Assembly: GCA_964577115.1 (NCBI GenBank)
Contig: CAZNXJ010000002.1
Span: forward strand, 252,285-316,284
Length of the DNA: 64,000 nucleotides
Direction of reading: 5' to 3'
Source: an uncultured Pirellulaceae bacterium
GTDB taxonomy: Bacteria > Planctomycetota > Planctomycetia > Pirellulales > Pirellulaceae
Positions within the stretch are counted from its first letter, which is position 1; each line of letters opens with the position of its first letter. The position numbers and the translations under genes were made by a program. Positions 1 through 64,000 of this stretch are shown here, in pieces. The notes under the pieces were generated by a model. That model did no database searches, was not told where the DNA came from, and saw only the letters and a list, made by a program, of their open reading frames with translations.

Positions 1-494
1 GTGTGGATCGGTGTTCCGCCGTCCTCGATCGAACTTTCGACTTCCAGGACTCGGCCCTCGGGTGTCGCTCGCGTCGTCAGTTGGACCAGTTGTGTGACCG
101 TATCGTTGCCGCGCGGCAGCACAGACTGTTGATGCGAGACGGTTTCGAGTAGGGTGCGGCCGTTCCGCTCGATGCGCCGCACTGCGAGGTGCGAGTAGCC
201 GAATTTGCGGCCGCCGTGATAGAACGCATACCAGAGTTCCTCGACCAGTTCGCCGGGGCGTTCCTCCCCGGGGCCCTCGTATTCCGCAAAGGATACCTCC
301 GGCAGGCTGCTCGGCGCGCGCGGTGCATCGACTTCGCGGCGTGGCGGCGCGGTGGTTTCGCTGGCCGTGGGTGTGGGTTCTGAACGCGAGCATGCAGACA
401 GGGCCAGAACGATCAGCAACACGGTGCACGCCCGGGCGAAGGACGGCAGCGGCCCGCGGGTTCGCTGAGCTGGCAAGAGATCGGGGCGGTCCAT
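1..494 (-). CDS. Hypothetical lipoprotein, partial (C-terminus lies beyond the window start)
   Basis: Minus-strand ATG at 494..492 translates to MDRPDLLPAQRTRGPLPSFARACTVLLIVLALSAC..., a signal peptide with an L-S-A-C lipobox. The frame stays open to position 1. The ORF track lacks it because it has no in-window stop. Confidence 0.5.
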   Translation of the reverse strand, partial: MDRPDLLPAQRTRGPLPSFARACTVLLIVLALSACSRSEPTPTASETTAPPRREVDAPRAPSSLPEVSFAEYEGPGEERPGELVEELWYAFYHGGRKFGYSHLAVRRIERNGRTLLETVSHQQSVLPRGNDTVTQLVQLTTRATPEGRVLEVESSIEDGGTPIH

Positions 495-1009
495 CTCGTC
501 ACTCCTTCTCATCGTTCTCCTCGTCCGTGCATTTCCTCCGTGCGGCGGGCTCATCGCGACAATCGCTACACGCGGCGTTTTAGCGACCAAAGAACGCACG
601 TCACTATAACAGACACCCGTCCCGCGCCGCTTGGGCAGGGCGGTCTGCCTGTCCGCTAAATCTTGTGCAACCCGAAGATCATTCGCCATGCCGAGCGGAT
701 TTTGCGGCCAGGGTTTTCGCCGCGGCTGAGCGTCTCTAAGACGGTGCTAGACTTGGGTGAACGGCTGGGCGGCCGGGTGATCGGTCGGACCCGCTGGATG
801 GCTGACGAAAGACCCACCGCCGACTCGCCGGGCAATTCAGCACGCAGCGACTCTGCGACTCACGGAAACCGGATCGCCGGACGGGGAATTCGTAGTCACT
901 CGCCGTTTACGTGACCTAAGTTTTCCTAACCTGCAGGCGGCTCGAGGTTCCTCTCGGAGGCCCATGCCGCCGCATCGTCCGAGATGTGATTTCCGAACTG
1001 AGGTCGAAG

Positions 1010-1699
1010 ATGGGCTTCTTGAAGCGTTTCTTCCGCAACGTTACCCCCGAAGGCACGCCGGTCGCTGCTCCGGCGAGCAGCTTCGACGAGCTCTCGGACG
1101 AGCAACTGGAAGCTCATCTGCGAATCAACCGCTACGGGCAATTCTATCTGACGGATGCCGTGCGGCCGTCGTTTGACCTCCAGGTCATTCCGACGCAAGG
1201 CTATCGCCACGATGTCTATCAGGACGACCAGTCGCGAACGCGCGTGCCGGTTCTCATGGCGTCCGCGTCACGCGAGATTCTGTTCGACGTGTTCATGGAT
1301 CTGCTGGAACCGCTCGGCAGCGAAGTCGACGTGGTGCTCGAAACCAGCCACACGCGGCAAGGGGGCCACGAGGATCTCTATCGCGAGCACATCGACATGC
1401 CGGTGCTCAAGAGTATTCTCTACGATTTTGAAGACCTGCTGATGAACGACGGCTGCACCGGGATCGCCGTTTTGAACCCGGGCACTCCGCAGGAAATCCA
1501 GTTCGACGAACATAAGCTGCTCATCGCCTACGGCCGGCCGCTCGAAGGTTTTGAAGAAATCTTCGCCCGCTACGGCATTCCGTGCGACGACGAGATCAAG
1601 TTCCTGACCGAAGCGGAACACGTCCATTCGTCGAACGATCGGTACATCCAACAGTTCGATGAATTGCGGATGCGGCTCGGTATGGACGGCTATTGTTAA
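1010..1699 (+). CDS. Hypothetical conserved protein
   Basis: ORF 986..1699. The internal Met giving MGFLKRFF (1010) is the more likely start. The sequence looks protein-like but I recognise no family. Confidence 0.45.
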   Translation: MGFLKRFFRNVTPEGTPVAAPASSFDELSDEQLEAHLRINRYGQFYLTDAVRPSFDLQVIPTQGYRHDVYQDDQSRTRVPVLMASASREILFDVFMDLLEPLGSEVDVVLETSHTRQGGHEDLYREHIDMPVLKSILYDFEDLLMNDGCTGIAVLNPGTPQEIQFDEHKLLIAYGRPLEGFEEIFARYGIPCDDEIKFLTEAEHVHSSNDRYIQQFDELRMRLGMDGYC

Positions 1700-1713
1700 G
1701 TATCCCGAGCGAC

Positions 1714-2508
1714 TCAGGGATGAGACGAGAGCCGCGACTGTAGATCGACGAGGATGCGCTGCTCGAGCGCAACGTCGCGGCCTTGTGGGATCCAGCCTAG
1801 CGATACCGCACCGCTGCGAGGGCGCGCTTCGCTGCGGATCACGGTTCCATCGTGACGCAGGAACGTACCTCCCACCGGGGCATTCTCCGGTTGGAAGAGG
1901 TCCTCGAGCTCTTTCGCGACGATGACTTCGATGTAGAATCCCTGACCCGCGGGCATGACGCGCGCCGTGGCAAATCGGCGGATGGTCTGCAGCGAGCTCT
2001 GTAGTCGCTCGAAGCCATGCGTCGAATCGCCTCGCCACGGTTCCAGATACGTGGCCCCGATCGCCGGGATCGTCGTCAGCGTGCCTTCGGTGATCACGTC
2101 GCCGACAACTCGCACCCGCTCTTCACGTTCAATGCGAAAGTAGTCGTCGATCGCATCGACCAGCTGGTCCCAGACGAAGTCCGGATTGGTGACCGGCACG
2201 TACAGAGGATTGGGCAGCAGCGTGATCGGCTGATGATGCTCGTGCGCGTGCCCAAAGAAGTGGTTGTGGAGGCTGGTCATCGAGTTGCAGCCGCCCAGCA
2301 GCGCAGCCGCCAGCCCCAGCACGGTGGCGGCCGTGAGCCGGCGGCCACCGCTTCGTTCAAACCAGCTCGTGGGGTGGGCTCGGACGCGCTTCCGCTGCAC
2401 GATGCCTCTGCCAATGCTCGCAGGACATGAAATTATCCCGATGGGCGGCGGAGTGTCGCGAAAAATTGGCAGCCGAGCAAGAGCAGTCGGATTGGAGTTA
2501 GGGGGCAA
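1714..2508 (-). CDS. Hypothetical lipoprotein
   Basis: ORF with an N-terminal hydrophobic segment and an LLGGC lipobox (TAATVLGLAAALLGGCNS), then a His-rich stretch HNHFFGHAHEHH. The true start is probably internal (GTG or a later codon). Confidence 0.5.
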   Translation of the reverse strand: MPPNSNPTALARLPIFRDTPPPIGIISCPASIGRGIVQRKRVRAHPTSWFERSGGRRLTAATVLGLAAALLGGCNSMTSLHNHFFGHAHEHHQPITLLPNPLYVPVTNPDFVWDQLVDAIDDYFRIEREERVRVVGDVITEGTLTTIPAIGATYLEPWRGDSTHGFERLQSSLQTIRRFATARVMPAGQGFYIEVIVAKELEDLFQPENAPVGGTFLRHDGTVIRSEARPRSGAVSLGWIPQGRDVALEQRILVDLQSRLSSHP

Positions 2509-2653
2509 TCGTCAAGGGCGAGGGTTCGGGGGGAGGCCTTCGAGAAGCTGTGGAGGGCAGGGGACTCGCGCAATCTGCGCCGTGACATTCTCGGATGACA
2601 GCTATCTGAAACCTGAACCCGGTCGAATCCCTCGTACTTTTTTCTCTCAGGTG

Positions 2654-3541
2654 TTAGGTGGCCGGCTGCGCTGTGGCTGGGGCTGGAGAGACCGGCGAAG
2701 GCAGTGTGGCGGCGACGGGAGCTCCGGCCCCTGGCGCATTGGATGGAGCGATCGGCAGCATGATCGTCATCGCCGTCCCGCGCCCGACCGTGCTTTCGAC
2801 GCGAATGCGGCCTCGATGCGCTTCGATAATGTCGCGGCAGGCCGCCAGCCCCAGCCCACTGCCTCCGCGGCCGGTTTCATCGGGCCCGGACTTCGTGCTG
2901 AAATACGGTTCAAAAATGTGCCGCAGCTTGTCCGGCGGAATGCCCGCACCGGTGTCTCGGACCGTCAGATCCACCATGCCGCGCGCTTCGTCCGGCGCGA
3001 TACGAATGGTCACTCGTCCGCCGCTGGGCATCGCTTGCCGCGCGTTGATGAGCAGGTTGAGGAGCACTTGCTGGATCTGGTTACCGCGCGCTAGCACGGG
3101 CGGAGCTGGTTCGAACTGCCGTTCGACGTCGATGCGATATTTGCGCATCTCGCGTTCGAGCAGTACCAGCGAGTCGTCGACCAGCGTGGCCAGGTCGGTC
3201 GGTTCGAAGCCCTGGCTGCGATTGCGCGCGACGCCGAGGATCGAGTTGGTGATCTTGGCCGCGCGCTGGCCGGCAGTGTGGATTTTCTCGAGCGCCTTAG
3301 TGCGCGTCGCCTCGTCCGAACTGCGCAGCCCGAGCCGCGCGTAGTTCAGGATTGTCATCAACACGTTGTTGAATTCATGGGTGGTGGTGCTTGCCAGTTC
3401 GCCGAGCGCCGTCAGTTTTTGTGCGTGCGCGAGCTGATCCTTCAGCATCGCCACTTGCTGTTCCAGCTTTCGGACTGTGTCCTCACTCCCCGTCGCCATG
3501 CCAGATCCGTCTTGTTCGAATTCGTCTCGGGTGCGGGCCAA
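2654..3541 (-). CDS. Soluble histidine kinase (HisKA + HATPase_c) with a Pro/Ala-rich C-terminal tail
   Basis: H-box HEFNNVLMTILNYARL. The N/G boxes (RDTGAGIPPDKLRHIFEPYFSTK, GGSGLGLAACRDIIEAHRGRI) are present. There is no TM or sensor domain, and the C-terminus is PGAGAPVAATLPSPVSPAPATAQPAT. Confidence 0.8.
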   Translation of the reverse strand: MARTRDEFEQDGSGMATGSEDTVRKLEQQVAMLKDQLAHAQKLTALGELASTTTHEFNNVLMTILNYARLGLRSSDEATRTKALEKIHTAGQRAAKITNSILGVARNRSQGFEPTDLATLVDDSLVLLEREMRKYRIDVERQFEPAPPVLARGNQIQQVLLNLLINARQAMPSGGRVTIRIAPDEARGMVDLTVRDTGAGIPPDKLRHIFEPYFSTKSGPDETGRGGSGLGLAACRDIIEAHRGRIRVESTVGRGTAMTIMLPIAPSNAPGAGAPVAATLPSPVSPAPATAQPAT

Positions 3542-3660
3542 ACGTGCGGCATCGCGCGAGCATCGTACGGCGGCAGTCCCAGGTTCTCCGCCTTGCCAAA
3601 GTCGCGGCGGCTACGCCTCTTGCCTTGCGTTCGCGCCTTAACTTGCTGTGCCTGCGATGT

Positions 3661-3676
3661 TTACGTCATTACGTCA
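3661..3676. promoter_or_regulatory. Tandem direct repeat TTACGTCA x2 (TGACGTAA x2 on the other strand), about 120 bp upstream of the soluble histidine kinase
   Basis: Read directly. It resembles CRE-like TGACGT half-sites. Confidence 0.25.
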
Positions 3677-3780
3677 TATCGTCGAAGCGCGGTAGGCAAC
3701 TATAGCGCAAAGTCGTACAATCCGCTCCGCACACGTCTTACCCGGGTTTTCGTCCCGCAATCCCTGGCAGGAGGCCGAAG

Positions 3781-3982
3781 GTTGCACACCGTCGAACGAC
3801 TCGAACAAACACTCGCCGCCGTCCGTCAGCTTGGCTACGAAGTACGCATGGAGTGGCTCGAAAATGGCGGCGGCGTCTGCGAATACAAAGGGCGGCGCTG
3901 GTTGTTTGTCGATCTTGCCCAAACTGCCGCCGAGCAGCTCGAGCAGGCGCGTGCCGTATTGCGCCAGGCCGCGCAGCAATAG
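3781..3982 (+). CDS. Possible small hypothetical protein (TTG start)
   Basis: This is the 3' part of ORF 3278..3982, outside the kinase gene. Its tail reads HTVERLEQTLAAVRQLGYEVRMEWLENGGGVCEYKGRRWLFVDLAQTAAEQLEQARAVLRQAAQQ. The start is uncertain. Confidence 0.2.
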
Positions 3983-4055
3983 GGCCGAAGGGAATCAAGG
4001 CTGGGCCTGGATGAGGCGCTGCGAGCCGCGTGAGCGATTCCGTTTCCGACTTGGC

Positions 4056-4667
4056 TTACGCGTTTTGGTAAAGTCCGTGCGTCTTGATGTATTGCTCGAC
4101 GGCGCGTGGCGTGCGGTAACGAATGCTCTGGCCGGCCGCCAGGCGCGCTCGCAATTCCTTGCTGCTGTGACCGATCAGCGGCATCTCGACGGCGGCATGT
4201 TGGATTTCCAAAAGACGCTGCTCGCCAACGAGCGGGCGCAATGCGTCCCAGTCGGGATCGGCCGCTCCGGCGCGACGCACCACCACCGGCGTTGCCAGCG
4301 CACAGATCCGATCCGGCTCGCGCCAGGTTGGGAAATCGACGAGCGAATCGGCGCCCATCAGCAGGAATAGTTCCGCGCCTGGATGCAGTTCCGCCATCGC
4401 GGCCACCGTCTCGACCGTGTAGCTGACGCCGCCTCGATCCAGTTCGATCGTCGATATTTCAAACGCGTCGTTTCCGGCGATGGCGAGCCGCAACATTTCG
4501 ACGCGATGTTTGCTCTCGGACGGTGGCACGTCGCGCTTGTGCGGCGATACGGCCGCTGGGATGAAGGCGACGCGGTCGAGCCGGCAGCTTTCACGGCACG
4601 ACTCGGCGAGCAGCAAGTGTCCGTAATGAACGGGATCGAATGATCCTCCATAGATTCCAAGCCGCAT
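4056..4667 (-). CDS. nadD: Nicotinate-nucleotide adenylyltransferase
   Basis: N-terminus MRLGIYGGSFDPVHYGHLLLAE carries the (H/T)xGH nucleotidyltransferase motif. It is 203 aa, typical for NadD. Confidence 0.9.
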   Translation of the reverse strand: MRLGIYGGSFDPVHYGHLLLAESCRESCRLDRVAFIPAAVSPHKRDVPPSESKHRVEMLRLAIAGNDAFEISTIELDRGGVSYTVETVAAMAELHPGAELFLLMGADSLVDFPTWREPDRICALATPVVVRRAGAADPDWDALRPLVGEQRLLEIQHAAVEMPLIGHSSKELRARLAAGQSIRYRTPRAVEQYIKTHGLYQNA

Positions 4668-4875
4668 CGAGTAACCTCAGCCATTGTCTCACGGGCAGCC
4701 AACCGCGAGCCGCGATCGGCGGGAAACCATGAATGTGCCACAGGTCGCGTGCGAGGAGAAGTGGCTTCCACAGTCGGCGGCGCCGTCGGAGTGCACTAGT
4801 CGACGTTCGTTGGCCGCGCGGCCATAATGTCGAAGGAATTTTGAATTCGTGATCGGCGCGGCGTTTCGAGACAAC

Positions 4876-5424
4876 ATGAGGGAGTCTATGCCGTCCAACC
4901 CTGCGGTCTCGACGAAGGCTGCCAAGCTCGGAGCGCATCCGAGCGGCGATCGCCGCTTCAAGGTCCTGGAAGTGGCGATGAAGCGGCAGCAGTTCCGCCA
5001 GGACGCCCTGATCGAAGTGCTGCACACCGCGCAGCAATTGTTCGGCTATCTCGAAGACGACCTGCTCTATTACATCGCGAGCAGTCTGAAGCTTCCGCCC
5101 AGTCGCGTCTATGGTGTCGCGACGTTCTACCACTTCTTCACGCTCAAGCCGCAGGGGCGGCACACCTGCGTCGTTTGCACGGGAACGGCGTGCTACGTCA
5201 AGAATTCCGACGGATTGCTCGCGGCCGTGCGCGAGGAGCTGAAGATCGGGCCAGGCGAGACGACGCCGGATGGCGAGGTTTCCGTGCTGACAGCTCGCTG
5301 TCTTGGCGCCTGCGGCAATGCACCGGTCGTTGTCATGGATGGAGTCATTCTTGGACAACAGACGCCGGACGATATCCGTCGCCAGTTGAAAGGATGGTTG
5401 TCGCGTGGATCTGATGGATCTTGA
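4876..5424 (+). CDS. hoxE: Bidirectional [NiFe] hydrogenase diaphorase subunit HoxE (NuoE-like 2Fe-2S)
   Basis: [72 protein letters not shown]...[11 protein letters not shown]...CLGACGNAP closely matches cyanobacterial HoxE. The start could be 4849, 4876 or 4888. Confidence 0.85.
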
Positions 5425-7159
5425 TACGATCGCCGCCCGCGAGGCCAGTCAGCGAGCGCCTTGTCAAATTCGCTGCTGTACGGCGGCCGGCTGTGTTTCG
5501 GCAGGATCGGACAAGGTGCTCGAGCAGCTCCAGCAGTCCGTCAAGGACGCCGGGCTGACCGACCGCGTTCAGGTTGCCGCGGTAGGCTGCATGCGCCTCT
5601 GTAGCCTCGGACCACTTGTCCGCGTTGATCCCACTGGCGTGCTCTATCGAAACGTCACGGCCGAGACCGCGCCGTCGATCGTGGCCGCTCAGAATGGCGG
5701 CACGGCAGAGGCCGAGACGTATGATTTGGCGAGCCCCTTCTTCGCCTTGCAGCTGCCACTGATTCTCGAGAACAGCGGTACAGTCGAGCCTGAGCGGATC
5801 GAGAGCTACATCGCGGCGGGCGGATACCGCGCCTTGTACCGGGCGGTGACCGATATGCAGCCGGCGGAAGTCATCGACGAGATTACTCGCAGCGGCCTGC
5901 GCGGCCGCGGGGGTGCCGGTTACCCGACTGGAGTGAAATGGGGCACGGTCGCGAAGAATCCCGGCGAGCGGCGGTACGTCGTCTGCAACGCGGACGAAGG
6001 GGATCCCGGCGCGTTCATGAATCGGAGCGTGCTGGAAAGCGACCCGCATAAGGTGCTCGAAGGCATGGCCATCGCCGGCTACGCCGTCGGAGCCAACCAG
6101 GGCTACATTTACTGCCGCGGCGAATACACGCTGGCCATTGACCGACTGAAAAAGGCCATTCGGCAGGCCGGACGTTTGGGCCTGTTGGGGACCAGTGTTT
6201 TCTCCTCGCCGTTCGATTTTCGCATCGACATCCGCATCGGTGCTGGAGCCTTTGTCTGCGGAGAAGAAACGGCGCTCATGGCCTCGATCATGGGCGGCCG
6301 TGGCACGCCGGTACCGCGGCCGCCGTATCCCGCCGAGCGCGGACTATGGGGCATGCCCACACTGCTGAACAACGTTGAGACGTTCGCGAACGTTCCCAGC
6401 ATCATCACCCGCGGCGCGGAATGGTTTTCCGGAATAGGTACCCCGACGAGCACCGGTACGAAGGTCTTTTGCTTGACCGGCAAGATCGTGAACACGGGGC
6501 TCGTGGAAGTTGCGCTAGGGACGCCGCTGCGCACAATCGTCGAACAAATCGGCGGCGGCGTTCCGGACGGTGGCAAGATCAAGGCCGTGCAAACCGGCGG
6601 TCCATCCGGCGGCTGCATTCCCGCCGAACTGCTTGACACGCCGGTCGATTACGAATCGCTCGGCGCGATTGGTTCGATCATGGGCTCGGGCGGCATGATC
6701 GTCATGGACGATCAAACGGACATGGTGGACGTCGCACGCTTCTTCATGGAGTTCTGCATGGACGAGTCGTGTGGCAAGTGCGTGCCGTGCCGAGCGGGCA
6801 CGGTGCAGATGCACCGGCTGCTCGACCGCATCCTCCAAGGCGCGGCGGGTCCGGAAGACCTTCAGCAACTCGAATTGCTCTGCGACATGGTGCGCAACAC
6901 CAGCCTCTGTGGACTCGGACAGACCGCTCCCAACCCGACGCTTAGCACGCTCCAGTATTTTCGGCACGAGTACGAGAGCCGCCTGAAAAGTGGCGAGCGG
7001 GCGGAGTTTGTCACGCTGCCGGTTGTCACTCCCATGCCGCATCCCGACGCGGGCGCGGGACGCGCTCCGTGGATTGCCGGTGAGTCGGCTACACAGGCAC
7101 ATGCGACCGAAAACGCAACTTCGCTCTCACCGCCGCAGAAAGGAGAGCAAACCTCATGA
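5405..7159 (+). CDS. hoxF: Hydrogenase diaphorase subunit HoxF (NuoF-like; FMN, NAD, Fe-S)
   Basis: N-terminal thioredoxin-like 2Fe-2S region, [20 protein letters not shown]-binding motif, and a C-terminal [10 protein letters not shown] 4Fe-4S motif. It overlaps the hoxE stop. Confidence 0.9.
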
Positions 7160-7872
7160 GCGTCATTACGCTCACTATCGATGGCCAGCTGGTCAGTGCC
7201 CGGCAGGGGGAAACAATCCTGCAAGCCGCGGAGTCGGCCGGGATCAAGATCCCAACACTTTGCTACGTCGAGGGGCTTAGCGCGCATGGCGGCTGCCGGA
7301 TGTGTCTCGTAAATATCGAGGGCCACAGCCGCCTCCAGCCCGCCTGCTTCATGAATGTCCAGGAAGGCATGGTGGTGCAGACGAACACCGAGCAGCTTCG
7401 CGAGTATCGGCGGATGATTGTCGAGTTGCTGTTTGCCGAGGGCAATCATGTTTGCTCGGTGTGTGTGGCCAACAACAACTGCGAGCTTCAGGATGCGGCG
7501 ATCGAAACGGGCATGGATCACGTGCGGCTCGAATACATCCATCCGCGCCGTGAAGTGGATAACTCGCATGAACGCTTCGGCATCGATCATAACCGATGTA
7601 TCCTCTGCACGCGCTGCGTGCGCGCTTGCGACGAGCTGGAAGGCGCGCATACGTGGGACGTCGCGGGACGCGGCGCGAACACGAAAATGATCACCGACAT
7701 GAATCAGCCTTGGGGCGATTCGCCGACGTGCACTTCCTGCGGCAAGTGTTTCATGGCCTGCCCGACCGGCGCCATCTTCCGCAAGGGATCGACCGTCGCC
7801 GAAATGGAACACGGCCGGCAAACTCTCGATTTCCTCATCACGGCGCGGGAGAAACAGCAGTGGATCGTTTGA
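7156..7872 (+). CDS. hoxU: Hydrogenase diaphorase subunit HoxU (NuoG N-terminal-like 2Fe-2S/4Fe-4S)
   Basis: [56 protein letters not shown] plus CxxCxxC clusters. ATGA overlap with the hoxF stop. Confidence 0.9.
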
Positions 7873-8402
7873 GGATCGCCACCATCTGGCTCGGCGGCTG
7901 CTCGGGATGTCACATGTCGCTGCTGGATCTCGACGAGTGGCTCTTCGAGCTCGCCCGGTTCGCCGACGTTGTTTACTCGCCGGTCGCTGACGTGAAAGAG
8001 TATCCGGAAAACGTCGATGCGGTGCTCGTCGAAGGAGCGATCGCCAATGAAGATCACTTGCATTTCATCCAGCGCGTGCGCGCTCGGACGCGTTGGGTTA
8101 TCTCCTTCGGCGACTGCGCGGTGACGGGCAATGTGACCGCGCAGCGCAATCCGTTGGGCGGAGCTCTTCCGGTGCTGGAACGCAGCTATGTCGAACTGGC
8201 GGATCGGAATCCGGGGATACCGAACGAGCCGGGTATCGTGCCGGTGCTCCTCGAGCATGTCCAGCCCGTGCACGCCGTCGTGCACGTGGATGCGTTTTTG
8301 CCCGGCTGCCCGCCGCCAGCCGATCGGATTCAGAAGTGTTTCGAAGCTCTCCGTGAGGGCCGGCTGCCCGCCCTGGAAGGACGGGACATCAAGTTTGGCT
8401 GA
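7869..8402 (+). CDS. hoxY: [NiFe] hydrogenase small subunit HoxY
   Basis: [23 protein letters not shown] is the proximal Fe-S cluster motif of small subunits. A TTG start at 7869 overlaps the hoxU TGA. About 178 aa, typical for HoxY. Confidence 0.8.
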
Positions 8403-8541
8403 CGGCTGACGGAAGCGCTGAGTGGAGGAGGGGAGTGGACACTGAGGTCGGATGACAGGAAGTCGGCAGTCGCGACGGCACGTCGCGCTAGCGCGACTAG
8501 CTGAAGAGCGGCGCTGGAAGTGAGATGAAAGTGGGACGCGG

Positions 8542-9981
8542 GTGACGGGCGATGCTATGGCGAAACGTATTCTGATTGATCCGGTGACGCGTATCGAAGG
8601 ACACGCGAAGATCACGGTCTACCTGAATGAACAGGACCAGGTGGATTACGCCCGTTGTCATGTTACCGAGTTCCGCGGGTTCGAACGGATTTACCAAGGG
8701 CGCCCGATGTGGGAAATGCCGGCCATCACGGCGCGCGTGTGCGGCATCTGCCCGGTCAGCCACTTGCTGACCTCGGCCAAGGCCGGCGACCAGATCCTGG
8801 CCGTGCAGCCTCCGCCTGCCGCTCGGAAGCTGCGACGCCTCATGAACCTCGCGCAGATCATCCAATCGCATGCACTTAGCTTCTTTCATCTCAGCGCCCC
8901 CGACTTTTTGCTGGGCATGGACAGCGATCCCGCGCGGCGCAACATCTTTGGGTTGATGGCCGACCATCCCGAGCTTGCTCGTCGCGGTATTCGACTGCGG
9001 CAATTCGGGCAGCAGATCATCGCGATGTTGGGCGGGCAGAAAGTGCATCCGGCGTGGTGCGTCCCCGGTGGCGTGCGTGCATCGCTGACAGAAGACGACA
9101 TTCAGTGGATTCGCAGTCGGCTCGACGAGTCGCGCGATTCGGCGCTCGCCGCCCTCGAGCTCTTCAAAGGCCTCGTCGAGAAATTCCGAGCCGAAGCCGA
9201 TTCATTCGGGGACTTCCCGTCGCTGTTTCTTGGGCAGGTTGGTGCCGACGGGACTTGGGAACACAGCGACGGTCATTTGCGCATCGTCGACAGCCAGCGT
9301 AATATTGTGGCCGACGGGCTGGATCCAACTCGATACCAGGAATACATCGGGGAAGCCGCCGAGCCGTGGTCGTATCTAAAGTCGCCCTACTACAAGCCGC
9401 TCGGCTACCCCGATGGCATGTACCGCGTCGGCCCGCTTGCTCGATTGAACCTGTGCGAGCGCATGGGCACACCGCTGGCCGACGAGCAGCTTGCCGCCTT
9501 CCGGCAGCTCAGTCCGGGCGCGGTCACGTCGTCCTTCTATTACCACCAAGCGCGGCTCATCGAGATCCTCGCATCCGTCGAGTCGATCGAACGCATGTTG
9601 GATGATCCGGACTTGCGCTCGGAGAACTTGCGCGCGACGGCGAGCGTTAACTGCCGCGAAGGCATCGGGTGCAGCGAGGCGCCGCGGGGCACGCTGTTCC
9701 ACCATTATCACGTCGATAAAAACGGGCTCATCGAGAGAGCCAACCTGATCATCGCCACCGGACAAAACAACCTGGCGATGAACGAAACCGTCACACAGAT
9801 CGCGCGGCGCTTTATCACCGGTCCCGAGATTCCGGAGGGCGCGCTCAATCGAGTCGAAGCGGGTATTCGCGCTTTTGATCCGTGCCTGAGCTGCTCGACG
9901 CACGCCGCCGGACAAATGCCGCTCCACATACAAATGCTCGCCGCCGACGGGCGACTCATTGCGGAGGCCCGGCGAGAGTGA
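8542..9981 (+). CDS. hoxH: [NiFe] hydrogenase large subunit HoxH
   Basis: N-terminal [10 protein letters not shown] and [11 protein letters not shown]-terminal [12 protein letters not shown] (Ni-Fe ligating Cys pairs). The start may be 8557 (MAKRIL). Confidence 0.92.
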
Positions 9982-10460
9982 GCGTGGTTGAGACACGGGA
10001 CGACGAGGTGCTCGTAATCGGATATGGCAACGAGCTGCGCGGCGACGACGGAGTAGGACCGTACATGGCCGGGCAGATTGCCCGGCGAGCGATCCGCGGA
10101 GTTCGCACGCTGGCGCTGCCGCAGCTCGTGCCCGAGCTGGCCTGCGACTTGGCTCGAGCGCGTTCGGCCATCTTCATCGACGCGCGGCTGGCCGACCCGC
10201 ATTACGGTGTTCACATCATGCCACTCGAGGCCCAGGGCGATCGGATGCTCATGACCCACGCCATGTGCCCGAGTGGTCTGCTGGCGCTCGCGCGGATTCT
10301 CTACGGCCGGGCGCCAAGGGCCTGGCTCGTGACGATTGCCGGCACGCGATTTGATCCGGGCGCATCGCTCTCGAGCGAAGCGCTCGCTCTTATCGCCGAC
10401 GCGCTACCCCAAATCGAACGGCTCATTGATACATCGAGTTGCCACGAGGAGCAGCGATGA
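9978..10460 (+). CDS. hoxW: Hydrogenase maturation endopeptidase HoxW
   Basis: [31 protein letters not shown] carries the GNxxxxDDG motif of the HybD/HoxW protease family. A GTG start at 9978 overlaps the hoxH TGA (GTGA). Confidence 0.8.
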
Positions 10461-13400
10461 GCATGCGCAATGCAGTTACGCTGGACGCCAATGAAGCGGC
10501 TGCGTCGGTCGCTTACCGAATGAATGAAATCGTGGTGATCTACCCGATCACGCCGTCGTCGCCCATGGCCGAATGGTGTGACGAGTGGGCTGCAGCGAGC
10601 CGGAAGAACCTATGGGGCGTGGTGCCGCATGTCACGGAAATGCAGTCCGAAGCGGGCGCGGCCGGCGCGATCCACGGCGCTCTGCAGGCTGGGAGCCTCG
10701 CGACGACCTTCACCGCGTCGCAAGGTCTGCTGCTCATGATCCCGAACATGTACAAGATCGCTGGCGAGCTGAACTGCTTCTGCATGCACGTTGCCGCGCG
10801 CACGGTCGCCACGCATGCGCTGTCGATCTTCGGCGATCATTCGGATGTGATGGCGTGCCGCCAGACCGGCTTCGCCATGCTTTGTTCGAACTCCGTTCAG
10901 GAAGCGCACGACTTTGCCTGCATCGGGCAGGCGGCGACGCTGCGCAGCCGCGTGCCGTTCATGCATTTTTTCGACGGTTTTCGGACGTCGCACGAAGTGG
11001 CAAAGATCGAGGCGCTGTCCGACGATCAGATTCGCGCGATGATCGACGAAGAAGCCGTGACCGCTCACCGCCGCCGAGCTCTCACGCCGGATGCGCCCGT
11101 GATTCGCGGCACGGCGCAAAACCCGGACGTGTTCTTCCAGGCGCGCGAGGCGTGCAATCCGTTCTATGTGGCTCTGCCCGAGTCGGTGCAGGCCACGATG
11201 GACCAGTTCGCTCAAGTGACAGGCCGCCAATACCGGCTGTTTGACTATTTCGGCGCGCCGGACGCCGAGCGGGTGCTGGTGCTGATGGGCTCGGGCGTCG
11301 AGACGGCTCGCGAAACCGTCGAATACCTGAACCGGCAAGGCGAGAAGGTGGGCGTGGTCGCGGTGCGACTCTATCGCCCGTTTTCGATTCGCGATTTCGT
11401 CGCCGCACTGCCGAAGACCACCCGCGCCATCGCGGTGCTCGACCGCACCAAGGAACCCGGCGCTATCGGCGAACCACTCTATCTCGACGTCGTGGCCGCA
11501 CTGCGCGAGGCCTTCGATGCAGGCGAGGCGCCGATGGCGCAGGAGCCGCGTGTCGTGGGGGGACGCTATGGCCTATCGTCGAAAGAATTCACTCCGGCGA
11601 TGGTCAAGGCGGTGTTCGACGAGCTCAGACAGGCCCGGCCGCGAAACCACTTCACCGTCGGCATCGTCGATGATGTCACGCATCTTTCGCTCGCCTACGA
11701 TCCGGACTTCGACATCGAGCCGGACGAAGTGGTGCGCGCTTTGTTCTATGGGCTCGGTTCGGACGGTACGGTCGGCGCGAATAAGAACTCGATCAAAATC
11801 ATCGGCGAGGAGACCGACAACTACGCGCAAGGCTACTTCGTGTACGACTCGAAGAAGTCCGGTGCAACAACCGTCTCGCACCTGCGTTTCGGTCCTCGCC
11901 CGATCCGCTCCGAATACCTCATCCGCTCGGCCAATTTCGTCGCCTGCCACCAGTTCCATTTTCTCGAGCGGATGAACATTCTCGAGCATGCTCGCCCCGG
12001 TGGCGTCTTCTTGCTGAACGCGCCGTATGGTCCCGACGAGGTTTGGGACCGGTTGCCGCGCGAGGTGCAGGAGGAGATCCTGGCGAAGCAGCTGCGGCTG
12101 TTTGTCATCGATGCGCTGAAGGTCGCGGGCGATACCGGCATGGGGCGGCGCATCAACACGATCATGCAGACCTGCTTCTTTGCGATCTCGGGCGTCTTGC
12201 CCCGTGAAGAAGCCATTGCCGAGATCAAGAAGTCGATCGAGAAAACGTACGCCCGGAAGGGTGACGAGGTCGTGCGCCGCAACTTTGCCGCCGTCGACCA
12301 TGCCGTCGCCCATCTCTTCGAAGTCAAAGTTCCGACGTCGGCCACGTCGCACGTCCACCGGCAGCCCGACGTTCCCGCCGATGCGCCTGACTTTGTTAAA
12401 CGCGTCAATGCCGTGATCATGGCCGGGAAGGGAGATTTGTTGCCGGTCTCGGCGTTTCCCGTAGACGGCACCTGGCCGCTCAGCACCACGCGCTGGGAAA
12501 AACGCAAAATTGCGACCGAGGTGCCCATCTGGGATCCGGCGATTTGCATCCAGTGCAATAAATGTGCGTTCGTCTGCCCGCACGCGACAATTCGCGCCAA
12601 GGTTTATGATCCTCAGGAGCTGGCCGCGGCGCCCGGCGAGTTCCAGTCGATGGACTTTCGGGCCGCCGAATTCAAAGGCTGGAAGTACACGATCCAGGTC
12701 GCGCCGGAGGATTGCACCGGCTGTAATCTGTGCGTTGTGGTCTGTCCGGCAAAGGACAAGAGCAATCCCAAGCACAAAGCGATCAACATGACGCCGCTGC
12801 ACGAGGTGATCGATCGCGAGCGGGATAACTACGACTTCTTTCTGCGGATTCCCGATCCGCCGCGCGAACGCGTGCGTCACAGCGACGTTAAGGGCTCGCA
12901 GTTTCTCTTGCCGCTGTTCGAGTACTCGGGGGCGTGCAGTGGTTGCGGTGAGACGCCGTACCTCAAGCTGCTTACTCAGCTTTTTGGCGATCGGCTGTTG
13001 ATTGCCAATGCAACGGGCTGTTCGTCCATTTACGGCGCCAATCTGCCCACGACGCCGTGGGCGGCCAATCCAGACGGTCGCGGTCCCGCCTGGTCGAACT
13101 CGCTGTTCGAGGACAATGCCGAGTTCGGGCTCGGTTTCCGGCTCAGCATCGATAACCTGACGAGCCAGGCACGCGAGCTCGTCACGCAGTTCGCCTCTGT
13201 GCTGGGCGACAATCTGGTCCAAGAGATCCTCGAGGCGGATCAGACGAACGAGCCGGGTATCGAGGTACAGCGGCAGCGAGTCGCCGCGCTGCGCGAGAAA
13301 CTTCGCGGCGACTCGTCCGAGGCAGCGCAGCGTTTGCTGCTTCTGGCCGACTATTTGGTGAAAAAGAGTATCTGGTTGATTGGCGGCGATGGCTGGGCCT

Positions 13401-14074
13401 ATGACATCGGCTTCGGTGGCCTCGACCACGTGCTGTCCATGACACACAAGGTCAACGTGCTGGTGCTCGACACGGAAGTCTATTCCAACACGGGCGGCCA
13501 GTCGTCCAAGGCGACGCCGCTCGCAGCCTCCGCCAAGTTCGCATCCGCGGGCAAGGCCGTTCATAAGAAGGACCTGGGCTTGATCGCGATGAGCTACGGC
13601 CACGTCTATGTCGCGTCGGTCGCGTTCGGCGCGAAAGACACCCAAACCGTGCAGGCGTTCCACGAGGCGGAAACCTACAACGGCCCGTCGATCATCATCG
13701 CCTACAGCCAGTGCATCGCGCATGGTTACGACCTGCGCTTTGGTGCCGAACAGCAGAAGCTGGCCGTCCATTCAGGCGTGTGGCCGCTCTATCGCTTCGA
13801 TCCGCGGCGAGTGGAGCGGGGCGAACCGCCCTTGCTGATCGATGCCCCGGCCGGCCGGGCGTCCATTATGGAATACATGCGCAATGAAACTCGGTTCCGC
13901 ATGGTCGAGCGTCTGAATCCCGAGCGGTTTCGGAAACTGGCCGCCGCCGCTCGCGACCACGCCGCACGCCGCGTTGCGCTATACGAACAACTGTCGCAAA
14001 TCACTCTGCCTCAACCGGCGGCCCAACCGGCGTCGTCGAACGGTAAGAGCCAGCCGAAGGAGTCGCACGCATGA
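10457..14074 (+). CDS. nifJ: Pyruvate:ferredoxin (flavodoxin) oxidoreductase, single-polypeptide PFOR
   Basis: N-terminus AVTLDANEAAASVAYRMNEIVVIYPITPSSPMAEW, ferredoxin motifs CIQCNKCAFVCPHA and CTGCNLCVVVCPA, and TPP motif GGDGWAYDIGFGG. About 1200 aa. The ATG at 10457 overlaps the hoxW stop (ATGA). Confidence 0.95.
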   Translation: MSMRNAVTLDANEAAASVAYRMNEIVVIYPITPSSPMAEWCDEWAAASRKNLWGVVPHVTEMQSEAGAAGAIHGALQAGSLATTFTASQGLLLMIPNMYKIAGELNCFCMHVAARTVATHALSIFGDHSDVMACRQTGFAMLCSNSVQEAHDFACIGQAATLRSRVPFMHFFDGFRTSHEVAKIEALSDDQIRAMIDEEAVTAHRRRALTPDAPVIRGTAQNPDVFFQAREACNPFYVALPESVQATMDQFAQVTGRQYRLFDYFGAPDAERVLVLMGSGVETARETVEYLNRQGEKVGVVAVRLYRPFSIRDFVAALPKTTRAIAVLDRTKEPGAIGEPLYLDVVAALREAFDAGEAPMAQEPRVVGGRYGLSSKEFTPAMVKAVFDELRQARPRNHFTVGIVDDVTHLSLAYDPDFDIEPDEVVRALFYGLGSDGTVGANKNSIKIIGEETDNYAQGYFVYDSKKSGATTVSHLRFGPRPIRSEYLIRSANFVACHQFHFLERMNILEHARPGGVFLLNAPYGPDEVWDRLPREVQEEILAKQLRLFVIDALKVAGDTGMGRRINTIMQTCFFAISGVLPREEAIAEIKKSIEKTYARKGDEVVRRNFAAVDHAVAHLFEVKVPTSATSHVHRQPDVPADAPDFVKRVNAVIMAGKGDLLPVSAFPVDGTWPLSTTRWEKRKIATEVPIWDPAICIQCNKCAFVCPHATIRAKVYDPQELAAAPGEFQSMDFRAAEFKGWKYTIQVAPEDCTGCNLCVVVCPAKDKSNPKHKAINMTPLHEVIDRERDNYDFFLRIPDPPRERVRHSDVKGSQFLLPLFEYSGACSGCGETPYLKLLTQLFGDRLLIANATGCSSIYGANLPTTPWAANPDGRGPAWSNSLFEDNAEFGLGFRLSIDNLTSQARELVTQFASVLGDNLVQEILEADQTNEPGIEVQRQRVAALREKLRGDSSEAAQRLLLLADYLVKKSIWLIGGDGWAYDIGFGGLDHVLSMTHKVNVLVLDTEVYSNTGGQSSKATPLAASAKFASAGKAVHKKDLGLIAMSYGHVYVASVAFGAKDTQTVQAFHEAETYNGPSIIIAYSQCIAHGYDLRFGAEQQKLAVHSGVWPLYRFDPRRVERGEPPLLIDAPAGRASIMEYMRNETRFRMVERLNPERFRKLAAAARDHAARRVALYEQLSQITLPQPAAQPASSNGKSQPKESHA

Positions 14075-15072
14075 ACCTGGCGACCACGTACATGGGCTTC
14101 AAGCTCCCCCATCCGTTAATTCCAGGGGCTTCGCCGCTCTCCGATAGTCTCGATGCCGTGCGGTGGCTGGAAGACGCCGGGGCGCCGATGATCATCATGC
14201 ATTCGCTGTTCGAAGAGCAGATTCTTTCGGAGGAGATTGCGACCAACCGCGCAGTCGATACGCCCAAGGAAAGTTATGCCGAGGCGCTGACGTACTTACC
14301 CGAACCAGACGAGTTCGAACTCGGTCCAGACGAGTACCTCGAACAGATCCGGCGAATTAAGCAGGCCGTCGGCATTCCCGTGATCGGTTCGCTCAACGGC
14401 GTGACGGCCGGCGGCTGGATCCGCTACGCCAAGTTGATTCAGGAGGCCGGTGCCGACGGATTGGAGATCAACATCTATGAAGTCGGAGCAAACTTCGACG
14501 AGATGGGCGATCAGGTGGAGCGGCGTTTATTGGATGTGATCTGGTCCGTTCGCGAAGCTGTTTCCATCCCGGTCGCCGTGAAGATCTCGCCATTTTTTTC
14601 GTCGCTCGCCAACTTCCTCAAGCATGTCGACAGTATCCATGTCGATGGCCTGGTGCTCTTCAATCGCTTCTATCAGCCGGACCTCGACATCGAGAACCTC
14701 GACGTGCGGCGCGTTGTCAACCTTTCGGACTCGTCGGAACTACTGCTCCGCCTGCGTTGGCTCGCGTTGCTGTACGGGCGTCTCAAAACTCCGATGGCCG
14801 TCACGGGCGGGGTGCACACGGCGATTGATGCGGTGAAAAGCATCATGGCCGGCGCGAGCGCGTGCCAGATGGTATCGGCCTTGCTCAAACGCGGCCCATC
14901 GTACCTCGCCACAGTTCGCGACGATTTGCAGCGGTGGCTCGAGGAACATGAATACGAGTCGCTTGAACAGATGCGAGGAAGTTTGAGTCTTGAACGCGTC
15001 CCGGATGGGAGCGCTTACGAGCGCGCGAACTACGCGCGGATTCTGCAGACCTGGGAGGATCAGGCCCTCTAA
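14071..15072 (+). CDS. Dihydroorotate dehydrogenase-family TIM-barrel flavoprotein (PFOR-associated)
   Basis: MNLATTYMGFKLPHPLIPGASPLS..., IPVIGSLNG and IPVAVKISP resemble class-1 DHOD/DPD-like proteins. ATGA overlap with the nifJ stop. Confidence 0.7.
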   Translation: MNLATTYMGFKLPHPLIPGASPLSDSLDAVRWLEDAGAPMIIMHSLFEEQILSEEIATNRAVDTPKESYAEALTYLPEPDEFELGPDEYLEQIRRIKQAVGIPVIGSLNGVTAGGWIRYAKLIQEAGADGLEINIYEVGANFDEMGDQVERRLLDVIWSVREAVSIPVAVKISPFFSSLANFLKHVDSIHVDGLVLFNRFYQPDLDIENLDVRRVVNLSDSSELLLRLRWLALLYGRLKTPMAVTGGVHTAIDAVKSIMAGASACQMVSALLKRGPSYLATVRDDLQRWLEEHEYESLEQMRGSLSLERVPDGSAYERANYARILQTWEDQAL

Positions 15073-15172
15073 CGGCTGATCCACGATCGTTTTCCACCAC
15101 CCGGTCGACACGGGCACCCGTCCGCAATTCGTCGCACGGTGGTCAGCCGCCTGCCGGGCAGGAAACGGAGCC

Positions 15173-17845
15173 ATGAACGCGGTACATCCTCTCGATCCGA
15201 TCTTTCATCCTGAGACCGTTGCCGTCGTCGGCGCTAGCGTGAAGCCGGGCAGCGTCGGTAGCATCATCATGCGCAACTTGACGGAAAACGCGTTTAACGG
15301 CGTCGTTTATCCGGTGAATCCCAAGCGGCGAGCGGTGCATGGCATCCATTGCTACCCGACTCTGGCCGACGTTCCCGAGCCGATCGATCTGGCGGTTATC
15401 GCCACGCCGGCCGCCACCGTTCCCGGGCTGATGGAGCAATGCGTCCAGCAAGGGGTGAAGGGCGCGATTATCATTTCCGCCGGATTCTCCGAGTTGGGGG
15501 AAGAGGGCCGCGCGCTCGAGCAGCGTATTGCCGACATCGCGCGCGGTCACCTGCGCATCATCGGCCCCAACTGCCTTGGCGTGATTCATCCACCTTATGG
15601 ATTGAATGCGAGTTTCGCCGCGAGCATGCCGAAGCCGGGGCACATTGCCCTGCTGAGCCAAAGCGGCGCGATTTGCACGTCGATTCTCGACTGGGCGCGC
15701 GAGGTGAACGTTGGGTTCAGCAGCTTTATAAGCGTGGGATCGATGGTGGACGTCGATTTCGGCGACCTGATCGATTACTTCGGCGAAGATCCGCGCACGC
15801 GCAGTCTGATCCTTTATATGGAGTCGATTGGTGACGTGCGGCGGTTCCTGAGCGCTGCTCGAGCCGTTGCGCGGACGAAGCCGATCATTGTGGTGAAGGC
15901 GGGGCGTCACGAGGCGGGAGCACGAGCCGCTGCGTCGCATACCGGGGCGCTCGCCGGCGCGGATGCCGTGTTTGATGCGGCGTTTCGCCGAGCCGGCGTG
16001 CTGCGCGTGACGACGATTTCGGAACTGTTCAACATGGCCGAGATCCTCGCTACGCAGTCCGCGCCGCGCGGGCCGTCGCTAGCGATTATCACGAACGCCG
16101 GCGGGCCCGGCGTGATGGCGACCGATGCGCTCATGCTGCAAGGCGGCCAGCTTGCGGAACTCACACCCGAAACGATGGACGCGCTGAACGCCGCCTTGCC
16201 GCCGTACTGGAGCCGTAGCAATCCGATCGACATTCTCGGTGATGCGAATCCCGAAAGGTATCGCACGGCCGTCGACATTTGCATTCGCGATCCGGCCGTC
16301 GACGGGCTGCTCGTGCTGCTCACGCCCCAGGCCATGACCGACCCCACCGAGACGGCTCGACAGCTCCTCCCGTTCGCGCGCGCCCATAATAAGCCGATCC
16401 TGACGAGCTGGATGGGCGGCACCGAAGTGCAGGAAGGACGCCGGATCTTGAACATGGCCGACTTTCCGACGTTTTCTTCACCGGAAGAAGCGATTCAGTC
16501 GTTCCTCCACATGGTGCAGTATCGGCGGAACCAGGAGCTGCTGTACGAGACGCCCGAGGCGCTGCCGGGAGACTGGGCGCCCGATACCGAACGGGTACAG
16601 AAAACAATCGACGCGGTCACCCGGGAAAAACGGCTTCTGCTGACCGAAGACGAAGCAAAAGACATGCTCGCGGCGTATGGCATTCCGGTCACGCGGACGA
16701 TTCCCTGCCGCTCGGCAGACGAAGCGGTAGCCGCGGCGCGCGAGATTGGCTATCCCGTTGTGCTGAAATTGCTTTCGAAAACGATCACGCACAAGACGGA
16801 CGTCGGCGGAGTGCGATTGAATTTGGCGGACGAGTCGGCGGTGCGCGGGGCGTTCACGGCCATCCAAGCGCGTCTCGAGCAGCTCGGACGATCGGACGAG
16901 TTCGAGGGCGTCACGGTCCAGCCGATGATTACCGCGAAAGGCTACGAGCTAATCATCGGCAGCTCGGTGGATCGCCAGTTTGGCCCCGTCATCCTATTCG
17001 GGGCTGGCGGCGTGCTCGTCGAGATCTTCAAAGACCGGGCGCTCGCCCTGCCGCCGCTGAACCGAGCGCTAGCGCGGCGCCTCATGGAACGCACGCGCAT
17101 CTACGAAGCGCTGCGGGGCGCGCGGGGCATTGCCGTGGACCTGGAAGCGCTCGAGACACTGCTCGTCCGCTTTAGCCAGCTCGTGGCCGATTTTCGGGAG
17201 ATCGCCGAGATTGATATCAACCCGCTGCTGTCGAGCAGCGAGGGCGTCATCGCGCTGGACGCGCGCGTGCTGCTCGCTTCGCCCGAAGCCCTCGCGAAGG
17301 GCCCGCCGCGCCTGGCGATCATGCCCTACCCGAACAAGTACACGGCGCCGTTTGAACTCAAGGATGGGCGGCGGATTCTCGTGCGCGCGATTCGCCCCGA
17401 GGACGAGCCGCTCATCGTGGAATTTCATGCCGGACATTCCGAACGGACGCTGCGCATGCGGTTCTTCGGGATGGTCCGCGTGCTGACGCGCGAGAACCTT
17501 ATTCGACTGTGCCATTTGGACTACGACCGGGAACTCGCGCTCGTGGGCATTCATCATGACGAAAACCACAAGCCGCACATCGTGGGCGTGTCGCGCTACT
17601 ATCTTCGGCCGGAACTGGGGATTGCCGAGTTCGCGCTGGTAGTGGGGGATGCGTGGCAGCGGCAGGGGATTGGACGCCACCTGATGGAACGCCTGATCGA
17701 GGTCGCCCGCGATCGCGGCGTCAAACAATTGTCCGGCCAGGTGCTCGCCGACAACGATCCCATGCTCAAACTGCTCACGCAGCTTGGCTTCCGCGTTGAG
17801 CCAACGCAGGACCCCGCCGTGGTCCGCGCGATCCTGGATCTCTAA
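15173..17845 (+). CDS. Pat-like fusion of an ADP-forming acetyl-CoA synthetase (CoA-binding + ATP-grasp) with a C-terminal GNAT acetyltransferase
   Basis: N-terminal succinyl-CoA-synthetase-alpha-like CoA-binding domain ([15 protein letters not shown]), an ATP-grasp beta-like domain, and a C-terminal GNAT motif [21 protein letters not shown]. 890 aa, as in enterobacterial Pat. Confidence 0.8.
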
Positions 17846-18016
17846 GCGTCCCTCGACAGCAGAGATACGGTCATTGCGCCCGTGAATCCATGTGGCGCAT
17901 CGAACCGTGCCTTCGGCTCGTCACGCATAGTGAAAAAATCGTCGTGCGGTTAGGATTGCCGGAGATGAAGGCATTTTCCCGAACCGCGCCGTCAGCAACT
18001 GTTACCTGCGAACCCA

Positions 18017-20302
18017 GTGAGCACCTCCAAACAACGAAGCCTGTTCACGGATCCGGATGCGGCGCCGTGGGAGTACGACGACGAGTCACACCGGTTGGTG
18101 GCGACGGTCGTTTTCGCGGAAGGGGCGGACGGGCAGTTCGATTATCTCGTTCCTGACACTCTGCGAGGGCACGTCGAGGCAGGGCGCCGCGTGGTGGTGC
18201 CACTCGGCCGGTCGAACCGGCGAGTGACCGGTTACTGCGTAGCCGTGGGCAATTCGACCGACTCACCCGCTCGGCTCAAGGAAATCCTTGAGGTCCTCGA
18301 CGACGTGACGCTCTTGTCCCCGTCGATGCTGCGGCTGACGCGGTGGATGGCAGACTACTATTTATGCAGCTGGGGAGCCGCGATTGAAACGGTGATTCCT
18401 GCCGGCGTCCGGTCGGCCGCGGGAACCCGTGAAGCTGTGTTCTTGTCGCTGACGGCGACGACGCGCGAGCGGGCTCGGGGCATGAAGCTCGGCGAAGCCC
18501 AGCGCCGCGCGCTCGAGTACCTCGAATCCGCGCGGCAACCGATGACCGCCCAGCAGCTTGCCAAGGCCGTGAACTGTTCGCTTGGCCCCATTCAACAGCT
18601 TCGCCGGCGCGGGCTTGTTGAAGAGACGACCCAGCGCGTCGTCTGGGGAAGGGTCTCCCAGCAGCCCGTGGAAGTGGAACAAGGCTGGCATCCGAACGCC
18701 GCGCAGCAGCGAGCGCTCGACGGCATCCGAGCGGCTTTGCAGGCCAACGAGTTCCGGACGTTCGTGATTCACGGAGTGACTGGCAGCGGCAAGACCGAGG
18801 TATATATCCGAGCCATTGAGGAAGTCGTACGGTCGGGGCGGCAAGCGATCGTGCTCGTACCGGAAATCAGCCTGACGCCGCAAACCGAGCAGCGTTTTCG
18901 TTCACGATTCCCCTCCGTCGCGGTGCTGCATAGTCACCAGAGCCCCGTGGAACGGCACTGGCATTGGCGGCGGATCGCGCGCGGAGAAGTGCAGGTGGTC
19001 GTGGGAGCGCGCAGCGCCGTCTTCGCTCCAACCCCGCATCTGGGACTGATTGTGATCGACGAGGAGCACGACGCGTCCTTCAAGCAGGACTCGACGCCTC
19101 GCTATCACGCTCGCGAGGTCGCGCGACAACGCTGCCTCATGCAGCGTGTGCCGCTCGTTCTCGGGTCCGCCACCCCGTCACTGGAGAGCTACCAGGCGGC
19201 TCTGCGTGGCGAGGCAACGCTGCTGCCGCTTCCGCACCGCGTTCTCGATCGGCCTTTGCCGCACGTGGCAACGATCGATTTGCGCAGCGAGTTCCAGAAC
19301 CGGAAGCAACGCGGAGCCATCAGCCGTCCGCTGCATCAGGCGATTCATCAAGCGTTGATCGACGGCGGGCAGGTGATTTTACTGTTGAACCGCCGAGGCT
19401 ACTCGCCCATCATCCAGTGCCCGAGCTGCGGGCAGGCCGTGAAATGTCCGTACTGCGATATCACGCTGACGCATCACCGCACTGGGGCTCTGGCCGTGTG
19501 CCACTACTGCGATTACCAGCAGGCAACGCCGACGCATTGCCCGAACTGCCAGTCGACGGGCATTCGCTATGTGGGCCTGGGCACACAGCGGCTTGAAGCC
19601 GAAGTCCGCGCGCGTTTTCCGCACTATGAATGTCTGCGCATGGACAGCGATTCGATGCAGCAGCACGGCAGCCACGAGAAAGCGCTCGCACGCTTTCGTC
19701 AGGGCGAGGTGCGGATTCTGCTGGGCACGCAAATGATCGCCAAAGGGCTCGACTTTCCCAACGTGACGCTCGTCGGCGTCATCAACGCGGACATCGCGTT
19801 GCATCTGCCGAACTTCCGCGCCGCCGAGCGTACGTTTCAGCTCGTCACTCAGGTGGCCGGACGCACGGGACGCGGCGAGAAGGGGGGACGGGTGCTCGTG
19901 CAGACGTTTACCCCCGAACATCCCGCCATCATCGCTGCCACACGGCACGATTTCGTGCAGTTCGCCGAGGGCGAATTGCCGTGCCGTGAGCGGTTCGGCT
20001 ACCCGCCTTTCGGCGCGATGGTTCGCATCATCGTGCGGGGTGATGCGGTCGAGCCGGTCTCGGCCTGGGCCGATCATCTCGGTGCGGCGCTGACCGAAGC
20101 GCTCGAGGGCCAGCCGGTCCGCGTGATGGGCCCGGCGCCGGCGCCTATCGCCAAGCTGCGCGGCAAACACCGCTACCACCTGTTGCTGCTGGGCCCCGAC
20201 GGCGAACCCTTGCGGGCGGCGGTGCGCGACGTCATGCAGCGCGTCAAAACGCCTGATGATGTCCAGTGGATCGCCGACGTCGATCCGCTCGACATGCTGT
20301 AG
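18017..20302 (+). CDS. priA: Primosomal protein N' (replication restart helicase)
   Basis: Walker A HGVTGSGKTEVYIRAIEE, DExH box VIDEEHD, and zinc-binding CPSCGQAVKCPYCD...CHYCDYQ...CPNCQS. Confidence 0.9.
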   Translation: MSTSKQRSLFTDPDAAPWEYDDESHRLVATVVFAEGADGQFDYLVPDTLRGHVEAGRRVVVPLGRSNRRVTGYCVAVGNSTDSPARLKEILEVLDDVTLLSPSMLRLTRWMADYYLCSWGAAIETVIPAGVRSAAGTREAVFLSLTATTRERARGMKLGEAQRRALEYLESARQPMTAQQLAKAVNCSLGPIQQLRRRGLVEETTQRVVWGRVSQQPVEVEQGWHPNAAQQRALDGIRAALQANEFRTFVIHGVTGSGKTEVYIRAIEEVVRSGRQAIVLVPEISLTPQTEQRFRSRFPSVAVLHSHQSPVERHWHWRRIARGEVQVVVGARSAVFAPTPHLGLIVIDEEHDASFKQDSTPRYHAREVARQRCLMQRVPLVLGSATPSLESYQAALRGEATLLPLPHRVLDRPLPHVATIDLRSEFQNRKQRGAISRPLHQAIHQALIDGGQVILLLNRRGYSPIIQCPSCGQAVKCPYCDITLTHHRTGALAVCHYCDYQQATPTHCPNCQSTGIRYVGLGTQRLEAEVRARFPHYECLRMDSDSMQQHGSHEKALARFRQGEVRILLGTQMIAKGLDFPNVTLVGVINADIALHLPNFRAAERTFQLVTQVAGRTGRGEKGGRVLVQTFTPEHPAIIAATRHDFVQFAEGELPCRERFGYPPFGAMVRIIVRGDAVEPVSAWADHLGAALTEALEGQPVRVMGPAPAPIAKLRGKHRYHLLLLGPDGEPLRAAVRDVMQRVKTPDDVQWIADVDPLDML

Positions 20303-20412
20303 TCCTGCCTTTTAACTCGCTGTTTTTCTTTTTCGCCCCAGCTTGCGCAAACCCCGAGGCCGAGCGGACCCGCACGCTTTGCCACTCGCCACCCACCGCT
20401 CGTTTACCTACA

Positions 20413-22329
20413 ATGAGCGTGTTGCAAAAGCAATTGTGCATGGATGTTGCGCACCCGAAAGGTTCGGCGTCGCGGATGGCTTATCAATCTCTGAAACGTG
20501 TGCTCAGCGAGACGAGCCTCGAGCGGAAATGCCGGTACTGGTTCGGCCTTAGCCTGTTGTTACTGATCGCTAGTGCATTTCTTTGGGTCGATCAGGTTGC
20601 CGAAGAGCCAGTCTATCGCGCGCTCGAACAGGAACGCTTGTCGGCCCAGCAGCGCGGTCAGGCCTTCGCCGATATGACGATGGTCAAGATCCACTTTCTT
20701 GGCTGGTCGCGCGGCGAAGACGAACGCGAACTGGTCAACGAGCTGCTGGATGAGCTGGTCGATCAGCATTTCTCGGCCGAGATCGTGGGCTTCACCAAAA
20801 ACGACAAGCTCGACGTGCGCGAGCCGCGCGAGCCGTGGGAAGCGGAAGTGCTACGCGAACTGGCGGCCGAAGTGCGCCAGCACTCGGCGGGAATGTCTGA
20901 TACGCCAGCGGCGAGCAACGCGGCAAGTGGTGCTTCGCGTGATCACGCACGGGAAGGCGAAGCGTCCGGGGTGGCTGCTATGGCGGAGCTGACGCGCGAC
21001 GATCTTTTGCCGGGCGAGGGGGACAAGCGGTTCTTCCGCGAGCGGATTGTCCCGGAGAAAGGCGAGTACCACTACGTTCAGGTGTACTGGAAGAAGAGCT
21101 GCGTCGAGTGCCACCTGTCGCCTTCCAGTGCCGGAGCTGTATCGGCGGCCGCGGCCGATCAGTTCTCGCCGACGGAACTGCCCGTACGTGCCGTAAAGAT
21201 CGTGCTGCCCTATAGCGAATCAAAAGCGGCGATTCATTACATCCGAGCGATTCTGACGGCGACGGGAATCCTCACGTTCTTCTTCGCCATGGGCTCGTTG
21301 TACATCATTGTCCGCTACATGATTGTTTCGCCGCTGAAGCACTTGCGGGATGTCAGCGACGAGATCAGCCGCGGCAACACCGAGCTGCGGGCTGAGATCC
21401 ATACAAGTGATGAGTTTGAGGATCTAGCCGAGTCGTTCAACCGGATGTTGCGGCACCTGACCGATGCGCAGGCAAACCTGCAAAAGGTGAATCACGATCT
21501 GGACGCGAAGGTGGACGAGCTCGCTCGGCTGAACATGCGGCTCTACGAAATGAACCGGGTGAAGAGCGATTTCCTCGCGAACATGAGCCATGAACTGCGA
21601 ACGCCGCTGAACAGCATCATCGGCTTCTCGGAGGTCCTGCAAGGGATCAGCTCGCTGACCGACAAACAGAAACGCTACGCGCAGAATATCCAGAAGTCCG
21701 GGCGTGTGCTGCTCGAGATGATCAACGACATCCTCGACCTGGCGAAGATCGACGCGGGCAAGATGGATCTGAAGCCCACGGAGTTTCGCATCGAGGCGAT
21801 CGTGCACGCTCAGTGCGATATGGTGCGAGCGCTGACCGAAGAGAAGAATATCGATCTGTTGTGCGAGGTGCAGCCGGACCTGCCGCCGCTGTTTACCGAC
21901 CAGTTCAAGGTCCAGCAGATCCTCACGAACCTACTTTCCAATGCCATCAAGTTCACGCCGGAAGGAGGCCGTATCACGGTCAGTGCGTCGCGCGATGACG
22001 AGTCGCGCCTGGTGCTTACGGTGGCCGATACGGGGGTAGGAATCGCGGAAGAAGATCGGGAAATCATCTTTGAAAAATTTCGCCAGAGCCGCAATGTGAT
22101 CGGCTCGGACGGGTTGACGCGCGAGTACTCCGGAACGGGCTTGGGGCTGTCGATCGTCAAGGAACTGTGCCGCTTGCTGCGCGGCTCGATCGACTTCGAA
22201 AGCGAACTGGGCAAGGGGAGCACGTTCCGGGTCATCTTGCCGTGGACGGTGGACGATTTGCCCACGGACAGCTCGCCGTCGGAAGCCCGCCCCGCCAGCA
22301 CGCTGCGCCCTGAACCTTCGCGAACCTGA
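20413..22329 (+). CDS. Membrane sensor histidine kinase (TM sensor, HAMP, HisKA, HATPase_c)
   Basis: H-box SHELRTPLNSIIGFSEVL, N-box QILTNLLSNAIKFT, G-boxes DTGVGI and GTGLGLSIV, and hydrophobic TM segments. The 20266 start is probably too early because it overlaps priA. Confidence 0.8.
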   Translation: MSVLQKQLCMDVAHPKGSASRMAYQSLKRVLSETSLERKCRYWFGLSLLLLIASAFLWVDQVAEEPVYRALEQERLSAQQRGQAFADMTMVKIHFLGWSRGEDERELVNELLDELVDQHFSAEIVGFTKNDKLDVREPREPWEAEVLRELAAEVRQHSAGMSDTPAASNAASGASRDHAREGEASGVAAMAELTRDDLLPGEGDKRFFRERIVPEKGEYHYVQVYWKKSCVECHLSPSSAGAVSAAAADQFSPTELPVRAVKIVLPYSESKAAIHYIRAILTATGILTFFFAMGSLYIIVRYMIVSPLKHLRDVSDEISRGNTELRAEIHTSDEFEDLAESFNRMLRHLTDAQANLQKVNHDLDAKVDELARLNMRLYEMNRVKSDFLANMSHELRTPLNSIIGFSEVLQGISSLTDKQKRYAQNIQKSGRVLLEMINDILDLAKIDAGKMDLKPTEFRIEAIVHAQCDMVRALTEEKNIDLLCEVQPDLPPLFTDQFKVQQILTNLLSNAIKFTPEGGRITVSASRDDESRLVLTVADTGVGIAEEDREIIFEKFRQSRNVIGSDGLTREYSGTGLGLSIVKELCRLLRGSIDFESELGKGSTFRVILPWTVDDLPTDSSPSEARPASTLRPEPSRT

Positions 22330-22413
22330 TCTCGCGGGCGATACGCTCTTCCCCAAACCCGTCCCCCTTAACTCTTCCTCCCTGATCCCCGAACTCTGAG
22401 GCCGAACTCTCTC

Positions 22414-22881
22414 ATGCCCACACTACCGGAAGTCGAGCTGTACACGGATGGCGGCTGTAGCGGCAATCCGGGACCTGGAGGTTGGGCGTTCATCCTGCGG
22501 CATCGCAAGACGGGCCGCGAGATGGAGCAGTTTGGCGCCGAGCCGGTAACGACGAACAACCGCATGGAGTTGATGGCGGTGATTCGTGGGCTGGAAGCGT
22601 TAAAGCGCCGTTGCCGCGTCGAGCTCTACACCGACAGCGCTTATGTGGGCAAAGGGCTGACGAGTTGGATGCCGAAATGGAAGCGAAATAACTGGCGGCT
22701 GAGCGGCAACAAGCCAGTAAAGAACGTCGAGCTCTGGCAGCGGCTCGATGAATTGCTCCAACGCCACGAAGTGGTCTACAAACCGGTCCTCGGCCACAGC
22801 GGCCATCCCGAAAACGAACGCTGCGACCAGCTCGCCGTCGCCGCGTATCAGAAGTATTTGCACGGTTCGGGACGGGGATGA
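22414..22881 (+). CDS. rnhA: Ribonuclease HI
   Basis: [28 protein letters not shown] plus a C-terminal [14 protein letters not shown]. 155 aa. Confidence 0.9.
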
Positions 22882-22925
22882 ACGGTGTGCGCGGAGCTAC
22901 GGCGCAAGTGCGGCGCAGCGTGGTG

Positions 22926-25064
22926 CTAGCCGACGTCGCTTAGCTCGAGCGCGCTGCCGTAGCGGACGAGCACCATGCGGCGCAGGCGGTGCCAGGCGGG
23001 GTCGGCGAGCTGCGGGTCGGCGGCGACGAGCGTCTGCGCGTCGCGGCGTGCTTCTTCGAGCAGCTCTTGGTCGCGGCGCAGATCCGCCACGCGCATCGGG
23101 GGCAGGCCGTGCTGGCGAGTGCCAAACAAGTCGCCCGGACCGCGTAGTTCGAGGTCCGCTTCGGCCAATGCGAAGCCGTCCGATGTCGAGCAGAACCGTT
23201 CGAGCCGTTCGCGTATCTCGTCGCTTTCGGTGCTCCCGAACACGCATACGTACCCCGGATAAATGCCGCGGCTTACACGGCCCCGAAGCTGGTGAAGCTG
23301 AGCCAGCCCGAATCGTTCGGCGCTTTCAATCGTCATCAGCGTCGCATTCGGGACGTCAATGCCGACTTCGATGACCGAGGTAGCGACCAGCACCTGCGTC
23401 TCGCCCGAGGCGAATTTTTCAAGCGCCGTTTGCTTGGCCCCACTAGGCATCCGGCCGTGCACCAGATCCACGCGGAACTCTTCGAGCACGTCGCACGCCA
23501 GTTGCTCAAATGCCCGCTCGGCACTGACGGTGGTCGCTTCGTCAGCCTCTTCGCTCTCGTCGCTGCCTTGGCTTTCCGCGTTTTCCTCGACCAGCGGCGA
23601 GACAACGTAGCCTTGCCGGCCTTCGCGCAGCTTCCGCCGGAAGAAGTCCCACCAGGCCTCGCGCTGGCTGGCGGAACCAAGGTACGTATGCACCGGCTGC
23701 CGACCGGCGGGCCCCTCGCGCAGCACGGAGACATCGAGATCGCCGAACAGCGTCATGGTGATTGTGCGCGGGATTGGGGTCGCGGTCATGACGAGGTAAT
23801 GCGGTGCCTGGCCCGCCTGCTTCATGCGCGCTCGCTGAGCAACGCCGAACTTGTGCTGTTCGTCGATCACCACCAGACCTAGCCGAGCGAACTGGACGGA
23901 GTCTTGTTCGACGGCATTGGCGATCGCATGCGTGCCCACCACGATGTCGACTTCGCCGCGACCGATTTCCTCGAGCAGTGCTAAACGCTGGGCCTTGGTC
24001 AATTGCCCGGTCAGCAGCCGCAGGCGAACTCGGCTGTTTGTCAGGCGGCGTTCGAGCGTCGCAAGATGCTGGCGAGCGAGCAGTTCGGTGGGGGCCATCA
24101 GCACAGCCTGGTAGCCGTGCGCAACGGTCTGAAGCATGGCAAACATGGCCACGAGCGTTTTGCCCGTCCCGACGTCGCCCTGGAGCAGGCGGTTCATGGG
24201 AACGGGGCGAGCCAGGTCGGCGGCAATCTCCTCGATGGCCCGTTGCTGGTCCCTTGTCAATTCGACGCCCAGCGTTCGCTCGATGCGCCCCCGAATCGTT
24301 CCGGTCAGCGGCAGCTCGGGCGCCGTTACACCGAGCGTTAGCGACTGGCGGCGCATCGCGAGTGCGATTTGAAGAACGAGCAGCTCCTGGTAGATGAAGC
24401 GTCGCCGAGCGGCTTCGAGGTCGGCGGCGTCACGCGGCATGTGGATTTGCTGTACGGCCTGATGGATTGGCAGCAACCGATGCTGCTCGAGGTACTCGGC
24501 GGGAAACACCTCTTCGAGATCCTCGGCGTACTGCTCCACGATGCGCCGCACGAGACGCCGCATCACCGGCTGGCTCAGCCCCTGGGTCAGTGAATAGACG
24601 GGCAGCAGGTTGCCGCGCGGCGGTCCGGACGCAGCGTCATAGGGATGCACGTCGGGATGCGCGATTTCCCAGCAGCCATTGCGCAAGCGGGCCGTGCCGG
24701 TTACGAGCAGCGTTTGTCCGCGCTGGAACCGATGCTGCATGAACGGCTGATTGAACCACACCGCTCGGAGATAATCGTTCTCTTGGCGGATCAGCACGCC
24801 GAGCAGCGTGCGGCCCTCGGAAAACGACCGCAGCTCGATCTCCTCCACGACGCCGCACGTCGTGTATTTCTTTCCACTCTGAAAGTCCGCTATCGCGGCG
24901 ACCTCGACGAGGTCCTCGTGTGTTCGTGGAAAGTAGAACAGCACGTCGCGCACGGTGTTCAGCCCGAGCCGCTGGAGCGGTTCGACGCGGCTAGCGGGAA
25001 ACCCCGGCACGCGGGTGAGCGGCGTTTTCAGGCGGTTGATCGCATTGTCGGGGGCTGTCTCCAT
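22926..25064 (-). CDS. recG: ATP-dependent DNA helicase RecG
   Basis: Wedge or OB-fold N-terminal domain, helicase motifs GDVGTGKT, VIDEQHKFG and a C-terminal LHQLRGRVSRG. 712 aa. Confidence 0.9.
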   Translation of the reverse strand: METAPDNAINRLKTPLTRVPGFPASRVEPLQRLGLNTVRDVLFYFPRTHEDLVEVAAIADFQSGKKYTTCGVVEEIELRSFSEGRTLLGVLIRQENDYLRAVWFNQPFMQHRFQRGQTLLVTGTARLRNGCWEIAHPDVHPYDAASGPPRGNLLPVYSLTQGLSQPVMRRLVRRIVEQYAEDLEEVFPAEYLEQHRLLPIHQAVQQIHMPRDAADLEAARRRFIYQELLVLQIALAMRRQSLTLGVTAPELPLTGTIRGRIERTLGVELTRDQQRAIEEIAADLARPVPMNRLLQGDVGTGKTLVAMFAMLQTVAHGYQAVLMAPTELLARQHLATLERRLTNSRVRLRLLTGQLTKAQRLALLEEIGRGEVDIVVGTHAIANAVEQDSVQFARLGLVVIDEQHKFGVAQRARMKQAGQAPHYLVMTATPIPRTITMTLFGDLDVSVLREGPAGRQPVHTYLGSASQREAWWDFFRRKLREGRQGYVVSPLVEENAESQGSDESEEADEATTVSAERAFEQLACDVLEEFRVDLVHGRMPSGAKQTALEKFASGETQVLVATSVIEVGIDVPNATLMTIESAERFGLAQLHQLRGRVSRGIYPGYVCVFGSTESDEIRERLERFCSTSDGFALAEADLELRGPGDLFGTRQHGLPPMRVADLRRDQELLEEARRDAQTLVAADPQLADPAWHRLRRMVLVRYGSALELSDVG

Positions 25065-25372
25065 GCCCGTATCTTACGAACCTACCGCCGTATCACGGAA
25101 TCGCTGATACGGCCAAATCCCAAGCCGCATGAAGGACCGGTGACAGGCAAGCGGAGCCGTTAGCCCCATGTGCGCGCGTATTGCGCACGCGCGGGCTGCT
25201 GGGGCAGGGTAGGGGGCGAACACCCCATTGCGCCGCGGCTTGTGACATTCTTAAAGTTCACCAACCCACATCTCGGCTGGAATACGGCGCCCGCCTGAGC
25301 TGTCTCCGGGCACCGCGTCGTGACTCGTGATCGCCGCCGAAGCAACGCCATTGCGGCACGTGGCGACGCGAG

Positions 25373-26575
25373 TCAGACACGCTCGAGGTCTTCTTCGACC
25401 ATCCACTGCTTCGGATCGTCCGCATTGCGCGTTACGCGGCGGTACAGCGTATCACGCTCGACCGGCTCGCGGCCCGCCTCTTCGATCAGGCGGCGGATTT
25501 GATCGACCGCCAGCATCTGAGGCGTCGTGGCTCCGGCGTCGTGGTAGATCAGTTCGTGGCGCACGGTGCCGTCCAGGTCGTCGGCACCATAGGCGAGCGC
25601 CGTCTGTGCGACGCCCAGCCCGAGCATGATCCAATAGGCTTTGATGTGAGGGATGTTGTCGAGCATCAGCCGCGAGACGGCCATGGTGCGCAGGTCGTCG
25701 ATCGCCGACGGCTTCTTGATGTGCGCGAGCCCTGTGTTTTCCGGATGGAACGCCAACGGAATAAACGTCTGGAAGCCGCCCGTCTCGTCCTGCAACTCGC
25801 GCAAACGCACCAGATGATCGACGCGGTGATACGGCTCCTCGATGTGGCCGTAGAGCATCGTGCAGTTGGTTTTGATGCCCAGTTGATGCGCAGTACGGTG
25901 GATGTCGAGCCACTTGCCGGCATCCGCCTTGTGTTCGCAGATCCGATCGCGCACTTGCGGATGAAAGATTTCAGCGCCTCCGCCCGGCATGCTGCCGAGC
26001 CCCGCGGCACGCATGTCTTCAAGCACCTCGCGGACGGATTTCTTCGAGAGGAACTCGAACCAATTGATCTCGACGGCCGTCCACGCTTTCAAGTGCAGCT
26101 GCGGATAGGCCTCATGGAGCAGGCGGACGATCGAGACGTACCAGTCGTACTTCATCTGATGATGCAGCCCGCCGACGATGTGCATCTCCGTGCAGCCCGT
26201 CTCGACCGCTTCGCGTCCGCGCTCGAGGATCTGCTCGTCGGACATCATGTATCCCTTCGGATCTCTGAGGTCCGAGCGGAACGCGCAGAACGTGCAGCGA
26301 TAAACGCAAATGTTCGTCGGGTTCAGGTGCGTGTTGATGTTGTAGTACGCGACGTTCCCGTTTACACGTTCACGCACGAGATTGGCCAATTCGCCGACTT
26401 CCTGAAGCGGCGTATCCGGCTGGAAAAGTAGCATTCCATCGTCGAAGGTCAGGCGTTCGCCGGCTTCGACTTTCCGGCGGATTTCTTGGAGCGTCACAGG
26501 GGCAGAGGCCATATTGGAAACTCGGAATTTCGAAGTGCACGTGTCGGTCAAGGATGATCGGCGGCCCGCCGGCAA
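25373..26575 (-). CDS. mqnE: Radical SAM menaquinone (futalosine-pathway) enzyme, MqnE/MqnC family
   Basis: CVYRCTFCAF is a Cx3Cx2C radical-SAM motif. Length and conserved blocks fit MqnE or MqnC; I cannot tell the two apart by eye. An alternative start is 26512. Confidence 0.7.
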   Translation of the reverse strand: MPAGRRSSLTDTCTSKFRVSNMASAPVTLQEIRRKVEAGERLTFDDGMLLFQPDTPLQEVGELANLVRERVNGNVAYYNINTHLNPTNICVYRCTFCAFRSDLRDPKGYMMSDEQILERGREAVETGCTEMHIVGGLHHQMKYDWYVSIVRLLHEAYPQLHLKAWTAVEINWFEFLSKKSVREVLEDMRAAGLGSMPGGGAEIFHPQVRDRICEHKADAGKWLDIHRTAHQLGIKTNCTMLYGHIEEPYHRVDHLVRLRELQDETGGFQTFIPLAFHPENTGLAHIKKPSAIDDLRTMAVSRLMLDNIPHIKAYWIMLGLGVAQTALAYGADDLDGTVRHELIYHDAGATTPQMLAVDQIRRLIEEAGREPVERDTLYRRVTRNADDPKQWMVEEDLERV

Positions 26576-26576
26576 G

Positions 26577-27473
26577 TCAGCCCAGCCACAGGTCCAGGGA
26601 TCCTACCGCGAACAGACCGATGCTGATCACCGCATTCACTTGGAAAAAGGCCACGTTGACGCGCGTCAGGTCGTCCGGACGTACGAGCCAGTGTTCGACG
26701 GCCAACAAGACGGCGACGGCCCCGATCCCCGTCGCGTATAGTCCGCCGAGGCCCAGTTGTGGGGCAACGAACGGCAGGGCGGCGAGCAATAGCACGGTGC
26801 CCGCATGGCACGCGGCCGCCAGCCGAAGGGCTCGGCGAACGCCCCATCGAGCGGGGATGCTGTGCAGTTTGGCCTGCCGATCGAATTCTGCGTCCTGGCA
26901 AGCGTAAATCATATCGAAACCGGCCACCCATAGCAGGACGGCTCCGCCCAGCAGTATGGCAGGCAGGATGTCCGCCGGGGTGCCAAGCAGCACCTGGCCG
27001 CGGATCGCAATCCAGGTCGAGACCGGGGCGAGCATGAGCGAGAGGCCGAGCCAGAAATGGGCGAGATGGGTGAAACGTTTCGTGTAGCTGTAGAGGAGTA
27101 AGACGGCGAGCACGGGAACGGCGAGCAGCAGGGGCAACCAGTTCGGCAGAAACAACAGCGTGCTCGCCACAAAGGCGACGCTCATGACGAGCGTGAACAG
27201 GATGACACCCGGCACGCTGAGTTCGCCGCGCGGCAGGTGTCGGTTGGCGGTACGAGGATTGAGCGCATCGAGCTCCCGGTCGACGATCCGGTTGAACGCC
27301 ATCGCCGCACTCCGCGCCGTGACCAGGCAGAGCAGGATGCCAAGCAAATCGCGTCCGCGAAACATGGAACCGGGGAGCGACCACGCCATCATCGCGGCTA
27401 GCAGCGCAAACGGCATCGCGAACACCGTATGGCTGAACCGGATCATCTCGAGGATACGTCGTATTGTTCCCAT
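26577..27473 (-). CDS. UbiA-family polyprenyltransferase (menaquinone prenylation, MqnP-like)
   Basis: A multi-TM protein with two Asp-rich motifs (NRIVDRELD, and a second near FDMIYACQDAEFD) of the UbiA family. Confidence 0.75.
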   Translation of the reverse strand: MGTIRRILEMIRFSHTVFAMPFALLAAMMAWSLPGSMFRGRDLLGILLCLVTARSAAMAFNRIVDRELDALNPRTANRHLPRGELSVPGVILFTLVMSVAFVASTLLFLPNWLPLLLAVPVLAVLLLYSYTKRFTHLAHFWLGLSLMLAPVSTWIAIRGQVLLGTPADILPAILLGGAVLLWVAGFDMIYACQDAEFDRQAKLHSIPARWGVRRALRLAAACHAGTVLLLAALPFVAPQLGLGGLYATGIGAVAVLLAVEHWLVRPDDLTRVNVAFFQVNAVISIGLFAVGSLDLWLG

Positions 27474-27490
27474 AGCCGACTGCTGACTGG

Positions 27491-28198
27491 TTAATTCGAA
27501 TCGCCCGAGCTCCAGCGGCGCATCAGCGCATGATCGACGACGCCCAGTTGGTCGAGAATTCTCGCCACGACGAAATCAATCAAATCAAAGACGCTCCGCA
27601 CGCCGTGATACCAGCCCGGCATGGCGGGGAGCACCACGGCGCCGCACTCGGCGGCAAGCCGAAGGTTATTGAGGTAGCCGCGAGAGAGCGGAGTTTCGCG
27701 CGGCACGAGGATCAGTTTTCGCTGCTCCTTCAAGTGCACCTCCGCGGCTCGCTCGATTAAATTGCCGCTCGCTCCGTGCACAACGCCGCTCAGCGTGCCG
27801 CCGGAACACGGGCAGATTACCATACCCCGCGTGCGGTACGAGCCGCTCGCGATCGGGGCCATGAAATCCTGTTCGCCGTGATACTGCACGCGTGCTGCTG
27901 CGGTTGAATCGAGCGACACGCCGCTGCCGCCCGCGGATGTTTCGTACGCATTGCCAAAACGTGACCACCAGGGCGTGCCCTGCGAGGTTTCGAGGAGCTG
28001 ATGGAGCTGAAATGCGTCGAGCTGCACGTGGACGTCGAGTTCCTGCGCGAGGACGGTGGCTGCCGAGCGGCTGATGGCCAGGTGCACGTGGTGACCGCGG
28101 CCGAGCAGCACTTCGAGCAGCCGGACTGCGTAGGCAGCACCGCTTGCGCCGGTCAGGGCGAGAACGAACGGTGGCGAATCGAGCGTCATGGCGGTCAT
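27491..28198 (-). CDS. ubiX: Flavin prenyltransferase UbiX (prenyl-FMN synthase)
   Basis: FVLALTGASGAAYAVRLLEVLL is a flavoprotein Rossmann N-terminus. About 235 aa. Confidence 0.8.
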   Translation of the reverse strand: MTAMTLDSPPFVLALTGASGAAYAVRLLEVLLGRGHHVHLAISRSAATVLAQELDVHVQLDAFQLHQLLETSQGTPWWSRFGNAYETSAGGSGVSLDSTAAARVQYHGEQDFMAPIASGSYRTRGMVICPCSGGTLSGVVHGASGNLIERAAEVHLKEQRKLILVPRETPLSRGYLNNLRLAAECGAVVLPAMPGWYHGVRSVFDLIDFVVARILDQLGVVDHALMRRWSSGDSN

Positions 28199-28950
28199 TT
28201 CACGCCCACGTATAAGGTCGCAACACCAAACGTCAACGTCGTTGCGCGTGCATCGCGAAGCCCTGCTGCACGCATGCGATCGAGCAGCGCTTCGCCCGAG
28301 GGAAATTCGCTGACACTCGCGGGCAGGTAACCGTACGCCTCCTGATCGTTGCGCGCAAGCCGCTGACCGATTTTCGGTAGGATGCGGCGGAAGTAGAAGC
28401 CATACAAGCCCGCCATCGGCTGCCAGGTCGGCGTCGAGAATTCAAGCACCGCGACGCGGCCGCCCGGCCGGCAGACTCGATACATCTCGCGCAGGCCTTG
28501 ATCCGTATCGGCCACGTTGCGCAGACCGAAGGCGACCGACACCAGTTCGAATGTATTATCAAGAAACGGCAGCCGCTGCGCGTCGGCTTCGACGAACTGC
28601 ACCTGCCCGTCAATTCCCAGCCGCTGGCGTTTGCGTTCGCCGATCTCGAGCATCGGGCGGCAAAAGTCCGCGCCGACAATCTTCGCCTGGGGACCCATGC
28701 GGCGAGAAAACGCGAAGGCGAGGTCGCCGGTTCCGGTACAGACGTCGAGCACCGGGCCCGGGGAGCCGGGCGAAGCCAGCCGAGCGGTCCGCCAGCGCCA
28801 GTAACGGTCGATGTTCATCGACAAGAGGTGGTTCAGGCGATCGTATTGCGGAGCGATCGCGCTGAACATCTGGCGGACGCGGGCGTTCGACTTATCGACC
28901 GGCATGGAGATCGTTTGTCGGGAAGGTGGGATCGTCTCGCCCGGCGGCAA
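28195..28950 (-). CDS. ubiE: Demethylmenaquinone / ubiquinone C-methyltransferase UbiE/MenG
   Basis: VRQMFSAIAPQYDRLNHLLS and SAM motif VLDVCTGTGDLAF. Its stop overlaps the ubiX start. Confidence 0.85.
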   Translation of the reverse strand: MPPGETIPPSRQTISMPVDKSNARVRQMFSAIAPQYDRLNHLLSMNIDRYWRWRTARLASPGSPGPVLDVCTGTGDLAFAFSRRMGPQAKIVGADFCRPMLEIGERKRQRLGIDGQVQFVEADAQRLPFLDNTFELVSVAFGLRNVADTDQGLREMYRVCRPGGRVAVLEFSTPTWQPMAGLYGFYFRRILPKIGQRLARNDQEAYGYLPASVSEFPSGEALLDRMRAAGLRDARATTLTFGVATLYVGVK

Positions 28951-29095
28951 CCGTTGACCGAGCGAGGCTCCCCTGGATGCGGGCTAGTACCGCAAGACCC
29001 GATAGGCTCATAACGGGCCTTGCGGCCCAGGGAATCTCGCACGATACCGTAAGGACCCCGTTTTGACGAGGCAGGAGCCCCAAGGACGCGATGCC

Positions 29096-29854
29096 ATGAT
29101 TAATGCGTATTTTCTTCCGAGCCTGCTTGGCGAACCTCAGATTGTCGGGCGCGCGGTGGTGGTGATTGACGTCCTGCGCGCGACCACGACGATCGCGCAG
29201 GCCCTGGCATCCGGGGCGCGCGCCGTCGTGCCGTGCGAGCACATCGAGGAAGCTCAGCGCCTCGCAGCCGAATTAGGGCCGGATGCCGTGACCGGGGGCG
29301 AACGGGGCGGGCGGCGCATCGAGGGTTTTCAGCTAGGAAATTCGCCGTCCGAGTACACTCCGGAAGCGGTCCAGGGAAAGATCGTTGTATTCACGACGAC
29401 CAACGGCACTCGGGCGATGCAGCGCTGCCGCTCGGCTCGGCGCATCCTACTCGCCGCCTTCACGAACTTCTCGGCCGTCTGCCAGGCGCTCGACGACGAA
29501 CCCGATTTCGACATCCTATGCGCGGGAACGGACGGGCACATTTCGCGGGAAGACGTGCTGCTGGCCGGCGCGATTGTGGCCGACCGCCTCGGTTGTGCTC
29601 GCCATGCCCACCAGTCGCTGAACGACCAGGCCGAGATCGCCGCGGACGTCTGGCGGCGGGTGGCACGCGAGACGTTCAGCCATCAGCCGCTCGCGCGCAT
29701 CCTGCGCGATAGTCTCGGCGGCCGCAATTTGCTGGAGATTGGGCACGAAGACGATATTGAACTGGCCGCTCAGCTCGATCGGCTCGACGTTGTCCCCGAA
29801 CTCGATATTTCCACCTGGCAAATCCGCTGCGCCGGCGCCTCGCCCACTCCCTAA
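29096..29854 (+). CDS. 2-phosphosulfolactate phosphatase (ComB) family protein
   Basis: MINAYFLPSLLG...VVVIDVLRATTTIAQAL...FTTTNGTRAM matches ComB-family conserved blocks. ORF 29063 with an internal start at 29096. Confidence 0.65.
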   Translation: MINAYFLPSLLGEPQIVGRAVVVIDVLRATTTIAQALASGARAVVPCEHIEEAQRLAAELGPDAVTGGERGGRRIEGFQLGNSPSEYTPEAVQGKIVVFTTTNGTRAMQRCRSARRILLAAFTNFSAVCQALDDEPDFDILCAGTDGHISREDVLLAGAIVADRLGCARHAHQSLNDQAEIAADVWRRVARETFSHQPLARILRDSLGGRNLLEIGHEDDIELAAQLDRLDVVPELDISTWQIRCAGASPTP

Positions 29855-30135
29855 CCCCCGCCACCTCCACCGGATACGCGCGCGTTCGACCGTCGAGGCA
29901 TCGGCCGCTGAGACTTCATCGCGTCACTCGGCACAAATACGGCATTGCCGTTACGCACGCTACTTTCCTTCCTTTTCCGCCCTCCTCGTTCCTCCTGCGG
30001 CCTCGGCGATTTCATCAAGCGCTCAAAATTTGAGCGCCTTCATTGAGTAGTGCGCCTTGGCAACGTACACTGAAGAGCCACATCAGCGGGACGGTCGTGT
30101 TCAGCGGGGAAATTGCATGCAGGAACAGAGGCGTG

Positions 30136-32004
30136 ATGGCGGGACGTTTTTCCCTAATCGTTCTTAATGGGCCCTCACCCGGCATAACCAGGCGACTTGA
30201 TCCCGAAACCACCGTGACCTTGGGGCGACATCCCTCGCGCGAGCTGGCTCTGGATGATGACCGTGCCAGTCGCTTGCACGCGCGGATTTCCTACCGCGCG
30301 GATCGCTGGTATCTCGAGGATTGCGGGAGTTTGAATGGCACGTATGTGAATTCGCAGCCGATCCAGCAGGCGGTGCTCGAGCCGGGCGATCTGATTCGGG
30401 TCGGTGACCGGCTCATCTTGTTTGCTGCCGACGAGCCCGATTCGTCGGTGGGCGGCGGACCGGGCAGTCTGCGAGCGACGACGTTGGTCGAGCGGGCTCG
30501 GAGCAAATCGTCCGGTGTGGGGCTCGTCGAGCAGAGTCTGAGCGAATCGATGTCACGTGTCGTGCGCGACTCGGCTGTGCTCTGCCGGCTCGCAAACCTG
30601 CTGCACGAGCAGACGGACAGCCAGGCCCTCATCCGCTCATCCGTTGAAGCGTTGGTCGACGGGCTCGACGCCGACACTGTCTCGGTTTGGTTGGTGGGCA
30701 CGGATGGCCGCTTGCGGTGTGCGCAGCGTTGGGGCGATGAGCCGCGGTCGAAGGGGCACGTGCTGGCGAGCCTCGCGGTCGAAAAGCGCAAGGCCATTCT
30801 GATGGACTCGCCGGAGAACGCTGCCAACTCGCCGGAGACCGCGACGATCGGCACGGCGATCGGCGTTCCCATTCCCGCGCGCAAAGTATGTCTGGGGGCG
30901 ATCGAATGTCACCGTCATCCGGATCGCAAGCCGTTTACGCGCAGCGATCTCGATTTCACGGTCGTCGTAGCTCACCAAACGGGTGCGGCGCTGGAAAACC
31001 TCGAGCATCGCGAGCGTCTTGAGCAGGCGAATATCGAACTGCGGCGCCGGTTGGATGAACAAAGCCGGTTGGCGGGGTCCAGCCCGGCTATCCACAGCGT
31101 GCTCGACAAGGTCACGCGCGTGGGGCCAGCGGCGTCGAACGTGCTGATCATCGGCGAGAGCGGCACGGGGAAGGAGCTCGTGGCCCGCGCGATCCATGAC
31201 CTCAGCCGTCACAGTTCGGGGCCGTACATCACGGTCAACTGCGCGGCGTTTAGTGAATCGCTGCTCGAGAGCGAGTTGTTTGGGCACGAGCCCGGCGCGT
31301 TCACGGGGGCCGACCGGCGGCATATCGGGCAGATCGAGCGAGCTCATCGCGGCACGTTGTTCCTGGACGAGGTGGGCGAGATGAGTCTCGCGTGCCAGGC
31401 GAAGTTACTGCGTGTTCTTGAAGGCCATCCCTTCACGCGGCTTGGAGGTCAGGAGCCGATCCGTGTTGAAGTGCGAACGATTGCCGCGACGCACCGCGAC
31501 CTGGCGGCGCTAGTGCGTCAGGGCAAGTTCCGCGAAGACTTGCTCTACCGTCTGCGCGTCATCGACATCCACGTTCCGCCGCTCCGCGAACGGGGTGACG
31601 ACATCGTTGAACTGGCGTCGCTGTTTCTCGACCAATTCCGCCGGCAAATGGGGCGCGGCCCCAAGCGTCTTTCGGCGGCCGCACTGCAAGCGCTGCGCGA
31701 CTATCATTGGCCGGGAAACGTGCGCGAGCTGCGTAACGCGGTCGAGCGGGCCGTGGTGTTGGGGCACGGTGAAGAAGTTGTTCCTGAAGACCTCGGCCTG
31801 CCGCGCGGTGGCGTCCCGACCGGCGCTCAGCCGCAGCTGACATCCCTCCGCGAAGCCGAACGGCGCCACATCGAGTACGTCCTCCAGCAGGTCGGCGGCA
31901 ACAAAACTCAGGCCTGCAAAATCCTGGGGATTGGCCGCGGCACGCTTTATAACAAGCTGGCCGGCATTGACGGCGAGACGGTGGATGATGAAATCGAGGG
32001 GTAA
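30136..32004 (+). CDS. Sigma-54-dependent transcriptional activator with an N-terminal FHA domain, a GAF-like middle and a C-terminal Fis-type HTH
   Basis: FHA signature TVTLGRHPSRELALDDDRASRLHARI...GSLNGTYVN. AAA+ sigma-54 module GESGTGKELVARAIH with GAFTGA and the ESELFGHE motif. C-terminal HTH block KTQACKILGIGRGTLYNKL. Confidence 0.85.
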   Translation: MAGRFSLIVLNGPSPGITRRLDPETTVTLGRHPSRELALDDDRASRLHARISYRADRWYLEDCGSLNGTYVNSQPIQQAVLEPGDLIRVGDRLILFAADEPDSSVGGGPGSLRATTLVERARSKSSGVGLVEQSLSESMSRVVRDSAVLCRLANLLHEQTDSQALIRSSVEALVDGLDADTVSVWLVGTDGRLRCAQRWGDEPRSKGHVLASLAVEKRKAILMDSPENAANSPETATIGTAIGVPIPARKVCLGAIECHRHPDRKPFTRSDLDFTVVVAHQTGAALENLEHRERLEQANIELRRRLDEQSRLAGSSPAIHSVLDKVTRVGPAASNVLIIGESGTGKELVARAIHDLSRHSSGPYITVNCAAFSESLLESELFGHEPGAFTGADRRHIGQIERAHRGTLFLDEVGEMSLACQAKLLRVLEGHPFTRLGGQEPIRVEVRTIAATHRDLAALVRQGKFREDLLYRLRVIDIHVPPLRERGDDIVELASLFLDQFRRQMGRGPKRLSAAALQALRDYHWPGNVRELRNAVERAVVLGHGEEVVPEDLGLPRGGVPTGAQPQLTSLREAERRHIEYVLQQVGGNKTQACKILGIGRGTLYNKLAGIDGETVDDEIEG

Positions 32005-32184
32005 CGCGGGGGCGATAAACCACGGATAACACGGATCGGCACGGATCGGAGTTGTGCCTACTGGGTTAGCCTATTCGCTACAAGCGATACCAGCGAGGAC
32101 GGGCGCGCTGAGGGGAGCGTATTCACGCTGAGTTATTGTTGGCGGGCTGGCCATCGAAAATGGTACCCTTCTCGTAAGTGAAAC

Positions 32185-35100
32185 GTGCCAGAGGGGGTGC
32201 CGACCATGAGCGATAGTGCGCCGTCTGTCAACCTCACCGACAATGTGTCGCGGCACTCCGCCGATCAGGGCGGGGTTATCACAGCGGACGTCGCCGCCGC
32301 GATGAATTTTGCATCGTGGCTGAACTCAGTGCCGCTGCTTCGTACGTTGACCATCGGCAACACCACGTCGCAGATTTGGAGCAATCTGCGGCTCGACTTG
32401 CAAACATCGCCTGCGTTTGCTCGCGCCAAGACATGGCATCTTGAACGGATCAACCCGGGCGAGCATGTTCGGCTCGGCGATCGAGATGTCCAGATCGACC
32501 CGGATTATCTGAACGGGTTGAATGAAGCCGAGCGTGGTCAGCTACAGTTTCGACTTTGGCAGGGCGACCAGCTGCTCGCGGAATCAATCTATGACATCCG
32601 CATCTTGGCCCGTGACGAATGGGGCGGGATGTCGAGCATGGCGGAACTGCTGGCCGCATTCGTCATGCCCAACGATCCAGGATTGGCGCGCGTGCTCAAG
32701 CGGGCGAGCAATCTACTTGCCCGGCATGGCCATTCGTCGGCGCTTGATGGTTACCAGAGCGGCGATCCGCGCCGCGCTTATATGTTGGCGGCCGCCGTCT
32801 GGTCGGCCGTTGCGGCCGAGAAGTTGTCGTACACAAATCCACCAGCCAGCTTTGAACGCTCCGGACAAAAAGTCCGGCGTCCGTCCGTTGTTCTCTCCGA
32901 CGGATTAGCGACCTGCCTGGACACGAGCCTGCTATTTGCTGCTGCGCTGGAGGCGATCGGACTGAACACGATTATCGTGATGCAAGACGGGCATTGTTTC
33001 ACCGGTGTATGGCTCGTCGAACGGACGCTTCCGCGGATTGTCACTACCGAATGCAGCGAAATTCGTAAGGCCATCGACGCACACGAGCTGCGAACATTTG
33101 AAACGACGCTGGTGACACATAACCCGCCCGCGCGTTTCGAGGACGCCATCCGGATGGCTCGGGATGCAACTCGCGAGGCGCAAGAAGGCCGGTTCCTTGC
33201 CGCCATCGATATCGCTCGGGCGCGCATGTCTCAGATCCGACCCCTGGCATCGCACGAAGCACGCGAGCTGCGCGTCGAGCAGGAAGCCGGCGGCGACGGT
33301 TCGCTTCCGTTGCCTAAACCGCCGGACTTCGGCGGGGTTCCCGCCGAAATCGCCGAGGAAAGGCCCTCGACGCCGGCGGGCCGCATTGAGCGCTGGCAGC
33401 GCAAGCTGTTGGACCTGTCGCTGCGGAATCGGCTGCTCAATTTTAGATCGGGCCAGTCAGCGGTCCCCGTGCTATGTCCGGACGCTGCATTACTCGAGGA
33501 TCGGCTTGCGGCCGGAGGGAAACTGCGTCTAATTTCGTTGCCCGAACACAATCCCTTGGGCGAGCGCGATGCGCAGTTGCACCAGCAGACGACTCATCAC
33601 GATATCAATATCGAGTTCGCGCGGCAGGCACTAGTTCGCGATGAACTCTGTTCGCCGCTTGGGGAACGCGAATTAGCAAACCGCCTGACGTCGCTTTATC
33701 GCAAAGTACGCAACGACCTTGCCGAAGGGGGTTCGAACACCTTGTATCTGGCGGTGGGCTTTCTGCGCTGGAAGCAGCGGCCGACCGATTCGAAAAGCTA
33801 TCTCGCGCCGTTGCTGCTGGTCCCCGTCAAGTTAACGCGTAAGAGTGCCATCTCGCCGTACCTGCTCTCCCAGCACGAGGATGACGTTCGCTTCAATGCG
33901 ACCCTGATCCAGCTTCTGCTGAAAGATTTCGGGCGTGACATTTCGGCCATCGATGCCAATCTGCCCATGGATGAACACGGCGTTGATGTTCCTCGCATGC
34001 TGGACTGGGTGCGCCACGAAGTGCGCGACATTCCCGGATTTGAGGTCGTCGATGACGTTGCCCTGTCGACGTTCTCGTTTGCCAAGTATCTGATGTGGAA
34101 GGATCTGGTCGACCGCATCCAACAGCTTGAACATAACCGTGTTGTGCGCCATCTCATTCGCGATCCGGATAAACCCTTTCAGTCCGATGCGCTCACCACG
34201 ATTCCGGCTCCATACGAGATCGATAAACGCTACGAACCAAAGGAGTTGGTTCACATCCTACCTGCCGACTCGTCGCAAGTTGCCGCGGTTATGGCAGCGT
34301 CGGAAGGTCATGACTTTGTGCTAATCGGACCACCCGGTACTGGTAAAAGTCAGACGATTGCCAACATCATCGCGCAATGTCTGGCAACGGGGAAATCGGT
34401 ACTGTTCGTCGCGGAGAAAACCGCCGCGCTGGATGTGGTATATCGGCGTCTGCGGGATTGCGGCCTGGGGGACTGTTGCATCGAGCTGCATTCGAATCGT
34501 GCGGAGCGCCGGAGATTTCTCGACCAACTCAAGGCATCCTGGGAAAACAACCGTCGCTCGAAGGCCGGCGACTGGCTCGACATCAACAAGCGGCTGAAGA
34601 TTCGTCGCGATGAACTGAATGCGTACGTGGATGCGATTCACGAGAAGCATCCCAATGGATGGACCGTCTTCCAGGCGCTCGGACTCTCGGTAGCCGGTGC
34701 GGAATTTCAAACGCCGCAGCTTTATTGGCCCGATACGGTCCATCATGACGTGGCTGCCTATCAGGACCTGCTGGAGATTGCCAGGGAACTCGGCCGCACG
34801 TTTGCCGTCCTGGATCCCGACGTTCGGCTTCCGGTGGCCAAGCGGCAGTGGTCAGCTGGTTGGGAAGCGAAGCTGCTTGCGGATTGCGCACGTCTCAAGT
34901 CCACCGCCGTGACGCTGCGAGAGTCGCTTGAGGAGTTCGCGGCGGCCGCTGGGTTGTCTGACGTAAAAGACGGATCGGCTCGCCAGCTGGAAAATTTTCG
35001 CCGGCTTGCCCACGCATTGCTTGAATGCGCTGGGAACGACGCGCGCGTCATGTTCAACAAGCAGTTCGGGCAGCTGCCAAAGCAGATTGCCGAACTGCAA

Positions 35101-38100
35101 ACGGCGATATCGGAGTATCGGCAGGCGGAAAATAGCGCTCGGGGAAAGTACTCGGCCGAGATCCTACCGCAGATCCCACTGGACGACCTCGATCACCGTT
35201 GGCGTGCTGCCAAGGCGTCTTTCTTTTTAATATCGTGGTTTGCCAAGCGTAAGGTGACCCGACTGCTCCAAAGCTACGCCAGCGAGGGCCAGGCGGATCC
35301 AGCGACCGATTTGGCGGCGCTTCGCACGATGCAAAAGCGGCTCGCTGATGTTTCCGCCATTTCGCTTCCCGAGTCGCTACCGGGCTGGCGGCAGCTGGAT
35401 TCCGATTTGGAGACCCTTCGTGCTCACGTTCAACGAGTGGCGACGCTGCGGGAGGCGATCATCGCGGTTGGCCAGTCGTCGGGCACGACGAATGCGATAA
35501 GTCGGGCGCTCCTGCCAGCACTGGGGGGCGAAGGATCTGATTTGCCCGTGTACCAGTGTGCGCGCACGTACTGCTCGGCGTGGGAAGACTTCCAACGCGC
35601 ACTGCAAGAATTTTCGCAAACGACCGAGACGCCCCCGGTCCGCGACGGCAGTGAAGCGGTAATAGCCGAAAGCATTGCCGCGGCCGAGCGCATTGAGAGC
35701 CGTCGGCATCACTTGCAGCGGTGGACGTTTTGGTGCGATGCGGCAGAGCGTGCGAAGGTTGCCGGTCTGTCCTCATTCGTCGCGGAGCTCGAGTCCGGTG
35801 CGCTTGCTCCGGACGATCTGGTCGATCGGCTTCGTCTCGCCTATGCCCGATGGTGGCTGCCGAGGGCGATTGACCGTAGTCCAGTGCTTCGCGGTTTCCA
35901 GCGGTTCAAGCACGAGGATATTATCGAGGATTTTCGTCGGCTCGACGACCTTGCGAGACGCACGGCATCGGCCGTCGTTCGGCGCGGGGTCGCGCACGAC
36001 CTGCCGGAGAGCGACGGGGTACCTCGGCGTTCGGAGCTGGGGATGCTGCGGCACCAGATTGGTCTAACGCGTCCGAGTAAGTCGATCCGCGAAGTGATCT
36101 CGAACATGCCGACTAGCTTTCCCAAGCTGGCTCGCTGCCTGCTCATGTCTCCGTTGTCCATCGCGCAGTATCTACCACCGGAACAAACGCCGTTCGATGT
36201 TGTGATTTTTGACGAGGCGTCCCAGATCACGACGTGGGACGCGATTGGCGCGATTGCTCGAGGCCGGCAAACGATCATCGTTGGGGATCCCAAGCAGCTT
36301 CCACCCACGAACTTCTTTGGACGCCTGGACGATGACGAGCAAAACGAGGAACTCGAGGATCATGAGAAGGACTTGGAGAGCATCCTTGACGAAGCCCAGG
36401 CGTCGGGACTACCCGTACTTCAGCTCAATTGGCATTACCGCAGCCAGCATGAATCCTTGATCGCGTTTTCGAACTGGCACTATTACGGCAACAAGCTGAT
36501 CACGTTTCCCGCGGCCGATTCGGAGGAGCGCGGAGTGGTCTTCCGGTACCTTGAGGAAGGCGTATATGACCGCGGAAAGAGCCGCACGAATCGTGTGGAA
36601 GCCGAAGCCATTGTTCGTGACGCGGTGCAGCGCATGCAGCGGGAACTCGCGAAGCCCGAAGACCAGCGCCGAACGTTTGGCGTCATTACGTTCAACATCC
36701 AGCAGCAAGGGTTGATCGAAGATCTGTTTGAGGAAGCTCTGCGCGAGAACCCTGAACTCGAATGGTTTTTTGCCGACGACCGTATCGAGCCGACCGTGGT
36801 GAAAAACCTGGAAAACGTGCAGGGCGACGAGCGGGACGTCATGTACTTCTCGGTCACGTTTGGGCGGGATCAGAGCCAGAAGTTTTCCATGAACTTCGGG
36901 GCGCTCAATCGGGACGGAGGAGAACGCCGCTTAAATGTCGCCATTACCCGTGCACGGCGCGAACTGCTCGTCTACTCCTCTTTCAAAGGCGAGGCCCTGT
37001 CCGCCGATCGTACCGACCGGCTCGGCGTTCTCCACCTGAAATACTTTTTGGAGTTTGCCGAGAAAGGAGCGAACGCATTACCCGCGGCAATCGAAGGTTC
37101 CGTCGGGGACTTCGAGTCGCCTTTCGAAGAAGCGGTTGCTGCAGCGTTGAAGAAACACGGTTGGCAGGTGGTGCCGCAGATTGGCGTATCCGGGTTTCGC
37201 GTCGATCTGGGAGTTGTGCATCCCGATAAGCCGGGATCGTATCTGGCTGGTGTGGAATGCGACGGGGCGACTTATCATCGATCGGCCGTAGCGCGCGACC
37301 GCGACAAAATCCGCCAGCAAGTGTTGGAAGGGTTGGGATGGAACATCCTGCGGGTATGGTCACCCGATTGGTGGTACGATTGTCAGTCGGCCGTTCAGCG
37401 CGTCCATGAGCAGCTTACGGCGTTGCTCGAAAGTGATCGTCGGCGCAACCGCGACAAGGAGGTAACCGCAGTTTCCGTTGCCACGCCGCAGCCGAGCGAC
37501 GATCCGAAAACTGTGACGGGGCATCGCGAGGACGTTCGGCCAGACGTCGTGATGCCGGCCAAACGCGTTGCGCAAGACATGAAACCACCCCGGAACGCCG
37601 AGCAACGGCAGCTCTTTGCCGGATCGACGACTCGTATCGAAGAGGCGAAATATTATTTCCGGCGAGCTGAACTGCCGGATGCGTCATCGCGCCAGCATCG
37701 CTTTTTCGAACATGATTACTCCGATGAGCTGCGAGCGATGCTTCTGTCCATCCTTCAGCAGGAGCAACCAATCCGGGAAGACGTGCTCGTCCGTCAAATT
37801 GCGCGCGTGCATGGCTTCGCGCGAGCCGGAGGCAACATACGCAAACGTGTAATCGAGTTGCTCGACGATGTAGCTCACACCGAGGAGACTACCGGGCGGT
37901 TCTTGTGGGTGAATGGGCCCGCGGAGGAAATCCCATTTCGTCACGCTCGCGATGAAAGCGATCGCCGGAGTCTCGAAGAGATTTCCATGGCGGAATTGAT
38001 TGGCCTGGTGCGCGCTAACCCGCATCTACGAAGCGACAACGATCCAGCGCTCTCGTACGCACGGCTTATTGGAATTGCCCGGCTCTCGAAAACGGCTCGC

Positions 38101-38148
38101 GAGCGGCTGGAGGCGGCGATCGCCGCGGCCGACGACGTACGCTCGTGA
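32185..38148 (+). CDS. 1987-aa multidomain protein: N-terminal transglutaminase-like Cys protease fold, DUF4011-like region, Upf1-like SF1 helicase, Vsr/DUF559-like endonuclease and a DUF3320-like C-terminus (Hhe-like single-gene defence candidate)
   Basis: Cys motif GLATCLDTSLLFAAALEAIG followed by DGHCFTGVWL (residues ~240–275). Walker A LIGPPGTGKSQTIANII (~34327). Helicase motifs DEASQ, QLNWHYRSQHESL and ITRARREL. Endonuclease-like block GFRVDLGVV...GVECDGATYH...GWNILRVWSPDWW. Confidence 0.8.
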   Translation: MPEGVPTMSDSAPSVNLTDNVSRHSADQGGVITADVAAAMNFASWLNSVPLLRTLTIGNTTSQIWSNLRLDLQTSPAFARAKTWHLERINPGEHVRLGDRDVQIDPDYLNGLNEAERGQLQFRLWQGDQLLAESIYDIRILARDEWGGMSSMAELLAAFVMPNDPGLARVLKRASNLLARHGHSSALDGYQSGDPRRAYMLAAAVWSAVAAEKLSYTNPPASFERSGQKVRRPSVVLSDGLATCLDTSLLFAAALEAIGLNTIIVMQDGHCFTGVWLVERTLPRIVTTECSEIRKAIDAHELRTFETTLVTHNPPARFEDAIRMARDATREAQEGRFLAAIDIARARMSQIRPLASHEARELRVEQEAGGDGSLPLPKPPDFGGVPAEIAEERPSTPAGRIERWQRKLLDLSLRNRLLNFRSGQSAVPVLCPDAALLEDRLAAGGKLRLISLPEHNPLGERDAQLHQQTTHHDINIEFARQALVRDELCSPLGERELANRLTSLYRKVRNDLAEGGSNTLYLAVGFLRWKQRPTDSKSYLAPLLLVPVKLTRKSAISPYLLSQHEDDVRFNATLIQLLLKDFGRDISAIDANLPMDEHGVDVPRMLDWVRHEVRDIPGFEVVDDVALSTFSFAKYLMWKDLVDRIQQLEHNRVVRHLIRDPDKPFQSDALTTIPAPYEIDKRYEPKELVHILPADSSQVAAVMAASEGHDFVLIGPPGTGKSQTIANIIAQCLATGKSVLFVAEKTAALDVVYRRLRDCGLGDCCIELHSNRAERRRFLDQLKASWENNRRSKAGDWLDINKRLKIRRDELNAYVDAIHEKHPNGWTVFQALGLSVAGAEFQTPQLYWPDTVHHDVAAYQDLLEIARELGRTFAVLDPDVRLPVAKRQWSAGWEAKLLADCARLKSTAVTLRESLEEFAAAAGLSDVKDGSARQLENFRRLAHALLECAGNDARVMFNKQFGQLPKQIAELQTAISEYRQAENSARGKYSAEILPQIPLDDLDHRWRAAKASFFLISWFAKRKVTRLLQSYASEGQADPATDLAALRTMQKRLADVSAISLPESLPGWRQLDSDLETLRAHVQRVATLREAIIAVGQSSGTTNAISRALLPALGGEGSDLPVYQCARTYCSAWEDFQRALQEFSQTTETPPVRDGSEAVIAESIAAAERIESRRHHLQRWTFWCDAAERAKVAGLSSFVAELESGALAPDDLVDRLRLAYARWWLPRAIDRSPVLRGFQRFKHEDIIEDFRRLDDLARRTASAVVRRGVAHDLPESDGVPRRSELGMLRHQIGLTRPSKSIREVISNMPTSFPKLARCLLMSPLSIAQYLPPEQTPFDVVIFDEASQITTWDAIGAIARGRQTIIVGDPKQLPPTNFFGRLDDDEQNEELEDHEKDLESILDEAQASGLPVLQLNWHYRSQHESLIAFSNWHYYGNKLITFPAADSEERGVVFRYLEEGVYDRGKSRTNRVEAEAIVRDAVQRMQRELAKPEDQRRTFGVITFNIQQQGLIEDLFEEALRENPELEWFFADDRIEPTVVKNLENVQGDERDVMYFSVTFGRDQSQKFSMNFGALNRDGGERRLNVAITRARRELLVYSSFKGEALSADRTDRLGVLHLKYFLEFAEKGANALPAAIEGSVGDFESPFEEAVAAALKKHGWQVVPQIGVSGFRVDLGVVHPDKPGSYLAGVECDGATYHRSAVARDRDKIRQQVLEGLGWNILRVWSPDWWYDCQSAVQRVHEQLTALLESDRRRNRDKEVTAVSVATPQPSDDPKTVTGHREDVRPDVVMPAKRVAQDMKPPRNAEQRQLFAGSTTRIEEAKYYFRRAELPDASSRQHRFFEHDYSDELRAMLLSILQQEQPIREDVLVRQIARVHGFARAGGNIRKRVIELLDDVAHTEETTGRFLWVNGPAEEIPFRHARDESDRRSLEEISMAELIGLVRANPHLRSDNDPALSYARLIGIARLSKTARERLEAAIAAADDVRS

Positions 38149-38173
38149 CGGAACCGACGCAGCGAAAATTCCG

Positions 38174-38202
38174 CCCGAAGCGCTGGCCTCCAGCGCTTCG
38201 GG
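38174..38202 (+). terminator. GC-rich perfect hairpin (13-bp stem, 3-nt loop) 26 nt after the stop of the 1987-aa gene
   Basis: cccgaagcgctgg-cct-ccagcgcttcggg. No U-tract follows, so it is not a canonical intrinsic terminator. Confidence 0.35.
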
Positions 38203-38438
38203 CGTCCGGCGAGGGGAGGAGAACCTTGTCACTCGCAGTTCTTTGCGAGCGTTGGTGCGCGTTTTTCCTGGCGCGACTTGTTTCTATGAGGGGTGCGCGA
38301 TAGCCTGTACGCAGTCTTTGGGGCATCAACTGCGCTGAGTTGCGGTAAGCCAGGAACGGCTTGCTCGTTGCGGTGCGCCGCCGCGCGATAATGCCACGAG
38401 AACCCGTGATCGTGATACGCAGAAATTATCGCGTCATA

Positions 38439-38460
38439 TGCTGACAAGAATATGTCAGCA
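38439..38460. promoter_or_regulatory. Perfect 8-bp inverted repeat with 6-bp spacer (TGCTGACA-AGAATA-TGTCAGCA) in an AT-rich stretch about 20 bp upstream of the giant kinase start
   Basis: Read directly from the sequence. The local GC drop (38421–38470) is unusual for this genome. A TGACAAG half-site recurs at 38471–38477. Confidence 0.4.
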
Positions 38461-38480
38461 GACTAGCTCTGCATCTTGCC

Positions 38481-41400
38481 ATGACAAGTGCTCGTGGTCG
38501 TTCCGAGTATCTCCAGCAACTTGTTCGACAGGCGCTCAAGTTGCCTGCCGACCAGCGCGAAGCGTGGCTCGCTCGGCGGGCCGGGGAGGACAAACGGCTC
38601 CTCCATGAGCTCCAGGTGCTGCTTGAAAAATACGACCAGCCCCAGACGAAAGCCGGGCCCTTGGACACCATCGAGCTACCTCAGCCCGAGGCGGCGCCCG
38701 AGCGGCCCCGGGGGCTACGTATTCACTGCCCGCACTGCCACAATGCCGTCGAGGTGCTCAAAGACGCCGATGACGCGCTGGAACAGATCCTTTGCGAATC
38801 GTGCGGATCAAGCTTTCAGATCGTCGAAGGGCGGACAACCACCTACTCCTCCGAGTGTCGCCGAATTGGGCGCTTCACGCTCGTCGAGCAGCTCGGCGTC
38901 GGCGCGTACGGCGTCGTTTGGAGAGGACGCGATGCCGAGCTCGATCGTGAGGTGGCCGTCAAAATCCCGCGCGAAGGTCGGCTTTCTCCCGAGGAGCAGG
39001 CGAAATTCTTGCGCGAAGCGCGAGCCGCCGCGCAGTTGGCTCACCCCCATATTGTCGCCGTCCACGAAATTGGCCGGGACGACGGGCGGCTGTACATTGT
39101 CAGCGATCTGGTCCGCGGCCTGACGCTCGCTGATTGGCTCACCGGTCAGACGGCCTCGCCGCGGCAGGCAGCCGAATGGTGTGCCAAGATCGCCGACGCC
39201 CTCGACCACGCGCATCAGCAAGGCGTCGTCCATCGCGATCTTAAGCCCTCGAATGTGCTGCTCGACGAACAACTCGAACCCCGCATCACCGACTTCGGAC
39301 TGGCGAAGCGCGATGCGGGGGAAATCACGATGACGATCGAGGGACAGGTGCTCGGGACGCCGGCCTACATGAGTCCGGAGCAGGCACGGGGGAGCGGCCA
39401 TAACGCCGACCGCCGCTCGGATATCTATAGCTTGGGCGTGATCCTCTTCGAGCTGCTCACGGGCGAGCGTCCATTCCGCGGCAATGCGCGCATGCTGATT
39501 CATCAGGTGCTCTCCGAGGATGCGCCGAGCCCTCGGAAACTCGATGCTAGTATTCCACGAGATCTCGAAACGATCTGCCTCAAATGTCTCGAGAAGGATC
39601 CGGCGAAGCGGTATTCCACGGCAAGGGAATTGGCGGAAGAGCTGCGGCGTTGGCTGCGTGGCGAACCGGTACTCGCCCGGCCGATTAGCCGCGCCGCGCG
39701 GGCCGTTCGCTGGGCGCACCGGAACCGGGCCATCGCGGCGCTAGCGACCACCGTGCTCGTTGTGCTGCTCACCGGCATCGTCGTCTCGGGATCCTTTGCC
39801 GTGCTCGCCAATCGGCACGCCCAGGAATTGCAAATAGCACTGTGGAACGTTGACGCGCAGCGCTCCCGGGCCGATCAGCAGGCCGCCCAAGCTATCGCAC
39901 GCTCCGAGGAAGCTCGTCGCGAGCGGAATCGAGCCCTTCAAGCGGAGCGCGAAATGCGCCGCTTGCTCTACCAGGCCGATATGCGGAATGCCTTTCAGGC
40001 CCTCAGCGATGGGAACACCGGCCGTGTCCGCGAACATCTGCTCGCCCACGTGCCCGAGCCGGGGCAGACCGACCTGCGCGGATGGGAGTGGTATCACCTT
40101 TGGGATCGGATCCATGATTACACAACGTTGCTGCCGCACATGCCGGCCGTAACATCACTCGCCATCAGTAAAGACGGACGCTATCTCGCGTCAGTGGATG
40201 CCTCTTGGGGAATGGTCCGTTTCTGGGAGTTGCCGACAGGACAACTGGTCAGCCTCATTCGTGAGGCGACAAATCTGCGCCACGTTGAATTTTCGCCCGA
40301 CGGCACGTTGCTGACCGCAGGCAAATGGGATGTAACCGAAGCTCCGATCTGGAATTGGCAGCGCGGCTTGCCACAAACGACGCTTGAAGCGCCCGCGTCG
40401 CTGTTTGTTTCTGTCGCCTGGCATCCCGCCGGCAATCTTCTCGCCGGAGGCAGCAAATACAACGGCCGTATCCAGCTGTTTGATGTGTCGACAGGCGAGG
40501 TCGTTCGCGGGATGGCGGTGCCAACCTCGACGGTCGGGCGAATTACCTTCTCGCCAGATGGCTCGCTGTTGGCGGCTCGCGCGAACAGTGGCGAGATTCA
40601 CCTTATTGATATGGAAAGTGGCGAGACGCGGACAACGCTTCCAGGTTCCGGAGGATACGGCTTCGAGTTTTTTACGCTACGTTTCTCCGCCGACGGCGAG
40701 CGGCTTGTTACTTCCGGACCGCAAGGCACGCATTTGTGGGACGTTCGTAGTCCTGGCACAAGCACGCAACTCGAGGGACATTCCGCCGTAAACGACGCGG
40801 TGTTTTCTCCGGACGGCAGAATCGTTTATACCGCCGGGGATGATGGTCGTGTTGTCGCGCATCGGGCGGACAATGGTCAACCGCTCCAGGCCTATCTCGG
40901 GCATGCCCAGCGCGCACGTGCTCTGGTGATGAGTTCCGACGGGAAGTTGCTCGTATCGGCGGGCGAAGACGGGCTCATTCTGGTCCGGGATCTTGCCCGC
41001 CAGACGCCGACGGTTATCGACCAGTCGCTCGTTCTGGCTCACTCGCCGCCGAACGAGTCGCCGACGAGCCGCAGCGCCGCGTTCCTTCCCGACGGTCGGA
41101 TGATCAGCGCTTGGGGGAAGCACATCATCATTTGGAATGAGAAGTTCACCGCTCCCGAATCGCTGATCGATACGGGGACGAGCGTGCATCGATTTGCGGT
41201 CAGCCCGACGGGTGCGATCTGCGCAAGCTACCATCTCGGCGATCAGCGTATCGCTTTATGGGATGTTGCCCAGGGATCGCACATCGGAACCTTGGAGGCG
41301 CGGACACACGTAAATTGTCTCGCTTTCAGCCCGGATGGTGAGCAGCTGCTTGCCGGTGGAAGGGATCGCCACGGATTCGTCGTATGGGATCTCCAGACGC

Positions 41401-44400
41401 TTTCGCGCCATCACTCATTGCGAATTGACCACTGGGCAAATCGCGCAGCGTGGTCGCCCGACAGAAAGACCATCGCAGCGGCTTCGGATTTACCAGGTCC
41501 GGTGCAGCTCTATGATGCCGAGTCTGCTCGACCCCGAATGACGCTGGCTCGTCAAGATACCGAAATTTACGCTTTGGCCTTCTCGCCAGATGGACGCATG
41601 GTGGTCTCCGGCGGCGCCGACGCTAATGTCACCCTCTCGGATGCCGCCTCGGGCGAGACCATAAGTGTGTTGCGAGGACACATCGGTAGCGTTCTCGACT
41701 TAACGTTTTCACCCGACGGGAATCTTCTGGCTTCGGCCGCAACAGACGGTACTGTGCGCTTGTGGGACATTCCCGAAAGAAGGGAACGAGCTGTGTTCAG
41801 CGTCGGGAAAGACAAATCGATCACAACGGTTTGTTTTTCCCCCGATGGCCGCACACTCGTCGCGGTGGAAGGCGACCACCTCCACATTTGGCGAGCTGCC
41901 TCGGAGGACGACGTCGCGGCCCAATTGAGTAGGGAACGCGCGCTTCAGAATGTCAGCCGCCTCGAATTGTTGGAGAGCCTCGTACGTGGGCATGGGCGTC
42001 GTGATTTGGAACCGGATTTGGCGCACGCGATCTTCATGGAGGCCTACACGAACGTTATTCAAGGTGACATCAAAGCCGCCTCGGCCGCTCTCGAACGCGT
42101 GGAAGATTTGATCGAGAATGCGAAACCTCGGAACGAGGCGCTCGCTCTTCGCTGGCAGGAGCTCGCGTATTACATCGCCGAGCTCCGGCCGGCCATGCTG
42201 ATGGCAGAAGGACGCACACAGAAGGCGCAGGAAGCCCTGAAGGAGGCCTATCGGCTTTGGGGCGAATTTCCACAGGAACTGCAGCGGCGTCCTCTCGCCG
42301 GATTGGCTCTGCCCAACCGCGGAGAATTACGGCGTCAGCGGCTGGCCGCGGCCACAGAGGCCGAATTCGAACGCGCCGTTGCCGAGGAGTTTCTGTTCCA
42401 GAATCTTCCTCAGCCCGTCACGATCACGCTCGTGGATGGGACGACGCTCGTTTTGACAACTCCCCATGACGTCCCTGACGAGCCGTTCCATGTGCGCGAG
42501 ATTCGGCTGTGGTCGGATTCGGTAAGTGACGCCGATATCGAAATATTGGCTCGCCTGCCCGAGCTCGAGGCGCTCACGATTTTCGAATCGAACGAGACGC
42601 CGATCGACTCGGCGATTATTGACAAGCTTTCCCTACTGCGGCGACTGCGGCGACTGTCGCTCGACAAACTCTCAAGCCGCACATTGACCCACGTCGCGCA
42701 GCTCCGGCAGCTTGAGCAACTCACGCTGCGTGGTGCCGACCTCAGCCAGTTATCCGAGGATGACCTGGCCGCATTCGGGAGAATGGGAAACGTCCGATGG
42801 CTCGAACTCGATGGGACCGCTGCGAGTAACGAGCTCGTTAGGGCCATCGCCACGATGCCAAATCTCGAATACCTCAACCTCGCGAGAACTCCTGTAGCCG
42901 ACGAAGCGCTGCGGGAGCTCGCCGAGTGCTCAGGGCTGAAGTACTTGATTCTCGATAGCACACTGGTGAGCGACGAAGGGGTGATCGAGATTCTAACGCT
43001 CCCCAGTCTCCGCGAGCTCTTGCTCCGCGAGACGAACGTGACGGATGCGATCGTGGAGGCGGCGCTCCGCCGCGCGGAACCGCTTGACTATTTCGGGCTG
43101 AACGCAACGCGGGTGTCTTCCCGCGGCGTCGCACTGTTGCGGCACGCGTGGCCAAATTGTGAACTGTTCCATGATGCGAGCCCCGAGACGCGCAATGCCT
43201 CGCGCAGCTTCCCAGCGCTCGATACACTACGCCAACGGTTAAACGTGGTACGAGAGGAAATTGCGTCCGGCGCATCCACGGCGGCACGCTGGCGCTCGGA
43301 GCTCGTCCCGTGGCACTTTGCCGAGCAAGGAACGCCGCATGGTGTAGAGATCGCATCGCTTCTGCGCACCTTTCCCTGGCCACTGGACCAGCTCGAGCGA
43401 GCAGCACTAAGCGACGAGCAGCGGCGCATGATGGAAACGGTGGCGGGGCGCGTTCCCGAGGAACTTGTCGCCGTGTTCGGCGACGGCCGCCTCACGTTTT
43501 GGGGGGAAGGATTCGGACGAGCCGCCTTTGGGGAAAAGCATGTTGCAGTTTTGAGCTACAACGGTAACTACCAAGAATGGAACTCAGCCAACGGCCTGTT
43601 CGAACGTGTCGTCAAGGGCTGGCCGTCCGTGTGTGGGTTATCGCCCGACGGGTCGCTGGCTGCCTCCACTGATGAGAATACGCTCCGCGTCTGGGAGACC
43701 GCCGACGCGGCGGTCGTACGCGAGTGGGACGGTGTCGGGACCGTCCGGTTTGTCGCCTTCCGCCCCGGTGCCGATCAAATTGCGGTGGCCTTGGCTAACG
43801 GTCGCCTGAAGTTATACAGCTATGGAGATGTGACGGAGCCAATCGAAGTGCGGTCCGGAGGACCTGCGGCCGTCGCCGTCGATTTCGATCCGAGCGGCGA
43901 GTATTTGGTTGAACGTGACAGCGACATGGAACTCCGAGTCTGGCGTGTTCATCCATTGTCTGATCACCCTGCACCGATCGCATCCGTACGGACCCAGCAC
44001 GGCACCGATCGCGAAAATCGACTGCTCGCCGTTGCGCGCGACGCAAAAGTGATTGCTGTTGCGGGGACGTCGGCGATCGAACTTTACTTTGGTCATGATG
44101 GAACGCGGATTGGCCAAATCGATCTGCGGATGCTAAACCGCGACAATCGCCGACTCGATTTGCTCGATTCACTCGCCATCTCGCCGGATGGAAGTCTGCT
44201 TGTGGGCGGCGACAACTCGGGCCAGATCGGATTTTGGAGTGTTCCAGATGGTCAGAATCTGGGAATTATCCGCGAGCGCGTCAGCTGGGTGAACATTTTG
44301 GAATTCAGCGACGACGGCAAGCTGCTGGCCGCCGGCGGGCACGATAGCCTGACGCTCATCGACCCGGTACTACGGACAGTAGTCGCCCAGGCTGATCCGC

Positions 44401-45263
44401 TCGCCGGCGTGAACTCGCTCGTCGTCAGCCCTCAGGGCGACCAGGTTTTTGCCGGCAGCGTAGCCGTTACGGCCTGGCGCATTCCGGAAGGCTCCCCGGC
44501 AGGCCAAATGGGAGACCGATACTTTGCCACTGCACTGGCCAATCATGCGCAAGCGCCGGGGCTTTGGATATACCAGCTTTGGCAGATCAACCTGTTCAAT
44601 CCCCGCTCGATGAAGAGCCAACGCCAGCGAGCAATCCCGCTTCGTGTCGACGGACCGTTTACCATCAACTCCGCCGGGACCACCCTGGCTGTGGGAGGCC
44701 AGGAGCTTGAGCTGTGGGATTTGCAGACGGGGACGCGGCTCCCCAGTATTTCTCGGTCCGACGGCAAAGTTGTCGCCCTGGCGCTTAGCGATGACGGAAC
44801 GCTCATAGCCGCGTGTATCGAGCAGAACGATACGCAGCGTCTGGAGCTTTTTAATACCGTAAGCGGCAAGCTCATCCATTCGTTCGAAGTTCCGGAAGGT
44901 CAGCACTTAACCTGCCTGGCGTTCAGCCCCGACAGTCGAATATTGGTTGGCGCGGGCTGGGGCGGTCCGCCGCGGCGCTGGAAGGTGGACGACGGCAGCT
45001 CGCTATCGTCGCTCGATGCAGGGGAGGTGAGCGGCCTCGATTTTAGCCCCGATGGGCGCTGGCTTGCGGCGTTGGGACGCGACGAGACAATTCGGATCTG
45101 GGACGCCGTGACGGGCGAAGCGGCGCGGACCATTGCGCTTGGCGAGGATCTCTCGGATGCCTGGCTACGCTCATTAAGCTTTGCGCCCGACAGCCGGCAT
45201 TTGCTGGTCGGTACGGCCAGCGGCATGGTGCTCGTGTTTCGGATAGAAGAGCAAGGGAGATAG
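38481..45263 (+). CDS. Giant (2260 aa) membrane-anchored Ser/Thr protein kinase with zinc ribbon, WD40 beta-propeller arrays and an internal leucine-rich-repeat block
   Basis: Zinc ribbon CPHCHN...CESCG. Kinase motifs GVGAYGVVW, HRDLKPSNVLLD, DFGLAK, GTPAYMSPE. TM helix IAALATTVLVVLLTGIVVSGSF. Many SPDG/WD-like repeats. LRR region (~42470–43160) LRRLSLDKLS...LEYLNLARTPV...LRELLLRETNV. Confidence 0.85.
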   Translation: MTSARGRSEYLQQLVRQALKLPADQREAWLARRAGEDKRLLHELQVLLEKYDQPQTKAGPLDTIELPQPEAAPERPRGLRIHCPHCHNAVEVLKDADDALEQILCESCGSSFQIVEGRTTTYSSECRRIGRFTLVEQLGVGAYGVVWRGRDAELDREVAVKIPREGRLSPEEQAKFLREARAAAQLAHPHIVAVHEIGRDDGRLYIVSDLVRGLTLADWLTGQTASPRQAAEWCAKIADALDHAHQQGVVHRDLKPSNVLLDEQLEPRITDFGLAKRDAGEITMTIEGQVLGTPAYMSPEQARGSGHNADRRSDIYSLGVILFELLTGERPFRGNARMLIHQVLSEDAPSPRKLDASIPRDLETICLKCLEKDPAKRYSTARELAEELRRWLRGEPVLARPISRAARAVRWAHRNRAIAALATTVLVVLLTGIVVSGSFAVLANRHAQELQIALWNVDAQRSRADQQAAQAIARSEEARRERNRALQAEREMRRLLYQADMRNAFQALSDGNTGRVREHLLAHVPEPGQTDLRGWEWYHLWDRIHDYTTLLPHMPAVTSLAISKDGRYLASVDASWGMVRFWELPTGQLVSLIREATNLRHVEFSPDGTLLTAGKWDVTEAPIWNWQRGLPQTTLEAPASLFVSVAWHPAGNLLAGGSKYNGRIQLFDVSTGEVVRGMAVPTSTVGRITFSPDGSLLAARANSGEIHLIDMESGETRTTLPGSGGYGFEFFTLRFSADGERLVTSGPQGTHLWDVRSPGTSTQLEGHSAVNDAVFSPDGRIVYTAGDDGRVVAHRADNGQPLQAYLGHAQRARALVMSSDGKLLVSAGEDGLILVRDLARQTPTVIDQSLVLAHSPPNESPTSRSAAFLPDGRMISAWGKHIIIWNEKFTAPESLIDTGTSVHRFAVSPTGAICASYHLGDQRIALWDVAQGSHIGTLEARTHVNCLAFSPDGEQLLAGGRDRHGFVVWDLQTLSRHHSLRIDHWANRAAWSPDRKTIAAASDLPGPVQLYDAESARPRMTLARQDTEIYALAFSPDGRMVVSGGADANVTLSDAASGETISVLRGHIGSVLDLTFSPDGNLLASAATDGTVRLWDIPERRERAVFSVGKDKSITTVCFSPDGRTLVAVEGDHLHIWRAASEDDVAAQLSRERALQNVSRLELLESLVRGHGRRDLEPDLAHAIFMEAYTNVIQGDIKAASAALERVEDLIENAKPRNEALALRWQELAYYIAELRPAMLMAEGRTQKAQEALKEAYRLWGEFPQELQRRPLAGLALPNRGELRRQRLAAATEAEFERAVAEEFLFQNLPQPVTITLVDGTTLVLTTPHDVPDEPFHVREIRLWSDSVSDADIEILARLPELEALTIFESNETPIDSAIIDKLSLLRRLRRLSLDKLSSRTLTHVAQLRQLEQLTLRGADLSQLSEDDLAAFGRMGNVRWLELDGTAASNELVRAIATMPNLEYLNLARTPVADEALRELAECSGLKYLILDSTLVSDEGVIEILTLPSLRELLLRETNVTDAIVEAALRRAEPLDYFGLNATRVSSRGVALLRHAWPNCELFHDASPETRNASRSFPALDTLRQRLNVVREEIASGASTAARWRSELVPWHFAEQGTPHGVEIASLLRTFPWPLDQLERAALSDEQRRMMETVAGRVPEELVAVFGDGRLTFWGEGFGRAAFGEKHVAVLSYNGNYQEWNSANGLFERVVKGWPSVCGLSPDGSLAASTDENTLRVWETADAAVVREWDGVGTVRFVAFRPGADQIAVALANGRLKLYSYGDVTEPIEVRSGGPAAVAVDFDPSGEYLVERDSDMELRVWRVHPLSDHPAPIASVRTQHGTDRENRLLAVARDAKVIAVAGTSAIELYFGHDGTRIGQIDLRMLNRDNRRLDLLDSLAISPDGSLLVGGDNSGQIGFWSVPDGQNLGIIRERVSWVNILEFSDDGKLLAAGGHDSLTLIDPVLRTVVAQADPLAGVNSLVVSPQGDQVFAGSVAVTAWRIPEGSPAGQMGDRYFATALANHAQAPGLWIYQLWQINLFNPRSMKSQRQRAIPLRVDGPFTINSAGTTLAVGGQELELWDLQTGTRLPSISRSDGKVVALALSDDGTLIAACIEQNDTQRLELFNTVSGKLIHSFEVPEGQHLTCLAFSPDSRILVGAGWGGPPRRWKVDDGSSLSSLDAGEVSGLDFSPDGRWLAALGRDETIRIWDAVTGEAARTIALGEDLSDAWLRSLSFAPDSRHLLVGTASGMVLVFRIEEQGR

Positions 45264-45284
45264 CGCGGGGCGGCCGAGCGGAGA

Positions 45285-46976
45285 TCAATTTTCCGCGAAC
45301 TGCGCCATGTACTGCTTTTCGTTATCGGCACTGCCGATCAGAATCAAGCGCGCGTCTGGGGAAAGCCGTGTATCGGGCGGTGGATTGGCGATCATGTGCT
45401 CCCCCGTTCGAATCGCGACGACGTTGCAGCCGGTTGATTCACGGATGGAGGTCTCGCCGAGCGTGCGGCCGGCGAGCTTGGGCGGAACGTCGACCTCGAA
45501 AGCGCTGAGCCCCTCGGCCAGCAGCAAGACGTCGTGCCGCCGCAGCAGATTGAAAATGGCGTTCGCGCCGATCGATGCGTACGACATGACGAAATCAGCA
45601 CCCGCGCGGTGTAAAGTATCGACGTTGCGATCAACGGTCGAACGGCTGATGATCTGAATGTCCGGGCGCAGTCGCCGGCAATACAGCGTCAGGTACACAT
45701 TCATGTCGTCGTCGCTCGTCGTAATCACAACTGCGGGCGACTCCATCAGACCGCCGCGACGGAGCACGTGCAGATCCGCGGCGTTGCCGACGATGAGCCG
45801 GTCCGATGCCAAGCCTGCCTCCGGAGCGCGTTCAATGATCCGGTAGTCGACTTTCTGACGCGCTAGTTCCTCGGCGCACGCCTGGCCGACTCGTCCACCG
45901 CCGATGATCACTACCGGCGCGTCGATGGATCGATAGATGCAAAACAGCGCATCGTAGTCGTCCAGTTGTTCGCGCGTGCCGGCCAGCAGCAACACGGTGC
46001 TTGGCAAAATGCGTGTTTCGGGGCCGGCCGCACTGAACTCGCCACGCTCCCACACGCCTACGACGTTGACCTGGGCATGTTCAGGTAGCCGGATCTCGCG
46101 CAGCGTGCGGTTCACGAGCGGCGTATCGGCCGCAGCTGCCTCGGCGATCAAGACGCCGCCCACCTGACCAATCACGTGGCTCTTCGCGTCCCGCCCGAGC
46201 ACTCGCCGAGCAAGCCCGCGGCCCATCATCTGCGACAGTTCGAGCACACGGCTGCACCCGGCCATCTGAAGAATGTCCACCGAGGCGGCATCGCGCGCGG
46301 TTGCGACGATCGGCGTCCGTGCGGCTACGGACCGTGCGGTGAATGTGACGTTGGTATTGACCATGTCGCTCAGCGTCGTGGCGAGCAATGCCGCGTTGGG
46401 AAGACGCAGCCGTTCGTACGTCAGTGGATCGTCTCGTTCGCCCACAACCACATCGATGTCCGTGTCATGGAGCCGTAAGGCGGCTTCGACATCCGGCACC
46501 AAGACGACATAGGGATAATGACGCTGCTCGAGCAGACGAATCAGAGCGGTCTCGACGGGCCCGTAGCTCAGCAGCACCACATGCCCCGACACCTCGCGAG
46601 GAAGCTCGCGCGGGGCAAGCGCCGCGACCTGGGCCTGCATCCAGGGAGCGTAGAAGAACTCGATGAACGTAAACGGCAGGAGGACGAGCATGAACAGCGT
46701 GCCGCTCAGTAACACGACGATCGAAAACATGCGGCCCACGTCCGAATGGAACGTGATGTCGCCGAAGCCGAGCGTCGACATGACGGTCAGTGTCCAGTAC
46801 GCGCCCGTGATCCAGCTATACCTCCGCCCCTCCCACACCATGAGGAGGTGGAAGATCACGGTATAGACGAGCACCAGCACGGTCATCGCGAGCAGCAGGA
46901 ACCAAAGAATCCGGAGGTTGCGCTTCGCGGTGCGGGTAGCGAGTTGGTGTGTGAAGAGCGCGGGTAGGAATTTCAT
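45285..46976 (-). CDS. Two-TM potassium channel with tandem RCK (TrkA-N/TrkA-C) gating domains
   Basis: Pore helix and selectivity filter WTLTVMSTLGFGD. Two Rossmann RCK motifs, VVLLSYGPVETALIRLL and VVIIGGGRVGQACAEEL. Confidence 0.8.
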   Translation of the reverse strand: MKFLPALFTHQLATRTAKRNLRILWFLLLAMTVLVLVYTVIFHLLMVWEGRRYSWITGAYWTLTVMSTLGFGDITFHSDVGRMFSIVVLLSGTLFMLVLLPFTFIEFFYAPWMQAQVAALAPRELPREVSGHVVLLSYGPVETALIRLLEQRHYPYVVLVPDVEAALRLHDTDIDVVVGERDDPLTYERLRLPNAALLATTLSDMVNTNVTFTARSVAARTPIVATARDAASVDILQMAGCSRVLELSQMMGRGLARRVLGRDAKSHVIGQVGGVLIAEAAAADTPLVNRTLREIRLPEHAQVNVVGVWERGEFSAAGPETRILPSTVLLLAGTREQLDDYDALFCIYRSIDAPVVIIGGGRVGQACAEELARQKVDYRIIERAPEAGLASDRLIVGNAADLHVLRRGGLMESPAVVITTSDDDMNVYLTLYCRRLRPDIQIISRSTVDRNVDTLHRAGADFVMSYASIGANAIFNLLRRHDVLLLAEGLSAFEVDVPPKLAGRTLGETSIRESTGCNVVAIRTGEHMIANPPPDTRLSPDARLILIGSADNEKQYMAQFAEN

Positions 46977-47063
46977 CGACGTGAAGTGTACCCCTTCGTT
47001 TGTATCGTTTCGAGGGGAACTACGAATGACTCGAATGATACAAACGTGGGCGGCTTGGTGGGA

Positions 47064-50000
47064 TTAGGCGCGGTTCCGAGCGGCTTCCAGCTCGGCGAGA
47101 AGCCGCTGGTAGCTGGCCAGGCAGGTTTCGACCGATTGCTGGAGCCGAGTGACCTCGGCCGTTTGCCGTTCGGTCGATTGCTGCAGGGGCGCAAGCCACG
47201 CATTCATCAGCTCGAACTGCCGCTGAACGACCTCCAAAATCGAACGCGGCACCTTGTGCTGCACCACGACTTTGGAAATGGCCTTCCCGTCTGTCTCGGA
47301 CGGCGCGTCGCTGCCGGGCAACGCCGTTGGGCGAGCGATCGATTCGCGCAAGGCGCCGAGCTGCTCGGCGAGCGCATCCATCCGCGCGATGGTCAGCTGC
47401 TGATCGCCGTCCTGCTGAGCGAGGCGCGCGGTGGCGTCGATGACGGCTTTGCGGATCATTTCCAGGCCTTCGGTGACGCTGCCCAGCTGCGCGATGACGA
47501 GGCCCGCTTTATCGTCCGAACCAACGCCACGCAGCTTGAGGTTCTGCCGGAAGGCCCGGCAGATATCGTCCCAGCGCTGCTGCTGCTCGTCGGTCATGAT
47601 GCCCATGAGCTGCCGGAACTTCAGCAGATTCGCCTCGGTGTCGGCGGTCAGTGTCTGCGCGTCGTTCTCATAGTTCGAAACGATGAGCCCCGTCAGCTCG
47701 TCGTCGTTCATCATCGGCACTACTTTCTCGGCGATACGGTTCATGTTGCGGTACGAGCCCTGCAACTTGAACGGCGGCTCCGTGCGGTACTCGTCGGCTT
47801 GTGCCGCCGAGCGGATGTACTGCCGGTTGACGCGGAGCACCACATCGCGGACGCGCAGCAGCTTCTTCAGCACGGACACCGCGTCAGCAATCTCGTCGGG
47901 CGAGTAATTACCTTCCAGTTCGACGTCGCTCTGATTGCCCGTCGTGGCGATTTTTAGCAGCCCGTGGATATCCTGTGGATACCGCCCGACGATCTGGGCG
48001 AGCGTCGGGTTCGACATCATCGAGTTTTCGACGTAGCTCAGTTCGAAGACATCCTGCGTATCGCCAATGATTTCACCGAGATTGTAGATGTCGGCCCGGT
48101 TGGCCAGCATGTCCGGGATCTGGAACCGTTCGCCGCTTTCCGTGTACGGATTGCCCGCCATGACGACTGCCACCCGCCTGCCGCGCAGATCGTAGGTGCG
48201 CGAGCGGCCGCGGTAAACACCTTCGATTCTGCGCTGTGCGTCGCACAGCGAAATGAACTTCTGGAGTAGCTCGGGATGGCAATGCTGAATGTCGTCGAGG
48301 TACAGCATCACGTTGTCGCCCATCTCGAGTGCCAGGTTCAGACGCTCGAGCTCCTCCCGCGCCGCGGCATTGGTGGCCTCCGAAGGATCGATGGACGTTA
48401 CTCGGTGACCGATTGCCGGGCCATTGATTTTCACGAAGACGAGTCCGAGACGATTCGCCAGGTATTCCATCAGCGTCGTCTTGCCGTATCCCGGCGGAGA
48501 CACGAGCAGCAATAGCCCCATCCGCTCGGCTCGCTTCTGATCGCCCGCCGCGCCGATCTGTTTGGCCAGGTTGTCACCGATCAGCGGGAGATAAACCGAA
48601 TCGATGAGCTTGTTGCGGACGAATGACGACAGGACTTTGGCCTGGAAATCGGCGAGTCGCAGCCGCTCGCGCGCTTCGTCGATCAGTTCGCGTTTCCGCG
48701 CCGTGAGACGCGTGAATCGCGGCACGACGTCGGCCATGTACCGGCTGAGCTTATGGCAGAACGTGTTGTAATGGAGATCGTATGTGTGCTCTCGCACGAC
48801 CGGATGATCGCCCGCCATCGGGCTCAGCCGCCGCCGCAGCTCGCCGTCGCTGATCTTCGCGGCGTCGAGCTTTCCTTGGAGCAAGAGGACGGCGAATTCA
48901 TCCGCGTAGATCTCGTCGTCGCTCGTCGGGCGCCCCGCGAGAAACGCATTCGCCCAGTCGCGGGCAAGACGCAGCGAAGTGAGTGGGTGTTGCTGGACGG
49001 CGTGCAGCGACTTCTGAAAGGCTTCGGTGCCCTGGTGGGTACGGAGCTGCGCGTGAAATTCGTCGTACAGGTTGGCTGCGGTGCGACTGACAACGAACCC
49101 GACATCGCGAACACATTCGGCGTAAAGGTATTCCGCCGCCTCCCGCGCATGGGAACGATCGAACACACCGCTCCGCATGGCGAAGTCGTCGAGCGCTTCG
49201 GCTAGTTCCGCCACGTACGCGTCGCGCTGTTCAGGCCTCGGAAAATAACGTACGACCGCGCTGTGCCCTCGTAACAGGGCCGATAACCGCGACTTTTCGG
49301 CGGGCTCGCAGAAGTACGTCCAGTAGGCAACCGCCATGGCCCGTGCGGCCGGATGGTATCGAAGCAGTCCGGCGAGCGACCGCACTTCGGCGAGCGCATG
49401 CACCAGCAGGCTCGCGTCGACATCGTGCACGCCCTTCAAATAGCCTTCCTGGTAGCGCGGCCCCATGAATCGGCGGACCCATTCCAGTCGCTGCGCCTCG
49501 TCCATTTGCATGATGGCCGCGAGCGTCGGGCCTTCGGGCGTATCGATCGTCTGTAGTAGTTGATACGCCAGGTACTCGGCGCGGTACACCTGCGAGTTTT
49601 CCGAGACAAGCTCCTGCGACCAAAGGTCGCGCGCCGCATCGAGCGCTGGATCGTCAATCGGTTCGAAGTAGTTCGTCCCGGTCAGGTGAATATGCATCCG
49701 GTTGTCGCGGACGATAAGCGTCACGTCGAGCGGCTGCGTGTTGACAGAGAAGCGGTGCCGGCCGAGCTGAATGGTGTTCTCGCCGGCGACAAACAGGTCC
49801 TGCCGGTCGCGAAGCTGCCGCAGCCCGTCCTCGCGCAGGGCCTTCAGCCGGCTTTGTAGCTCGTCGACTTTGACGCTGTCTTCGAGCTCGGTGAGCTGCC
49901 GGATGATGTCGCGGACTTTTTCGACCATCAGGTCGGACGCGAAGTAGCCATTGATTTCGCTGACCGACTGAAGCGTATCGATCCGCGACTTCATGCCCTT

Positions 50001-52394
50001 GAGGATGCGATCGGCCGCGCTCATCAGCGCGCCGGCTCGCTTGTTCCGCGCCTCGATGAGCGCCAGCTTCCGAGCTTCGAATGCGCTATAGGTTTCCTCG
50101 CGCTTTTCCGCTAGCTGCACGACGAACTCGTCGAACTCGGCGAAGCGTCCTTCGAGCTCCTCGATCTGGACCGCCAGCTTCGTCAAAAACTCGTCACAGC
50201 GTGGCGGCGAATCGCACATTTCGAGATAATTGACGACGGACTGGTTCAGCAGCTTGAGCTGTGCGTGGAATTCGGCCGCGCCTTCTGCCGACTGGAGCTC
50301 CTTCGTGCGGCTCTTGATTCGCGCCCGTGTATGGTTCAGTCGCGCGAACAGGGCGGAGATCGCGTCGATAATCGCCGTCCGCTGCGTCGCATCTTCGATT
50401 TTCAGATTGCTGACCACGTCGATCAGCATTTCCAGATCCGCGGCGCCGCGCGTAACGTCTTCGTCCAGCTTCTTGGCTTCGACCACGGTCGCGAGGCTAT
50501 CGATCTGTTCGGCCTGCTGGCTGATCCGCTGCTCGTAGGGATCGAGCGCCGTGGATTCCAAAAGGAACGCAACACAGCGGTGCGCCAGCCGGTCGGTATC
50601 TTCGGCGACGTGCTTTTCGAGCTTTTCAACGGTCGCCACGTCAACGTACCGGAGCTCGCGGAGACCAATCACTTCGCCCCGCAGGCGGCGCAGTTCGGTC
50701 AGCGACGAGACGAACTCATCGATTGACGCAAAGCGGCGGCGATGGACGGCCGCGATCGTCTCGGCGACCTGCTTCTGCATCGCCGCGGTTTGCTGCGCCG
50801 TATTGCGCCGCACGCGGACGACTTTTTCAAATTCCTCAACGGCCGCAGCCGCAGTATCGCGGATTTGCAGCAGCGGCTCGGCCAGGTTGAACGTTTCCTC
50901 CCGGCCGATCCAGAAATAGGCGTCGATGATTTCGCCGCACAGCTTCGCCAGGTCTACGTACAAATTGGAGTACGTATCGCCTTTGGCAAGCAACCCCAGG
51001 ACGGCGTTGCACTCGGCCATCCCGCGTACGATATCGCGGTTGCCGACTTTGTAGACGAGCGATTCCGTGTCGCTGACCGGTAGCGGCAAATCCTCCGAAA
51101 CGTAGGGCGTCCGCCAGATCTGTAAGGCATGGTGCTTTTGCGGTTCGTCCTGTCGCTTGAAACAGATCAGTTCACCGCCGTGCAGCAGCGTTGCGCCATG
51201 GCAGATTAGCGGCGAGCTGACCTGCTGCTCGATCATGTTGTACTCGAGCAGCACGACCTCGCCGGAAACGAGGTTTCGGAAAACGTAGAGAAAATCTTCG
51301 CCGTTCGGTGCGGCGATCCGGCGCTCGAACACGAGATCGTCGGGGACGTTTTCGAAGATTTTGCAGTCACCGGTCTGGAGGTAGAAGCCGTTCGGAAAGA
51401 TGAGCCCGTGATCGTCGGGCAGCAGGACGCACGCGTGCTCGACGGCATCCCACCGCCGCGCTTCCTGAGTTTTCTCGTTGTAGACGATGTGGCGGTATTC
51501 GTTTTCCTTGTACGGGCGAATGCGCAGCAGGATCAAGTTGCCAATGATCGCGTAGTAGATCTCGGCATCGTCCAGCGTCTGATCCTTCTCGCGGACTTCC
51601 TCGCTGTAGATACCCTCGCCGGTGTCCGTGTTGTTTTCGATCTTGATCGTCAAGTCGCCGCCGACCGTTTCGACGAATAAGCGATCTTCGATGGCGACGT
51701 GCGGATGAAGGCCGAAGTGATGCTGATCGCGCGTGGTGCGGATCCACTCGAACTCGTGTTGCGGAGGTAGGCGGACCTCGTGGTCGCTGCGGTTGTCGAT
51801 ATAGATCAGCTCGTCGCCCGCCACCTGCCACTTGAGCGCCTTGATGTCCCCGGTCGTACGGCCGACCTGAAACACCATGTACAGCAGCGCGCCATCGCGG
51901 AAGAAACGCAGGAAGGTGGCGTTTTTGTAATAGCGGTAGATCTCACTGAAGTCGCGTTGAAAGTTGCCGTCCTCGAGTATGTCCAAAGGCAGCTCGTGGA
52001 AGACATTATCGCGCAGCTCATAGATGCCAAACACGTCGGCCGGTTCGGTCGTGGCCTTGAGACCGAAGCGGACGTTGTATCCGAACAGGAAGCGCGTCTT
52101 CAGCGCGGCGACGTCGCGCGGCACGCAGTTGTGGACCGTCGTGATCCGTTCGGTCGCCAGCAAGGTCGATTCGATGGAACCGAAGACTTCGCGCCGCTTG
52201 TTGTTCAGCTTGTCGAGGCGCGTGCGCAGTTGATCGGCGTAGGACTTGAGCCGGGATTGAATGATTTCGTAGGAGCCGCCTTCCAGCTGCACCTGCCCGG
52301 AGGCCCCCGAGTCCGGCTCGGTTGCGGTCGTCGCCATCGTTGTGCTCTCGCTGCTGGATCCACAAAGGACCTGGATGACGCGCTGGGGCGTCAT
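47064..52394 (-). CDS. Giant (1776 aa) protein with a single MoxR-like AAA+ ATPase module and long coiled-coil regions; no recognised family
   Basis: Walker A LLLLVSPPGYGKTTLMEYLA (~48500), Walker B VMLYLDDIQH, and a sensor region VAVVMAGNPY...RFQIPDMLANRADIYNL resembling MoxR/AAA_5. The first ~1200 aa and the last ~300 aa are unassigned. An alternative start is 52337. Confidence 0.7.
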   Translation of the reverse strand: MTPQRVIQVLCGSSSESTTMATTATEPDSGASGQVQLEGGSYEIIQSRLKSYADQLRTRLDKLNNKRREVFGSIESTLLATERITTVHNCVPRDVAALKTRFLFGYNVRFGLKATTEPADVFGIYELRDNVFHELPLDILEDGNFQRDFSEIYRYYKNATFLRFFRDGALLYMVFQVGRTTGDIKALKWQVAGDELIYIDNRSDHEVRLPPQHEFEWIRTTRDQHHFGLHPHVAIEDRLFVETVGGDLTIKIENNTDTGEGIYSEEVREKDQTLDDAEIYYAIIGNLILLRIRPYKENEYRHIVYNEKTQEARRWDAVEHACVLLPDDHGLIFPNGFYLQTGDCKIFENVPDDLVFERRIAAPNGEDFLYVFRNLVSGEVVLLEYNMIEQQVSSPLICHGATLLHGGELICFKRQDEPQKHHALQIWRTPYVSEDLPLPVSDTESLVYKVGNRDIVRGMAECNAVLGLLAKGDTYSNLYVDLAKLCGEIIDAYFWIGREETFNLAEPLLQIRDTAAAAVEEFEKVVRVRRNTAQQTAAMQKQVAETIAAVHRRRFASIDEFVSSLTELRRLRGEVIGLRELRYVDVATVEKLEKHVAEDTDRLAHRCVAFLLESTALDPYEQRISQQAEQIDSLATVVEAKKLDEDVTRGAADLEMLIDVVSNLKIEDATQRTAIIDAISALFARLNHTRARIKSRTKELQSAEGAAEFHAQLKLLNQSVVNYLEMCDSPPRCDEFLTKLAVQIEELEGRFAEFDEFVVQLAEKREETYSAFEARKLALIEARNKRAGALMSAADRILKGMKSRIDTLQSVSEINGYFASDLMVEKVRDIIRQLTELEDSVKVDELQSRLKALREDGLRQLRDRQDLFVAGENTIQLGRHRFSVNTQPLDVTLIVRDNRMHIHLTGTNYFEPIDDPALDAARDLWSQELVSENSQVYRAEYLAYQLLQTIDTPEGPTLAAIMQMDEAQRLEWVRRFMGPRYQEGYLKGVHDVDASLLVHALAEVRSLAGLLRYHPAARAMAVAYWTYFCEPAEKSRLSALLRGHSAVVRYFPRPEQRDAYVAELAEALDDFAMRSGVFDRSHAREAAEYLYAECVRDVGFVVSRTAANLYDEFHAQLRTHQGTEAFQKSLHAVQQHPLTSLRLARDWANAFLAGRPTSDDEIYADEFAVLLLQGKLDAAKISDGELRRRLSPMAGDHPVVREHTYDLHYNTFCHKLSRYMADVVPRFTRLTARKRELIDEARERLRLADFQAKVLSSFVRNKLIDSVYLPLIGDNLAKQIGAAGDQKRAERMGLLLLVSPPGYGKTTLMEYLANRLGLVFVKINGPAIGHRVTSIDPSEATNAAAREELERLNLALEMGDNVMLYLDDIQHCHPELLQKFISLCDAQRRIEGVYRGRSRTYDLRGRRVAVVMAGNPYTESGERFQIPDMLANRADIYNLGEIIGDTQDVFELSYVENSMMSNPTLAQIVGRYPQDIHGLLKIATTGNQSDVELEGNYSPDEIADAVSVLKKLLRVRDVVLRVNRQYIRSAAQADEYRTEPPFKLQGSYRNMNRIAEKVVPMMNDDELTGLIVSNYENDAQTLTADTEANLLKFRQLMGIMTDEQQQRWDDICRAFRQNLKLRGVGSDDKAGLVIAQLGSVTEGLEMIRKAVIDATARLAQQDGDQQLTIARMDALAEQLGALRESIARPTALPGSDAPSETDGKAISKVVVQHKVPRSILEVVQRQFELMNAWLAPLQQSTERQTAEVTRLQQSVETCLASYQRLLAELEAARNRA

Positions 52395-52441
52395 CCAGGT
52401 CTTTACCGTGCTTTCCGCGTCATCCGTGGATTACGGAGGGG

Positions 52442-54508
52442 CTACGTGCGTTCGGAGCTGCCGGCTAGCCGACTTTTGCCCGCCGCATCGCGGCCTCCAA
52501 CGGCATCCTCGAAGCTTTGGTGCGACAATCCCGAGTTGTGCGCGAAGCCGAGCATCCGCTCGAGTTCGCTGCGCAGTTCGTCGGTCTTGGCGAGCCCCAG
52601 CATTTTGCCGATCAACGCGGCGATCGAAAGGTCGCGGACGTCGGACGAGTCGATCTTAAACTGCTCGATCAACGACTGGAGCTTGTCCCGGAAGTAGTCC
52701 GGATTGCCGTTGAAGAACGAGTTCTTGATGTCGGTCAACGTCTCGCTGTTGTGGATCAGCCGATCGACGGACTTGCCGTTCTGGATCGAGTTGATGATGC
52801 GATCGAAGAACGTGCTTTCGCCACCCACGATATCGATCCGGGCGTTCTTGAGGCCTTCCGAAACGATGATGCTCTGCGCCTCGGCGATCTCACGCTGCGC
52901 TTGAATGGCTGCGATCTGGATATCGCGATCCTTGTTCAACCGCAGCTTGAACTCTTCGTGTTCTTTGCCGACGCTGTCGAGCAGCTTCATGGCGTTGGCC
53001 TTCTGCTCGATGCCTTCGGCTTCGCTGAGGTACTTGATGCGCATCACGTTGGCCTCGGCCTGGCCCTGTTTCTCGATCGCTTCGGCCTTCGCGATCTGGA
53101 TCTGGGCTTCGGCCAGGCCCTCGGCGGCCGCTTCGGCTTGCTTGGCTTCGGCCAGCATCTTGGCGGCGTGCGTCTGCTTCTCCGCTGCCGCACGCTTCGC
53201 CTCGGCCTCGATGACGATCTGTTCGGCGATCAGTGCGGCCGCCGTCTTCGCCGCTTCGGCCGCCTTGATCTCGCGAATCAAAGCTTCCTGCGCCTGCATT
53301 TCGGCTTCGGTGATCTTCACGGCCTTGAGCCGATTTGCGCCGGCCAGTTCTTCCGTGTCGAGGATCTTTTGCTGTTCTTCGACAACGGATCGTTCGACCA
53401 TCACCCGCTCGCGGATCACTTCCTGCATCGAACGCTTCTCGACTTCGAGCGACTTGTCCTTGTCGATTTGCTTGAGGGCAACGAGCCGTTCGCGTTCGGT
53501 CGCTTCCAACTCGCGGTCCCGCGCCACGCGTTCCGTTTCGACCTGTTCCGTGCGTTCTTTATTTTTCTGAGCGACGACGATTTGCCGCAGCTTGTTCTCT
53601 TCGGCGATCTGCACGGCTTCTTCGGTCTGGATCCGAGCCGTCTCGGCCTTGAGCCGCTCTTCTTGTTGGACGCGGATGGCCTGAGCCTGCTCGCGCGCGG
53701 CGATCTCCGCGATTTCCCGGCGCTGTTTCTCTTCGGCCTCAATTTGCTGACGTTCGAGCGCGAGGATTGCTTCCCGCGCCTCGACGTCCTGCTTTGTAAT
53801 CGTTTTCTCTTTTTCCCGCGTGATGCTGTTCGCCAGGATGTGCTCGCGGGCCGTCAGATCGGTAATCTTCTTGATGCCTTCGGCATCAAGAATGTTGTTC
53901 GGGTTGAGTTTCTCGAGCGGCGTTTGCTCGAGGTAGTCGATCGCGCAGTCGTCCAGAACGTAACCGTTCAGGTCGGTACCAATGACCTTGAGAATCTCTT
54001 CCTTGAACCGGTCTCGCTCGTTGTACAGCTCGACGAAATCGAACCGTTTACCGACCGTTTTCAAGGCTTCGGAAAATTTCGCATCGAATAGTTCAACAAG
54101 CGCCTGCCGCTCGGACGCGCGGCGGCAGCCCAGCATTTGAGCGACTTGGAGGATGTCCTCGGTCGTGTTGTTTACGCGCACGAAAAACGCAACTTCGATG
54201 TCGGCGCGGATGTTGTCGCGGCAAATGAGTCCCGCTTCCCCTCGGCGCTGAATCTCGATCCGCTTGACTGAGAGGTCCATCTCCTCGACGCGGTGCAGGA
54301 TCGGGATGATAAACATGCCCGAGCCGCTCTTGGCACGCAGGGCTCCGCCGCCGGACACGACAAGCGCCGTTTCGGGGCCTACCTTGCGATAGAAGCGCGC
54401 CAGCAGCACGGCTAAACCGAGCAGCGCCAGAAAGATCGCTCCCACGACAATCGCCACATAAGGGACAATTGAGGGAGGGGACTGGGCAAATACGAGTGCG
54501 TAGGTCAT
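52442..54508 (-). CDS. SPFH/band-7 flotillin-like protein (FloT/YqiK family) with a long EA-rich coiled-coil
   Basis: N-terminal TM VAIVVGAIFLALLGLAVLLA, SPFH block, and a flotillin-type E/A/K/Q-rich heptad region (AEAKRAAAEKQTHAAKMLAEAKQAEAAAEGLAEAQIQIAKAEAIEKQGQAEA). The start was chosen at MTYALVF (54508), which overlaps the NfeD stop (ATGA). The upstream 129 codons of the listed ORF overlap the NfeD gene. Confidence 0.8.
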   Translation of the reverse strand: MTYALVFAQSPPSIVPYVAIVVGAIFLALLGLAVLLARFYRKVGPETALVVSGGGALRAKSGSGMFIIPILHRVEEMDLSVKRIEIQRRGEAGLICRDNIRADIEVAFFVRVNNTTEDILQVAQMLGCRRASERQALVELFDAKFSEALKTVGKRFDFVELYNERDRFKEEILKVIGTDLNGYVLDDCAIDYLEQTPLEKLNPNNILDAEGIKKITDLTAREHILANSITREKEKTITKQDVEAREAILALERQQIEAEEKQRREIAEIAAREQAQAIRVQQEERLKAETARIQTEEAVQIAEENKLRQIVVAQKNKERTEQVETERVARDRELEATERERLVALKQIDKDKSLEVEKRSMQEVIRERVMVERSVVEEQQKILDTEELAGANRLKAVKITEAEMQAQEALIREIKAAEAAKTAAALIAEQIVIEAEAKRAAAEKQTHAAKMLAEAKQAEAAAEGLAEAQIQIAKAEAIEKQGQAEANVMRIKYLSEAEGIEQKANAMKLLDSVGKEHEEFKLRLNKDRDIQIAAIQAQREIAEAQSIIVSEGLKNARIDIVGGESTFFDRIINSIQNGKSVDRLIHNSETLTDIKNSFFNGNPDYFRDKLQSLIEQFKIDSSDVRDLSIAALIGKMLGLAKTDELRSELERMLGFAHNSGLSHQSFEDAVGGRDAAGKSRLAGSSERT

Positions 54509-55155
54509 GCCTTCACCTCTTCTTCGACGTGGGGCTGTTGAACTTTTTCGACGTAATAAATGAGCGTGGCGGGGTCGTAGTCCACGATGCGAGCGCGATC
54601 GCCGCGCGTCAGCACGCCGCTGCGCGACCGGACGTGTAGCAGTAGCGGTGCGCCTTCCGTGGGGAGTTTGGCCTGCCCGTGCTGGTCGGTTACCTCGGAT
54701 GTCGAGATCGTACAGATCTCGCCAACCAGGTCCTTCGACCGGCGCAGCTCCGTGCGGTCGACCAGGCGGGTCATCGGTTGAGTGATCAGCTTGGTTGCCA
54801 GCAGCGCGACCGCTCCGTTGCGCAGCATCGTCTGTAGGGCAATCCAGTTGTCCTTGTTGGCCGCCGGTTCGTGCCAGAGAACCGACGTCAGCCACCAGGC
54901 GAGGGCAAATACCGTCATCCAGAGCATTAAGGGAATCGAGCCCAAATTTAGGAAGCGCAGGACGATCGCCCCGGACCCGGCAAACCAGCCGGAATGGGAT
55001 CCTGCATCTGCGTCCACATCGATCTCGAAAACGTCAAACATTTCGAGATCCAGTGCGCCGAGAATGACAAACGCCCAGTAGATGCTGACGAGGATCAGCA
55101 TCAGGGATGCGGGTAACGCCGGGCCCGAAAAGCAGGTATGCAGGATGTCGCTCAT
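54505..55155 (-). CDS. NfeD/YqiJ-like membrane protein (flotillin partner) with a C-terminal OB-fold
   Basis: TM segments LMLILVSIYWAFVILGAL and LMLWMTVFALAWWL, plus a C-terminal beta-barrel signature GEICTISTSEVTDQHGQAKL...GDRARIVDYD. Internal start at MSDIL; the listed ORF extends to 55323. Confidence 0.7.
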   Translation of the reverse strand: MSDILHTCFSGPALPASLMLILVSIYWAFVILGALDLEMFDVFEIDVDADAGSHSGWFAGSGAIVLRFLNLGSIPLMLWMTVFALAWWLTSVLWHEPAANKDNWIALQTMLRNGAVALLATKLITQPMTRLVDRTELRRSKDLVGEICTISTSEVTDQHGQAKLPTEGAPLLLHVRSRSGVLTRGDRARIVDYDPATLIYYVEKVQQPHVEEEVKA

Positions 55156-55723
55156 GCTGCGCGTCGATCTGTCATCCAAGGCCCCCCTATGGGGCTCGGA
55201 GCGTTTGGAAGGTGTCTCATTCACCAATGACACGGAAAGCTTGGCAACGTTGCGAGCCGTCAGCATGTGGCGTCTTGGCAACGTTAGGTTATCGCCGCCG
55301 CATTCCCCGCCGGAGTAGTGCAAAATTGCCCGGCGCGCGGCGCGCGCTGCGGCCGGCCTTAGCGATTGGCGCGATCGGGAGGCTCACGAGCGGTTCTGCT
55401 ACGGCGGCACGCAAGCTCCGTGGGTACCGGTTGGAACGTTCGCTATGGGATCAACTCCGTCGGCTCCGTCGAGCAACACAGCTCAACATAGCCGGTTCAG
55501 CGTGAAGGCGCTCGCCTGGCCTCCCGACGCGACGCCTCCGAGGTCAACTGTATCGGCAGAAAATCATCCAGCATTAGGCGCGCGGCACCATGAAATTCAA
55601 GAGATTTCTTGGGGGGCTCGACCATTTCTTATTTCGCCTCTCCCGGCGTGGCACAGCATCGCTACCCCACATCGCACCGAAATCGGCGCGATCGCCCACG
55701 AGGCATTCGGATGCTCCCGCGCA

Positions 55724-57871
55724 TCATTCGGCCCGGTCGAGATACTCGCGCGCCGCGCGGTGCCACGGAAGAAACGTCCAACTCGCGGCCGTCGCCCGCG
55801 AAATGCAGGCGGGATTGTCGATCTGATAGAACGCGTCGAGCGTGGCGTGGACCAGTGCGGGGGGAGCGGTCGGGTGCGTGACGAGAAACGCCGGGGTACG
55901 GACGGTCTCCCATCCCTCAGGCTCGCGAATCGCCTCGGGATAGACCGATTGCGAGAAATGGCAGCGCTCGAGCGTCGGGTCGTCCCAGTCGTCCATGGAT
56001 GGAAGCGAAACGAGCCGGAACCGGCCGGTTGCGAGGGCCTGAGTGACCGGTTCGCTGTGCAGCACGAGCGTCACGATCGCGGCGTCCGCCGCTTCGTCGG
56101 CCAAAAACTGGGACCAGGTGTAGTCGCGTACCGGGCTGTCCGTCGGCAACTCGAAATGCTTTGCCAACGCTTCCGCCGTTAAACGCATGCCCGAGCCGGG
56201 TTCGCCGAGGCAGATCCAGCGGCCACGCAGATCTTCGAGCTTCTCGATGGGGCGGTCGGCGCGAACGACGACGTGGACGACTTCATAGAACACCGGAGCA
56301 ATCACGGTGACCTCGTCACCGTGCATCGCTCCGGCCTGGAGGAGCCCGAGATGGTATTTGCGGGACGTTACGAGCTCGCTGTTTTCGATCGATCCCGAGG
56401 TGTGGCCAACAAGCACCTCGCGGCCAGTGGATTGGTACAGCGACTCGGCAAGTTCCTTTGCGAACCGATCGTACATGCCGCCTTCACGGCCGGCGGCAAT
56501 CCGGATGCGCGCGGGAAGTCGGTTCGGCGGACCCGCGGGTGAACGCATCCAGAGCCCCAAGGCTACGACGGCGCAAATCGCGGTGAGCACCAAGGCGGCT
56601 TGCGCGCGACGCTGGCCCACGGTTGGCAGGGCAGGGTGCCGGCCCACTAAGGCCGCCACGATGGGGATGCCCAACGTCCAGTAAACCAAGCGACGCACGC
56701 GTCCGATCGGCCGCGCCTGGATCGGCTCGCCGCGGAGGTAGCGGGCCAGGTCGTCGGCCAACTCTTCGGCCGTTGCGTACCGCTTCGCCGGATCCTTCTC
56801 CAAACATTTGAGGCAGATCGTTTCCAAATCCACGTCGGCCGAAGGATTCAGCTCGCGCGGCCGACGCGGCTCGTTGTGCACCACCGCGTAGATCGTGTCG
56901 AGCGCCGTTGATGCGCGAAACGGCGGTTGGCCTGTGAGCAGTACGTAGAGGATCGCGCCGAGTGAATACACATCGCTGGCGGGGCCGAGCTGATCCCATT
57001 GGCCTGTGGCCTGCTCGGGCGGCATGTAGCTCGGCGTCCCGATTGCGATGCCTGTACTGGTGAGCTCGAAATCGGCTTCCAGGTGCTTGGCGAGCCCGAA
57101 ATCCGTGACGCAGGGCCGGTCGCCGACGTCGATCAGGATGTTGGCCGGCTTCAAGTCACGGTGGAGAATGCCTTGGCGATGAGCGACGTCGACCGCGCGG
57201 GCGACGGTTTCGAGATACCGGGCCGCGCGGCGCGGCTCCATCGGTCCGTTCGCGCAGAGATCGGCGAGGTTCGGGCCTTCGATCAGGTCCATCGAAAAGA
57301 AGTGACGCCCGTCGATTTCGCCGACCTGATAGATCGTGACGATATTTGGATGGTCGACTTTTCCAGCCGCCTGCGCCTCGGCGTAAAACCGCTGGATGTC
57401 CTCGCGGCTCGCAAAGCGGCCCGCCAGGATCATCTTGACGGCGCAGATGCGATTGAGGCTGATTTGCCGGGCCTTGAAGACGACGCCCATGCCCCCGCGG
57501 CCGATGACTTCCAGCAGCTCGTAGTCCCCAAATCGCTCGCCCGAATGCGGTTCCGCGAGCCACGCCGTACCGCCGCTCGCCGTCCGTTCGCTCGGATGAT
57601 GCACGAGCGTTATTTGATCCGCCGGATTGGCCTGCATTTCCGCTGCCGCGGCGAGGGGCGGGCCGGCCATCGAGTCGATTAGGTCGGCCGTGTCGAGCAG
57701 CTGAGCCATCTCCTCACGCAGCGCCTCGGGACACTCGGCCAGGAACGCCTCGCGGTCCAGCGTTTCGCCGGCGTCCTTCCGCAGCAAGTACTCGGCCATC
57801 CAATGGTCAAGCTCGCTGCGCTTCGCGTTGCGGCCGGCCAACGGATCGAGTTGTTCGCGTCCAACGAGCAT
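55724..57871 (-). CDS. Transmembrane Ser/Thr protein kinase with a C-terminal periplasmic solute-binding (PhnD/SsuA-like) domain, downstream of an ECF sigma factor
   Basis: Kinase motifs GRGGMGVVFKA, HRDLKPANILID, DFGLAK, GTPSYMPPE. TM segment. The C-terminal ~270 aa resemble phosphonate/sulfonate periplasmic binding proteins. Confidence 0.8.
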   Translation of the reverse strand: MLVGREQLDPLAGRNAKRSELDHWMAEYLLRKDAGETLDREAFLAECPEALREEMAQLLDTADLIDSMAGPPLAAAAEMQANPADQITLVHHPSERTASGGTAWLAEPHSGERFGDYELLEVIGRGGMGVVFKARQISLNRICAVKMILAGRFASREDIQRFYAEAQAAGKVDHPNIVTIYQVGEIDGRHFFSMDLIEGPNLADLCANGPMEPRRAARYLETVARAVDVAHRQGILHRDLKPANILIDVGDRPCVTDFGLAKHLEADFELTSTGIAIGTPSYMPPEQATGQWDQLGPASDVYSLGAILYVLLTGQPPFRASTALDTIYAVVHNEPRRPRELNPSADVDLETICLKCLEKDPAKRYATAEELADDLARYLRGEPIQARPIGRVRRLVYWTLGIPIVAALVGRHPALPTVGQRRAQAALVLTAICAVVALGLWMRSPAGPPNRLPARIRIAAGREGGMYDRFAKELAESLYQSTGREVLVGHTSGSIENSELVTSRKYHLGLLQAGAMHGDEVTVIAPVFYEVVHVVVRADRPIEKLEDLRGRWICLGEPGSGMRLTAEALAKHFELPTDSPVRDYTWSQFLADEAADAAIVTLVLHSEPVTQALATGRFRLVSLPSMDDWDDPTLERCHFSQSVYPEAIREPEGWETVRTPAFLVTHPTAPPALVHATLDAFYQIDNPACISRATAASWTFLPWHRAAREYLDRAE

Positions 57872-58084
57872 GGAGGTAACCGAGAGCGATCAGGACGAGA
57901 GGAGTGGAACGGAGCTGTTCGAGCGAAGGGGCCTTTCACGTTATCGCGAGCCGCCGGAGGCCTTGGAGGTTCGGGCCGCTCGCCGACGGCCGCGTGCTAC
58001 CGCGCGCAGGCCGCCCCCTTAATCTAGGTTGCGCCATGCCGGCTATTCGCCGGGCCGCTCCTCTTTCTTGGCTCAAACCGGCAA

Positions 58085-58705
58085 CTAATCGGGCGCGCTC
58101 GAGTCTTCGTGAAATATTTCACGAAGACGCTGGAGGCCCCGTTTGATCAGCCCGGCGACGGCCAGTTCCGATCGTTTCATTTCTCCGGCAATTTCCCGCA
58201 GGGTATGGCCTTCGAGGTGCCGCAGGCGCACGGCTTCCTGCTGGTCGGGTGGGAGCTGGCCGATGGCCTGCGCCAACCGAATAGCCGCTTCGCCCCGCAT
58301 CGCCCGCTGGCTGGGGCTTGACCAATCGGCGGCGAGGTAGTTGGCCAGCGCCTGTCGATCGGGCCCGGTTTCATCGAGCGACCGTTCTTTGTTGGCGGAC
58401 CGTTTCTTGGCGATGACGTGCCGTTGGATGGTCTGGTAGACGTTATTTTGAAGAATCTTTCCGAGCCACGCGACGAGTTCGTCTTCGGACGAGCCGCGGA
58501 ATCCTCGCAGGTCGCGCTGGGCTTCGAGCAGCGTTTGCTGCACGAGGTCGGAGGCATCGACACGCGCGCGCAGCCGGCCGACGAGCCGGCGTTTGGCCAG
58601 CAGGTACAAGTAATCGCGGTACTCGTGGAGCAAACGCCCCATGGCTTCCGCGTCACCGGCCTGAGCGCGTCGCAGGAGGGATTCGTCGAACACAGCGCGT
58701 GACAC
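58085..58705 (-). CDS. ECF-type RNA polymerase sigma-70 factor
   Basis: Region 2 (LLHEYRDYLYLLAKRRL...DLVQQTLLEAQRDL) and region 4 HTH (QQEAVRLRHLEGHTLREIAGEMKRSELAVAGLIKRGLQRLRE). Confidence 0.85.
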   Translation of the reverse strand: MSRAVFDESLLRRAQAGDAEAMGRLLHEYRDYLYLLAKRRLVGRLRARVDASDLVQQTLLEAQRDLRGFRGSSEDELVAWLGKILQNNVYQTIQRHVIAKKRSANKERSLDETGPDRQALANYLAADWSSPSQRAMRGEAAIRLAQAIGQLPPDQQEAVRLRHLEGHTLREIAGEMKRSELAVAGLIKRGLQRLREIFHEDSSAPD

Positions 58706-58893
58706 TATTAATTAAAATGAACCTGGAAATTAGCCACCCTATCGCCGCTCGCCCGGGCCTTCATAAGCCCCCAGAGCGTCCGCTGCCCGGCACTCCCGGC
58801 ACCATGCCGCACTAGCCGCCTCGGGGCTGGAAAGGCTACATTGGCGGACCGACGGAGCTAAAAAACGCGGCATCAAGGGATGTTGGGAGTTCG

Positions 58894-60525
58894 ATGAGCA
58901 GCAATACGCCGACACAGAAGAAGATGTCCGATATCGTCTCGCTATGCAAACGGCGAGGCTTTTTGTTTCAATCGAGCGAAATCTATGGGGGCCTGAATGG
59001 CTTCTGGGATTACGGGCCGCTGGGCGTCGAGCTGAAGCGGAACGTCAAGAATAGCTGGTGGAGCGACATGGTAACCAGTCACAACGAACTGGTCACGCCT
59101 CCCGGCGCACCGTCGTCCTACGAAATGACGGGGCTCGACGCAACCATCATTATGCACCCGCAGATCTGGAAGTGCTCGGGGCATTACGACCTATTCCACG
59201 ACTTTATGGTCGACTGCCGCGAGTCGAAACGGCGCTACCGCTTCGACCAGGTGCGCGGCCGCTGGGCCGAGTGTAATGGCGAAAAGATCTTTGTCGCGAC
59301 GATGGCGGAAGCGGGCGACGAGGACGAGGATACGCAGCGGCGGGCGATGAAGTATTTCAAGCTGCGGCCGAAGGAAGCCGACAAAATCACGTTCGCCCGC
59401 GAATACCTCACCCTCCCGCAGCTCGACGACCTCACACGCGTGCTCGGTCCTGACGCGAAGACGCTCGGCACCCTGACGGAACCGCGCGAATTCAACTTAA
59501 TGTTCAAGACCTACGTCGGAGCGCTCACGGGCGAGGAGAACGCCGCGTACTTGCGCCCCGAAACGGCGCAGGGCATCTTCGTTAACTTCAAGAATGTGCT
59601 CGATAGCACGCGCGTTCGGATTCCGTTTGGCATTGCGCAGGTCGGCAAGAGCTTTCGGAACGAGATCACGCCGCGCCACTTCACGTTCCGATCGCGCGAA
59701 TTCGAACAGATGGAGATCGAGTTCTTCTGCCACCCGGCGTCGTCGGCCGATTGGTATCGCTACTGGCGCGACCGGCGCATGAAGTGGTATGTCGAGTTGG
59801 GGCTGGGCAGCGAACGGCTGCGGCTACGCGAGCATTCGGCGGACGAGCTGAGCCACTATTCGACAGGCACGGCGGATATCGAATATGCGTTTCCGTTCTT
59901 GCCGCCGGGCGAGTACGGCGAGCTGGAGGGGATTGCGCATCGCGGCGACTTTGATTTGCGCAGCCACATGGAAGGGAAACTCGATCCGTCGACACAACCG
60001 CTGAAGCTCGAAGTCGACAGCAACGGCAAGCCGCGGTGGCGCGGGAGCGGCAAAGACTTGACGTACCGCGACGATGTGACGGGCGAACGATACACGCCGC
60101 ATGTCGTCGAGCCGTCGGCGGGTGCCGACCGGGCCGTGCTCGCGTTCCTGTGCGAAGCCTACACGGAAGACGAAGCGCCAGACGAAGACGGGAATATGCA
60201 AAAGCGCACGGTGCTGCGCTTCCATCCGCGGCTGGCGCCGATCAAGGCTGCCGTGTTCCCGCTGGTGAAGAAGGACGGGATGCCCGAGATGGCTCAGGAA
60301 ATCTACGGCGCTCTGAAGACGAAGTGGAACGTGTTTTACGACGAGAAGGGCGCGGTTGGCCGCCGGTATCGCCGCCAGGACGAGGCGGGTACGCCGTACT
60401 GCATTACCGTCGACGGTCAGTCGCTACAGGACCGCACCGTGACGATCCGCGATCGCGATACGCTCGAGCAGTGGCGCGTGAAGGTGGATGATGTTATCGC
60501 CGACCTGGAACAGCGGTTGAGTTAG
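58894..60525 (+). CDS. glyQS: Glycine--tRNA ligase (dimeric class II GlyQS type)
   Basis: IVSLCKRRGFLFQSSEIYGGLNGFWDYGPLGVELKRNVKNSWW, class II motifs, and a C-terminal anticodon-binding domain. Confidence 0.9.
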   Translation: MSSNTPTQKKMSDIVSLCKRRGFLFQSSEIYGGLNGFWDYGPLGVELKRNVKNSWWSDMVTSHNELVTPPGAPSSYEMTGLDATIIMHPQIWKCSGHYDLFHDFMVDCRESKRRYRFDQVRGRWAECNGEKIFVATMAEAGDEDEDTQRRAMKYFKLRPKEADKITFAREYLTLPQLDDLTRVLGPDAKTLGTLTEPREFNLMFKTYVGALTGEENAAYLRPETAQGIFVNFKNVLDSTRVRIPFGIAQVGKSFRNEITPRHFTFRSREFEQMEIEFFCHPASSADWYRYWRDRRMKWYVELGLGSERLRLREHSADELSHYSTGTADIEYAFPFLPPGEYGELEGIAHRGDFDLRSHMEGKLDPSTQPLKLEVDSNGKPRWRGSGKDLTYRDDVTGERYTPHVVEPSAGADRAVLAFLCEAYTEDEAPDEDGNMQKRTVLRFHPRLAPIKAAVFPLVKKDGMPEMAQEIYGALKTKWNVFYDEKGAVGRRYRRQDEAGTPYCITVDGQSLQDRTVTIRDRDTLEQWRVKVDDVIADLEQRLS

Positions 60526-60620
60526 TTGCGGGGAGAATTCTCCGAAGAGGGCCCGCGTGGCTCGGACGGAGCCCCATCTCCTCTCATGCCGACTACGTTC
60601 CCAAGCGCCGAGAGCAAGTT

Positions 60621-61445
60621 TTGCATATGCAGCCCGCCATCAGCCAGGTTTGTACCCTGTCGTCGCCATTCGAGAAGGATGTCGAGGACTTTGCCGCCGG
60701 CCACTGCGGGGCCATCGATGTATGGCTCACGAAGCTCGAAAACTACCTCGAGACACACGAACCGCAGCAGGTGCGTGACCTGTTGGACGAGCACCAGATA
60801 GCGGCGCCAGTAGCCAGCTACCAGGGTGGGCTGCTCGCGAGCCAAGGCGAGGCGCGGCGCGAAGCACAGACCCTGTTCCAGCGGCGGCTCGCCATATGCC
60901 GAGACGTCGGCATCGGTACGCTGGTGATCGCCGCGGACGTCCCCGCGCCGCTCGACCAGCAGACCATCGATCGCGTATTTGTGACGCTCGAACAGGCTGC
61001 GGCGCTCGCCGCGGATCACGGAGTCCGGTTGGCACTCGAATTCCAGGCCAACTCGGCGTACGTCAACAACCTGCAAACCGCCGCGGCGCTGATTGCCGAG
61101 CTGAATCATCCGGCGCTGGGGCTCTGCCTGGACGTTTTCCACATGTACGTGGGACCGAGCAAGCTCGAGGACATCGGCTACCTGACGCGGGACAACTTGC
61201 TACACGTGCAGCTCTCGGATCTGGCCGATGTGCCCCGCGAGTTCGCTCGCGATGCCGACCGTATCCTACCAGGTGATGGCGATATTCCTCTGCCACACCT
61301 GATCCAGCATTTGCAGCGGATTGGCTACGACGGCTACGTCTCGGTCGAGCTAATGAATCCTCAGATTTGGCAGGTGCCCGCCCGCCAGGTCGGCGAAATT
61401 GGCATCACAGCGCTCCGCAAGCTGCTCGGTCAGGCCTCCATGTAA
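60621..61445 (+). CDS. Sugar phosphate isomerase/epimerase (xylose-isomerase-like TIM barrel)
   Basis: 274 aa with conserved E/H/D/E metal-ligand spacing (LEFQANS...DVFHMY...VELMNP). Confidence 0.65.
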   Translation: MHMQPAISQVCTLSSPFEKDVEDFAAGHCGAIDVWLTKLENYLETHEPQQVRDLLDEHQIAAPVASYQGGLLASQGEARREAQTLFQRRLAICRDVGIGTLVIAADVPAPLDQQTIDRVFVTLEQAAALAADHGVRLALEFQANSAYVNNLQTAAALIAELNHPALGLCLDVFHMYVGPSKLEDIGYLTRDNLLHVQLSDLADVPREFARDADRILPGDGDIPLPHLIQHLQRIGYDGYVSVELMNPQIWQVPARQVGEIGITALRKLLGQASM

Positions 61446-61631
61446 CAAGCCGGCCGTATTCTCTGCGCATCGCACGCGGTGGTGGGCGCCCGGGGCGCAG
61501 TGCCACCTACCCCGATGTCGGTAGAGGTCAATCCTACGCCGAGGGCCACTCGGACGAAGGTTGTTCACCGCGCGACGCAGGCCGATAATTGGGTTAGCGG
61601 GTAGGCCGAGGCAAGAAGGGAGAATAGGGCC

Positions 61632-62675
61632 ATGGCAACTTGGAAACGGCTTGGATTGATCTTCAGTGTGCTCGCCGCCGCTTTGCTGGTTCTCCCGGCA
61701 GCGGCCGATGCGCGACATGGGCACCGCGGCCACTGGCACGGTCATCACCATCACCATCACCATCACCACGGCCACTGGCACCATGGCCACTGGCATCACG
61801 GCCATCACTACCACCGCCATTGGTACGGGTACCGGTCGTGGTATCCGCGGTCGTACGTGAACTTCCGCTGGAGCGTCGGCTATCTGCCGTACTACTCGTA
61901 CTGGTCGTACTACTGGCCGACGACGTGGTACGCATACACGCCTCGCTCATTCTTCTTCAACGTCGGGATACCGTACTACCGCCTCGCGGTTCCGTACTAT
62001 GGGGTCGCCGCGCCCTACTACGGCTGCTCAACGGAATCGGCGGAGGCCGCCATGAGCGTGGCGAGCCGGCCGGCATTGCGAACGCCGGTCGCGGTCTCCG
62101 ATACGGATCTTATCGCCGCGCGCGTGGCGGCTCGATTGGAGGCCGAGGGCGCACGCGTCGAGCGGGTATCCGCGACCCCGGTTGTGGAACGAGTGAGCCG
62201 CCAGCAATCCGCGACGCGCGTCTTGAGCTCGGGGGACTCGGCGTTTCACGGTGGTCGTTACGATAACGCCGCGGGCTTCTACAAGATTGCAGCGGAACGC
62301 TCGCCAGAAGACGCGACCGCTCACGTCCGCGCGGGCCACGCCCTCCTGGCTGCTCGCCGGTATCACGACGCTTACCGTTCGTTCTGCCGAGCTCTCGAGA
62401 TCGACGCTGGGGCGCTCGAGCAAGCGAAGCTGGACGAGCTGTACGTTGATCCGGCGGAAAAAGAAAAGCAGCTCGAGCGGCTCGCCAAAACGACGCTCGA
62501 CAACGCGAACAACCCGGTGTTGCACGCACTGCTGGGCATCTATCTGATGCACGACGGCCAGGCGCCACGAGCGGAAAAATTCTTTGCCGAAGCACAGCGG
62601 CTGAGCGGCGGGACGGAACGGATCAGCGGCCGCCTTAGCGGTGCTACGGTACGGCACGTGGCGAGCGCCCGATAA
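61632..62675 (+). CDS. Secreted His-rich / Tyr-Trp-rich low-complexity protein with a TPR-like C-terminal domain
   Basis: Signal peptide MATWKRLGLIFSVLAAALLVLPAAADA, then RHGHRGHWHGHHHHHHHHHGHWHHGHWHHGHHYHRHWYGY, and an aromatic-rich stretch YYSYWSYYWPTTWYAY. Confidence 0.6.
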   Translation: MATWKRLGLIFSVLAAALLVLPAAADARHGHRGHWHGHHHHHHHHHGHWHHGHWHHGHHYHRHWYGYRSWYPRSYVNFRWSVGYLPYYSYWSYYWPTTWYAYTPRSFFFNVGIPYYRLAVPYYGVAAPYYGCSTESAEAAMSVASRPALRTPVAVSDTDLIAARVAARLEAEGARVERVSATPVVERVSRQQSATRVLSSGDSAFHGGRYDNAAGFYKIAAERSPEDATAHVRAGHALLAARRYHDAYRSFCRALEIDAGALEQAKLDELYVDPAEKEKQLERLAKTTLDNANNPVLHALLGIYLMHDGQAPRAEKFFAEAQRLSGGTERISGRLSGATVRHVASAR

Positions 62676-62721
62676 TCCGATAATGGCCGCTTCGCCGAGG
62701 GCTCGGGGGAACACGAGTGCG

Positions 62722-63624
62722 TTACGCGGCGCGGCGAATCGGGCTAGATAGGTTCGCGTGTTCGCTATGGAGAGCGAGTTGCCGCCAGCGATGAGCCTGC
62801 TGGTCGAGCTCGGTAATCGCCCGTTCAGCTTCGCGCTGCGTGTGCGCGATCAGTTCGAGCTGGAGCACCGAGGCGAGGATGAGTCCGGCTTGGCCGGCGA
62901 TGATAAGCGGCCAGCCAATCTGACCGAAGGCCGCTCGATCGGCGAGCGAGTCCCAGGCGATCAGCGCGCTGCCGCAGGTCGTGAGCATCAGGCTGATGGC
63001 GAGCGCGAACGAACTGAGCCAGCCGCTGCGGACGCGCAGCGTGACAGGTGACGGGGGTTCGAAGGCGATGAGCATGGGGCCGCGAGCCGAGCTCGCCAGA
63101 ACCGGCTCGTCCGCGGCCGGAGCTCGGGCGGCTTTTTTTTCAAGTTCGCTGATCCAACGCTCCAGCTCGGCCAGCTCAGCGTCCCAGCTTTCGTCGTCCA
63201 GCAGGCCCGGAGTATCCTCATCGCCGAGCTCCGAGGCGGCGTCCGTGGCGTCGGCGAGCTGTTCCAGCGAACCGTGGCAGCGGGGGCAACGCAGGACTTG
63301 GGGGTCGCTGGGGGCCGCAACCGCGGGCACTTCAATTTGACAGTCGGCGCACCACACCGGGGAGTCCTTTCCCTGGTTTTCGTTCGTACACCTCGCGGGC
63401 AAGACGAGGATGGGCGAACGCCCATCGAGGCGATACCGCCCTTCGCATAGATCGGCCCGCGCGGCGGCGATTCTCAAACCATTCTTAATTCGGCACGGTC
63501 CCCTGCGATCTTCAAAAGGGCCTTGGGGCTCGCTGGGCGCACGCCGTCCCGAACGGGGTGAATCAATTAGCCCAGCAATAAAATCAGCCCTAGGGCAGAG
63601 CGGCTTGGCACTAACGCTATCCAA
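62722..63624 (-). CDS. Hypothetical membrane protein with an N-terminal zinc ribbon
   Basis: CADCQ...CPRCHG followed by an acidic linker and two hydrophobic helices (LSSFALAISLMLTTCGSALIAW, WPLIIAGQAGLILASVLQL). The true start is probably internal. Confidence 0.4.
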   Translation of the reverse strand: MDSVSAKPLCPRADFIAGLIDSPRSGRRAPSEPQGPFEDRRGPCRIKNGLRIAAARADLCEGRYRLDGRSPILVLPARCTNENQGKDSPVWCADCQIEVPAVAAPSDPQVLRCPRCHGSLEQLADATDAASELGDEDTPGLLDDESWDAELAELERWISELEKKAARAPAADEPVLASSARGPMLIAFEPPSPVTLRVRSGWLSSFALAISLMLTTCGSALIAWDSLADRAAFGQIGWPLIIAGQAGLILASVLQLELIAHTQREAERAITELDQQAHRWRQLALHSEHANLSSPIRRAA

Positions 63625-63746
63625 GGCCGGTTATGGGCTGGGCCCCGACGGGGCGATTTCATTTTCCGTCAGGGCGGCGGTACGATTAGGCCAGGATAGT
63701 CCGAAAAAGGGACGGCCCCAGCCTCCATTCGCCTTACCCAGCAGAG

Positions 63747-64000
63747 CTAGGCTCCTTCCGGAGCCTCTCCGTCATCTTCTGTCGCGGGCTCTTCTGTCGC
63801 GGGTTCTTCTGTCGCGGGTTCTTCTGTCGCGGGTTCTTCTGTCGCGGGTTCTTCCGTCGCGGGTTCTTCTGTCGCGGGTTCTTCTGTCGCGGGTTCTTCT
63901 GTCGCGGGTTCTTCTGTCGCGGGTTCTTCTGTCGCGGGTTCTTCCGTCGCGGGTTCTTCTGCCGCGGGTTCTTCTGCCGCGGGTTCTTCTGCCGCGGGTT
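63747..64000 (-). CDS. C-terminal end of a gene running off the window: an (EEPAT)n acidic-proline repeat tail ending ...EEPATEDDGEAPEGA-stop
   Basis: The minus-strand frame translates the 15-bp tandem units as EEPAT with no stops and ends at TAG (63749..63747). The gene body lies beyond position 64000. Confidence 0.45.
   Translation of the reverse strand, partial: PAAEEPAAEEPAAEEPATEEPATEEPATEEPATEEPATEEPATEEPATEEPATEEPATEEPATEEPATEEPATEDDGEAPEGA
63781..64000. repeat. Near-perfect 15-bp tandem direct repeat (gtcgcgggttcttct), at least 14 copies, truncated by the window end
   Basis: Read directly. Variants are ttcCgtcgcgggttc and ttctgCcgcgggttc. Confidence 0.9.

What the first reader, a model, noticed from the sequence alone, without database searches (positions are those of the whole stretch)
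32185..38148. Hhe-like giant helicase–Vsr-like nuclease protein with an extra N-terminal transglutaminase-like domain
The order of domains matches the single-gene Hhe defence architecture as I recall it from the PADLOC study. After the N-terminal domain come a DUF4011-like region, an SF1 (Upf1/AAA_11-12) helicase, a DUF559/Vsr-like endonuclease and a DUF3320-like tail. Before all of that there is a clear transglutaminase-like core, a Cys motif (GLATCLDTSLLFAAALEAIG) followed by DGHCFTGVWL. I do not recall that core being part of Hhe. A protease-like sensor or effector fused to a helicase-nuclease would be a new variant. The gene is flanked by a hairpin, and on its other side by an FHA–sigma-54 regulator.
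Basis: partly seen in the sequence, partly recalled or inferred. Interest (0 to 1): 0.7.

Follow-up and report, generated by a model that had tools for sequence, protein, structure and literature searches.

The report
Known ProA-type helicase–nuclease defence gene
This 1,980-residue gene is an ordinary full-length member of ProA, a large protein family that NCBI already labels as anti-phage; ProA is a sister family of Hhe, and its transglutaminase-like N-terminal domain is a standard family feature, not a new fusion.

Summary
The ORF is real. It runs 32185-38148 as listed; the likely start is ATG 32206, giving 1,980 aa.

The N-terminal 345 residues model confidently (pLDDT 88.9) as a beta-sandwich plus a transglutaminase-like core. 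Cys237 and His263 are invariant, and position 299 is always acidic (34 Glu, 1 Asp).

It is not an Hhe variant. It scores 2,142 bits on NCBIfam NF058533, 'anti-phage protein ProA' (cut-off 1,500), matching the whole model, N-terminus included. It scores only 780 bits on Hhe (cut-off 2,000). A Klebsiella protein annotated as Hhe (PGAP product name) shows the reverse pattern, and its DUF4011 starts at residue 30.

The N-terminal module is found in at least 585 species genomes and in thousands of protein clusters. Among the hits inspected it always heads proteins of this type. Many copies are on plasmids or conjugative elements.

In this window the neighbours are housekeeping genes, but the gene's GC3 is the lowest in the window.

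I could not find the paper that named ProA, so the mechanism given here is inferred. About a quarter of homologues sit next to an Mre11/Rad50-like gene pair, which remains unexplained.

The parts
32206..38148 (+). ProA-family CDS, 1,980 aa plus stop. The maximal ORF starts at GTG 32185.
32190..32197 (+). Shine-Dalgarno-like AGAGGGGG, 8 nt before ATG 32206
   Evidence: read directly from the sequence
32251..32604 (+). N-terminal beta-sandwich (Ig-like) subdomain, aa 16-133
32623..33240 (+). Transglutaminase-like (papain-fold) core, aa 140-345. Cys237 is codon 32914-32916, His263 is 32992-32994, Glu299 is 33100-33102.
   Evidence: Cys and His are invariant in 35 diverse full-length homologues; position 299 is Glu in 34 and Asp in 1.
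33403..33918 (+). DUF4011 domain, aa 400-571
34267..34470 (+). First part of the SF1 helicase, with Walker A GPPGTGKSQ (aa 708-716)
   Evidence: AAA_19/AAA_30/AAA_11; invariant motif; PDB sequence hits to IGHMBP2 and Upf1
34483..36105 (+). Poorly conserved insertion of about 540 aa between Walker A and Walker B; no Pfam family. Hhe has an uncharacterised stretch in the same position.
36184..36975 (+). Second part of the SF1 helicase: DEASQ (1336-1340), GDxxQLPP (1360-1367), QGxERD (1539-1544), RLNVAxxR (1575-1582)
   Evidence: AAA_11 and AAA_12; invariant columns; PDB hits to Sen1 and DNA2
37123..37416 (+). MTES_1575 / Vsr-like nuclease domain (PD-(D/E)xK-type by prior knowledge), aa 1640-1737. 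Conserved residues: D1667, E1684, D1686, Y1690, D1698, R1699.
   Evidence: Pfam 3.7e-35; conservation
37699..37845 (+). DUF3320 in the C-terminal tail, aa 1832-1880. Optional in the family: homologues of about 1,750 aa lack it.
38172..38204 (+). Perfect 15-bp stem-loop 24 nt after the stop codon, with no U tract. A possible terminator or RNA-stability element.
   Evidence: not picked up by the terminator scan

Best explanation
The gene encodes a full-length member of the ProA family (NCBIfam NF058533; PADLOC candidate PDC-S37). This is a stand-alone, horizontally mobile giant protein and a sister family of the Hhe defence protein.

Most likely mechanism (inferred):
- The split Upf1-like SF1 helicase loads on invading nucleic acid and translocates using ATP.
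- The C-terminal MTES_1575/Vsr-like nuclease cuts that nucleic acid.
- The N-terminal beta-sandwich plus transglutaminase-like module has a conserved Cys237-His263-Glu299 set. It acts as the trigger or regulatory part, either by sensing or processing a phage or host protein, or as a second cysteine-dependent (protease- or deamidase-type) effector.
- DUF4011 and the DUF3320 tail are accessory nucleic-acid or regulatory modules.

Shown here: family membership, domain anatomy, conservation of catalytic-type residues, mobility and the lack of an obligate partner.
Inferred: the defence role in this organism, the substrates, and the job of each module.
For: - Family membership. ProA equivalog score is 2,142.3 against a cut-off of 1,500, covering model positions 1-1903. 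PDC-S37 scores 1,217 bits. Hhe is below its cut-off. Reciprocal discrimination was checked with an annotated Hhe and four other ProA-type proteins.
- All enzymatic modules look active. Helicase motifs I, II, III, V and VI, the nuclease acidic residues, and Cys237/His263/acidic 299 are conserved across 35 full-length homologues with 33-64% identity to the window protein.
- The transglutaminase-like fold is supported.
- Mobile, single-gene behaviour. The N-terminal module occurs on 82 plasmids, 25 of them conjugative. Examples are a lone gene beside IS110 and repA on an IncF plasmid and a P. aeruginosa plasmid carrying ICE-type conjugation genes. Relatives occur in at least 585 species genomes across several phyla, and no neighbour is conserved in all of them.
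- Some neighbours are defence-type: PDC-S06 and a type IV restriction-like protein.
- GC3 of the gene is 0.67, against 0.76 +/- 0.026 for the other 21 genes in the window.
Against: - I could not find any paper describing ProA in 10 literature searches. The 'anti-phage' label therefore rests on NCBI's model name alone.
- In this window the neighbours are housekeeping genes: menaquinone genes, ComB, a sigma-54 activator, a Ser/Thr kinase with WD40 repeats, TrkA, RecG and PriA. No defence island is apparent.
- 19 of 67 homologous loci carry an adjacent Mre11/Rad50-like pair, which would fit a DNA-repair role equally well.
- The geometry of the Cys-His-Glu triad could not be checked because no model coordinates were available.
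- The transglutaminase-like domain is below Pfam threshold by sequence.
Confidence: 0.6

Rival explanations
1. It is a housekeeping or stress-induced DNA-repair or replication-restart helicase-nuclease, not an immune protein. It would work on host DNA ends or structures, in some lineages together with an Mre11/Rad50-like (SbcCD-like) nuclease-ATPase pair.
For: - An SbcD-like metallophosphoesterase and an SbcC/Rad50-like ATPase lie directly adjacent to the homologue in 19 of 67 loci, with gaps of 3-70 nt in the 17 loci where the pair lies downstream on the same strand. This is seen in Alphaproteobacteria and Planctomycetota.
- The window is chromosomal and housekeeping in character, with RecG and PriA 7-14 kb upstream.
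- A large DUF4011 gene is reported as a core gene of P. aeruginosa (PMC10250203). I did not test whether that gene is ProA-type.
Against: - NCBI curates the family as anti-phage.
- Distribution is patchy, and the gene is carried as cargo on conjugative plasmids and a plasmid with ICE-type conjugation genes.
- Synteny is not conserved across species.
- GC3 is atypical for the window.
- Most loci, including this one, lack the SbcCD-like pair.
Confidence: 0.2
2. It is a variant of the Hhe defence protein that newly acquired a transglutaminase-like N-terminal domain.
For: The central architecture is shared: DUF4011, a split SF1 helicase and an MTES_1575 nuclease. Identity to an annotated Hhe is 33-37%. 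The PADLOC Hhe model gives a partial hit of 531 bits.
Against: - The protein is below the Hhe cut-off (780 vs 2,000) and above the ProA cut-off, and the discrimination is reciprocal.
- The N-terminal module is part of the ProA model. It occurs in 6,607 cluster representatives (2,044 at E<=1e-30); in the top 150 listed it sits at or near the N-terminus of proteins of about 1,750-2,400 aa or of shorter fragments. It is therefore not new.
Confidence: 0.05
3. It mainly serves competition between mobile elements (anti-plasmid or anti-ICE) rather than phage defence, or it targets RNA as eukaryotic Upf1-like helicases do.
For: It is frequently carried on plasmids. The helicase core is closest in sequence to the RNA/DNA helicases IGHMBP2, Sen1 and Upf1.
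Against: There are no data either way. The Vsr/MTES_1575 nuclease fold is typically DNA-directed (prior knowledge), and the curated name says anti-phage.
Confidence: 0.1

Closest known systems
ProA (NCBIfam NF058533.1, 'anti-phage protein ProA', equivalog); the PADLOC-DB v2 candidate PDC-S37 hits the same protein from residue 393 onward
   Same: End-to-end match above the curated cut-off: N-terminal beta-sandwich and transglutaminase-like module, DUF4011, split SF1 helicase, MTES_1575 nuclease and DUF3320 tail. Homologues from Enterobacter, Rhizobium and Planctomycetota score alike.
   Different: Nothing structural. This copy is chromosomal and sits among housekeeping genes of a probable planctomycete. 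It lacks the Mre11/Rad50-like neighbours that 19 of 67 homologous loci have. The PADLOC PDC-S37 model starts only at DUF4011 (protein residue 393), so it does not include the N-terminal module.
Hhe / HheA (NCBIfam NF042953; PADLOC PDLC02194). From my own knowledge, it was first described as a single-gene DUF4011 helicase plus Vsr-like nuclease defence by Gao et al. 2020, not by the PADLOC study.
   Same: DUF4011, a Walker A/Walker B-split Upf1-like helicase and a C-terminal MTES_1575/Vsr-like nuclease. Identity is 37% over the helicase C-terminal part and nuclease, and 33% over DUF4011 and the helicase N-terminal part. Both are often plasmid-borne single genes.
   Different: Hhe has no N-terminal module: its DUF4011 starts at residue 30, and window residue 394 aligns with Hhe residue 24. 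Hhe has no DUF3320 hit. The scores are mutually below each other's cut-offs.
Transglutaminase-like / papain-fold cysteine enzymes (animal TG2, TG3 and factor XIII, PNGase, bacterial putative proteases 3kd4 and 3isr, TglA)
   Different: No significant sequence similarity (Pfam E=0.063). The third triad position is Glu rather than Asp and follows an inserted helix. The module is fused to a helicase-nuclease, and its activity is unknown.

Membership tests
ProA (NCBIfam NF058533) | Whole-protein HMM score at or above the curated equivalog cut-off (1,500 bits), with end-to-end model coverage | tested here: met
   2,142.3 bits; protein aa 34-1959 match model positions 1-1903 of 1903
ProA (NCBIfam NF058533) | N-terminal module of about 390 aa ahead of DUF4011 (model positions 1 to about 427), which separates ProA from Hhe | tested here: met
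   Present and conserved. An annotated Hhe aligns to the ProA model only from position 428.
ProA (NCBIfam NF058533) | Demonstrated protection against phage | not testable with these tools
   Only the curated name is available. The primary paper was not found in 10 searches.
Hhe (NCBIfam NF042953) | Whole-protein HMM score at or above 2,000 bits | tested here: not met
   780 bits in two partial stretches. A Klebsiella protein annotated as Hhe scores 2,736.
Hhe (NCBIfam NF042953) | DUF4011 at the extreme N-terminus, with no preceding domain | tested here: not met
   DUF4011 starts at aa 400 here and at aa 30 in the annotated Hhe
Hhe (NCBIfam NF042953) | DUF4011, then SF1 (AAA_11/AAA_12) helicase, then Vsr-like nuclease, in that order | tested here: met
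PADLOC PDC-S37 (defence candidate) | Near full-length match to model PDLC05009 | tested here: met
   1,217 bits; aa 393-1975 match model positions 9-1533 of 1550. PADLOC's own thresholds and system rules were not available.
Transglutaminase-like superfamily (Pfam Transglut_core PF01841) | Pfam gathering score | tested here: not met
   14 bits against a cut-off of 23, E=0.063
Transglutaminase-like superfamily (Pfam Transglut_core PF01841) | Transglutaminase/papain-like fold | tested here: met
Transglutaminase-like superfamily (Pfam Transglut_core PF01841) | Cys-His-Asp catalytic triad | tested here: inconclusive
   Cys237 and His263 are invariant. Position 299 is Glu in 34 of 35 and Asp in 1. 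Asp335 is also invariant.
Defence-island gene | Neighbourhood enriched in known defence genes | tested here: not met
   For this window, the neighbours are housekeeping by Pfam, and the two nearby large unknown proteins have no PADLOC hit. In other genomes the context is mixed: PDC-S06, type IV restriction-like, toxin-antitoxin, plasmid or conjugative-element cargo, but also metabolic genes. No statistical test was done.

The most novel reading that the evidence does not exclude
The N-terminal module keeps an invariant Cys-His-acid set. It may be a catalytically active protein-modifying or proteolytic domain that couples recognition of a phage protein to activation of the helicase-nuclease. 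Such a sensing principle may not yet be described for ProA or Hhe-type proteins.

Separately, the ProA + Mre11-like + Rad50-like three-gene arrangement seen in 19 of 67 loci may be an undescribed multi-gene variant. Neither point is specific to this window's copy, which lacks the extra genes.
Probability: 0.25. Interest if true: 0.55.

Novelty: already known. Interest (0 to 1): 0.2.

Why it matters
As a discovery it matters little. Current NCBI models would name this protein 'anti-phage protein ProA', and the supposedly extra domain is the hallmark that separates ProA from Hhe.

Three points have residual value:
- The ProA N-terminal module has no Pfam family. Here it is shown by structure prediction to be a beta-sandwich plus a transglutaminase-like core with conserved catalytic-type residues, which gives a concrete mutagenesis target.
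- ProA-type genes are common in Planctomycetota, a phylum whose phage defence I believe is little studied (prior knowledge).
- The recurrent adjacency to an Mre11/Rad50-like pair suggests a functional link to DNA-end processing that may be worth testing.

Tried and rejected
- Literature. Ten full-text searches failed to find the paper that named ProA (PDC-S37; ProA with anti-phage, helicase or nuclease; DUF4011; DUF3320; transglutaminase with Vsr). What is experimentally known about ProA therefore remains unchecked.
- Sequence search of PDB. The whole protein hits only generic Upf1, Sen1, IGHMBP2 and DNA2 helicase cores. The N-terminal profile hits nothing meaningful.
- The afdb50 fold library was unavailable.
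- E. coli complete genomes were searched with the Enterobacter ProA DNA in near and distant modes. There was no match, so no up-to-date RefSeq product name or E. coli context could be obtained.
- Sigma-54 promoter upstream of the gene: none found. Window-wide matches are at chance level (22 observed, 26 expected). The idea that the adjacent FHA-sigma54 activator controls the gene has no support.
- Sigma-70 promoter and intrinsic-terminator scans gave nothing above chance.
- The SbcCD-like neighbours as named partners (ProB/ProC) or as a known PADLOC system: no such hits.
Full report
**Observation**

The window has one uninterrupted ORF at 32185-38148 on the + strand. An ATG at 32206 follows AGAGGGGG by 8 nt. 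The 1,980-aa product from that ATG is exactly what gene callers produced on 21 independent metagenome contigs, all with the same neighbours.

Pfam gives these hits:
- DUF4011, aa 400-571.
- An SF1 Upf1-like helicase split in two: a Walker A part at about aa 688-755, and AAA_11/AAA_12 at aa 1327-1590.
- An MTES_1575 restriction-endonuclease-like domain, aa 1640-1737. The related DUF559/Vsr model is only sub-threshold.
- DUF3320, aa 1832-1880.

No Pfam family covers aa 1-390. The upstream gene is an FHA-GAF-sigma54-activator-HTH protein, and the downstream gene is a 2,260-aa Ser/Thr kinase with WD40 propellers. A perfect 15-bp stem-loop lies 24 nt after the stop codon.

**The N-terminal module**

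- Homologues of aa 1-400 are 40-61% identical across Planctomycetota, Alphaproteobacteria and Bacteroidota. Wherever the sequence is long enough, DUF4011 follows.
- An AlphaFold2 model built from 35 sequences is confident (pLDDT 88.9, pTM 0.84). It shows a beta-sandwich (aa 16-133) followed by an alpha/beta core (aa 140-345).
- The top Foldseek hits are TG3 and TG2, aligned across both subdomains.
- By sequence the link is only sub-threshold. Transglut_core scores E=0.063, and DUF553 (a transglutaminase-like domain) is hit in 9 of 35 homologues.
- In 35 diverse full-length homologues (33-64% identity to the window protein), Cys237, Asp239, His263, Trp269, Asp335 and Arg340 are invariant. Position 299 is Glu in 34 and Asp in 1.
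- In the model's secondary structure, Cys237 sits at the start of a helix and His263 at the start of the next beta-hairpin strand. Glu299 ends the following strand, in an F-E-T-T motif that resembles the transglutaminase 'D-P-T' motif. That motif comparison is from my own knowledge of the superfamily.
- I therefore read the triad as Cys-His-Glu, but I could not measure its geometry.

**Which family it belongs to**

- The PADLOC library gives a near full-length hit to candidate PDC-S37 (1,217 bits, from residue 393 onward) and a partial hit to Hhe (531 bits).
- NCBIfam gives 2,142 bits on NF058533, 'anti-phage protein ProA' (equivalog, cut-off 1,500). The match covers model positions 1-1903 and protein aa 34-1959, so it includes the N-terminal module. 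The Hhe model gives only 780 bits against a cut-off of 2,000.
- As a control I fetched a Klebsiella plasmid gene whose PGAP product name is Hhe. Its DUF4011 starts at residue 30 and it has no DUF3320 hit.
- That Hhe aligns with the window protein at 33-37% identity from window residue 394 onward. It scores 2,736 on Hhe but only 1,132 on ProA, starting at ProA model position 428.
- ProA-type proteins from Enterobacter, Rhizobium and two planctomycete size classes all score above 2,000 on ProA and below 830 on Hhe.

The two families are sisters. The N-terminal module is the feature that separates them. The window protein is a typical ProA, not a modified Hhe.

**Spread of the architecture**

- A profile of the N-terminal module finds 6,607 cluster representatives (2,044 at E<=1e-30) among 1.84 billion proteins. 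In the top 150 the module sits at or near the N-terminus (starting within the first ~200 residues), in proteins of about 1,750-2,400 aa or shorter fragments.
- At least 585 species-representative genomes encode it.
- Full-length homologues number in the thousands and carry only generic names.
- The module is on 82 plasmids in PLSDB (Acinetobacter, Raoultella, Rhizobium, Klebsiella and others), 25 of them conjugative.
- Individual contexts vary: a lone gene beside IS110 and repA on an IncF plasmid; a P. aeruginosa plasmid carrying ICE-type conjugation genes; next to a large integrase on Acinetobacter plasmids; among carotenoid and iron-uptake genes on a Paracoccus plasmid.
- Only one phage-labelled contig carries a relative.

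**Context**

In the window, the surrounding genes are housekeeping: NuoF, NiFe hydrogenase, PFOR, PriA, RecG, futalosine-pathway menaquinone genes, ComB and TrkA. I see no defence island.

There is no sigma-54 promoter upstream. The FHA-sigma54 regulator does not recur beside homologues elsewhere.

The gene's GC3 is 0.67. That is the lowest of 22 genes in the window (the other 21 average 0.76, sd 0.026). The adjacent kinase gene is next lowest at 0.684. This is compatible with horizontal acquisition.

Across 67 loci with a near full-length homologue (over 1,200 aa), no neighbour is universal, which fits a single-gene system. Some neighbours are defence-type, namely PDC-S06 and a type IV restriction-like helicase.

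Unexpectedly, 19 loci carry a directly adjacent Mre11/SbcD-like phosphoesterase and Rad50/SbcC-like ATPase pair. In the 17 where the pair lies downstream on the same strand, the gaps are 3-70 nt. These loci span Mesorhizobium and related Alphaproteobacteria, Bradyrhizobium and Planctomycetota. The pair matches no PADLOC system and no named NCBIfam family. The window lacks it.

**Mechanism**

All three enzyme-like modules keep their catalytic-type residues:
- Walker A: GPPGTGKSQ.
- Walker B: DEASQ.
- Helicase motifs III, V and VI.
- The nuclease acidic residues D1667, E1684 and D1686.

The best-supported reading has four parts:
- ProA is an autonomous ATP-driven helicase-nuclease that attacks invading nucleic acid.
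- The helicase provides translocation. From prior knowledge, Upf1-like SF1B helicases move 5'-to-3'.
- The Vsr-like domain does the cutting.
- The transglutaminase-like module acts as sensor, regulator or second effector.

Only anatomy and conservation are shown here. Substrates, trigger and the defence phenotype are inferred. The phenotype rests on NCBI's curated name, whose source paper I could not find in ten searches.

The main rival is a DNA-repair role, supported by the Mre11/Rad50-like neighbours and the housekeeping context. I give it about 0.2.

**Dead ends**

- DUF4011 has no recognisable solved fold.
- PDB has no close sequence relative of the whole protein or of the N-terminal module.
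- E. coli genomes hold no near relative.
- The afdb50 library was unavailable.

**Verdict**

The thing observed is an already curated, very widespread family, ProA. In that family the 'extra' domain is standard. Novelty: already known. Interest is low.

The residual novelty is general to the family, not specific to this window: the unexplored chemistry of the N-terminal Cys-His-Glu module and the recurrent Mre11/Rad50-like partners.

Noticed in passing
L029:16336-21106, L010:15994-19736, L066:15969-19717, L089:17918-21672 and 15 further loci (not in the window): ProA homologues in 19 of 67 loci have a directly adjacent Mre11/SbcD-like metallophosphoesterase plus Rad50/SbcC-like (AAA_27/SMC_N) ATPase. 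In 17 loci the pair is downstream on the same strand with gaps of 3-70 nt; in 2 Bradyrhizobium loci it is upstream. There are two sequence subtypes, and the loci span Alphaproteobacteria and Planctomycetota. The pair is not a PADLOC v2 system and has no NCBIfam name. It could be an undescribed three-gene variant or a link to DNA repair.
   Followed up: partly
window 47064-52394 (-) and 52442-54895 (-): A 1,776-aa protein with DUF3686 ('ATPase involved in DNA repair', E 3.5e-183), DUF7902 and AAA_5 lies next to an 817-aa protein with no Pfam hit. Neither matches any PADLOC model or passes any NCBIfam cut-off.
   Followed up: partly
window 38481-45263 (+): A 2,260-aa Ser/Thr kinase with multiple WD40 propellers lies immediately downstream of ProA. 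Its GC3 (0.684) is the second lowest in the window after ProA (0.67), so the two genes may have arrived together. In other species it did not recur beside ProA in the ±4-gene neighbour clustering.
   Followed up: partly
window 38172-38204: A perfect 15-bp GC-rich stem-loop (GCCCGAAGCGCTGG...CCAGCGCTTCGGGC) lies after the ProA stop codon and has no U tract. It was not checked for repetition elsewhere in the genome (REP-like element).
   Followed up: partly
homologues P0148, P0161 and others (about 1,750 aa) versus P0188, P0184 and others (about 2,130 aa): The ProA family has size classes. A short class lacks the DUF3320 tail (it matches the ProA model only up to position 1715). A long class is about 150 aa longer than the window protein. 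The tail is therefore dispensable for family membership.
   Followed up: partly
H71, MT836269.1:10326-11294: An 11.4-kb human-gut contig labelled 'Bacteriophage sp.' encodes a relative of the ProA N-terminal module (35% identity, 81% coverage). It is the only hit in 50,697 phage records.
   Followed up: no
PMC10250203 (P. aeruginosa cDHS1): A large DUF4011 gene is reported as a core gene flanking a P. aeruginosa defence hotspot. Whether it is ProA-type or Hhe-type was not tested. If it is ProA-type, a strictly 'accessory defence' view of the family would need qualifying.
   Followed up: no

Follow-up and report, generated by a model that had tools for sequence, protein, structure and literature searches.

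A planctomycete member of a widespread NfeD–flotillin–giant AAA+ gene module

Genes and junctions of the locus

We analysed a 64,000-nucleotide stretch of DNA from an uncultured Pirellulaceae bacterium (hereafter the window) and examined a row of genes on its minus strand. An earlier note on this DNA had described six co-oriented open reading frames here, and all six are present. They are listed below in the direction of transcription, together with a hairpin in the last intergenic gap.

58085..58705, minus strand: ECF sigma factor of a planctomycete-specific subfamily (TIGR02984, 'Planctomycetaceae-specific subfamily 1')
55724..57871, minus strand: receptor Ser/Thr kinase with a C-terminal TAXI/NMT1_3 solute-binding domain (Pkinase, NMT1_3, TRAP_TAXI)
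54505..55155, minus strand: YqiJ/NfeD-like small membrane protein, 216 aa (YqiJ_N), the first gene of the triad discussed below
52442..54508, minus strand: putative flotillin/YqiK-like SPFH scaffold, 688 aa (FloT profile, orthologues, fold ranking)
47064..52394, minus strand: giant MoxR-like AAA+ protein, 1776-aa open reading frame (DUF3686, DUF7902, AAA_5/AAA)
46990..47054, minus strand: stable imperfect hairpin in the ATPase–channel gap (RNA folding)
45285..46976, minus strand: GsuK-type 2-TM K+ channel, 563 aa (Ion_trans_2 and two copies of TrkA_N/TrkA_C)

The row had been described as tightly spaced, which holds for its downstream part but not for its upstream part. The flotillin start codon overlaps the NfeD stop codon in an ATGA that can be read directly in the sequence, as claimed, and the gaps given as ~48 nt (flotillin to ATPase, up to the first ATG) and ~88 nt (ATPase to channel) measure 47 nt and 87 nt. 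The sigma factor and kinase genes, on the other hand, are 213 nt apart, and the kinase and NfeD genes are separated by 400 nt if the longest open reading frame is taken or by ~568 nt with the NfeD start called on L090, a near-identical contig from the same organism. On L090 the NfeD gene is likewise called at 216 aa, in agreement with a start at 55155, and the channel gene is present downstream of the triad there too.

The open reading frame of the giant protein is 1776 aa long, as noted earlier, but the protein itself is probably shorter. Residue M20 (window position 52337) is invariant in our alignment of the family (A1) and is the start called on L090; judged from these comparisons, M20 is probably the true start, giving a protein of 1757 aa and a flotillin–ATPase gap of ~104 nt.

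The hairpin between the ATPase and channel genes has a predicted folding energy (dG) of -25.2 kcal/mol (z -3.07), and 0 of 200 shuffled sequences were equally stable. It has no U tract and is not among the sites reported by the terminator scan, which returned terminator-like sites at chance level only, and no other copy of its arm occurs in the window. The hairpin may be a processing, stabilizing or weak termination element. A sigma-70 promoter scan gave 0 sites, the NfeD upstream regions of the window and of three relatives, when aligned, contained no conserved promoter motif, and no ECF-type motif common to the NfeD and sigma-factor upstream regions was seen by eye. Nothing credible emerged from an Rfam scan of 44.5-59.5 kb.

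Domain organization of the triad proteins

The NfeD-like protein starts with 2-3 TM segments, from which an acidic linker leads to an NfeD/OB-like region at the C terminus. Its match to YqiJ_N (E 7.7e-5) reaches 23.3 bits, just above the cut-off of 23; among 13 orthologues, YqiJ_N is found in 7 and the NfeD C-terminal domain in 3, and the Hymenobacter orthologue is annotated DUF1449. The window thus contains a multi-TM YqiJ/YuaF-type gene adjoining a flotillin gene (YqiJ_N match, ATGA overlap, hydrophobic segments). The spacing between the two genes is mostly -4 to +60 nt across related loci, and the pair is translationally coupled, or close to it.

The flotillin-like protein begins with a TM segment, the only one predicted. 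An alpha/beta domain spans residues ~40-210, very long helices rich in Glu and Ala occupy 209-560, and the C-terminal domain is helical. It has no Pfam match even at E up to 1, and its match to NCBIfam FloT (E 5.8e-6) is far below the FloT cut-off. Band_7 is recognized in 2 of 14 orthologues (best 9.3e-11) and in the homologue P0228, and homologues carry the names 'flotillin family protein' or 'YqiK' in NCBI, UniRef and JGI; a further 688-aa protein, P0121, is 100% identical to the window protein. The AF2 model is poor (pLDDT 62.7, and <50 at residues 78-109 and 177-208, inside the putative SPFH region), yet it shows the alpha/beta domain and the very long helices. All of the best Foldseek matches to the model are SPFH cages (flotillin 9bq2, HflK/C, stomatin, prohibitin), with E-values of 0.012 or worse, and because of the low confidence of the model they serve only as a ranking pattern. 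PDB searches with the protein gave one marginal match, to QmcA (E 0.0095), in the coiled-coil region only. Orthologues, profile and predicted fold together point, weakly, to an SPFH protein.

The N-terminal part of the giant protein comprises a coiled coil, DUF3686 (residues 56-494, E 3.5e-183) and DUF7902 (616-699). The C-terminal part comprises a long helical region, an AAA+ module (~1290-1470) and a helical/coiled-coil tail. The AAA_5 match is above the Pfam cut-off and the closest folds to the module are NorQ and CbbQ; by both measures the domain is MoxR-like, the identity first proposed for it. We found no hydrophobic (TM-like) segment in the protein and no protease domain in its Pfam content. 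PDB sequence and profile searches with the N-terminal 700 aa returned nothing useful, and PDB matches to the AAA region are confined to the surroundings of Walker A. A propeller fold has been described for the giant ATPase of this type of operon (PMC11237479).

The Walker A, Walker B-like, sensor-1 and Arg motifs of the ATPase are invariant in the alignment. Walker B reads LYLDDIQH (D1367, D1368), a form that is invariant across phyla, and the canonical hhhhDE is absent. With DD in place of DE, the protein may switch slowly instead of working as a motor.

Databases annotate the giant protein as a 'DNA repair ATPase', and this name or 'ATPase involved in DNA repair' appears in NCBI, UniRef and Pfam. 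Taken at face value, the annotation would make the protein a DNA repair enzyme with incidental membrane-protein neighbours, and weak RuvB_N/RuvB matches lend it some colour. However, the RuvB and p97 matches span the Walker A region only and lie under the curated cut-offs, RuvB is not among the nearest folds, no nucleic-acid-binding domain was detected, and the linkage of the gene to flotillin and NfeD, often also to PspA, is near-universal (see below). A search of a full-text library found no paper with the term DUF3686 and none linking 'DNA repair ATPase' to flotillin; the ATPase is not mentioned in two SPFH papers, one about the evolution of the superfamily and one about Pseudomonas aeruginosa. 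We consider a repair function barely credible and the label misleading.

Conservation of the triad and of its neighbours

No exact copy of the giant protein was found in the contig index; contig L090 was reached through the identical flotillin. A search of species-representative genomes, with residues 1-1200 of the protein as query, found relatives encoded in at least 594 of the 600 matched stretches, and the family comprises ~1,450 clusters at 50% identity from at least 10 phyla. Gene neighbourhoods were counted at 71 related loci with enough upstream sequence, from at least 8 phyla. A flotillin-like gene lies directly upstream of the ATPase gene on the same strand at 68 of the 71 loci, a YqiJ/NfeD-like gene and a flotillin gene both lie upstream at 64/71, and the ATPase gene is without a nearby flotillin at 3/71. 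The proposed linkage of NfeD, SPFH and giant AAA+ genes is thus borne out.

The triad occurs in Planctomycetota, Bacteroidota, Verrucomicrobiota, Desulfobacterota, Bacillota (Clostridia), Omnitrophota and Kiritimatiellota, and other searches added Actinomycetota, Deinococcota and Pseudomonadota. The linkage was also seen in Symmachiella, Gimesia, Hymenobacter, Streptomyces, Deinococcus, Proteus, Vibrio and the Pseudomonas plasmid pQBR103, and some members reside on large plasmids (pQBR103 and plasmids of Streptomyces, Deinococcus and Hymenobacter).

Besides the triad, the only families recurring at fixed positions are PspA (upstream of the triad in 20 loci), CesT/Tir (together with PspA in 15) and a divergent HTH regulator (18). 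The CesT/Tir-PspA pair extends the module upstream in Bacteroidota and on some plasmids, and the Hymenobacter and pQBR103 loci also contain PspA. No PspA homologue is encoded anywhere in the window. A VWA/MIDAS partner is absent among the conserved neighbours, with no VWA match in the six window proteins.

Psp was originally noticed as a response induced by phage. This history, the members on large plasmids and weak PADLOC matches to mad8 and LmuB (E ~3e-4) would suit a triad that acts in anti-phage or anti-plasmid defence, possibly via membrane disruption. The mad8 and LmuB matches are, however, marginal and confined to generic AAA and coiled-coil regions, the planctomycete triads lie on the chromosome in synteny with housekeeping genes, and no conserved nuclease or toxin effector was found near the triad. 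PADLOC gave no match for the flotillin, NfeD, channel and sigma proteins and only generic kinase-domain matches for the kinase. A defence role is quite improbable on this evidence.

Of the proteins encoded by the three remaining genes of the row, the channel matches the GsuK structures 4GX5/4GX0 (E about 4e-120 over residues 16-557) and has two TM segments, the filter TLGFGD and tandem RCK domains. The kinase (Pkinase, E 3.7e-50; NMT1_3, 6e-11; TRAP_TAXI, 4.8e-19) has one TM segment (424-442) between its kinase and TAXI/NMT1_3 domains, and the sigma factor scores 199.6 bits against TIGR02984 (curated cut-off 183.75).

The earlier note had offered the reading that all six genes form one system, in which the ECF sigma factor and the kinase control a flotillin–NfeD–AAA+ machine that gates or regulates the K+ channel, for stress signalling or an abortive-infection-like depolarization. 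The co-orientation of the genes is consistent with such a system, as are the position of the channel 87 nt downstream of the ATPase gene with no canonical terminator between them, the kinase–triad adjacency kept in three relatives (L087-L089), and transporter genes beside the flotillin–ATPase pair on two Streptomyces plasmids (a divergently transcribed K+ channel-like gene on one, NhaA on the other). The neighbourhood counts argue against it: a K+ channel is present at 1/71 loci, where it is divergent, and no locus other than that of the window's organism has one downstream of the triad; the ECF sigma factor was found at 0/71, and the kinase at 1/71, not adjacent to the triad. The large gaps before the kinase and NfeD genes and the stable hairpin ahead of the channel also weigh against a single unit.

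Outside the organism itself, the closest relatives are L087-L089, whose giant proteins are 65-67% identical to that of the window. They keep the glyS–kinase–triad synteny, and none of them carries the channel. L087 and L088 lack the ECF gene, whereas L089 and L090 have it; in L089 an ABC transporter separates the kinase from NfeD. The kinase is kept upstream of the triad in L087-L090 only. Since the unrelated housekeeping gene glyS is kept in the same block, synteny at such depth is not functional evidence.

A six-gene system is accordingly quite unlikely. Conservation of the NfeD–SPFH–AAA–K-channel order, which the note had named as a check, holds for its first three genes and fails for the channel, the sigma factor and kinase drop out of the system, and abortive-infection-type depolarization is unsupported, with no specific PADLOC match. 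We regard the channel as a genome-specific downstream neighbour outside the conserved module, which may be co-transcribed with the triad, and the kinase as a lineage-specific upstream neighbour, likewise outside the module. The ECF sigma factor pairs with the Ser/Thr kinase in a separate signalling module that is kept nearby by local synteny. A narrower proposal is that, in this planctomycete lineage, the triad has gained the GsuK-type channel as a client or effector, co-transcribed across the hairpin spacer, so that membrane stress sensed by scaffold and ATPase would be turned into regulated K+ flux, with the ion transporters on the Streptomyces plasmids as independent instances; we give this very little credence.

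Known systems and a possible mechanism

The earlier note knew of no described system joining an NfeD–SPFH pair to such an ATPase and a K+ channel under an ECF sigma/kinase pair. The triad itself was described, with or without CesT/Tir-PspA, by Ravi et al. (2024, mSystems; PMC11237479), in a purely computational account of the operon. The same three proteins, with the same domain architectures and gene order, are found in the window. The full operon has the CesT/Tir-PspA dyad upstream, whereas the window has neither gene and so matches the widely distributed 'abbreviated operons' of that work (PMC11237479); the K+ channel, TAXI-kinase and ECF sigma genes of the window are additional, lineage-specific neighbours. 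We conclude that the window locus represents, in a planctomycete, a module already known but experimentally uncharacterized. The functional unit is probably the three genes (YqiJ/NfeD, flotillin-like SPFH and giant MoxR-like AAA+) and not the six, because the channel, ECF and kinase genes are not conserved neighbours, and its role is probably in membrane stress or membrane remodelling.

In E. coli YqiJ-YqiK and B. subtilis YuaF-FloT, as in the window, a small polytopic NfeD-type gene lies immediately upstream of a flotillin gene. The window flotillin resembles YqiK and FloT in its N-terminal anchor and long Glu/Ala-rich helices but is longer (688 aa) and too divergent to be recognized by Pfam Band_7/Flot. 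YqiJ-YqiK and YuaF-FloT are two-gene units. Only some NfeD–flotillin pairs include an AAA+ ATPase gene (PMC11237479).

The association of an SPFH scaffold with an AAA+ ATPase recalls HflK/C-FtsH, although the coupling in the window triad is inferred. FtsH is a membrane-anchored classical-clade AAA protease, whereas the window ATPase is MoxR-like, has ~1,760 aa and lacks both a TM segment and a detectable protease domain. MoxR ATPases typically act together with a VWA partner. The window ATPase differs from the MoxR remodellers NorQ, CbbQ, RavA and midasin in having no conserved VWA/MIDAS neighbour, in the addition of >1,200 aa of non-AAA regions and in its Walker B (DD, not DE). The full-length match of the channel to Geobacter sulfurreducens GsuK, a multi-ligand-gated K+ channel with the same pore and tandem RCK domains, is a sequence similarity that concerns the channel gene only and gives GsuK no link to SPFH or AAA+ proteins.

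By analogy with MoxR-type remodellers and with the solved SPFH cages of HflK/C-FtsH, QmcA-YbbJ and flotillin-1/2, we propose a mechanism for the triad. A large cage or microdomain, made of the flotillin and NfeD proteins, would sit against the inner membrane on its cytoplasmic side. The ATPase would oligomerize, dock on this scaffold via its putative propeller and its coiled-coil regions, and spend ATP to assemble, remodel or dismantle it; alternatively, it could load and extract client membrane proteins. The module might thereby act in an envelope or membrane-stress response related to the Psp system.

That a putative SPFH cage protein is accompanied by its own giant AAA+ protein suggests a bacterial counterpart of the HflK/C-FtsH or ESCRT-III/Vps4 logic. 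The main value of the present analysis is corrective, replacing a proposed six-gene 'ion-flux machine' with a known three-gene module. The triad is among the most widespread bacterial gene modules still experimentally uncharacterized, and its culturable or model hosts include Proteus mirabilis, Vibrio campbellii, P. fluorescens (pQBR103) and Gimesia.

The gene row on the minus strand

ORF and domain analysis of the window (62% G+C) confirmed the six co-oriented minus-strand ORFs claimed in an earlier note:

45285-46976, minus: K+ channel gene; Ion_trans_2 and two TrkA_N/TrkA_C pairs
46990-47054, minus: stable imperfect hairpin in the ATPase-channel spacer; ΔG -25.2 kcal/mol, z -3.07
47064-52394, minus: giant ATPase gene; DUF3686 (E 3.5e-183), DUF7902 and AAA_5/AAA
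52442-54508, minus: putative flotillin gene; zero Pfam matches
54505-55155, minus: putative NfeD gene; a borderline YqiJ_N match is the sole domain match in the profile search
55724-57871, minus: Ser/Thr kinase gene; Pkinase and one TM segment, then a C-terminal NMT1_3/TAXI binding domain
58085-58705, minus: ECF sigma factor gene; domain match and TIGR02984 (passing its 'Planctomycetaceae-specific' cut-off)

The NfeD and flotillin genes share the reported ATGA overlap, and the gaps between flotillin and ATPase (47 nt to the first ATG) and between ATPase and channel (87 nt) agree with the ~48 nt and ~88 nt given previously. The description of the whole row as tightly spaced holds within the triad (NfeD, flotillin and ATPase genes) and to the channel, but not for the sigma-kinase (213 nt) and kinase-NfeD (~570 nt) intervals. 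The conserved ATPase start is probably M20, which does not vary across an alignment of nine sequences from five phyla and is the start called on L090, a near-identical contig from the same organism; with this start, the flotillin-ATPase gap would be ~104 nt. The start of the ECF sigma factor is uncertain, since the L090 gene call (5170-5727) begins 21 codons later (185 aa vs 206 aa).

Consensus promoter and terminator scans were uninformative. The hairpin lacks a U tract, occurs once in the window and matches no Rfam family. Co-transcription of the channel with the triad in this organism is possible, judging from the sequence. The non-coding spacer that separates the kinase and NfeD genes (55156-55723, minus) is unusually long; it measures ~175 nt in two of the closest relatives (L087, L088), and an Rfam scan and alignment with relatives gave neither a match nor a conserved motif.

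Conservation of the NfeD-flotillin-ATPase triad

Homologues of the giant protein numbered 4137 within the scored candidates, the family comprises 1450 clusters at 50% identity, and relatives are encoded in at least 594 of the 600 matched stretches listed from the GTDB species-representative genomes. We sampled 80 loci from the GTDB-representative scan and six from complete genomes and plasmids, and compared the six window proteins, one PspA and one Streptomyces K+ protein with all ORFs of each locus. The gene counts in the next paragraph refer to the 71 loci in which the sequence upstream of the ATPase extends for 3 kb or more.

A flotillin-like gene lies upstream of the ATPase on the same strand in 68 of these loci, joined in 64 by a YqiJ/NfeD-like gene at a spacing of mostly -4 to +60 nt from the flotillin-like gene, which bears out the proposed linkage of the NfeD-SPFH-AAA+ core. 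The sampled loci belong to Planctomycetota, Bacteroidota, Verrucomicrobiota, Desulfobacterota, Clostridia, Omnitrophota and Kiritimatiellota, and annotated records extend the range to Actinomycetota, Deinococcota and Gammaproteobacteria (P. fluorescens pQBR103, Proteus mirabilis, Vibrio campbellii). The proposed six-gene system finds no such backing: a K+ channel-like gene occurs at a single locus (Streptomyces plasmid L004, transcribed divergently), a kinase at one (~5.4 kb upstream of NfeD), and an ORF search with the window ECF sigma factor found it at 0/71. Comparison of neighbourhoods across genomes thus upholds the NfeD-SPFH-AAA order but not the place of the K+ channel in it.

Unsupervised ORF clustering identified only three neighbour families at fixed positions beyond the triad, PspA (20 loci), CesT/Tir-like (15) and a divergent HTH regulator (18), all restricted to Bacteroidota. 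Other large clusters are generic and scattered (ABC ATPases, for example), and the clustered ORFs of the sampled loci include no recurrent VWA protein, nuclease or channel.

The earlier note knew of no described system of this kind; for the NfeD-SPFH-AAA+ core there is precedent in a computational description (Ravi et al., 2024; PMC11237479), and the window triad is a further example of this computationally known module. The full operon, as at a Hymenobacter plasmid locus, encodes a Tir chaperone, PspA, DUF1449, a flotillin-like protein and the ATPase. The window locus corresponds to the abbreviated version, no PspA being found within the window; such operons are more widely distributed and may cooperate with PspA encoded elsewhere (Ravi et al., 2024).

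Several loci depart from the common arrangement. Three (L027, L030, L039) encode the giant ATPase without a flotillin-like or NfeD-like gene within 7-10 kb upstream or elsewhere in the locus. Flotillin-ATPase gaps reach 0.5-2.4 kb in L017, L033, L037, L045, L064, L065 and other Bacteroidota and Verrucomicrobiota loci, and in L023, L032 and L035 this gap contains a small ORF (cluster 12) whose product looks, on visual inspection, like a DUF559-type endonuclease. On P. fluorescens pQBR103 (L006, 1-4122), the triad is preceded by genes for PspA, a rhomboid protease, DUF2491, DUF350, DUF1190 and a glutathionylspermidine-synthase-like protein. This set matches the polyamine-linked (spermine/spermidine-synthase) PspA operon class of PMC11237479; the plasmid thus combines two kinds of PSP-associated operon that have already been described.

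Triad proteins and a proposed mechanism

In the small YqiJ/NfeD-like protein, 2-3 hydrophobic segments are followed by an acidic linker and then by a C-terminal region that matches NfeD in three of 13 orthologues; seven of the 13 match YqiJ_N. The 688-aa flotillin-like protein, whose start is confirmed by a 100% identical database entry, has a single N-terminal TM segment, and several sources label its homologues flotillin or YqiK. The AF2 model (pLDDT 62.7) is of poor quality and comprises a TM helix, a small α/β domain and helices of 170, 100 and 60 residues; the top Foldseek ranks are flotillin-1/2, HflK/C, stomatin, prohibitin, QmcA and erlin cages, at E 0.012 or worse. SPFH membership is likely, if weakly supported for the window sequence. 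The Glu/Ala/Lys-rich coiled-coil part of its gene overlaps a strong AT skew of -0.30 (plus strand) at 52001-54000.

The giant ATPase carries a MoxR-like AAA+ module and no predicted hydrophobic or TM segment. A PDB search found no solved homologue of its N-terminal 700 residues, and the literature searched reports no experiment on it. Family alignments show GYGKT, N1415 and R1433 to be invariant. Walker B is an invariant LYLDDIQH (D1367/D1368; window 48293-48295), with DD rather than DE, both in 9 sequences drawn from five phyla and in 56 from planctomycetes; this motif may confer slow or switch-like ATP hydrolysis. We regard the database name 'DNA repair ATPase' as misleading, as the underlying RuvB and p97 matches are confined to the P-loop region.

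The three genes are near-obligately co-linear, the first two are translationally coupled, and the PspA extension is frequent. We propose that the flotillin-NfeD pair would assemble into an SPFH cage or microdomain at the cytoplasmic membrane face, onto which the ATPase would dock via its propeller and coiled-coil regions; during membrane stress, the ATPase would use ATP to remodel the scaffold, PspA-type polymers or client proteins. HflK/C-FtsH and MoxR-type remodellers are the analogues for this mechanism; the triad differs in having no VWA partner and in the DD Walker B of its ATPase.

Channel, kinase and sigma factor

ECF sigma/Ser-Thr kinase pairs are a type of signalling module common in planctomycetes. 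The locus survey and the relatives gave no support for membership of this pair, or of the channel, in the triad system. In the closest relatives (L087, L088, L089; giant protein 65-67% identical to that of the window), a TAXI-kinase lies upstream of the triad and the housekeeping gene glyS is also kept. The ECF gene is missing from L087 and L088, a two-gene ABC transporter separates kinase from NfeD in L089, and in all three a SurA_N or 23S_rRNA_IVP gene takes the channel position downstream; the channel adjoins the triad also on L090. This pattern of gene content indicates that the kinase-triad adjacency reflects phylogenetically shallow synteny and that the channel-triad adjacency is specific to the window organism.

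By sequence (E 4e-120), the window channel is an orthologue of GsuK, a multi-ligand-gated RCK K+ channel of Geobacter sulfurreducens. Two Streptomyces plasmids carry ion-transport genes beside a flotillin-ATPase pair: a 654-aa K+ 'NAD-binding protein' and an ArsB/NhaD transporter upstream in L004 (2002-3966 and 1-342), and NhaA downstream in L091 (11125-12426). A recognisable YqiJ/NfeD gene is missing from both loci, and the adjacency of transporters on the two plasmids is probably coincidental.

A plus-strand gene (38481-45263) runs convergently towards the window channel gene, the two stops lying 21 nt apart. It encodes a protein of 2260 aa, in which an N-terminal Ser/Thr kinase domain precedes what appear by eye to be WD40-like and leucine-rich repeats; this kinase domain and the 715-aa kinase of the row match at E 1.9e-82.

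Follow-up and report, generated by a model that had tools for sequence, protein, structure and literature searches.

The giant ATPase gene comes third in a conserved cassette, after the genes for a YqiJ/NfeD-like protein and a YqiK-type flotillin (Table 1). Its product is most likely a cytoplasmic AAA+ remodeller or chaperone that acts on the flotillin assembly and in the handling of membrane stress. Both the gene arrangement and the architecture of the ATPase have already been published (PMC11237479), so the value of the locus lies in follow-up experiments rather than in discovery. The ATPase itself is a member of an already recognised family with the domain combination DUF3686 + DUF7902 + AAA. 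The stretch of DNA analysed here, 64 kb in length, is referred to as the window.

Table 1. Positions of the cassette genes, the domains of the ATPase and the intergenic hairpin in the window.
Feature	Position (nt)	Strand	Remarks
YqiJ/NfeD-like small inner-membrane protein, 216 aa	54505..55155	(-)	First cassette gene
YqiK-type flotillin, 688 aa	52442..54508	(-)	Second cassette gene
Perfect 14-bp stem-loop, flotillin-ATPase intergenic	52368..52401	(-)	RNA fold
Giant cytoplasmic AAA+ ATPase ORF, 1776 aa	47064..52394	(-)	Third cassette gene
Divergent beta-propeller, aa 77-428	51111..52166	(-)	Core of DUF3686 (aa 56-494)
Spectrin-like helical bundle array, aa 446-866	49797..51059	(-)	Includes DUF7902 (aa 616-699)
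Beta unit aa 874-912, all-helical middle aa ~938-1175, linker helix aa 1209-1244	48660..49775	(-)	
MoxR-like AAA+ module, aa 1294-1560	47715..48515	(-)	C-terminal third of protein
C-terminal helical extension and variable coiled coil, aa 1561-1776	47067..47714	(-)	AlphaFold2 model

The ATPase ORF has no internal stop over 1776 aa, and its product aligns over 98–99% of its own length with more than 100 homologues of 1750–1890 aa; the gene is therefore real and intact. The true start is probably M20 (ATG at 52337), giving a protein of 1757 aa, since this is where homologues begin, the residue is almost invariant, and the initial ATG of the ORF falls within a 14-bp RNA stem. No hydrophobic transmembrane segment was found by a segment scan of the protein, which is soluble. 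More than 4137 full-length-type homologues are present in the database, and their source records call them 'DNA repair ATPase' or 'MoxR-like ATPase'. Around 1000 cluster representatives (50% identity) match with E ≤ 1e-10, and across them the N-terminal 1200 aa are kept as one unit. Within Planctomycetota the cassette occurs broadly and near-uniformly (55–76% identity). No experiment on any member of the family was found in the literature.

The sequence-only reading of this ORF had proposed a single MoxR-type AAA+ module in a scaffold, and this was borne out, the scaffold being very large and non-catalytic. There is one P-loop (Walker A, SPPGYGKTT, aa 1299–1307, nt 48474–48500), followed by Walker B (VMLYLDD, aa 1362–1368, with LYLDD at 1364–1368), a beta-hairpin (aa 1389–1402) ahead of sensor 1 (N1415, in GNP), the Arg finger R1433, the lid, and R1549 of a GSYR motif as the putative sensor 2. 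Across 46 homologues with 30–51% identity to the query, SPPGYGKT, the DD of Walker B, GNP, R1433 and GSYR are invariant, and the P-loop and Walker B picked out beforehand (GYGKTT and hhhhDD) correspond to SPPGYGKTT and VMLYLDD. Pfam matched AAA_5 (E 2.3e-7, 31.4 bits, cut-off 22), with generic AAA close behind (27.5 bits), and gave no match to AAA_3. The closest solved folds to the AAA+ core and lid are those of the MoxR ATPases CbbQ (PDB 6l1q) and NorQ (PDB 9qh4), at a sequence identity of 13–16%, and PDB searches with the single sequence and with a 46-member profile returned only P-loop-level matches (p97, RuvB, Rix7) and no solved relative. A match to a characterised family that might have overturned the proposal did not emerge: the family is a recognised one (DUF3686/DUF7902), and the layout of midasin and dynein, with six AAA+ modules in one chain, is absent from a protein that has one P-loop module.

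Both CbbQ and NorQ work with VWA partners. The protein could, on this model, be a classical MoxR-type chaperone that matures, or inserts a cofactor into, some enzyme complex, with its VWA/MIDAS partner encoded elsewhere and its position next to a flotillin gene incidental. The nearness of the core to these two ATPases, the AAA_5 match and the name 'MoxR-like ATPase' given by JGI to some homologues are in keeping with such a role, but we regard it as improbable. The likeness to CbbQ and NorQ lies in the fold of the AAA+ core and lid. MoxR proteins are stand-alone rings of about 270–350 aa (a typical size is also given as about 300–500 aa), whereas the giant ATPase has 1757–1776 aa, five times the MoxR size, with its module confined to aa 1294–1560; ahead of this module, 1290 residues of propeller and helical domains form an N-terminal fusion, and evolution has kept the additional 1300 residues together as one unit. 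MoxR proteins also act through a separate VWA/MIDAS adaptor (CbbO, NorD), and none is encoded beside the giant ATPase: the neighbouring ORFs and the other scanned ORFs of the window contain no VWA domain, as had been noted for the adjacent genes, and about 80 loci show no VWA gene among their conserved neighbours. The flotillin gene, meanwhile, is adjacent across six or more phyla, which is not incidental.

Two AlphaFold2 models of the ATPase (pLDDT 85 and 81) give a domain order of N-terminal helix, divergent beta-propeller, spectrin-like helical bundles, helical middle domain, MoxR-like AAA+ module and variable coiled coil. The non-catalytic scaffold had been called otherwise unassigned, a description that does not hold: DUF3686 matches aa 56–494 over profile positions 2–448 of 448 (E 3.5e-183), DUF7902 matches aa 616–699 (E 1.6e-27), and the architecture appears in PMC11237479. 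The Pfam check gave matches for the N-terminal part, and the middle region (aa 874–1244) was left with no Pfam match and no recognised family. Ahead of the propeller is a long helix (aa 36–71). The propeller itself is modelled with about 26 strands at a pLDDT of mostly 85–95, and propellers were the sole matches when it was compared with the PDB by Foldseek (IFT-A at 5.6e-7, Elp1, the 6-bladed CyRPA, the clathrin terminal domain and prolyl oligopeptidase), all with TM ≤ 0.38. Its polar residues E265, Q272, D276, E297, R301, R314, D316, E366, D367 and H422 are invariant or nearly so. The impression that the N-terminal ~1200 residues are beta-rich is correct for the propeller and for the small unit at aa 874–912, whereas aa 446–866 and about 938–1245 are helical in the AlphaFold model; the middle region has a pLDDT of ~90 and moderate conservation. 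The last 300 aa, for which a coiled coil had been proposed, are helical, and the final ~120 aa are of low confidence and poorly conserved. In the C-terminal extension the pLDDT drops to 30–60 beyond aa ~1660, conservation is 0.18–0.5, and the last ~120 aa are unmatched in the Bacteroidota and Verrucomicrobiota loci, the planctomycete ATPase thus differing from the Bacteroidota version by an extra C-terminal coiled coil of about this length.

According to the database names, the protein would be a DNA-repair ATPase of the SMC/Rad50/SbcC kind, a reading that is hardly credible. It draws on Pfam, where DUF3686 is described as an 'ATPase involved in DNA repair', on the NCBI name 'DNA repair ATPase' and on a weak PADLOC match of the helical stretch aa 621–855 to the SMC-like LmuB (E 3.9e-4). 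However, SMC, Rad50 and SbcC form an ABC head from N- and C-terminal halves that are split by an antiparallel coiled coil, whereas the NTPase here is a contiguous, C-terminal AAA+ module, and the N-terminus is a helix and propeller. No nuclease or DNA-binding domain was detected in the ATPase by Pfam, its conserved neighbours are all membrane-scaffold genes, and no mention of DUF3686 (PF12458) was found in the literature. Most likely, the name derives from coiled-coil similarity; the label, which has spread to thousands of proteins, is unfounded.

The earlier search for a partner was right about the missing VWA gene but overlooked the YqiJ/NfeD-like and flotillin genes immediately upstream. 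The 216-aa protein has N-terminal transmembrane helices (hydrophobic segments at aa 11–40 and 64–94) and an OB-like domain at its C-terminus, with an acidic loop as a further element. It matches Pfam YqiJ_N (E 7.7e-5; 23.3 bits, cut-off 23), and a profile of 22 orthologues matched E. coli YqiJ over its full length in hhalign (probability 96.5%, E 8e-10). A profile search also gave a weak match to the OB domain of YuaF (PDB 2k14, E 0.41). By these profile matches the protein is assigned to the NfeD/YqiJ family. The flotillin begins with a transmembrane helix (aa 10–41) and an SPFH domain, continues as a long coiled coil rich in Glu and Ala, and ends in a conserved domain; its start is confirmed by a 100% identical database protein of 688 aa (P0121). 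A 24-orthologue profile aligned with E. coli YqiK in hhalign (probability 100%, E 9.2e-41, 30% identity, 372 columns), and homologues carry the source names 'flotillin family protein' or 'YqiK'. Hmmscan of the single sequence gave no match to Pfam Band_7, a PDB sequence search gave no match, and a profile matched the QmcA coiled coil only (E 0.0025). The alignment with E. coli YqiK settles the homology, and the protein belongs to the flotillin/YqiK (SPFH2) family. The idea of a distinctive C-terminal extension in ATPase-linked flotillins, relative to E. coli YqiK, drew no clear support from hhalign and was dropped. The ATG of the flotillin gene (54508–54506) overlaps the stop codon of the upstream gene (54507–54505) in an ATGA. 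The yqiJ-yqiK genes of E. coli and yuaF-floT of B. subtilis are homologues of the first two cassette genes but are not accompanied by an ATPase gene, and yqiK in E. coli is followed by sibD/ibsD.

Of 73 loci with at least 1 kb of upstream DNA, 67 have a flotillin gene upstream of the ATPase gene in the same orientation, and where at least 4 kb was available a tblastn match to the small protein lies upstream of the flotillin gene (49 of 59 loci). Flotillin-ATPase loci occur in Planctomycetota, Verrucomicrobiota, Kiritimatiellota, Bacteroidota, Omnitrophota, Hydrogenedentes and Desulfobacterales (six or more phyla). The Bacteroidota cassette is a form extended upstream by CesT-like and PspA/IM30 genes, with PspA_IM30 (E 9e-44) directly upstream in 13 loci and CesT_Tir_1 (3e-53) in 9–10, while the window carries the abbreviated form, with no match to PspA or CesT anywhere in it. 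Apart from these genes, about 80 loci show no conserved gene beside the ATPase and no conserved fourth gene downstream of it. Since no flotillin gene adjoins the ATPase gene at three loci for which 5.5 kb of upstream sequence is available (L026, L049 and L081), and many flotillin operons (e.g., E. coli yqiJK) are without the ATPase, it is an accessory, non-obligate part of flotillin operons. Two other neighbours in the window were rejected as cassette members, namely a downstream K+ channel gene (45285–46976), which is found in 0 of about 80 loci and sits in a 15-kb insertion absent from close relatives, and an upstream Ser/Thr kinase gene, which is syntenic in close relatives only.

The same arrangement was described by comparative genomics as a CesT/Tir-PspA-YqiJ/YuaF-flotillin-(beta-propeller + coiled coil + AAA+ ATPase) operon (Ravi et al., mSystems 2024, PMC11237479), with the neighbourhood of ANH61663.1 in Dokdonia donghaensis as prototype. 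That study, which is computational only and comes without structure or mechanism, proposes sub-membrane assembly and remodelling, and mentions 'abbreviated operons' without CesT and PspA. The window has this abbreviated, three-gene form, lacking CesT, PspA and the divergent HTH-peptidase regulator, and both forms are represented among the loci examined here. The same authors raised ESCRT-like analogies and suggested that abbreviated operons use PspA encoded elsewhere, which, together with the 13 Bacteroidota loci where PspA shares the operon and the recruitment of PspA by an SPFH protein in B. subtilis (PMC8581546), would suit a Vps4-like motor that disassembles PspA/IM30 (bacterial ESCRT-III) polymers, the flotillin being merely a PspA-recruiting membrane platform. 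We consider this unlikely, although it deserves some weight. An AAA+ motor coupled to a membrane-remodelling polymer is common to Vps4/ESCRT-III and the operon that contains PspA, but PspA is not a constant partner of the giant ATPase, and Vps4 is a classical-clade AAA protein with a MIT domain, in contrast to the MoxR-like core, propeller and spectrin-like arms found here.

The explanation we favour, which we hold to be somewhat better than an even bet, is that of a three-gene cassette in which the ATPase remodels the flotillin scaffold, its clients or PspA by ATP hydrolysis. The flotillin and its NfeD partner would build an oligomeric scaffold of the usual SPFH type at the inner membrane, on its cytoplasmic side, and the confinement of unfolded proteins by flotillin and NfeD is described in PMC11222466. 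The AAA+ module would mediate oligomerisation of the ATPase, probably into a hexamer as in other MoxR-type ATPases. The propeller and helical arms, standing in for the separate VWA adaptor of classical MoxR ATPases, may dock the protein on the flotillin assembly, on the clients that it retains or, in operons that include PspA, on PspA polymers. It is the order of the genes that suggests a physical contact between ATPase and flotillin. Hydrolysis of ATP could then drive protein remodelling, disassembly or extraction in the maintenance of the envelope under membrane stress.

A precedent for the genetic and functional coupling of an SPFH-family scaffold with an AAA+ ATPase at the inner membrane is provided by the HflK/C cage, which encloses the AAA+ protease FtsH (PMC13220708). 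FtsH is a membrane-anchored, classical-clade AAA protease encoded outside the hflKC operon, whereas the giant ATPase is soluble, MoxR-like, without a protease domain, and co-operonic with a flotillin-type (SPFH2) protein and its NfeD partner. A narrower proposal, that the ATPase is a dedicated ATP-driven motor for the assembly and disassembly of flotillin cages, whose propeller and spectrin-like arms grip the dome or trapped clients, is tentative, with the chances somewhat against it. If it is true, flotillin-type SPFH scaffolds would have their first energy-dependent regulator, and the ATPase would be a machine of the MoxR lineage with fused domains in place of the VWA adaptor. A co-operonic AAA+ motor conserved in six or more phyla is the obvious candidate for the missing energy-dependent step of flotillin scaffolds, be it assembly, opening or recycling, and it offers a genetic handle on flotillins in tractable Planctomycetota or Bacteroidota.

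The 15-kb insertion that adjoins the ATPase gene encodes a DUF4011 helicase-nuclease and a kinase-WD40 giant. Its proximity, and the frequent occurrence in conflict systems of large NTPases that carry propellers and coiled coils, might point to a role in anti-phage defence or another kind of conflict system built on a membrane scaffold, with the ATPase as effector or sensor. This is very doubtful: the cassette stands in conserved chromosomal synteny in close relatives that do not have the insertion, the cassette contains no nuclease or toxin domain, and its near-uniform presence in Planctomycetota is that of a housekeeping accessory. PADLOC gave no significant match, and a defence role was rejected because the matches (mad8 and LmuB) were sub-threshold.

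The gap between the flotillin and ATPase genes contains a perfect stem-loop that encloses the first ATG of the 1776-aa ORF. The RNA fold of 52330–52445(-) has a predicted energy of -46.6 kcal/mol (z -3.58), and none of 200 shuffles was as stable. Strong stem-loops (z ≤ -3, mononucleotide shuffles) occur at the equivalent position in 20 of 38 related loci with a gap of 30–400 nt. The hairpin is a candidate attenuator or transcript stabiliser that could set the ratio of flotillin to ATPase expression, and its recurrence 3' of the flotillin gene suggests production of the scaffold in excess over the motor.

By its sequence, the giant AAA+ ATPase ORF is a real, intact gene, since it is unbroken over 1776 residues and more than 100 database proteins of 1750–1890 aa (54–76% identity) align over 98–99% of its length. 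The true product is probably 1757 aa, starting at the ATG at 52337, because homologue N-termini lie 19 residues downstream of the first Met of the ORF, at a nearly invariant M20, and the first ATG falls within a perfect 14-bp RNA stem (residue numbers below are those of the 1776-aa ORF). Since no hydrophobic segment was found in it, the protein should be cytoplasmic. Its single P-loop is SPPGYGKTT (aa 1299–1307) and its Walker B motif is VMLYLDD (aa 1362–1368), in line with the sequence-only reading; in 46 aligned family members, whose identity to the query goes down to 30%, GNP (N1415), R1433 and GSYR (R1549) are invariant.

While these sequence details were largely right, the description of the remainder as an unassigned scaffold was not: Pfam DUF3686 ('ATPase involved in DNA repair') matches end to end at aa 56–494 (E 3.5e-183) and DUF7902 at aa 616–699 (E 1.6e-27), with weak AAA_5 and AAA matches at aa 1295–1419. 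Two AlphaFold2 models based on 62-sequence alignments, covering aa 1–875 (pLDDT 85) and aa 860–1776 (pLDDT 81), gave the domain layout in the table. The ~1200 N-terminal residues had been called beta-rich, but predicted beta structure there is limited to two units, with helices elsewhere. Three of the parts could be identified by structure searches. The only Foldseek matches of the larger beta unit were beta-propellers (IFT-A, Elp1, CyRPA, clathrin terminal domain and prolyl oligopeptidase; E 6e-7 to 1e-3, TM ≤ 0.38), and on the model it is a divergent propeller. The fold supports the 'MoxR-type' call for the AAA+ module by a modest margin; in sequence there is P-loop similarity only, beyond which no solved relatives were found. 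In the ATPases of Bacteroidota and many Verrucomicrobiota, including those of loci L018–L020, L026, L027, L031, L034, L036 and L038 (L-numbers label related loci in other genomes), the match to the window protein ends at about aa 1650, and the alignments indicate that the ~120-aa coiled coil at the C-terminus is confined to versions of the Planctomycetota-like lineage.

Features of the ATPase locus and its surroundings (nucleotide positions in the window; aa positions in the ATPase ORF)
Feature	Position	Strand	Description
YqiJ/NfeD-like gene	54505..55155	-	216 aa: two to three TM segments, C-terminal OB-like region
Flotillin gene	52442..54508	-	688 aa: N-terminal TM helix, SPFH-like region, long Glu/Ala-rich coiled coil
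Stem-loop	52368-52401	-	Between flotillin and ATPase genes
ATPase ORF	47064..52394	-	1776 aa
Long N-terminal helix	aa 36-71		AlphaFold2
Beta-rich domain	aa 77-428		AlphaFold2; ~26 strands
Helical-bundle array	aa 446-866		AlphaFold2
Small beta unit	aa 874-912		AlphaFold2
All-helical middle domain, then linker helix	aa ~938-1175		AlphaFold2
AAA+ alpha/beta core, lid, helical extensions	aa 1294 to ~1620		AlphaFold2; beta-hairpin before sensor 1
Terminal coiled coil	C-terminal end		AlphaFold2; poorly predicted and poorly conserved
Kinase-TAXI gene	55724-57871	-	Ser/Thr kinase fused to TAXI/NMT1-type solute-binding domain
ECF sigma factor	58085-58705	-	Precedes kinase-TAXI gene
Insertion	32185-46976		~15 kb
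Insertion gene 1	within 32185-46976		1987 aa: DUF4011, SF1 helicase, MTES_1575 nuclease, DUF3320
Insertion gene 2	within 32185-46976		2260 aa: Ser/Thr kinase, multiple WD40 propellers
Insertion gene 3	within 32185-46976		K+ channel, two RCK (TrkA_N/TrkA_C) pairs
Redox gene cluster	5405-14074		

The decisive context, missed by the sequence-only reading, lies outside the coordinates of the ATPase gene and is a pair of genes directly upstream on the same strand. Pfam alone detected almost nothing in their products. An orthologue profile of the 688-aa protein matched E. coli YqiK, a flotillin (hhalign probability 100%, E 9.2e-41), and that of the 216-aa protein matched its NfeD-type partner YqiJ (96.5%, E 8e-10). 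Database sources name homologues of the former 'flotillin family protein' or 'YqiK', and its start is confirmed by a 688-aa entry of 100% identity; the automatic ORF bounds of 817 and 272 aa were over-extended. The YqiJ/NfeD-like stop codon and the flotillin start codon share bases as ATGA (54505–54508), an overlap which suggests translational coupling of the two genes. This membrane-protein neighbourhood, together with an NTPase that is AAA+ and not ABC, contradicts the 'DNA repair' label, a name that probably stems from coiled-coil similarity (cf. the weak LmuB match at aa 621–855). A role in defence found no support from PADLOC or from synteny in two close relatives (L084 and L085).

A scan for ATPase loci, with one genome per species, gave at least 568, and the 80 kept for analysis came from Planctomycetota (Pirellulales, Planctomycetales, Phycisphaerae), Verrucomicrobiota, Kiritimatiellota, Bacteroidota (Hymenobacter, Pontibacter, Tenacibaculum, Lewinella and others), Omnitrophota, Hydrogenedentes and Desulfobacterales. 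Of the 73 loci with 1 kb or more of DNA upstream, 67 have a flotillin gene there in the same orientation, and a YqiJ-like gene was detectable in 49 of the 59 with at least 4 kb. Three loci (L026, L049 and L081), each with 5.5 kb of upstream sequence, have neither flotillin nor NfeD gene adjacent; in L026 the ATPase ORF looks broken up and is possibly a pseudogene. Clustering of all neighbouring ORFs found no conserved gene downstream of the ATPase, and upstream an extension specific to Bacteroidota, consisting of PspA/IM30 (13 loci, Pfam E 9e-44), a CesT/Tir-like protein (9–10 loci, E 3e-53) and a divergently transcribed HTH-S24 regulator (7 loci). The possibility that the ATPase is a motor for PspA only loses weight, since PspA is an inconstant neighbour. 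A classical MoxR–VWA system is also weakened, because no VWA gene was found in the conserved neighbourhood of the kept loci or among the window ORFs scanned, in agreement with the earlier remark that no VWA partner gene is adjacent.

In the window, the spacer between the flotillin and ATPase genes carries the perfect stem-loop that holds the long ORF's first ATG (z -3.6), and 20 of 38 related loci whose spacers measure 30–400 nt have strong stem-loops (z ≤ -3) at the matching position, across several phyla (L001, L006, L008, L018, L021, L023, L050, L067, L073 and others). These are candidate attenuators or stabilising 3' ends that would set the ratio of scaffold proteins to motor, with the scaffold proteins the more abundant. 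Many Bacteroidota and some Verrucomicrobiota have 0.6–1.5 kb of variable genes between the two (L020, L040, L044, L056, L058, L061, L062, L065, L066 and L069). Among these are small ORFs of lipoprotein-like character, and L040 and L044 have ORFs resembling IS200/RAYT-type transposases by an HxH motif; the cassette apparently tolerates insertions at this point.

Exactly this operon was described by Ravi et al., mSystems 2024 (PMC11237479; preprint 2020) as CesT/Tir–PspA plus three further genes, one encoding a YqiJ/YuaF 3TM protein, and the gene order of Dokdonia donghaensis in their supplementary table is that of the Bacteroidota loci found here. The window locus thus adds a planctomycete case to the abbreviated form, without CesT and PspA genes, of a published and purely computational operon class. 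It will not surprise specialists in PSP and flotillin comparative genomics. Literature searches found no paper naming DUF3686 and no experimental characterisation of the operon or ATPase family. The locus would serve well for experiments on what powers the flotillin scaffolds of bacteria.

SPFH proteins are described as large oligomeric scaffolds on membranes; HflK/C is described as working with the AAA+ protease FtsH (PMC13220708), flotillin and NfeD have been reported to confine unfolded proteins (PMC11222466), and recruitment of PspA by an SPFH protein has been reported in B. subtilis (PMC8581546). From the architecture of the ATPase, its intact catalytic motifs, and its operonic coupling to the flotillin/NfeD pair across phyla and to PspA in one phylum, we infer a mechanism whose most economical form we rate slightly above even. 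The soluble ATPase would oligomerise via its MoxR-like module and dock on the flotillin assembly via its propeller and spectrin-like arms, these fused domains taking the place of the VWA adaptor found in classical MoxR systems, and the energy of ATP hydrolysis would go into remodelling the scaffold, its clients or PspA in membrane-stress handling. The data do not separate scaffold disassembly, client extraction and a PspA motor as variants of this mechanism.

The kinase-TAXI gene that immediately precedes the cassette shows conserved synteny in L084 and L085 only, and not in other phyla; together with the ECF sigma factor it may provide local regulatory input. In the window, a K+ channel gene follows the ATPase gene; none of the related loci has it. 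It belongs, with the helicase-nuclease and kinase-WD40 genes, to an insertion relative to L084 and L085 (67% identity), which have a SurA_N-like gene at that site, and all three were rejected as cassette members. A dip in plus-strand AT-skew (-0.30) at 52000–54000 reflects the Glu/Ala/Lys-rich flotillin coiled coil encoded on the minus strand, and was rejected as a replication or mobile-element signal. The redox gene cluster, unrelated to the flotillin cassette, encodes Nuo51-like FMN, NuoG-like Fe-S and 20-kDa subunits, a NiFe-hydrogenase large subunit and a 1211-aa pyruvate:ferredoxin oxidoreductase.
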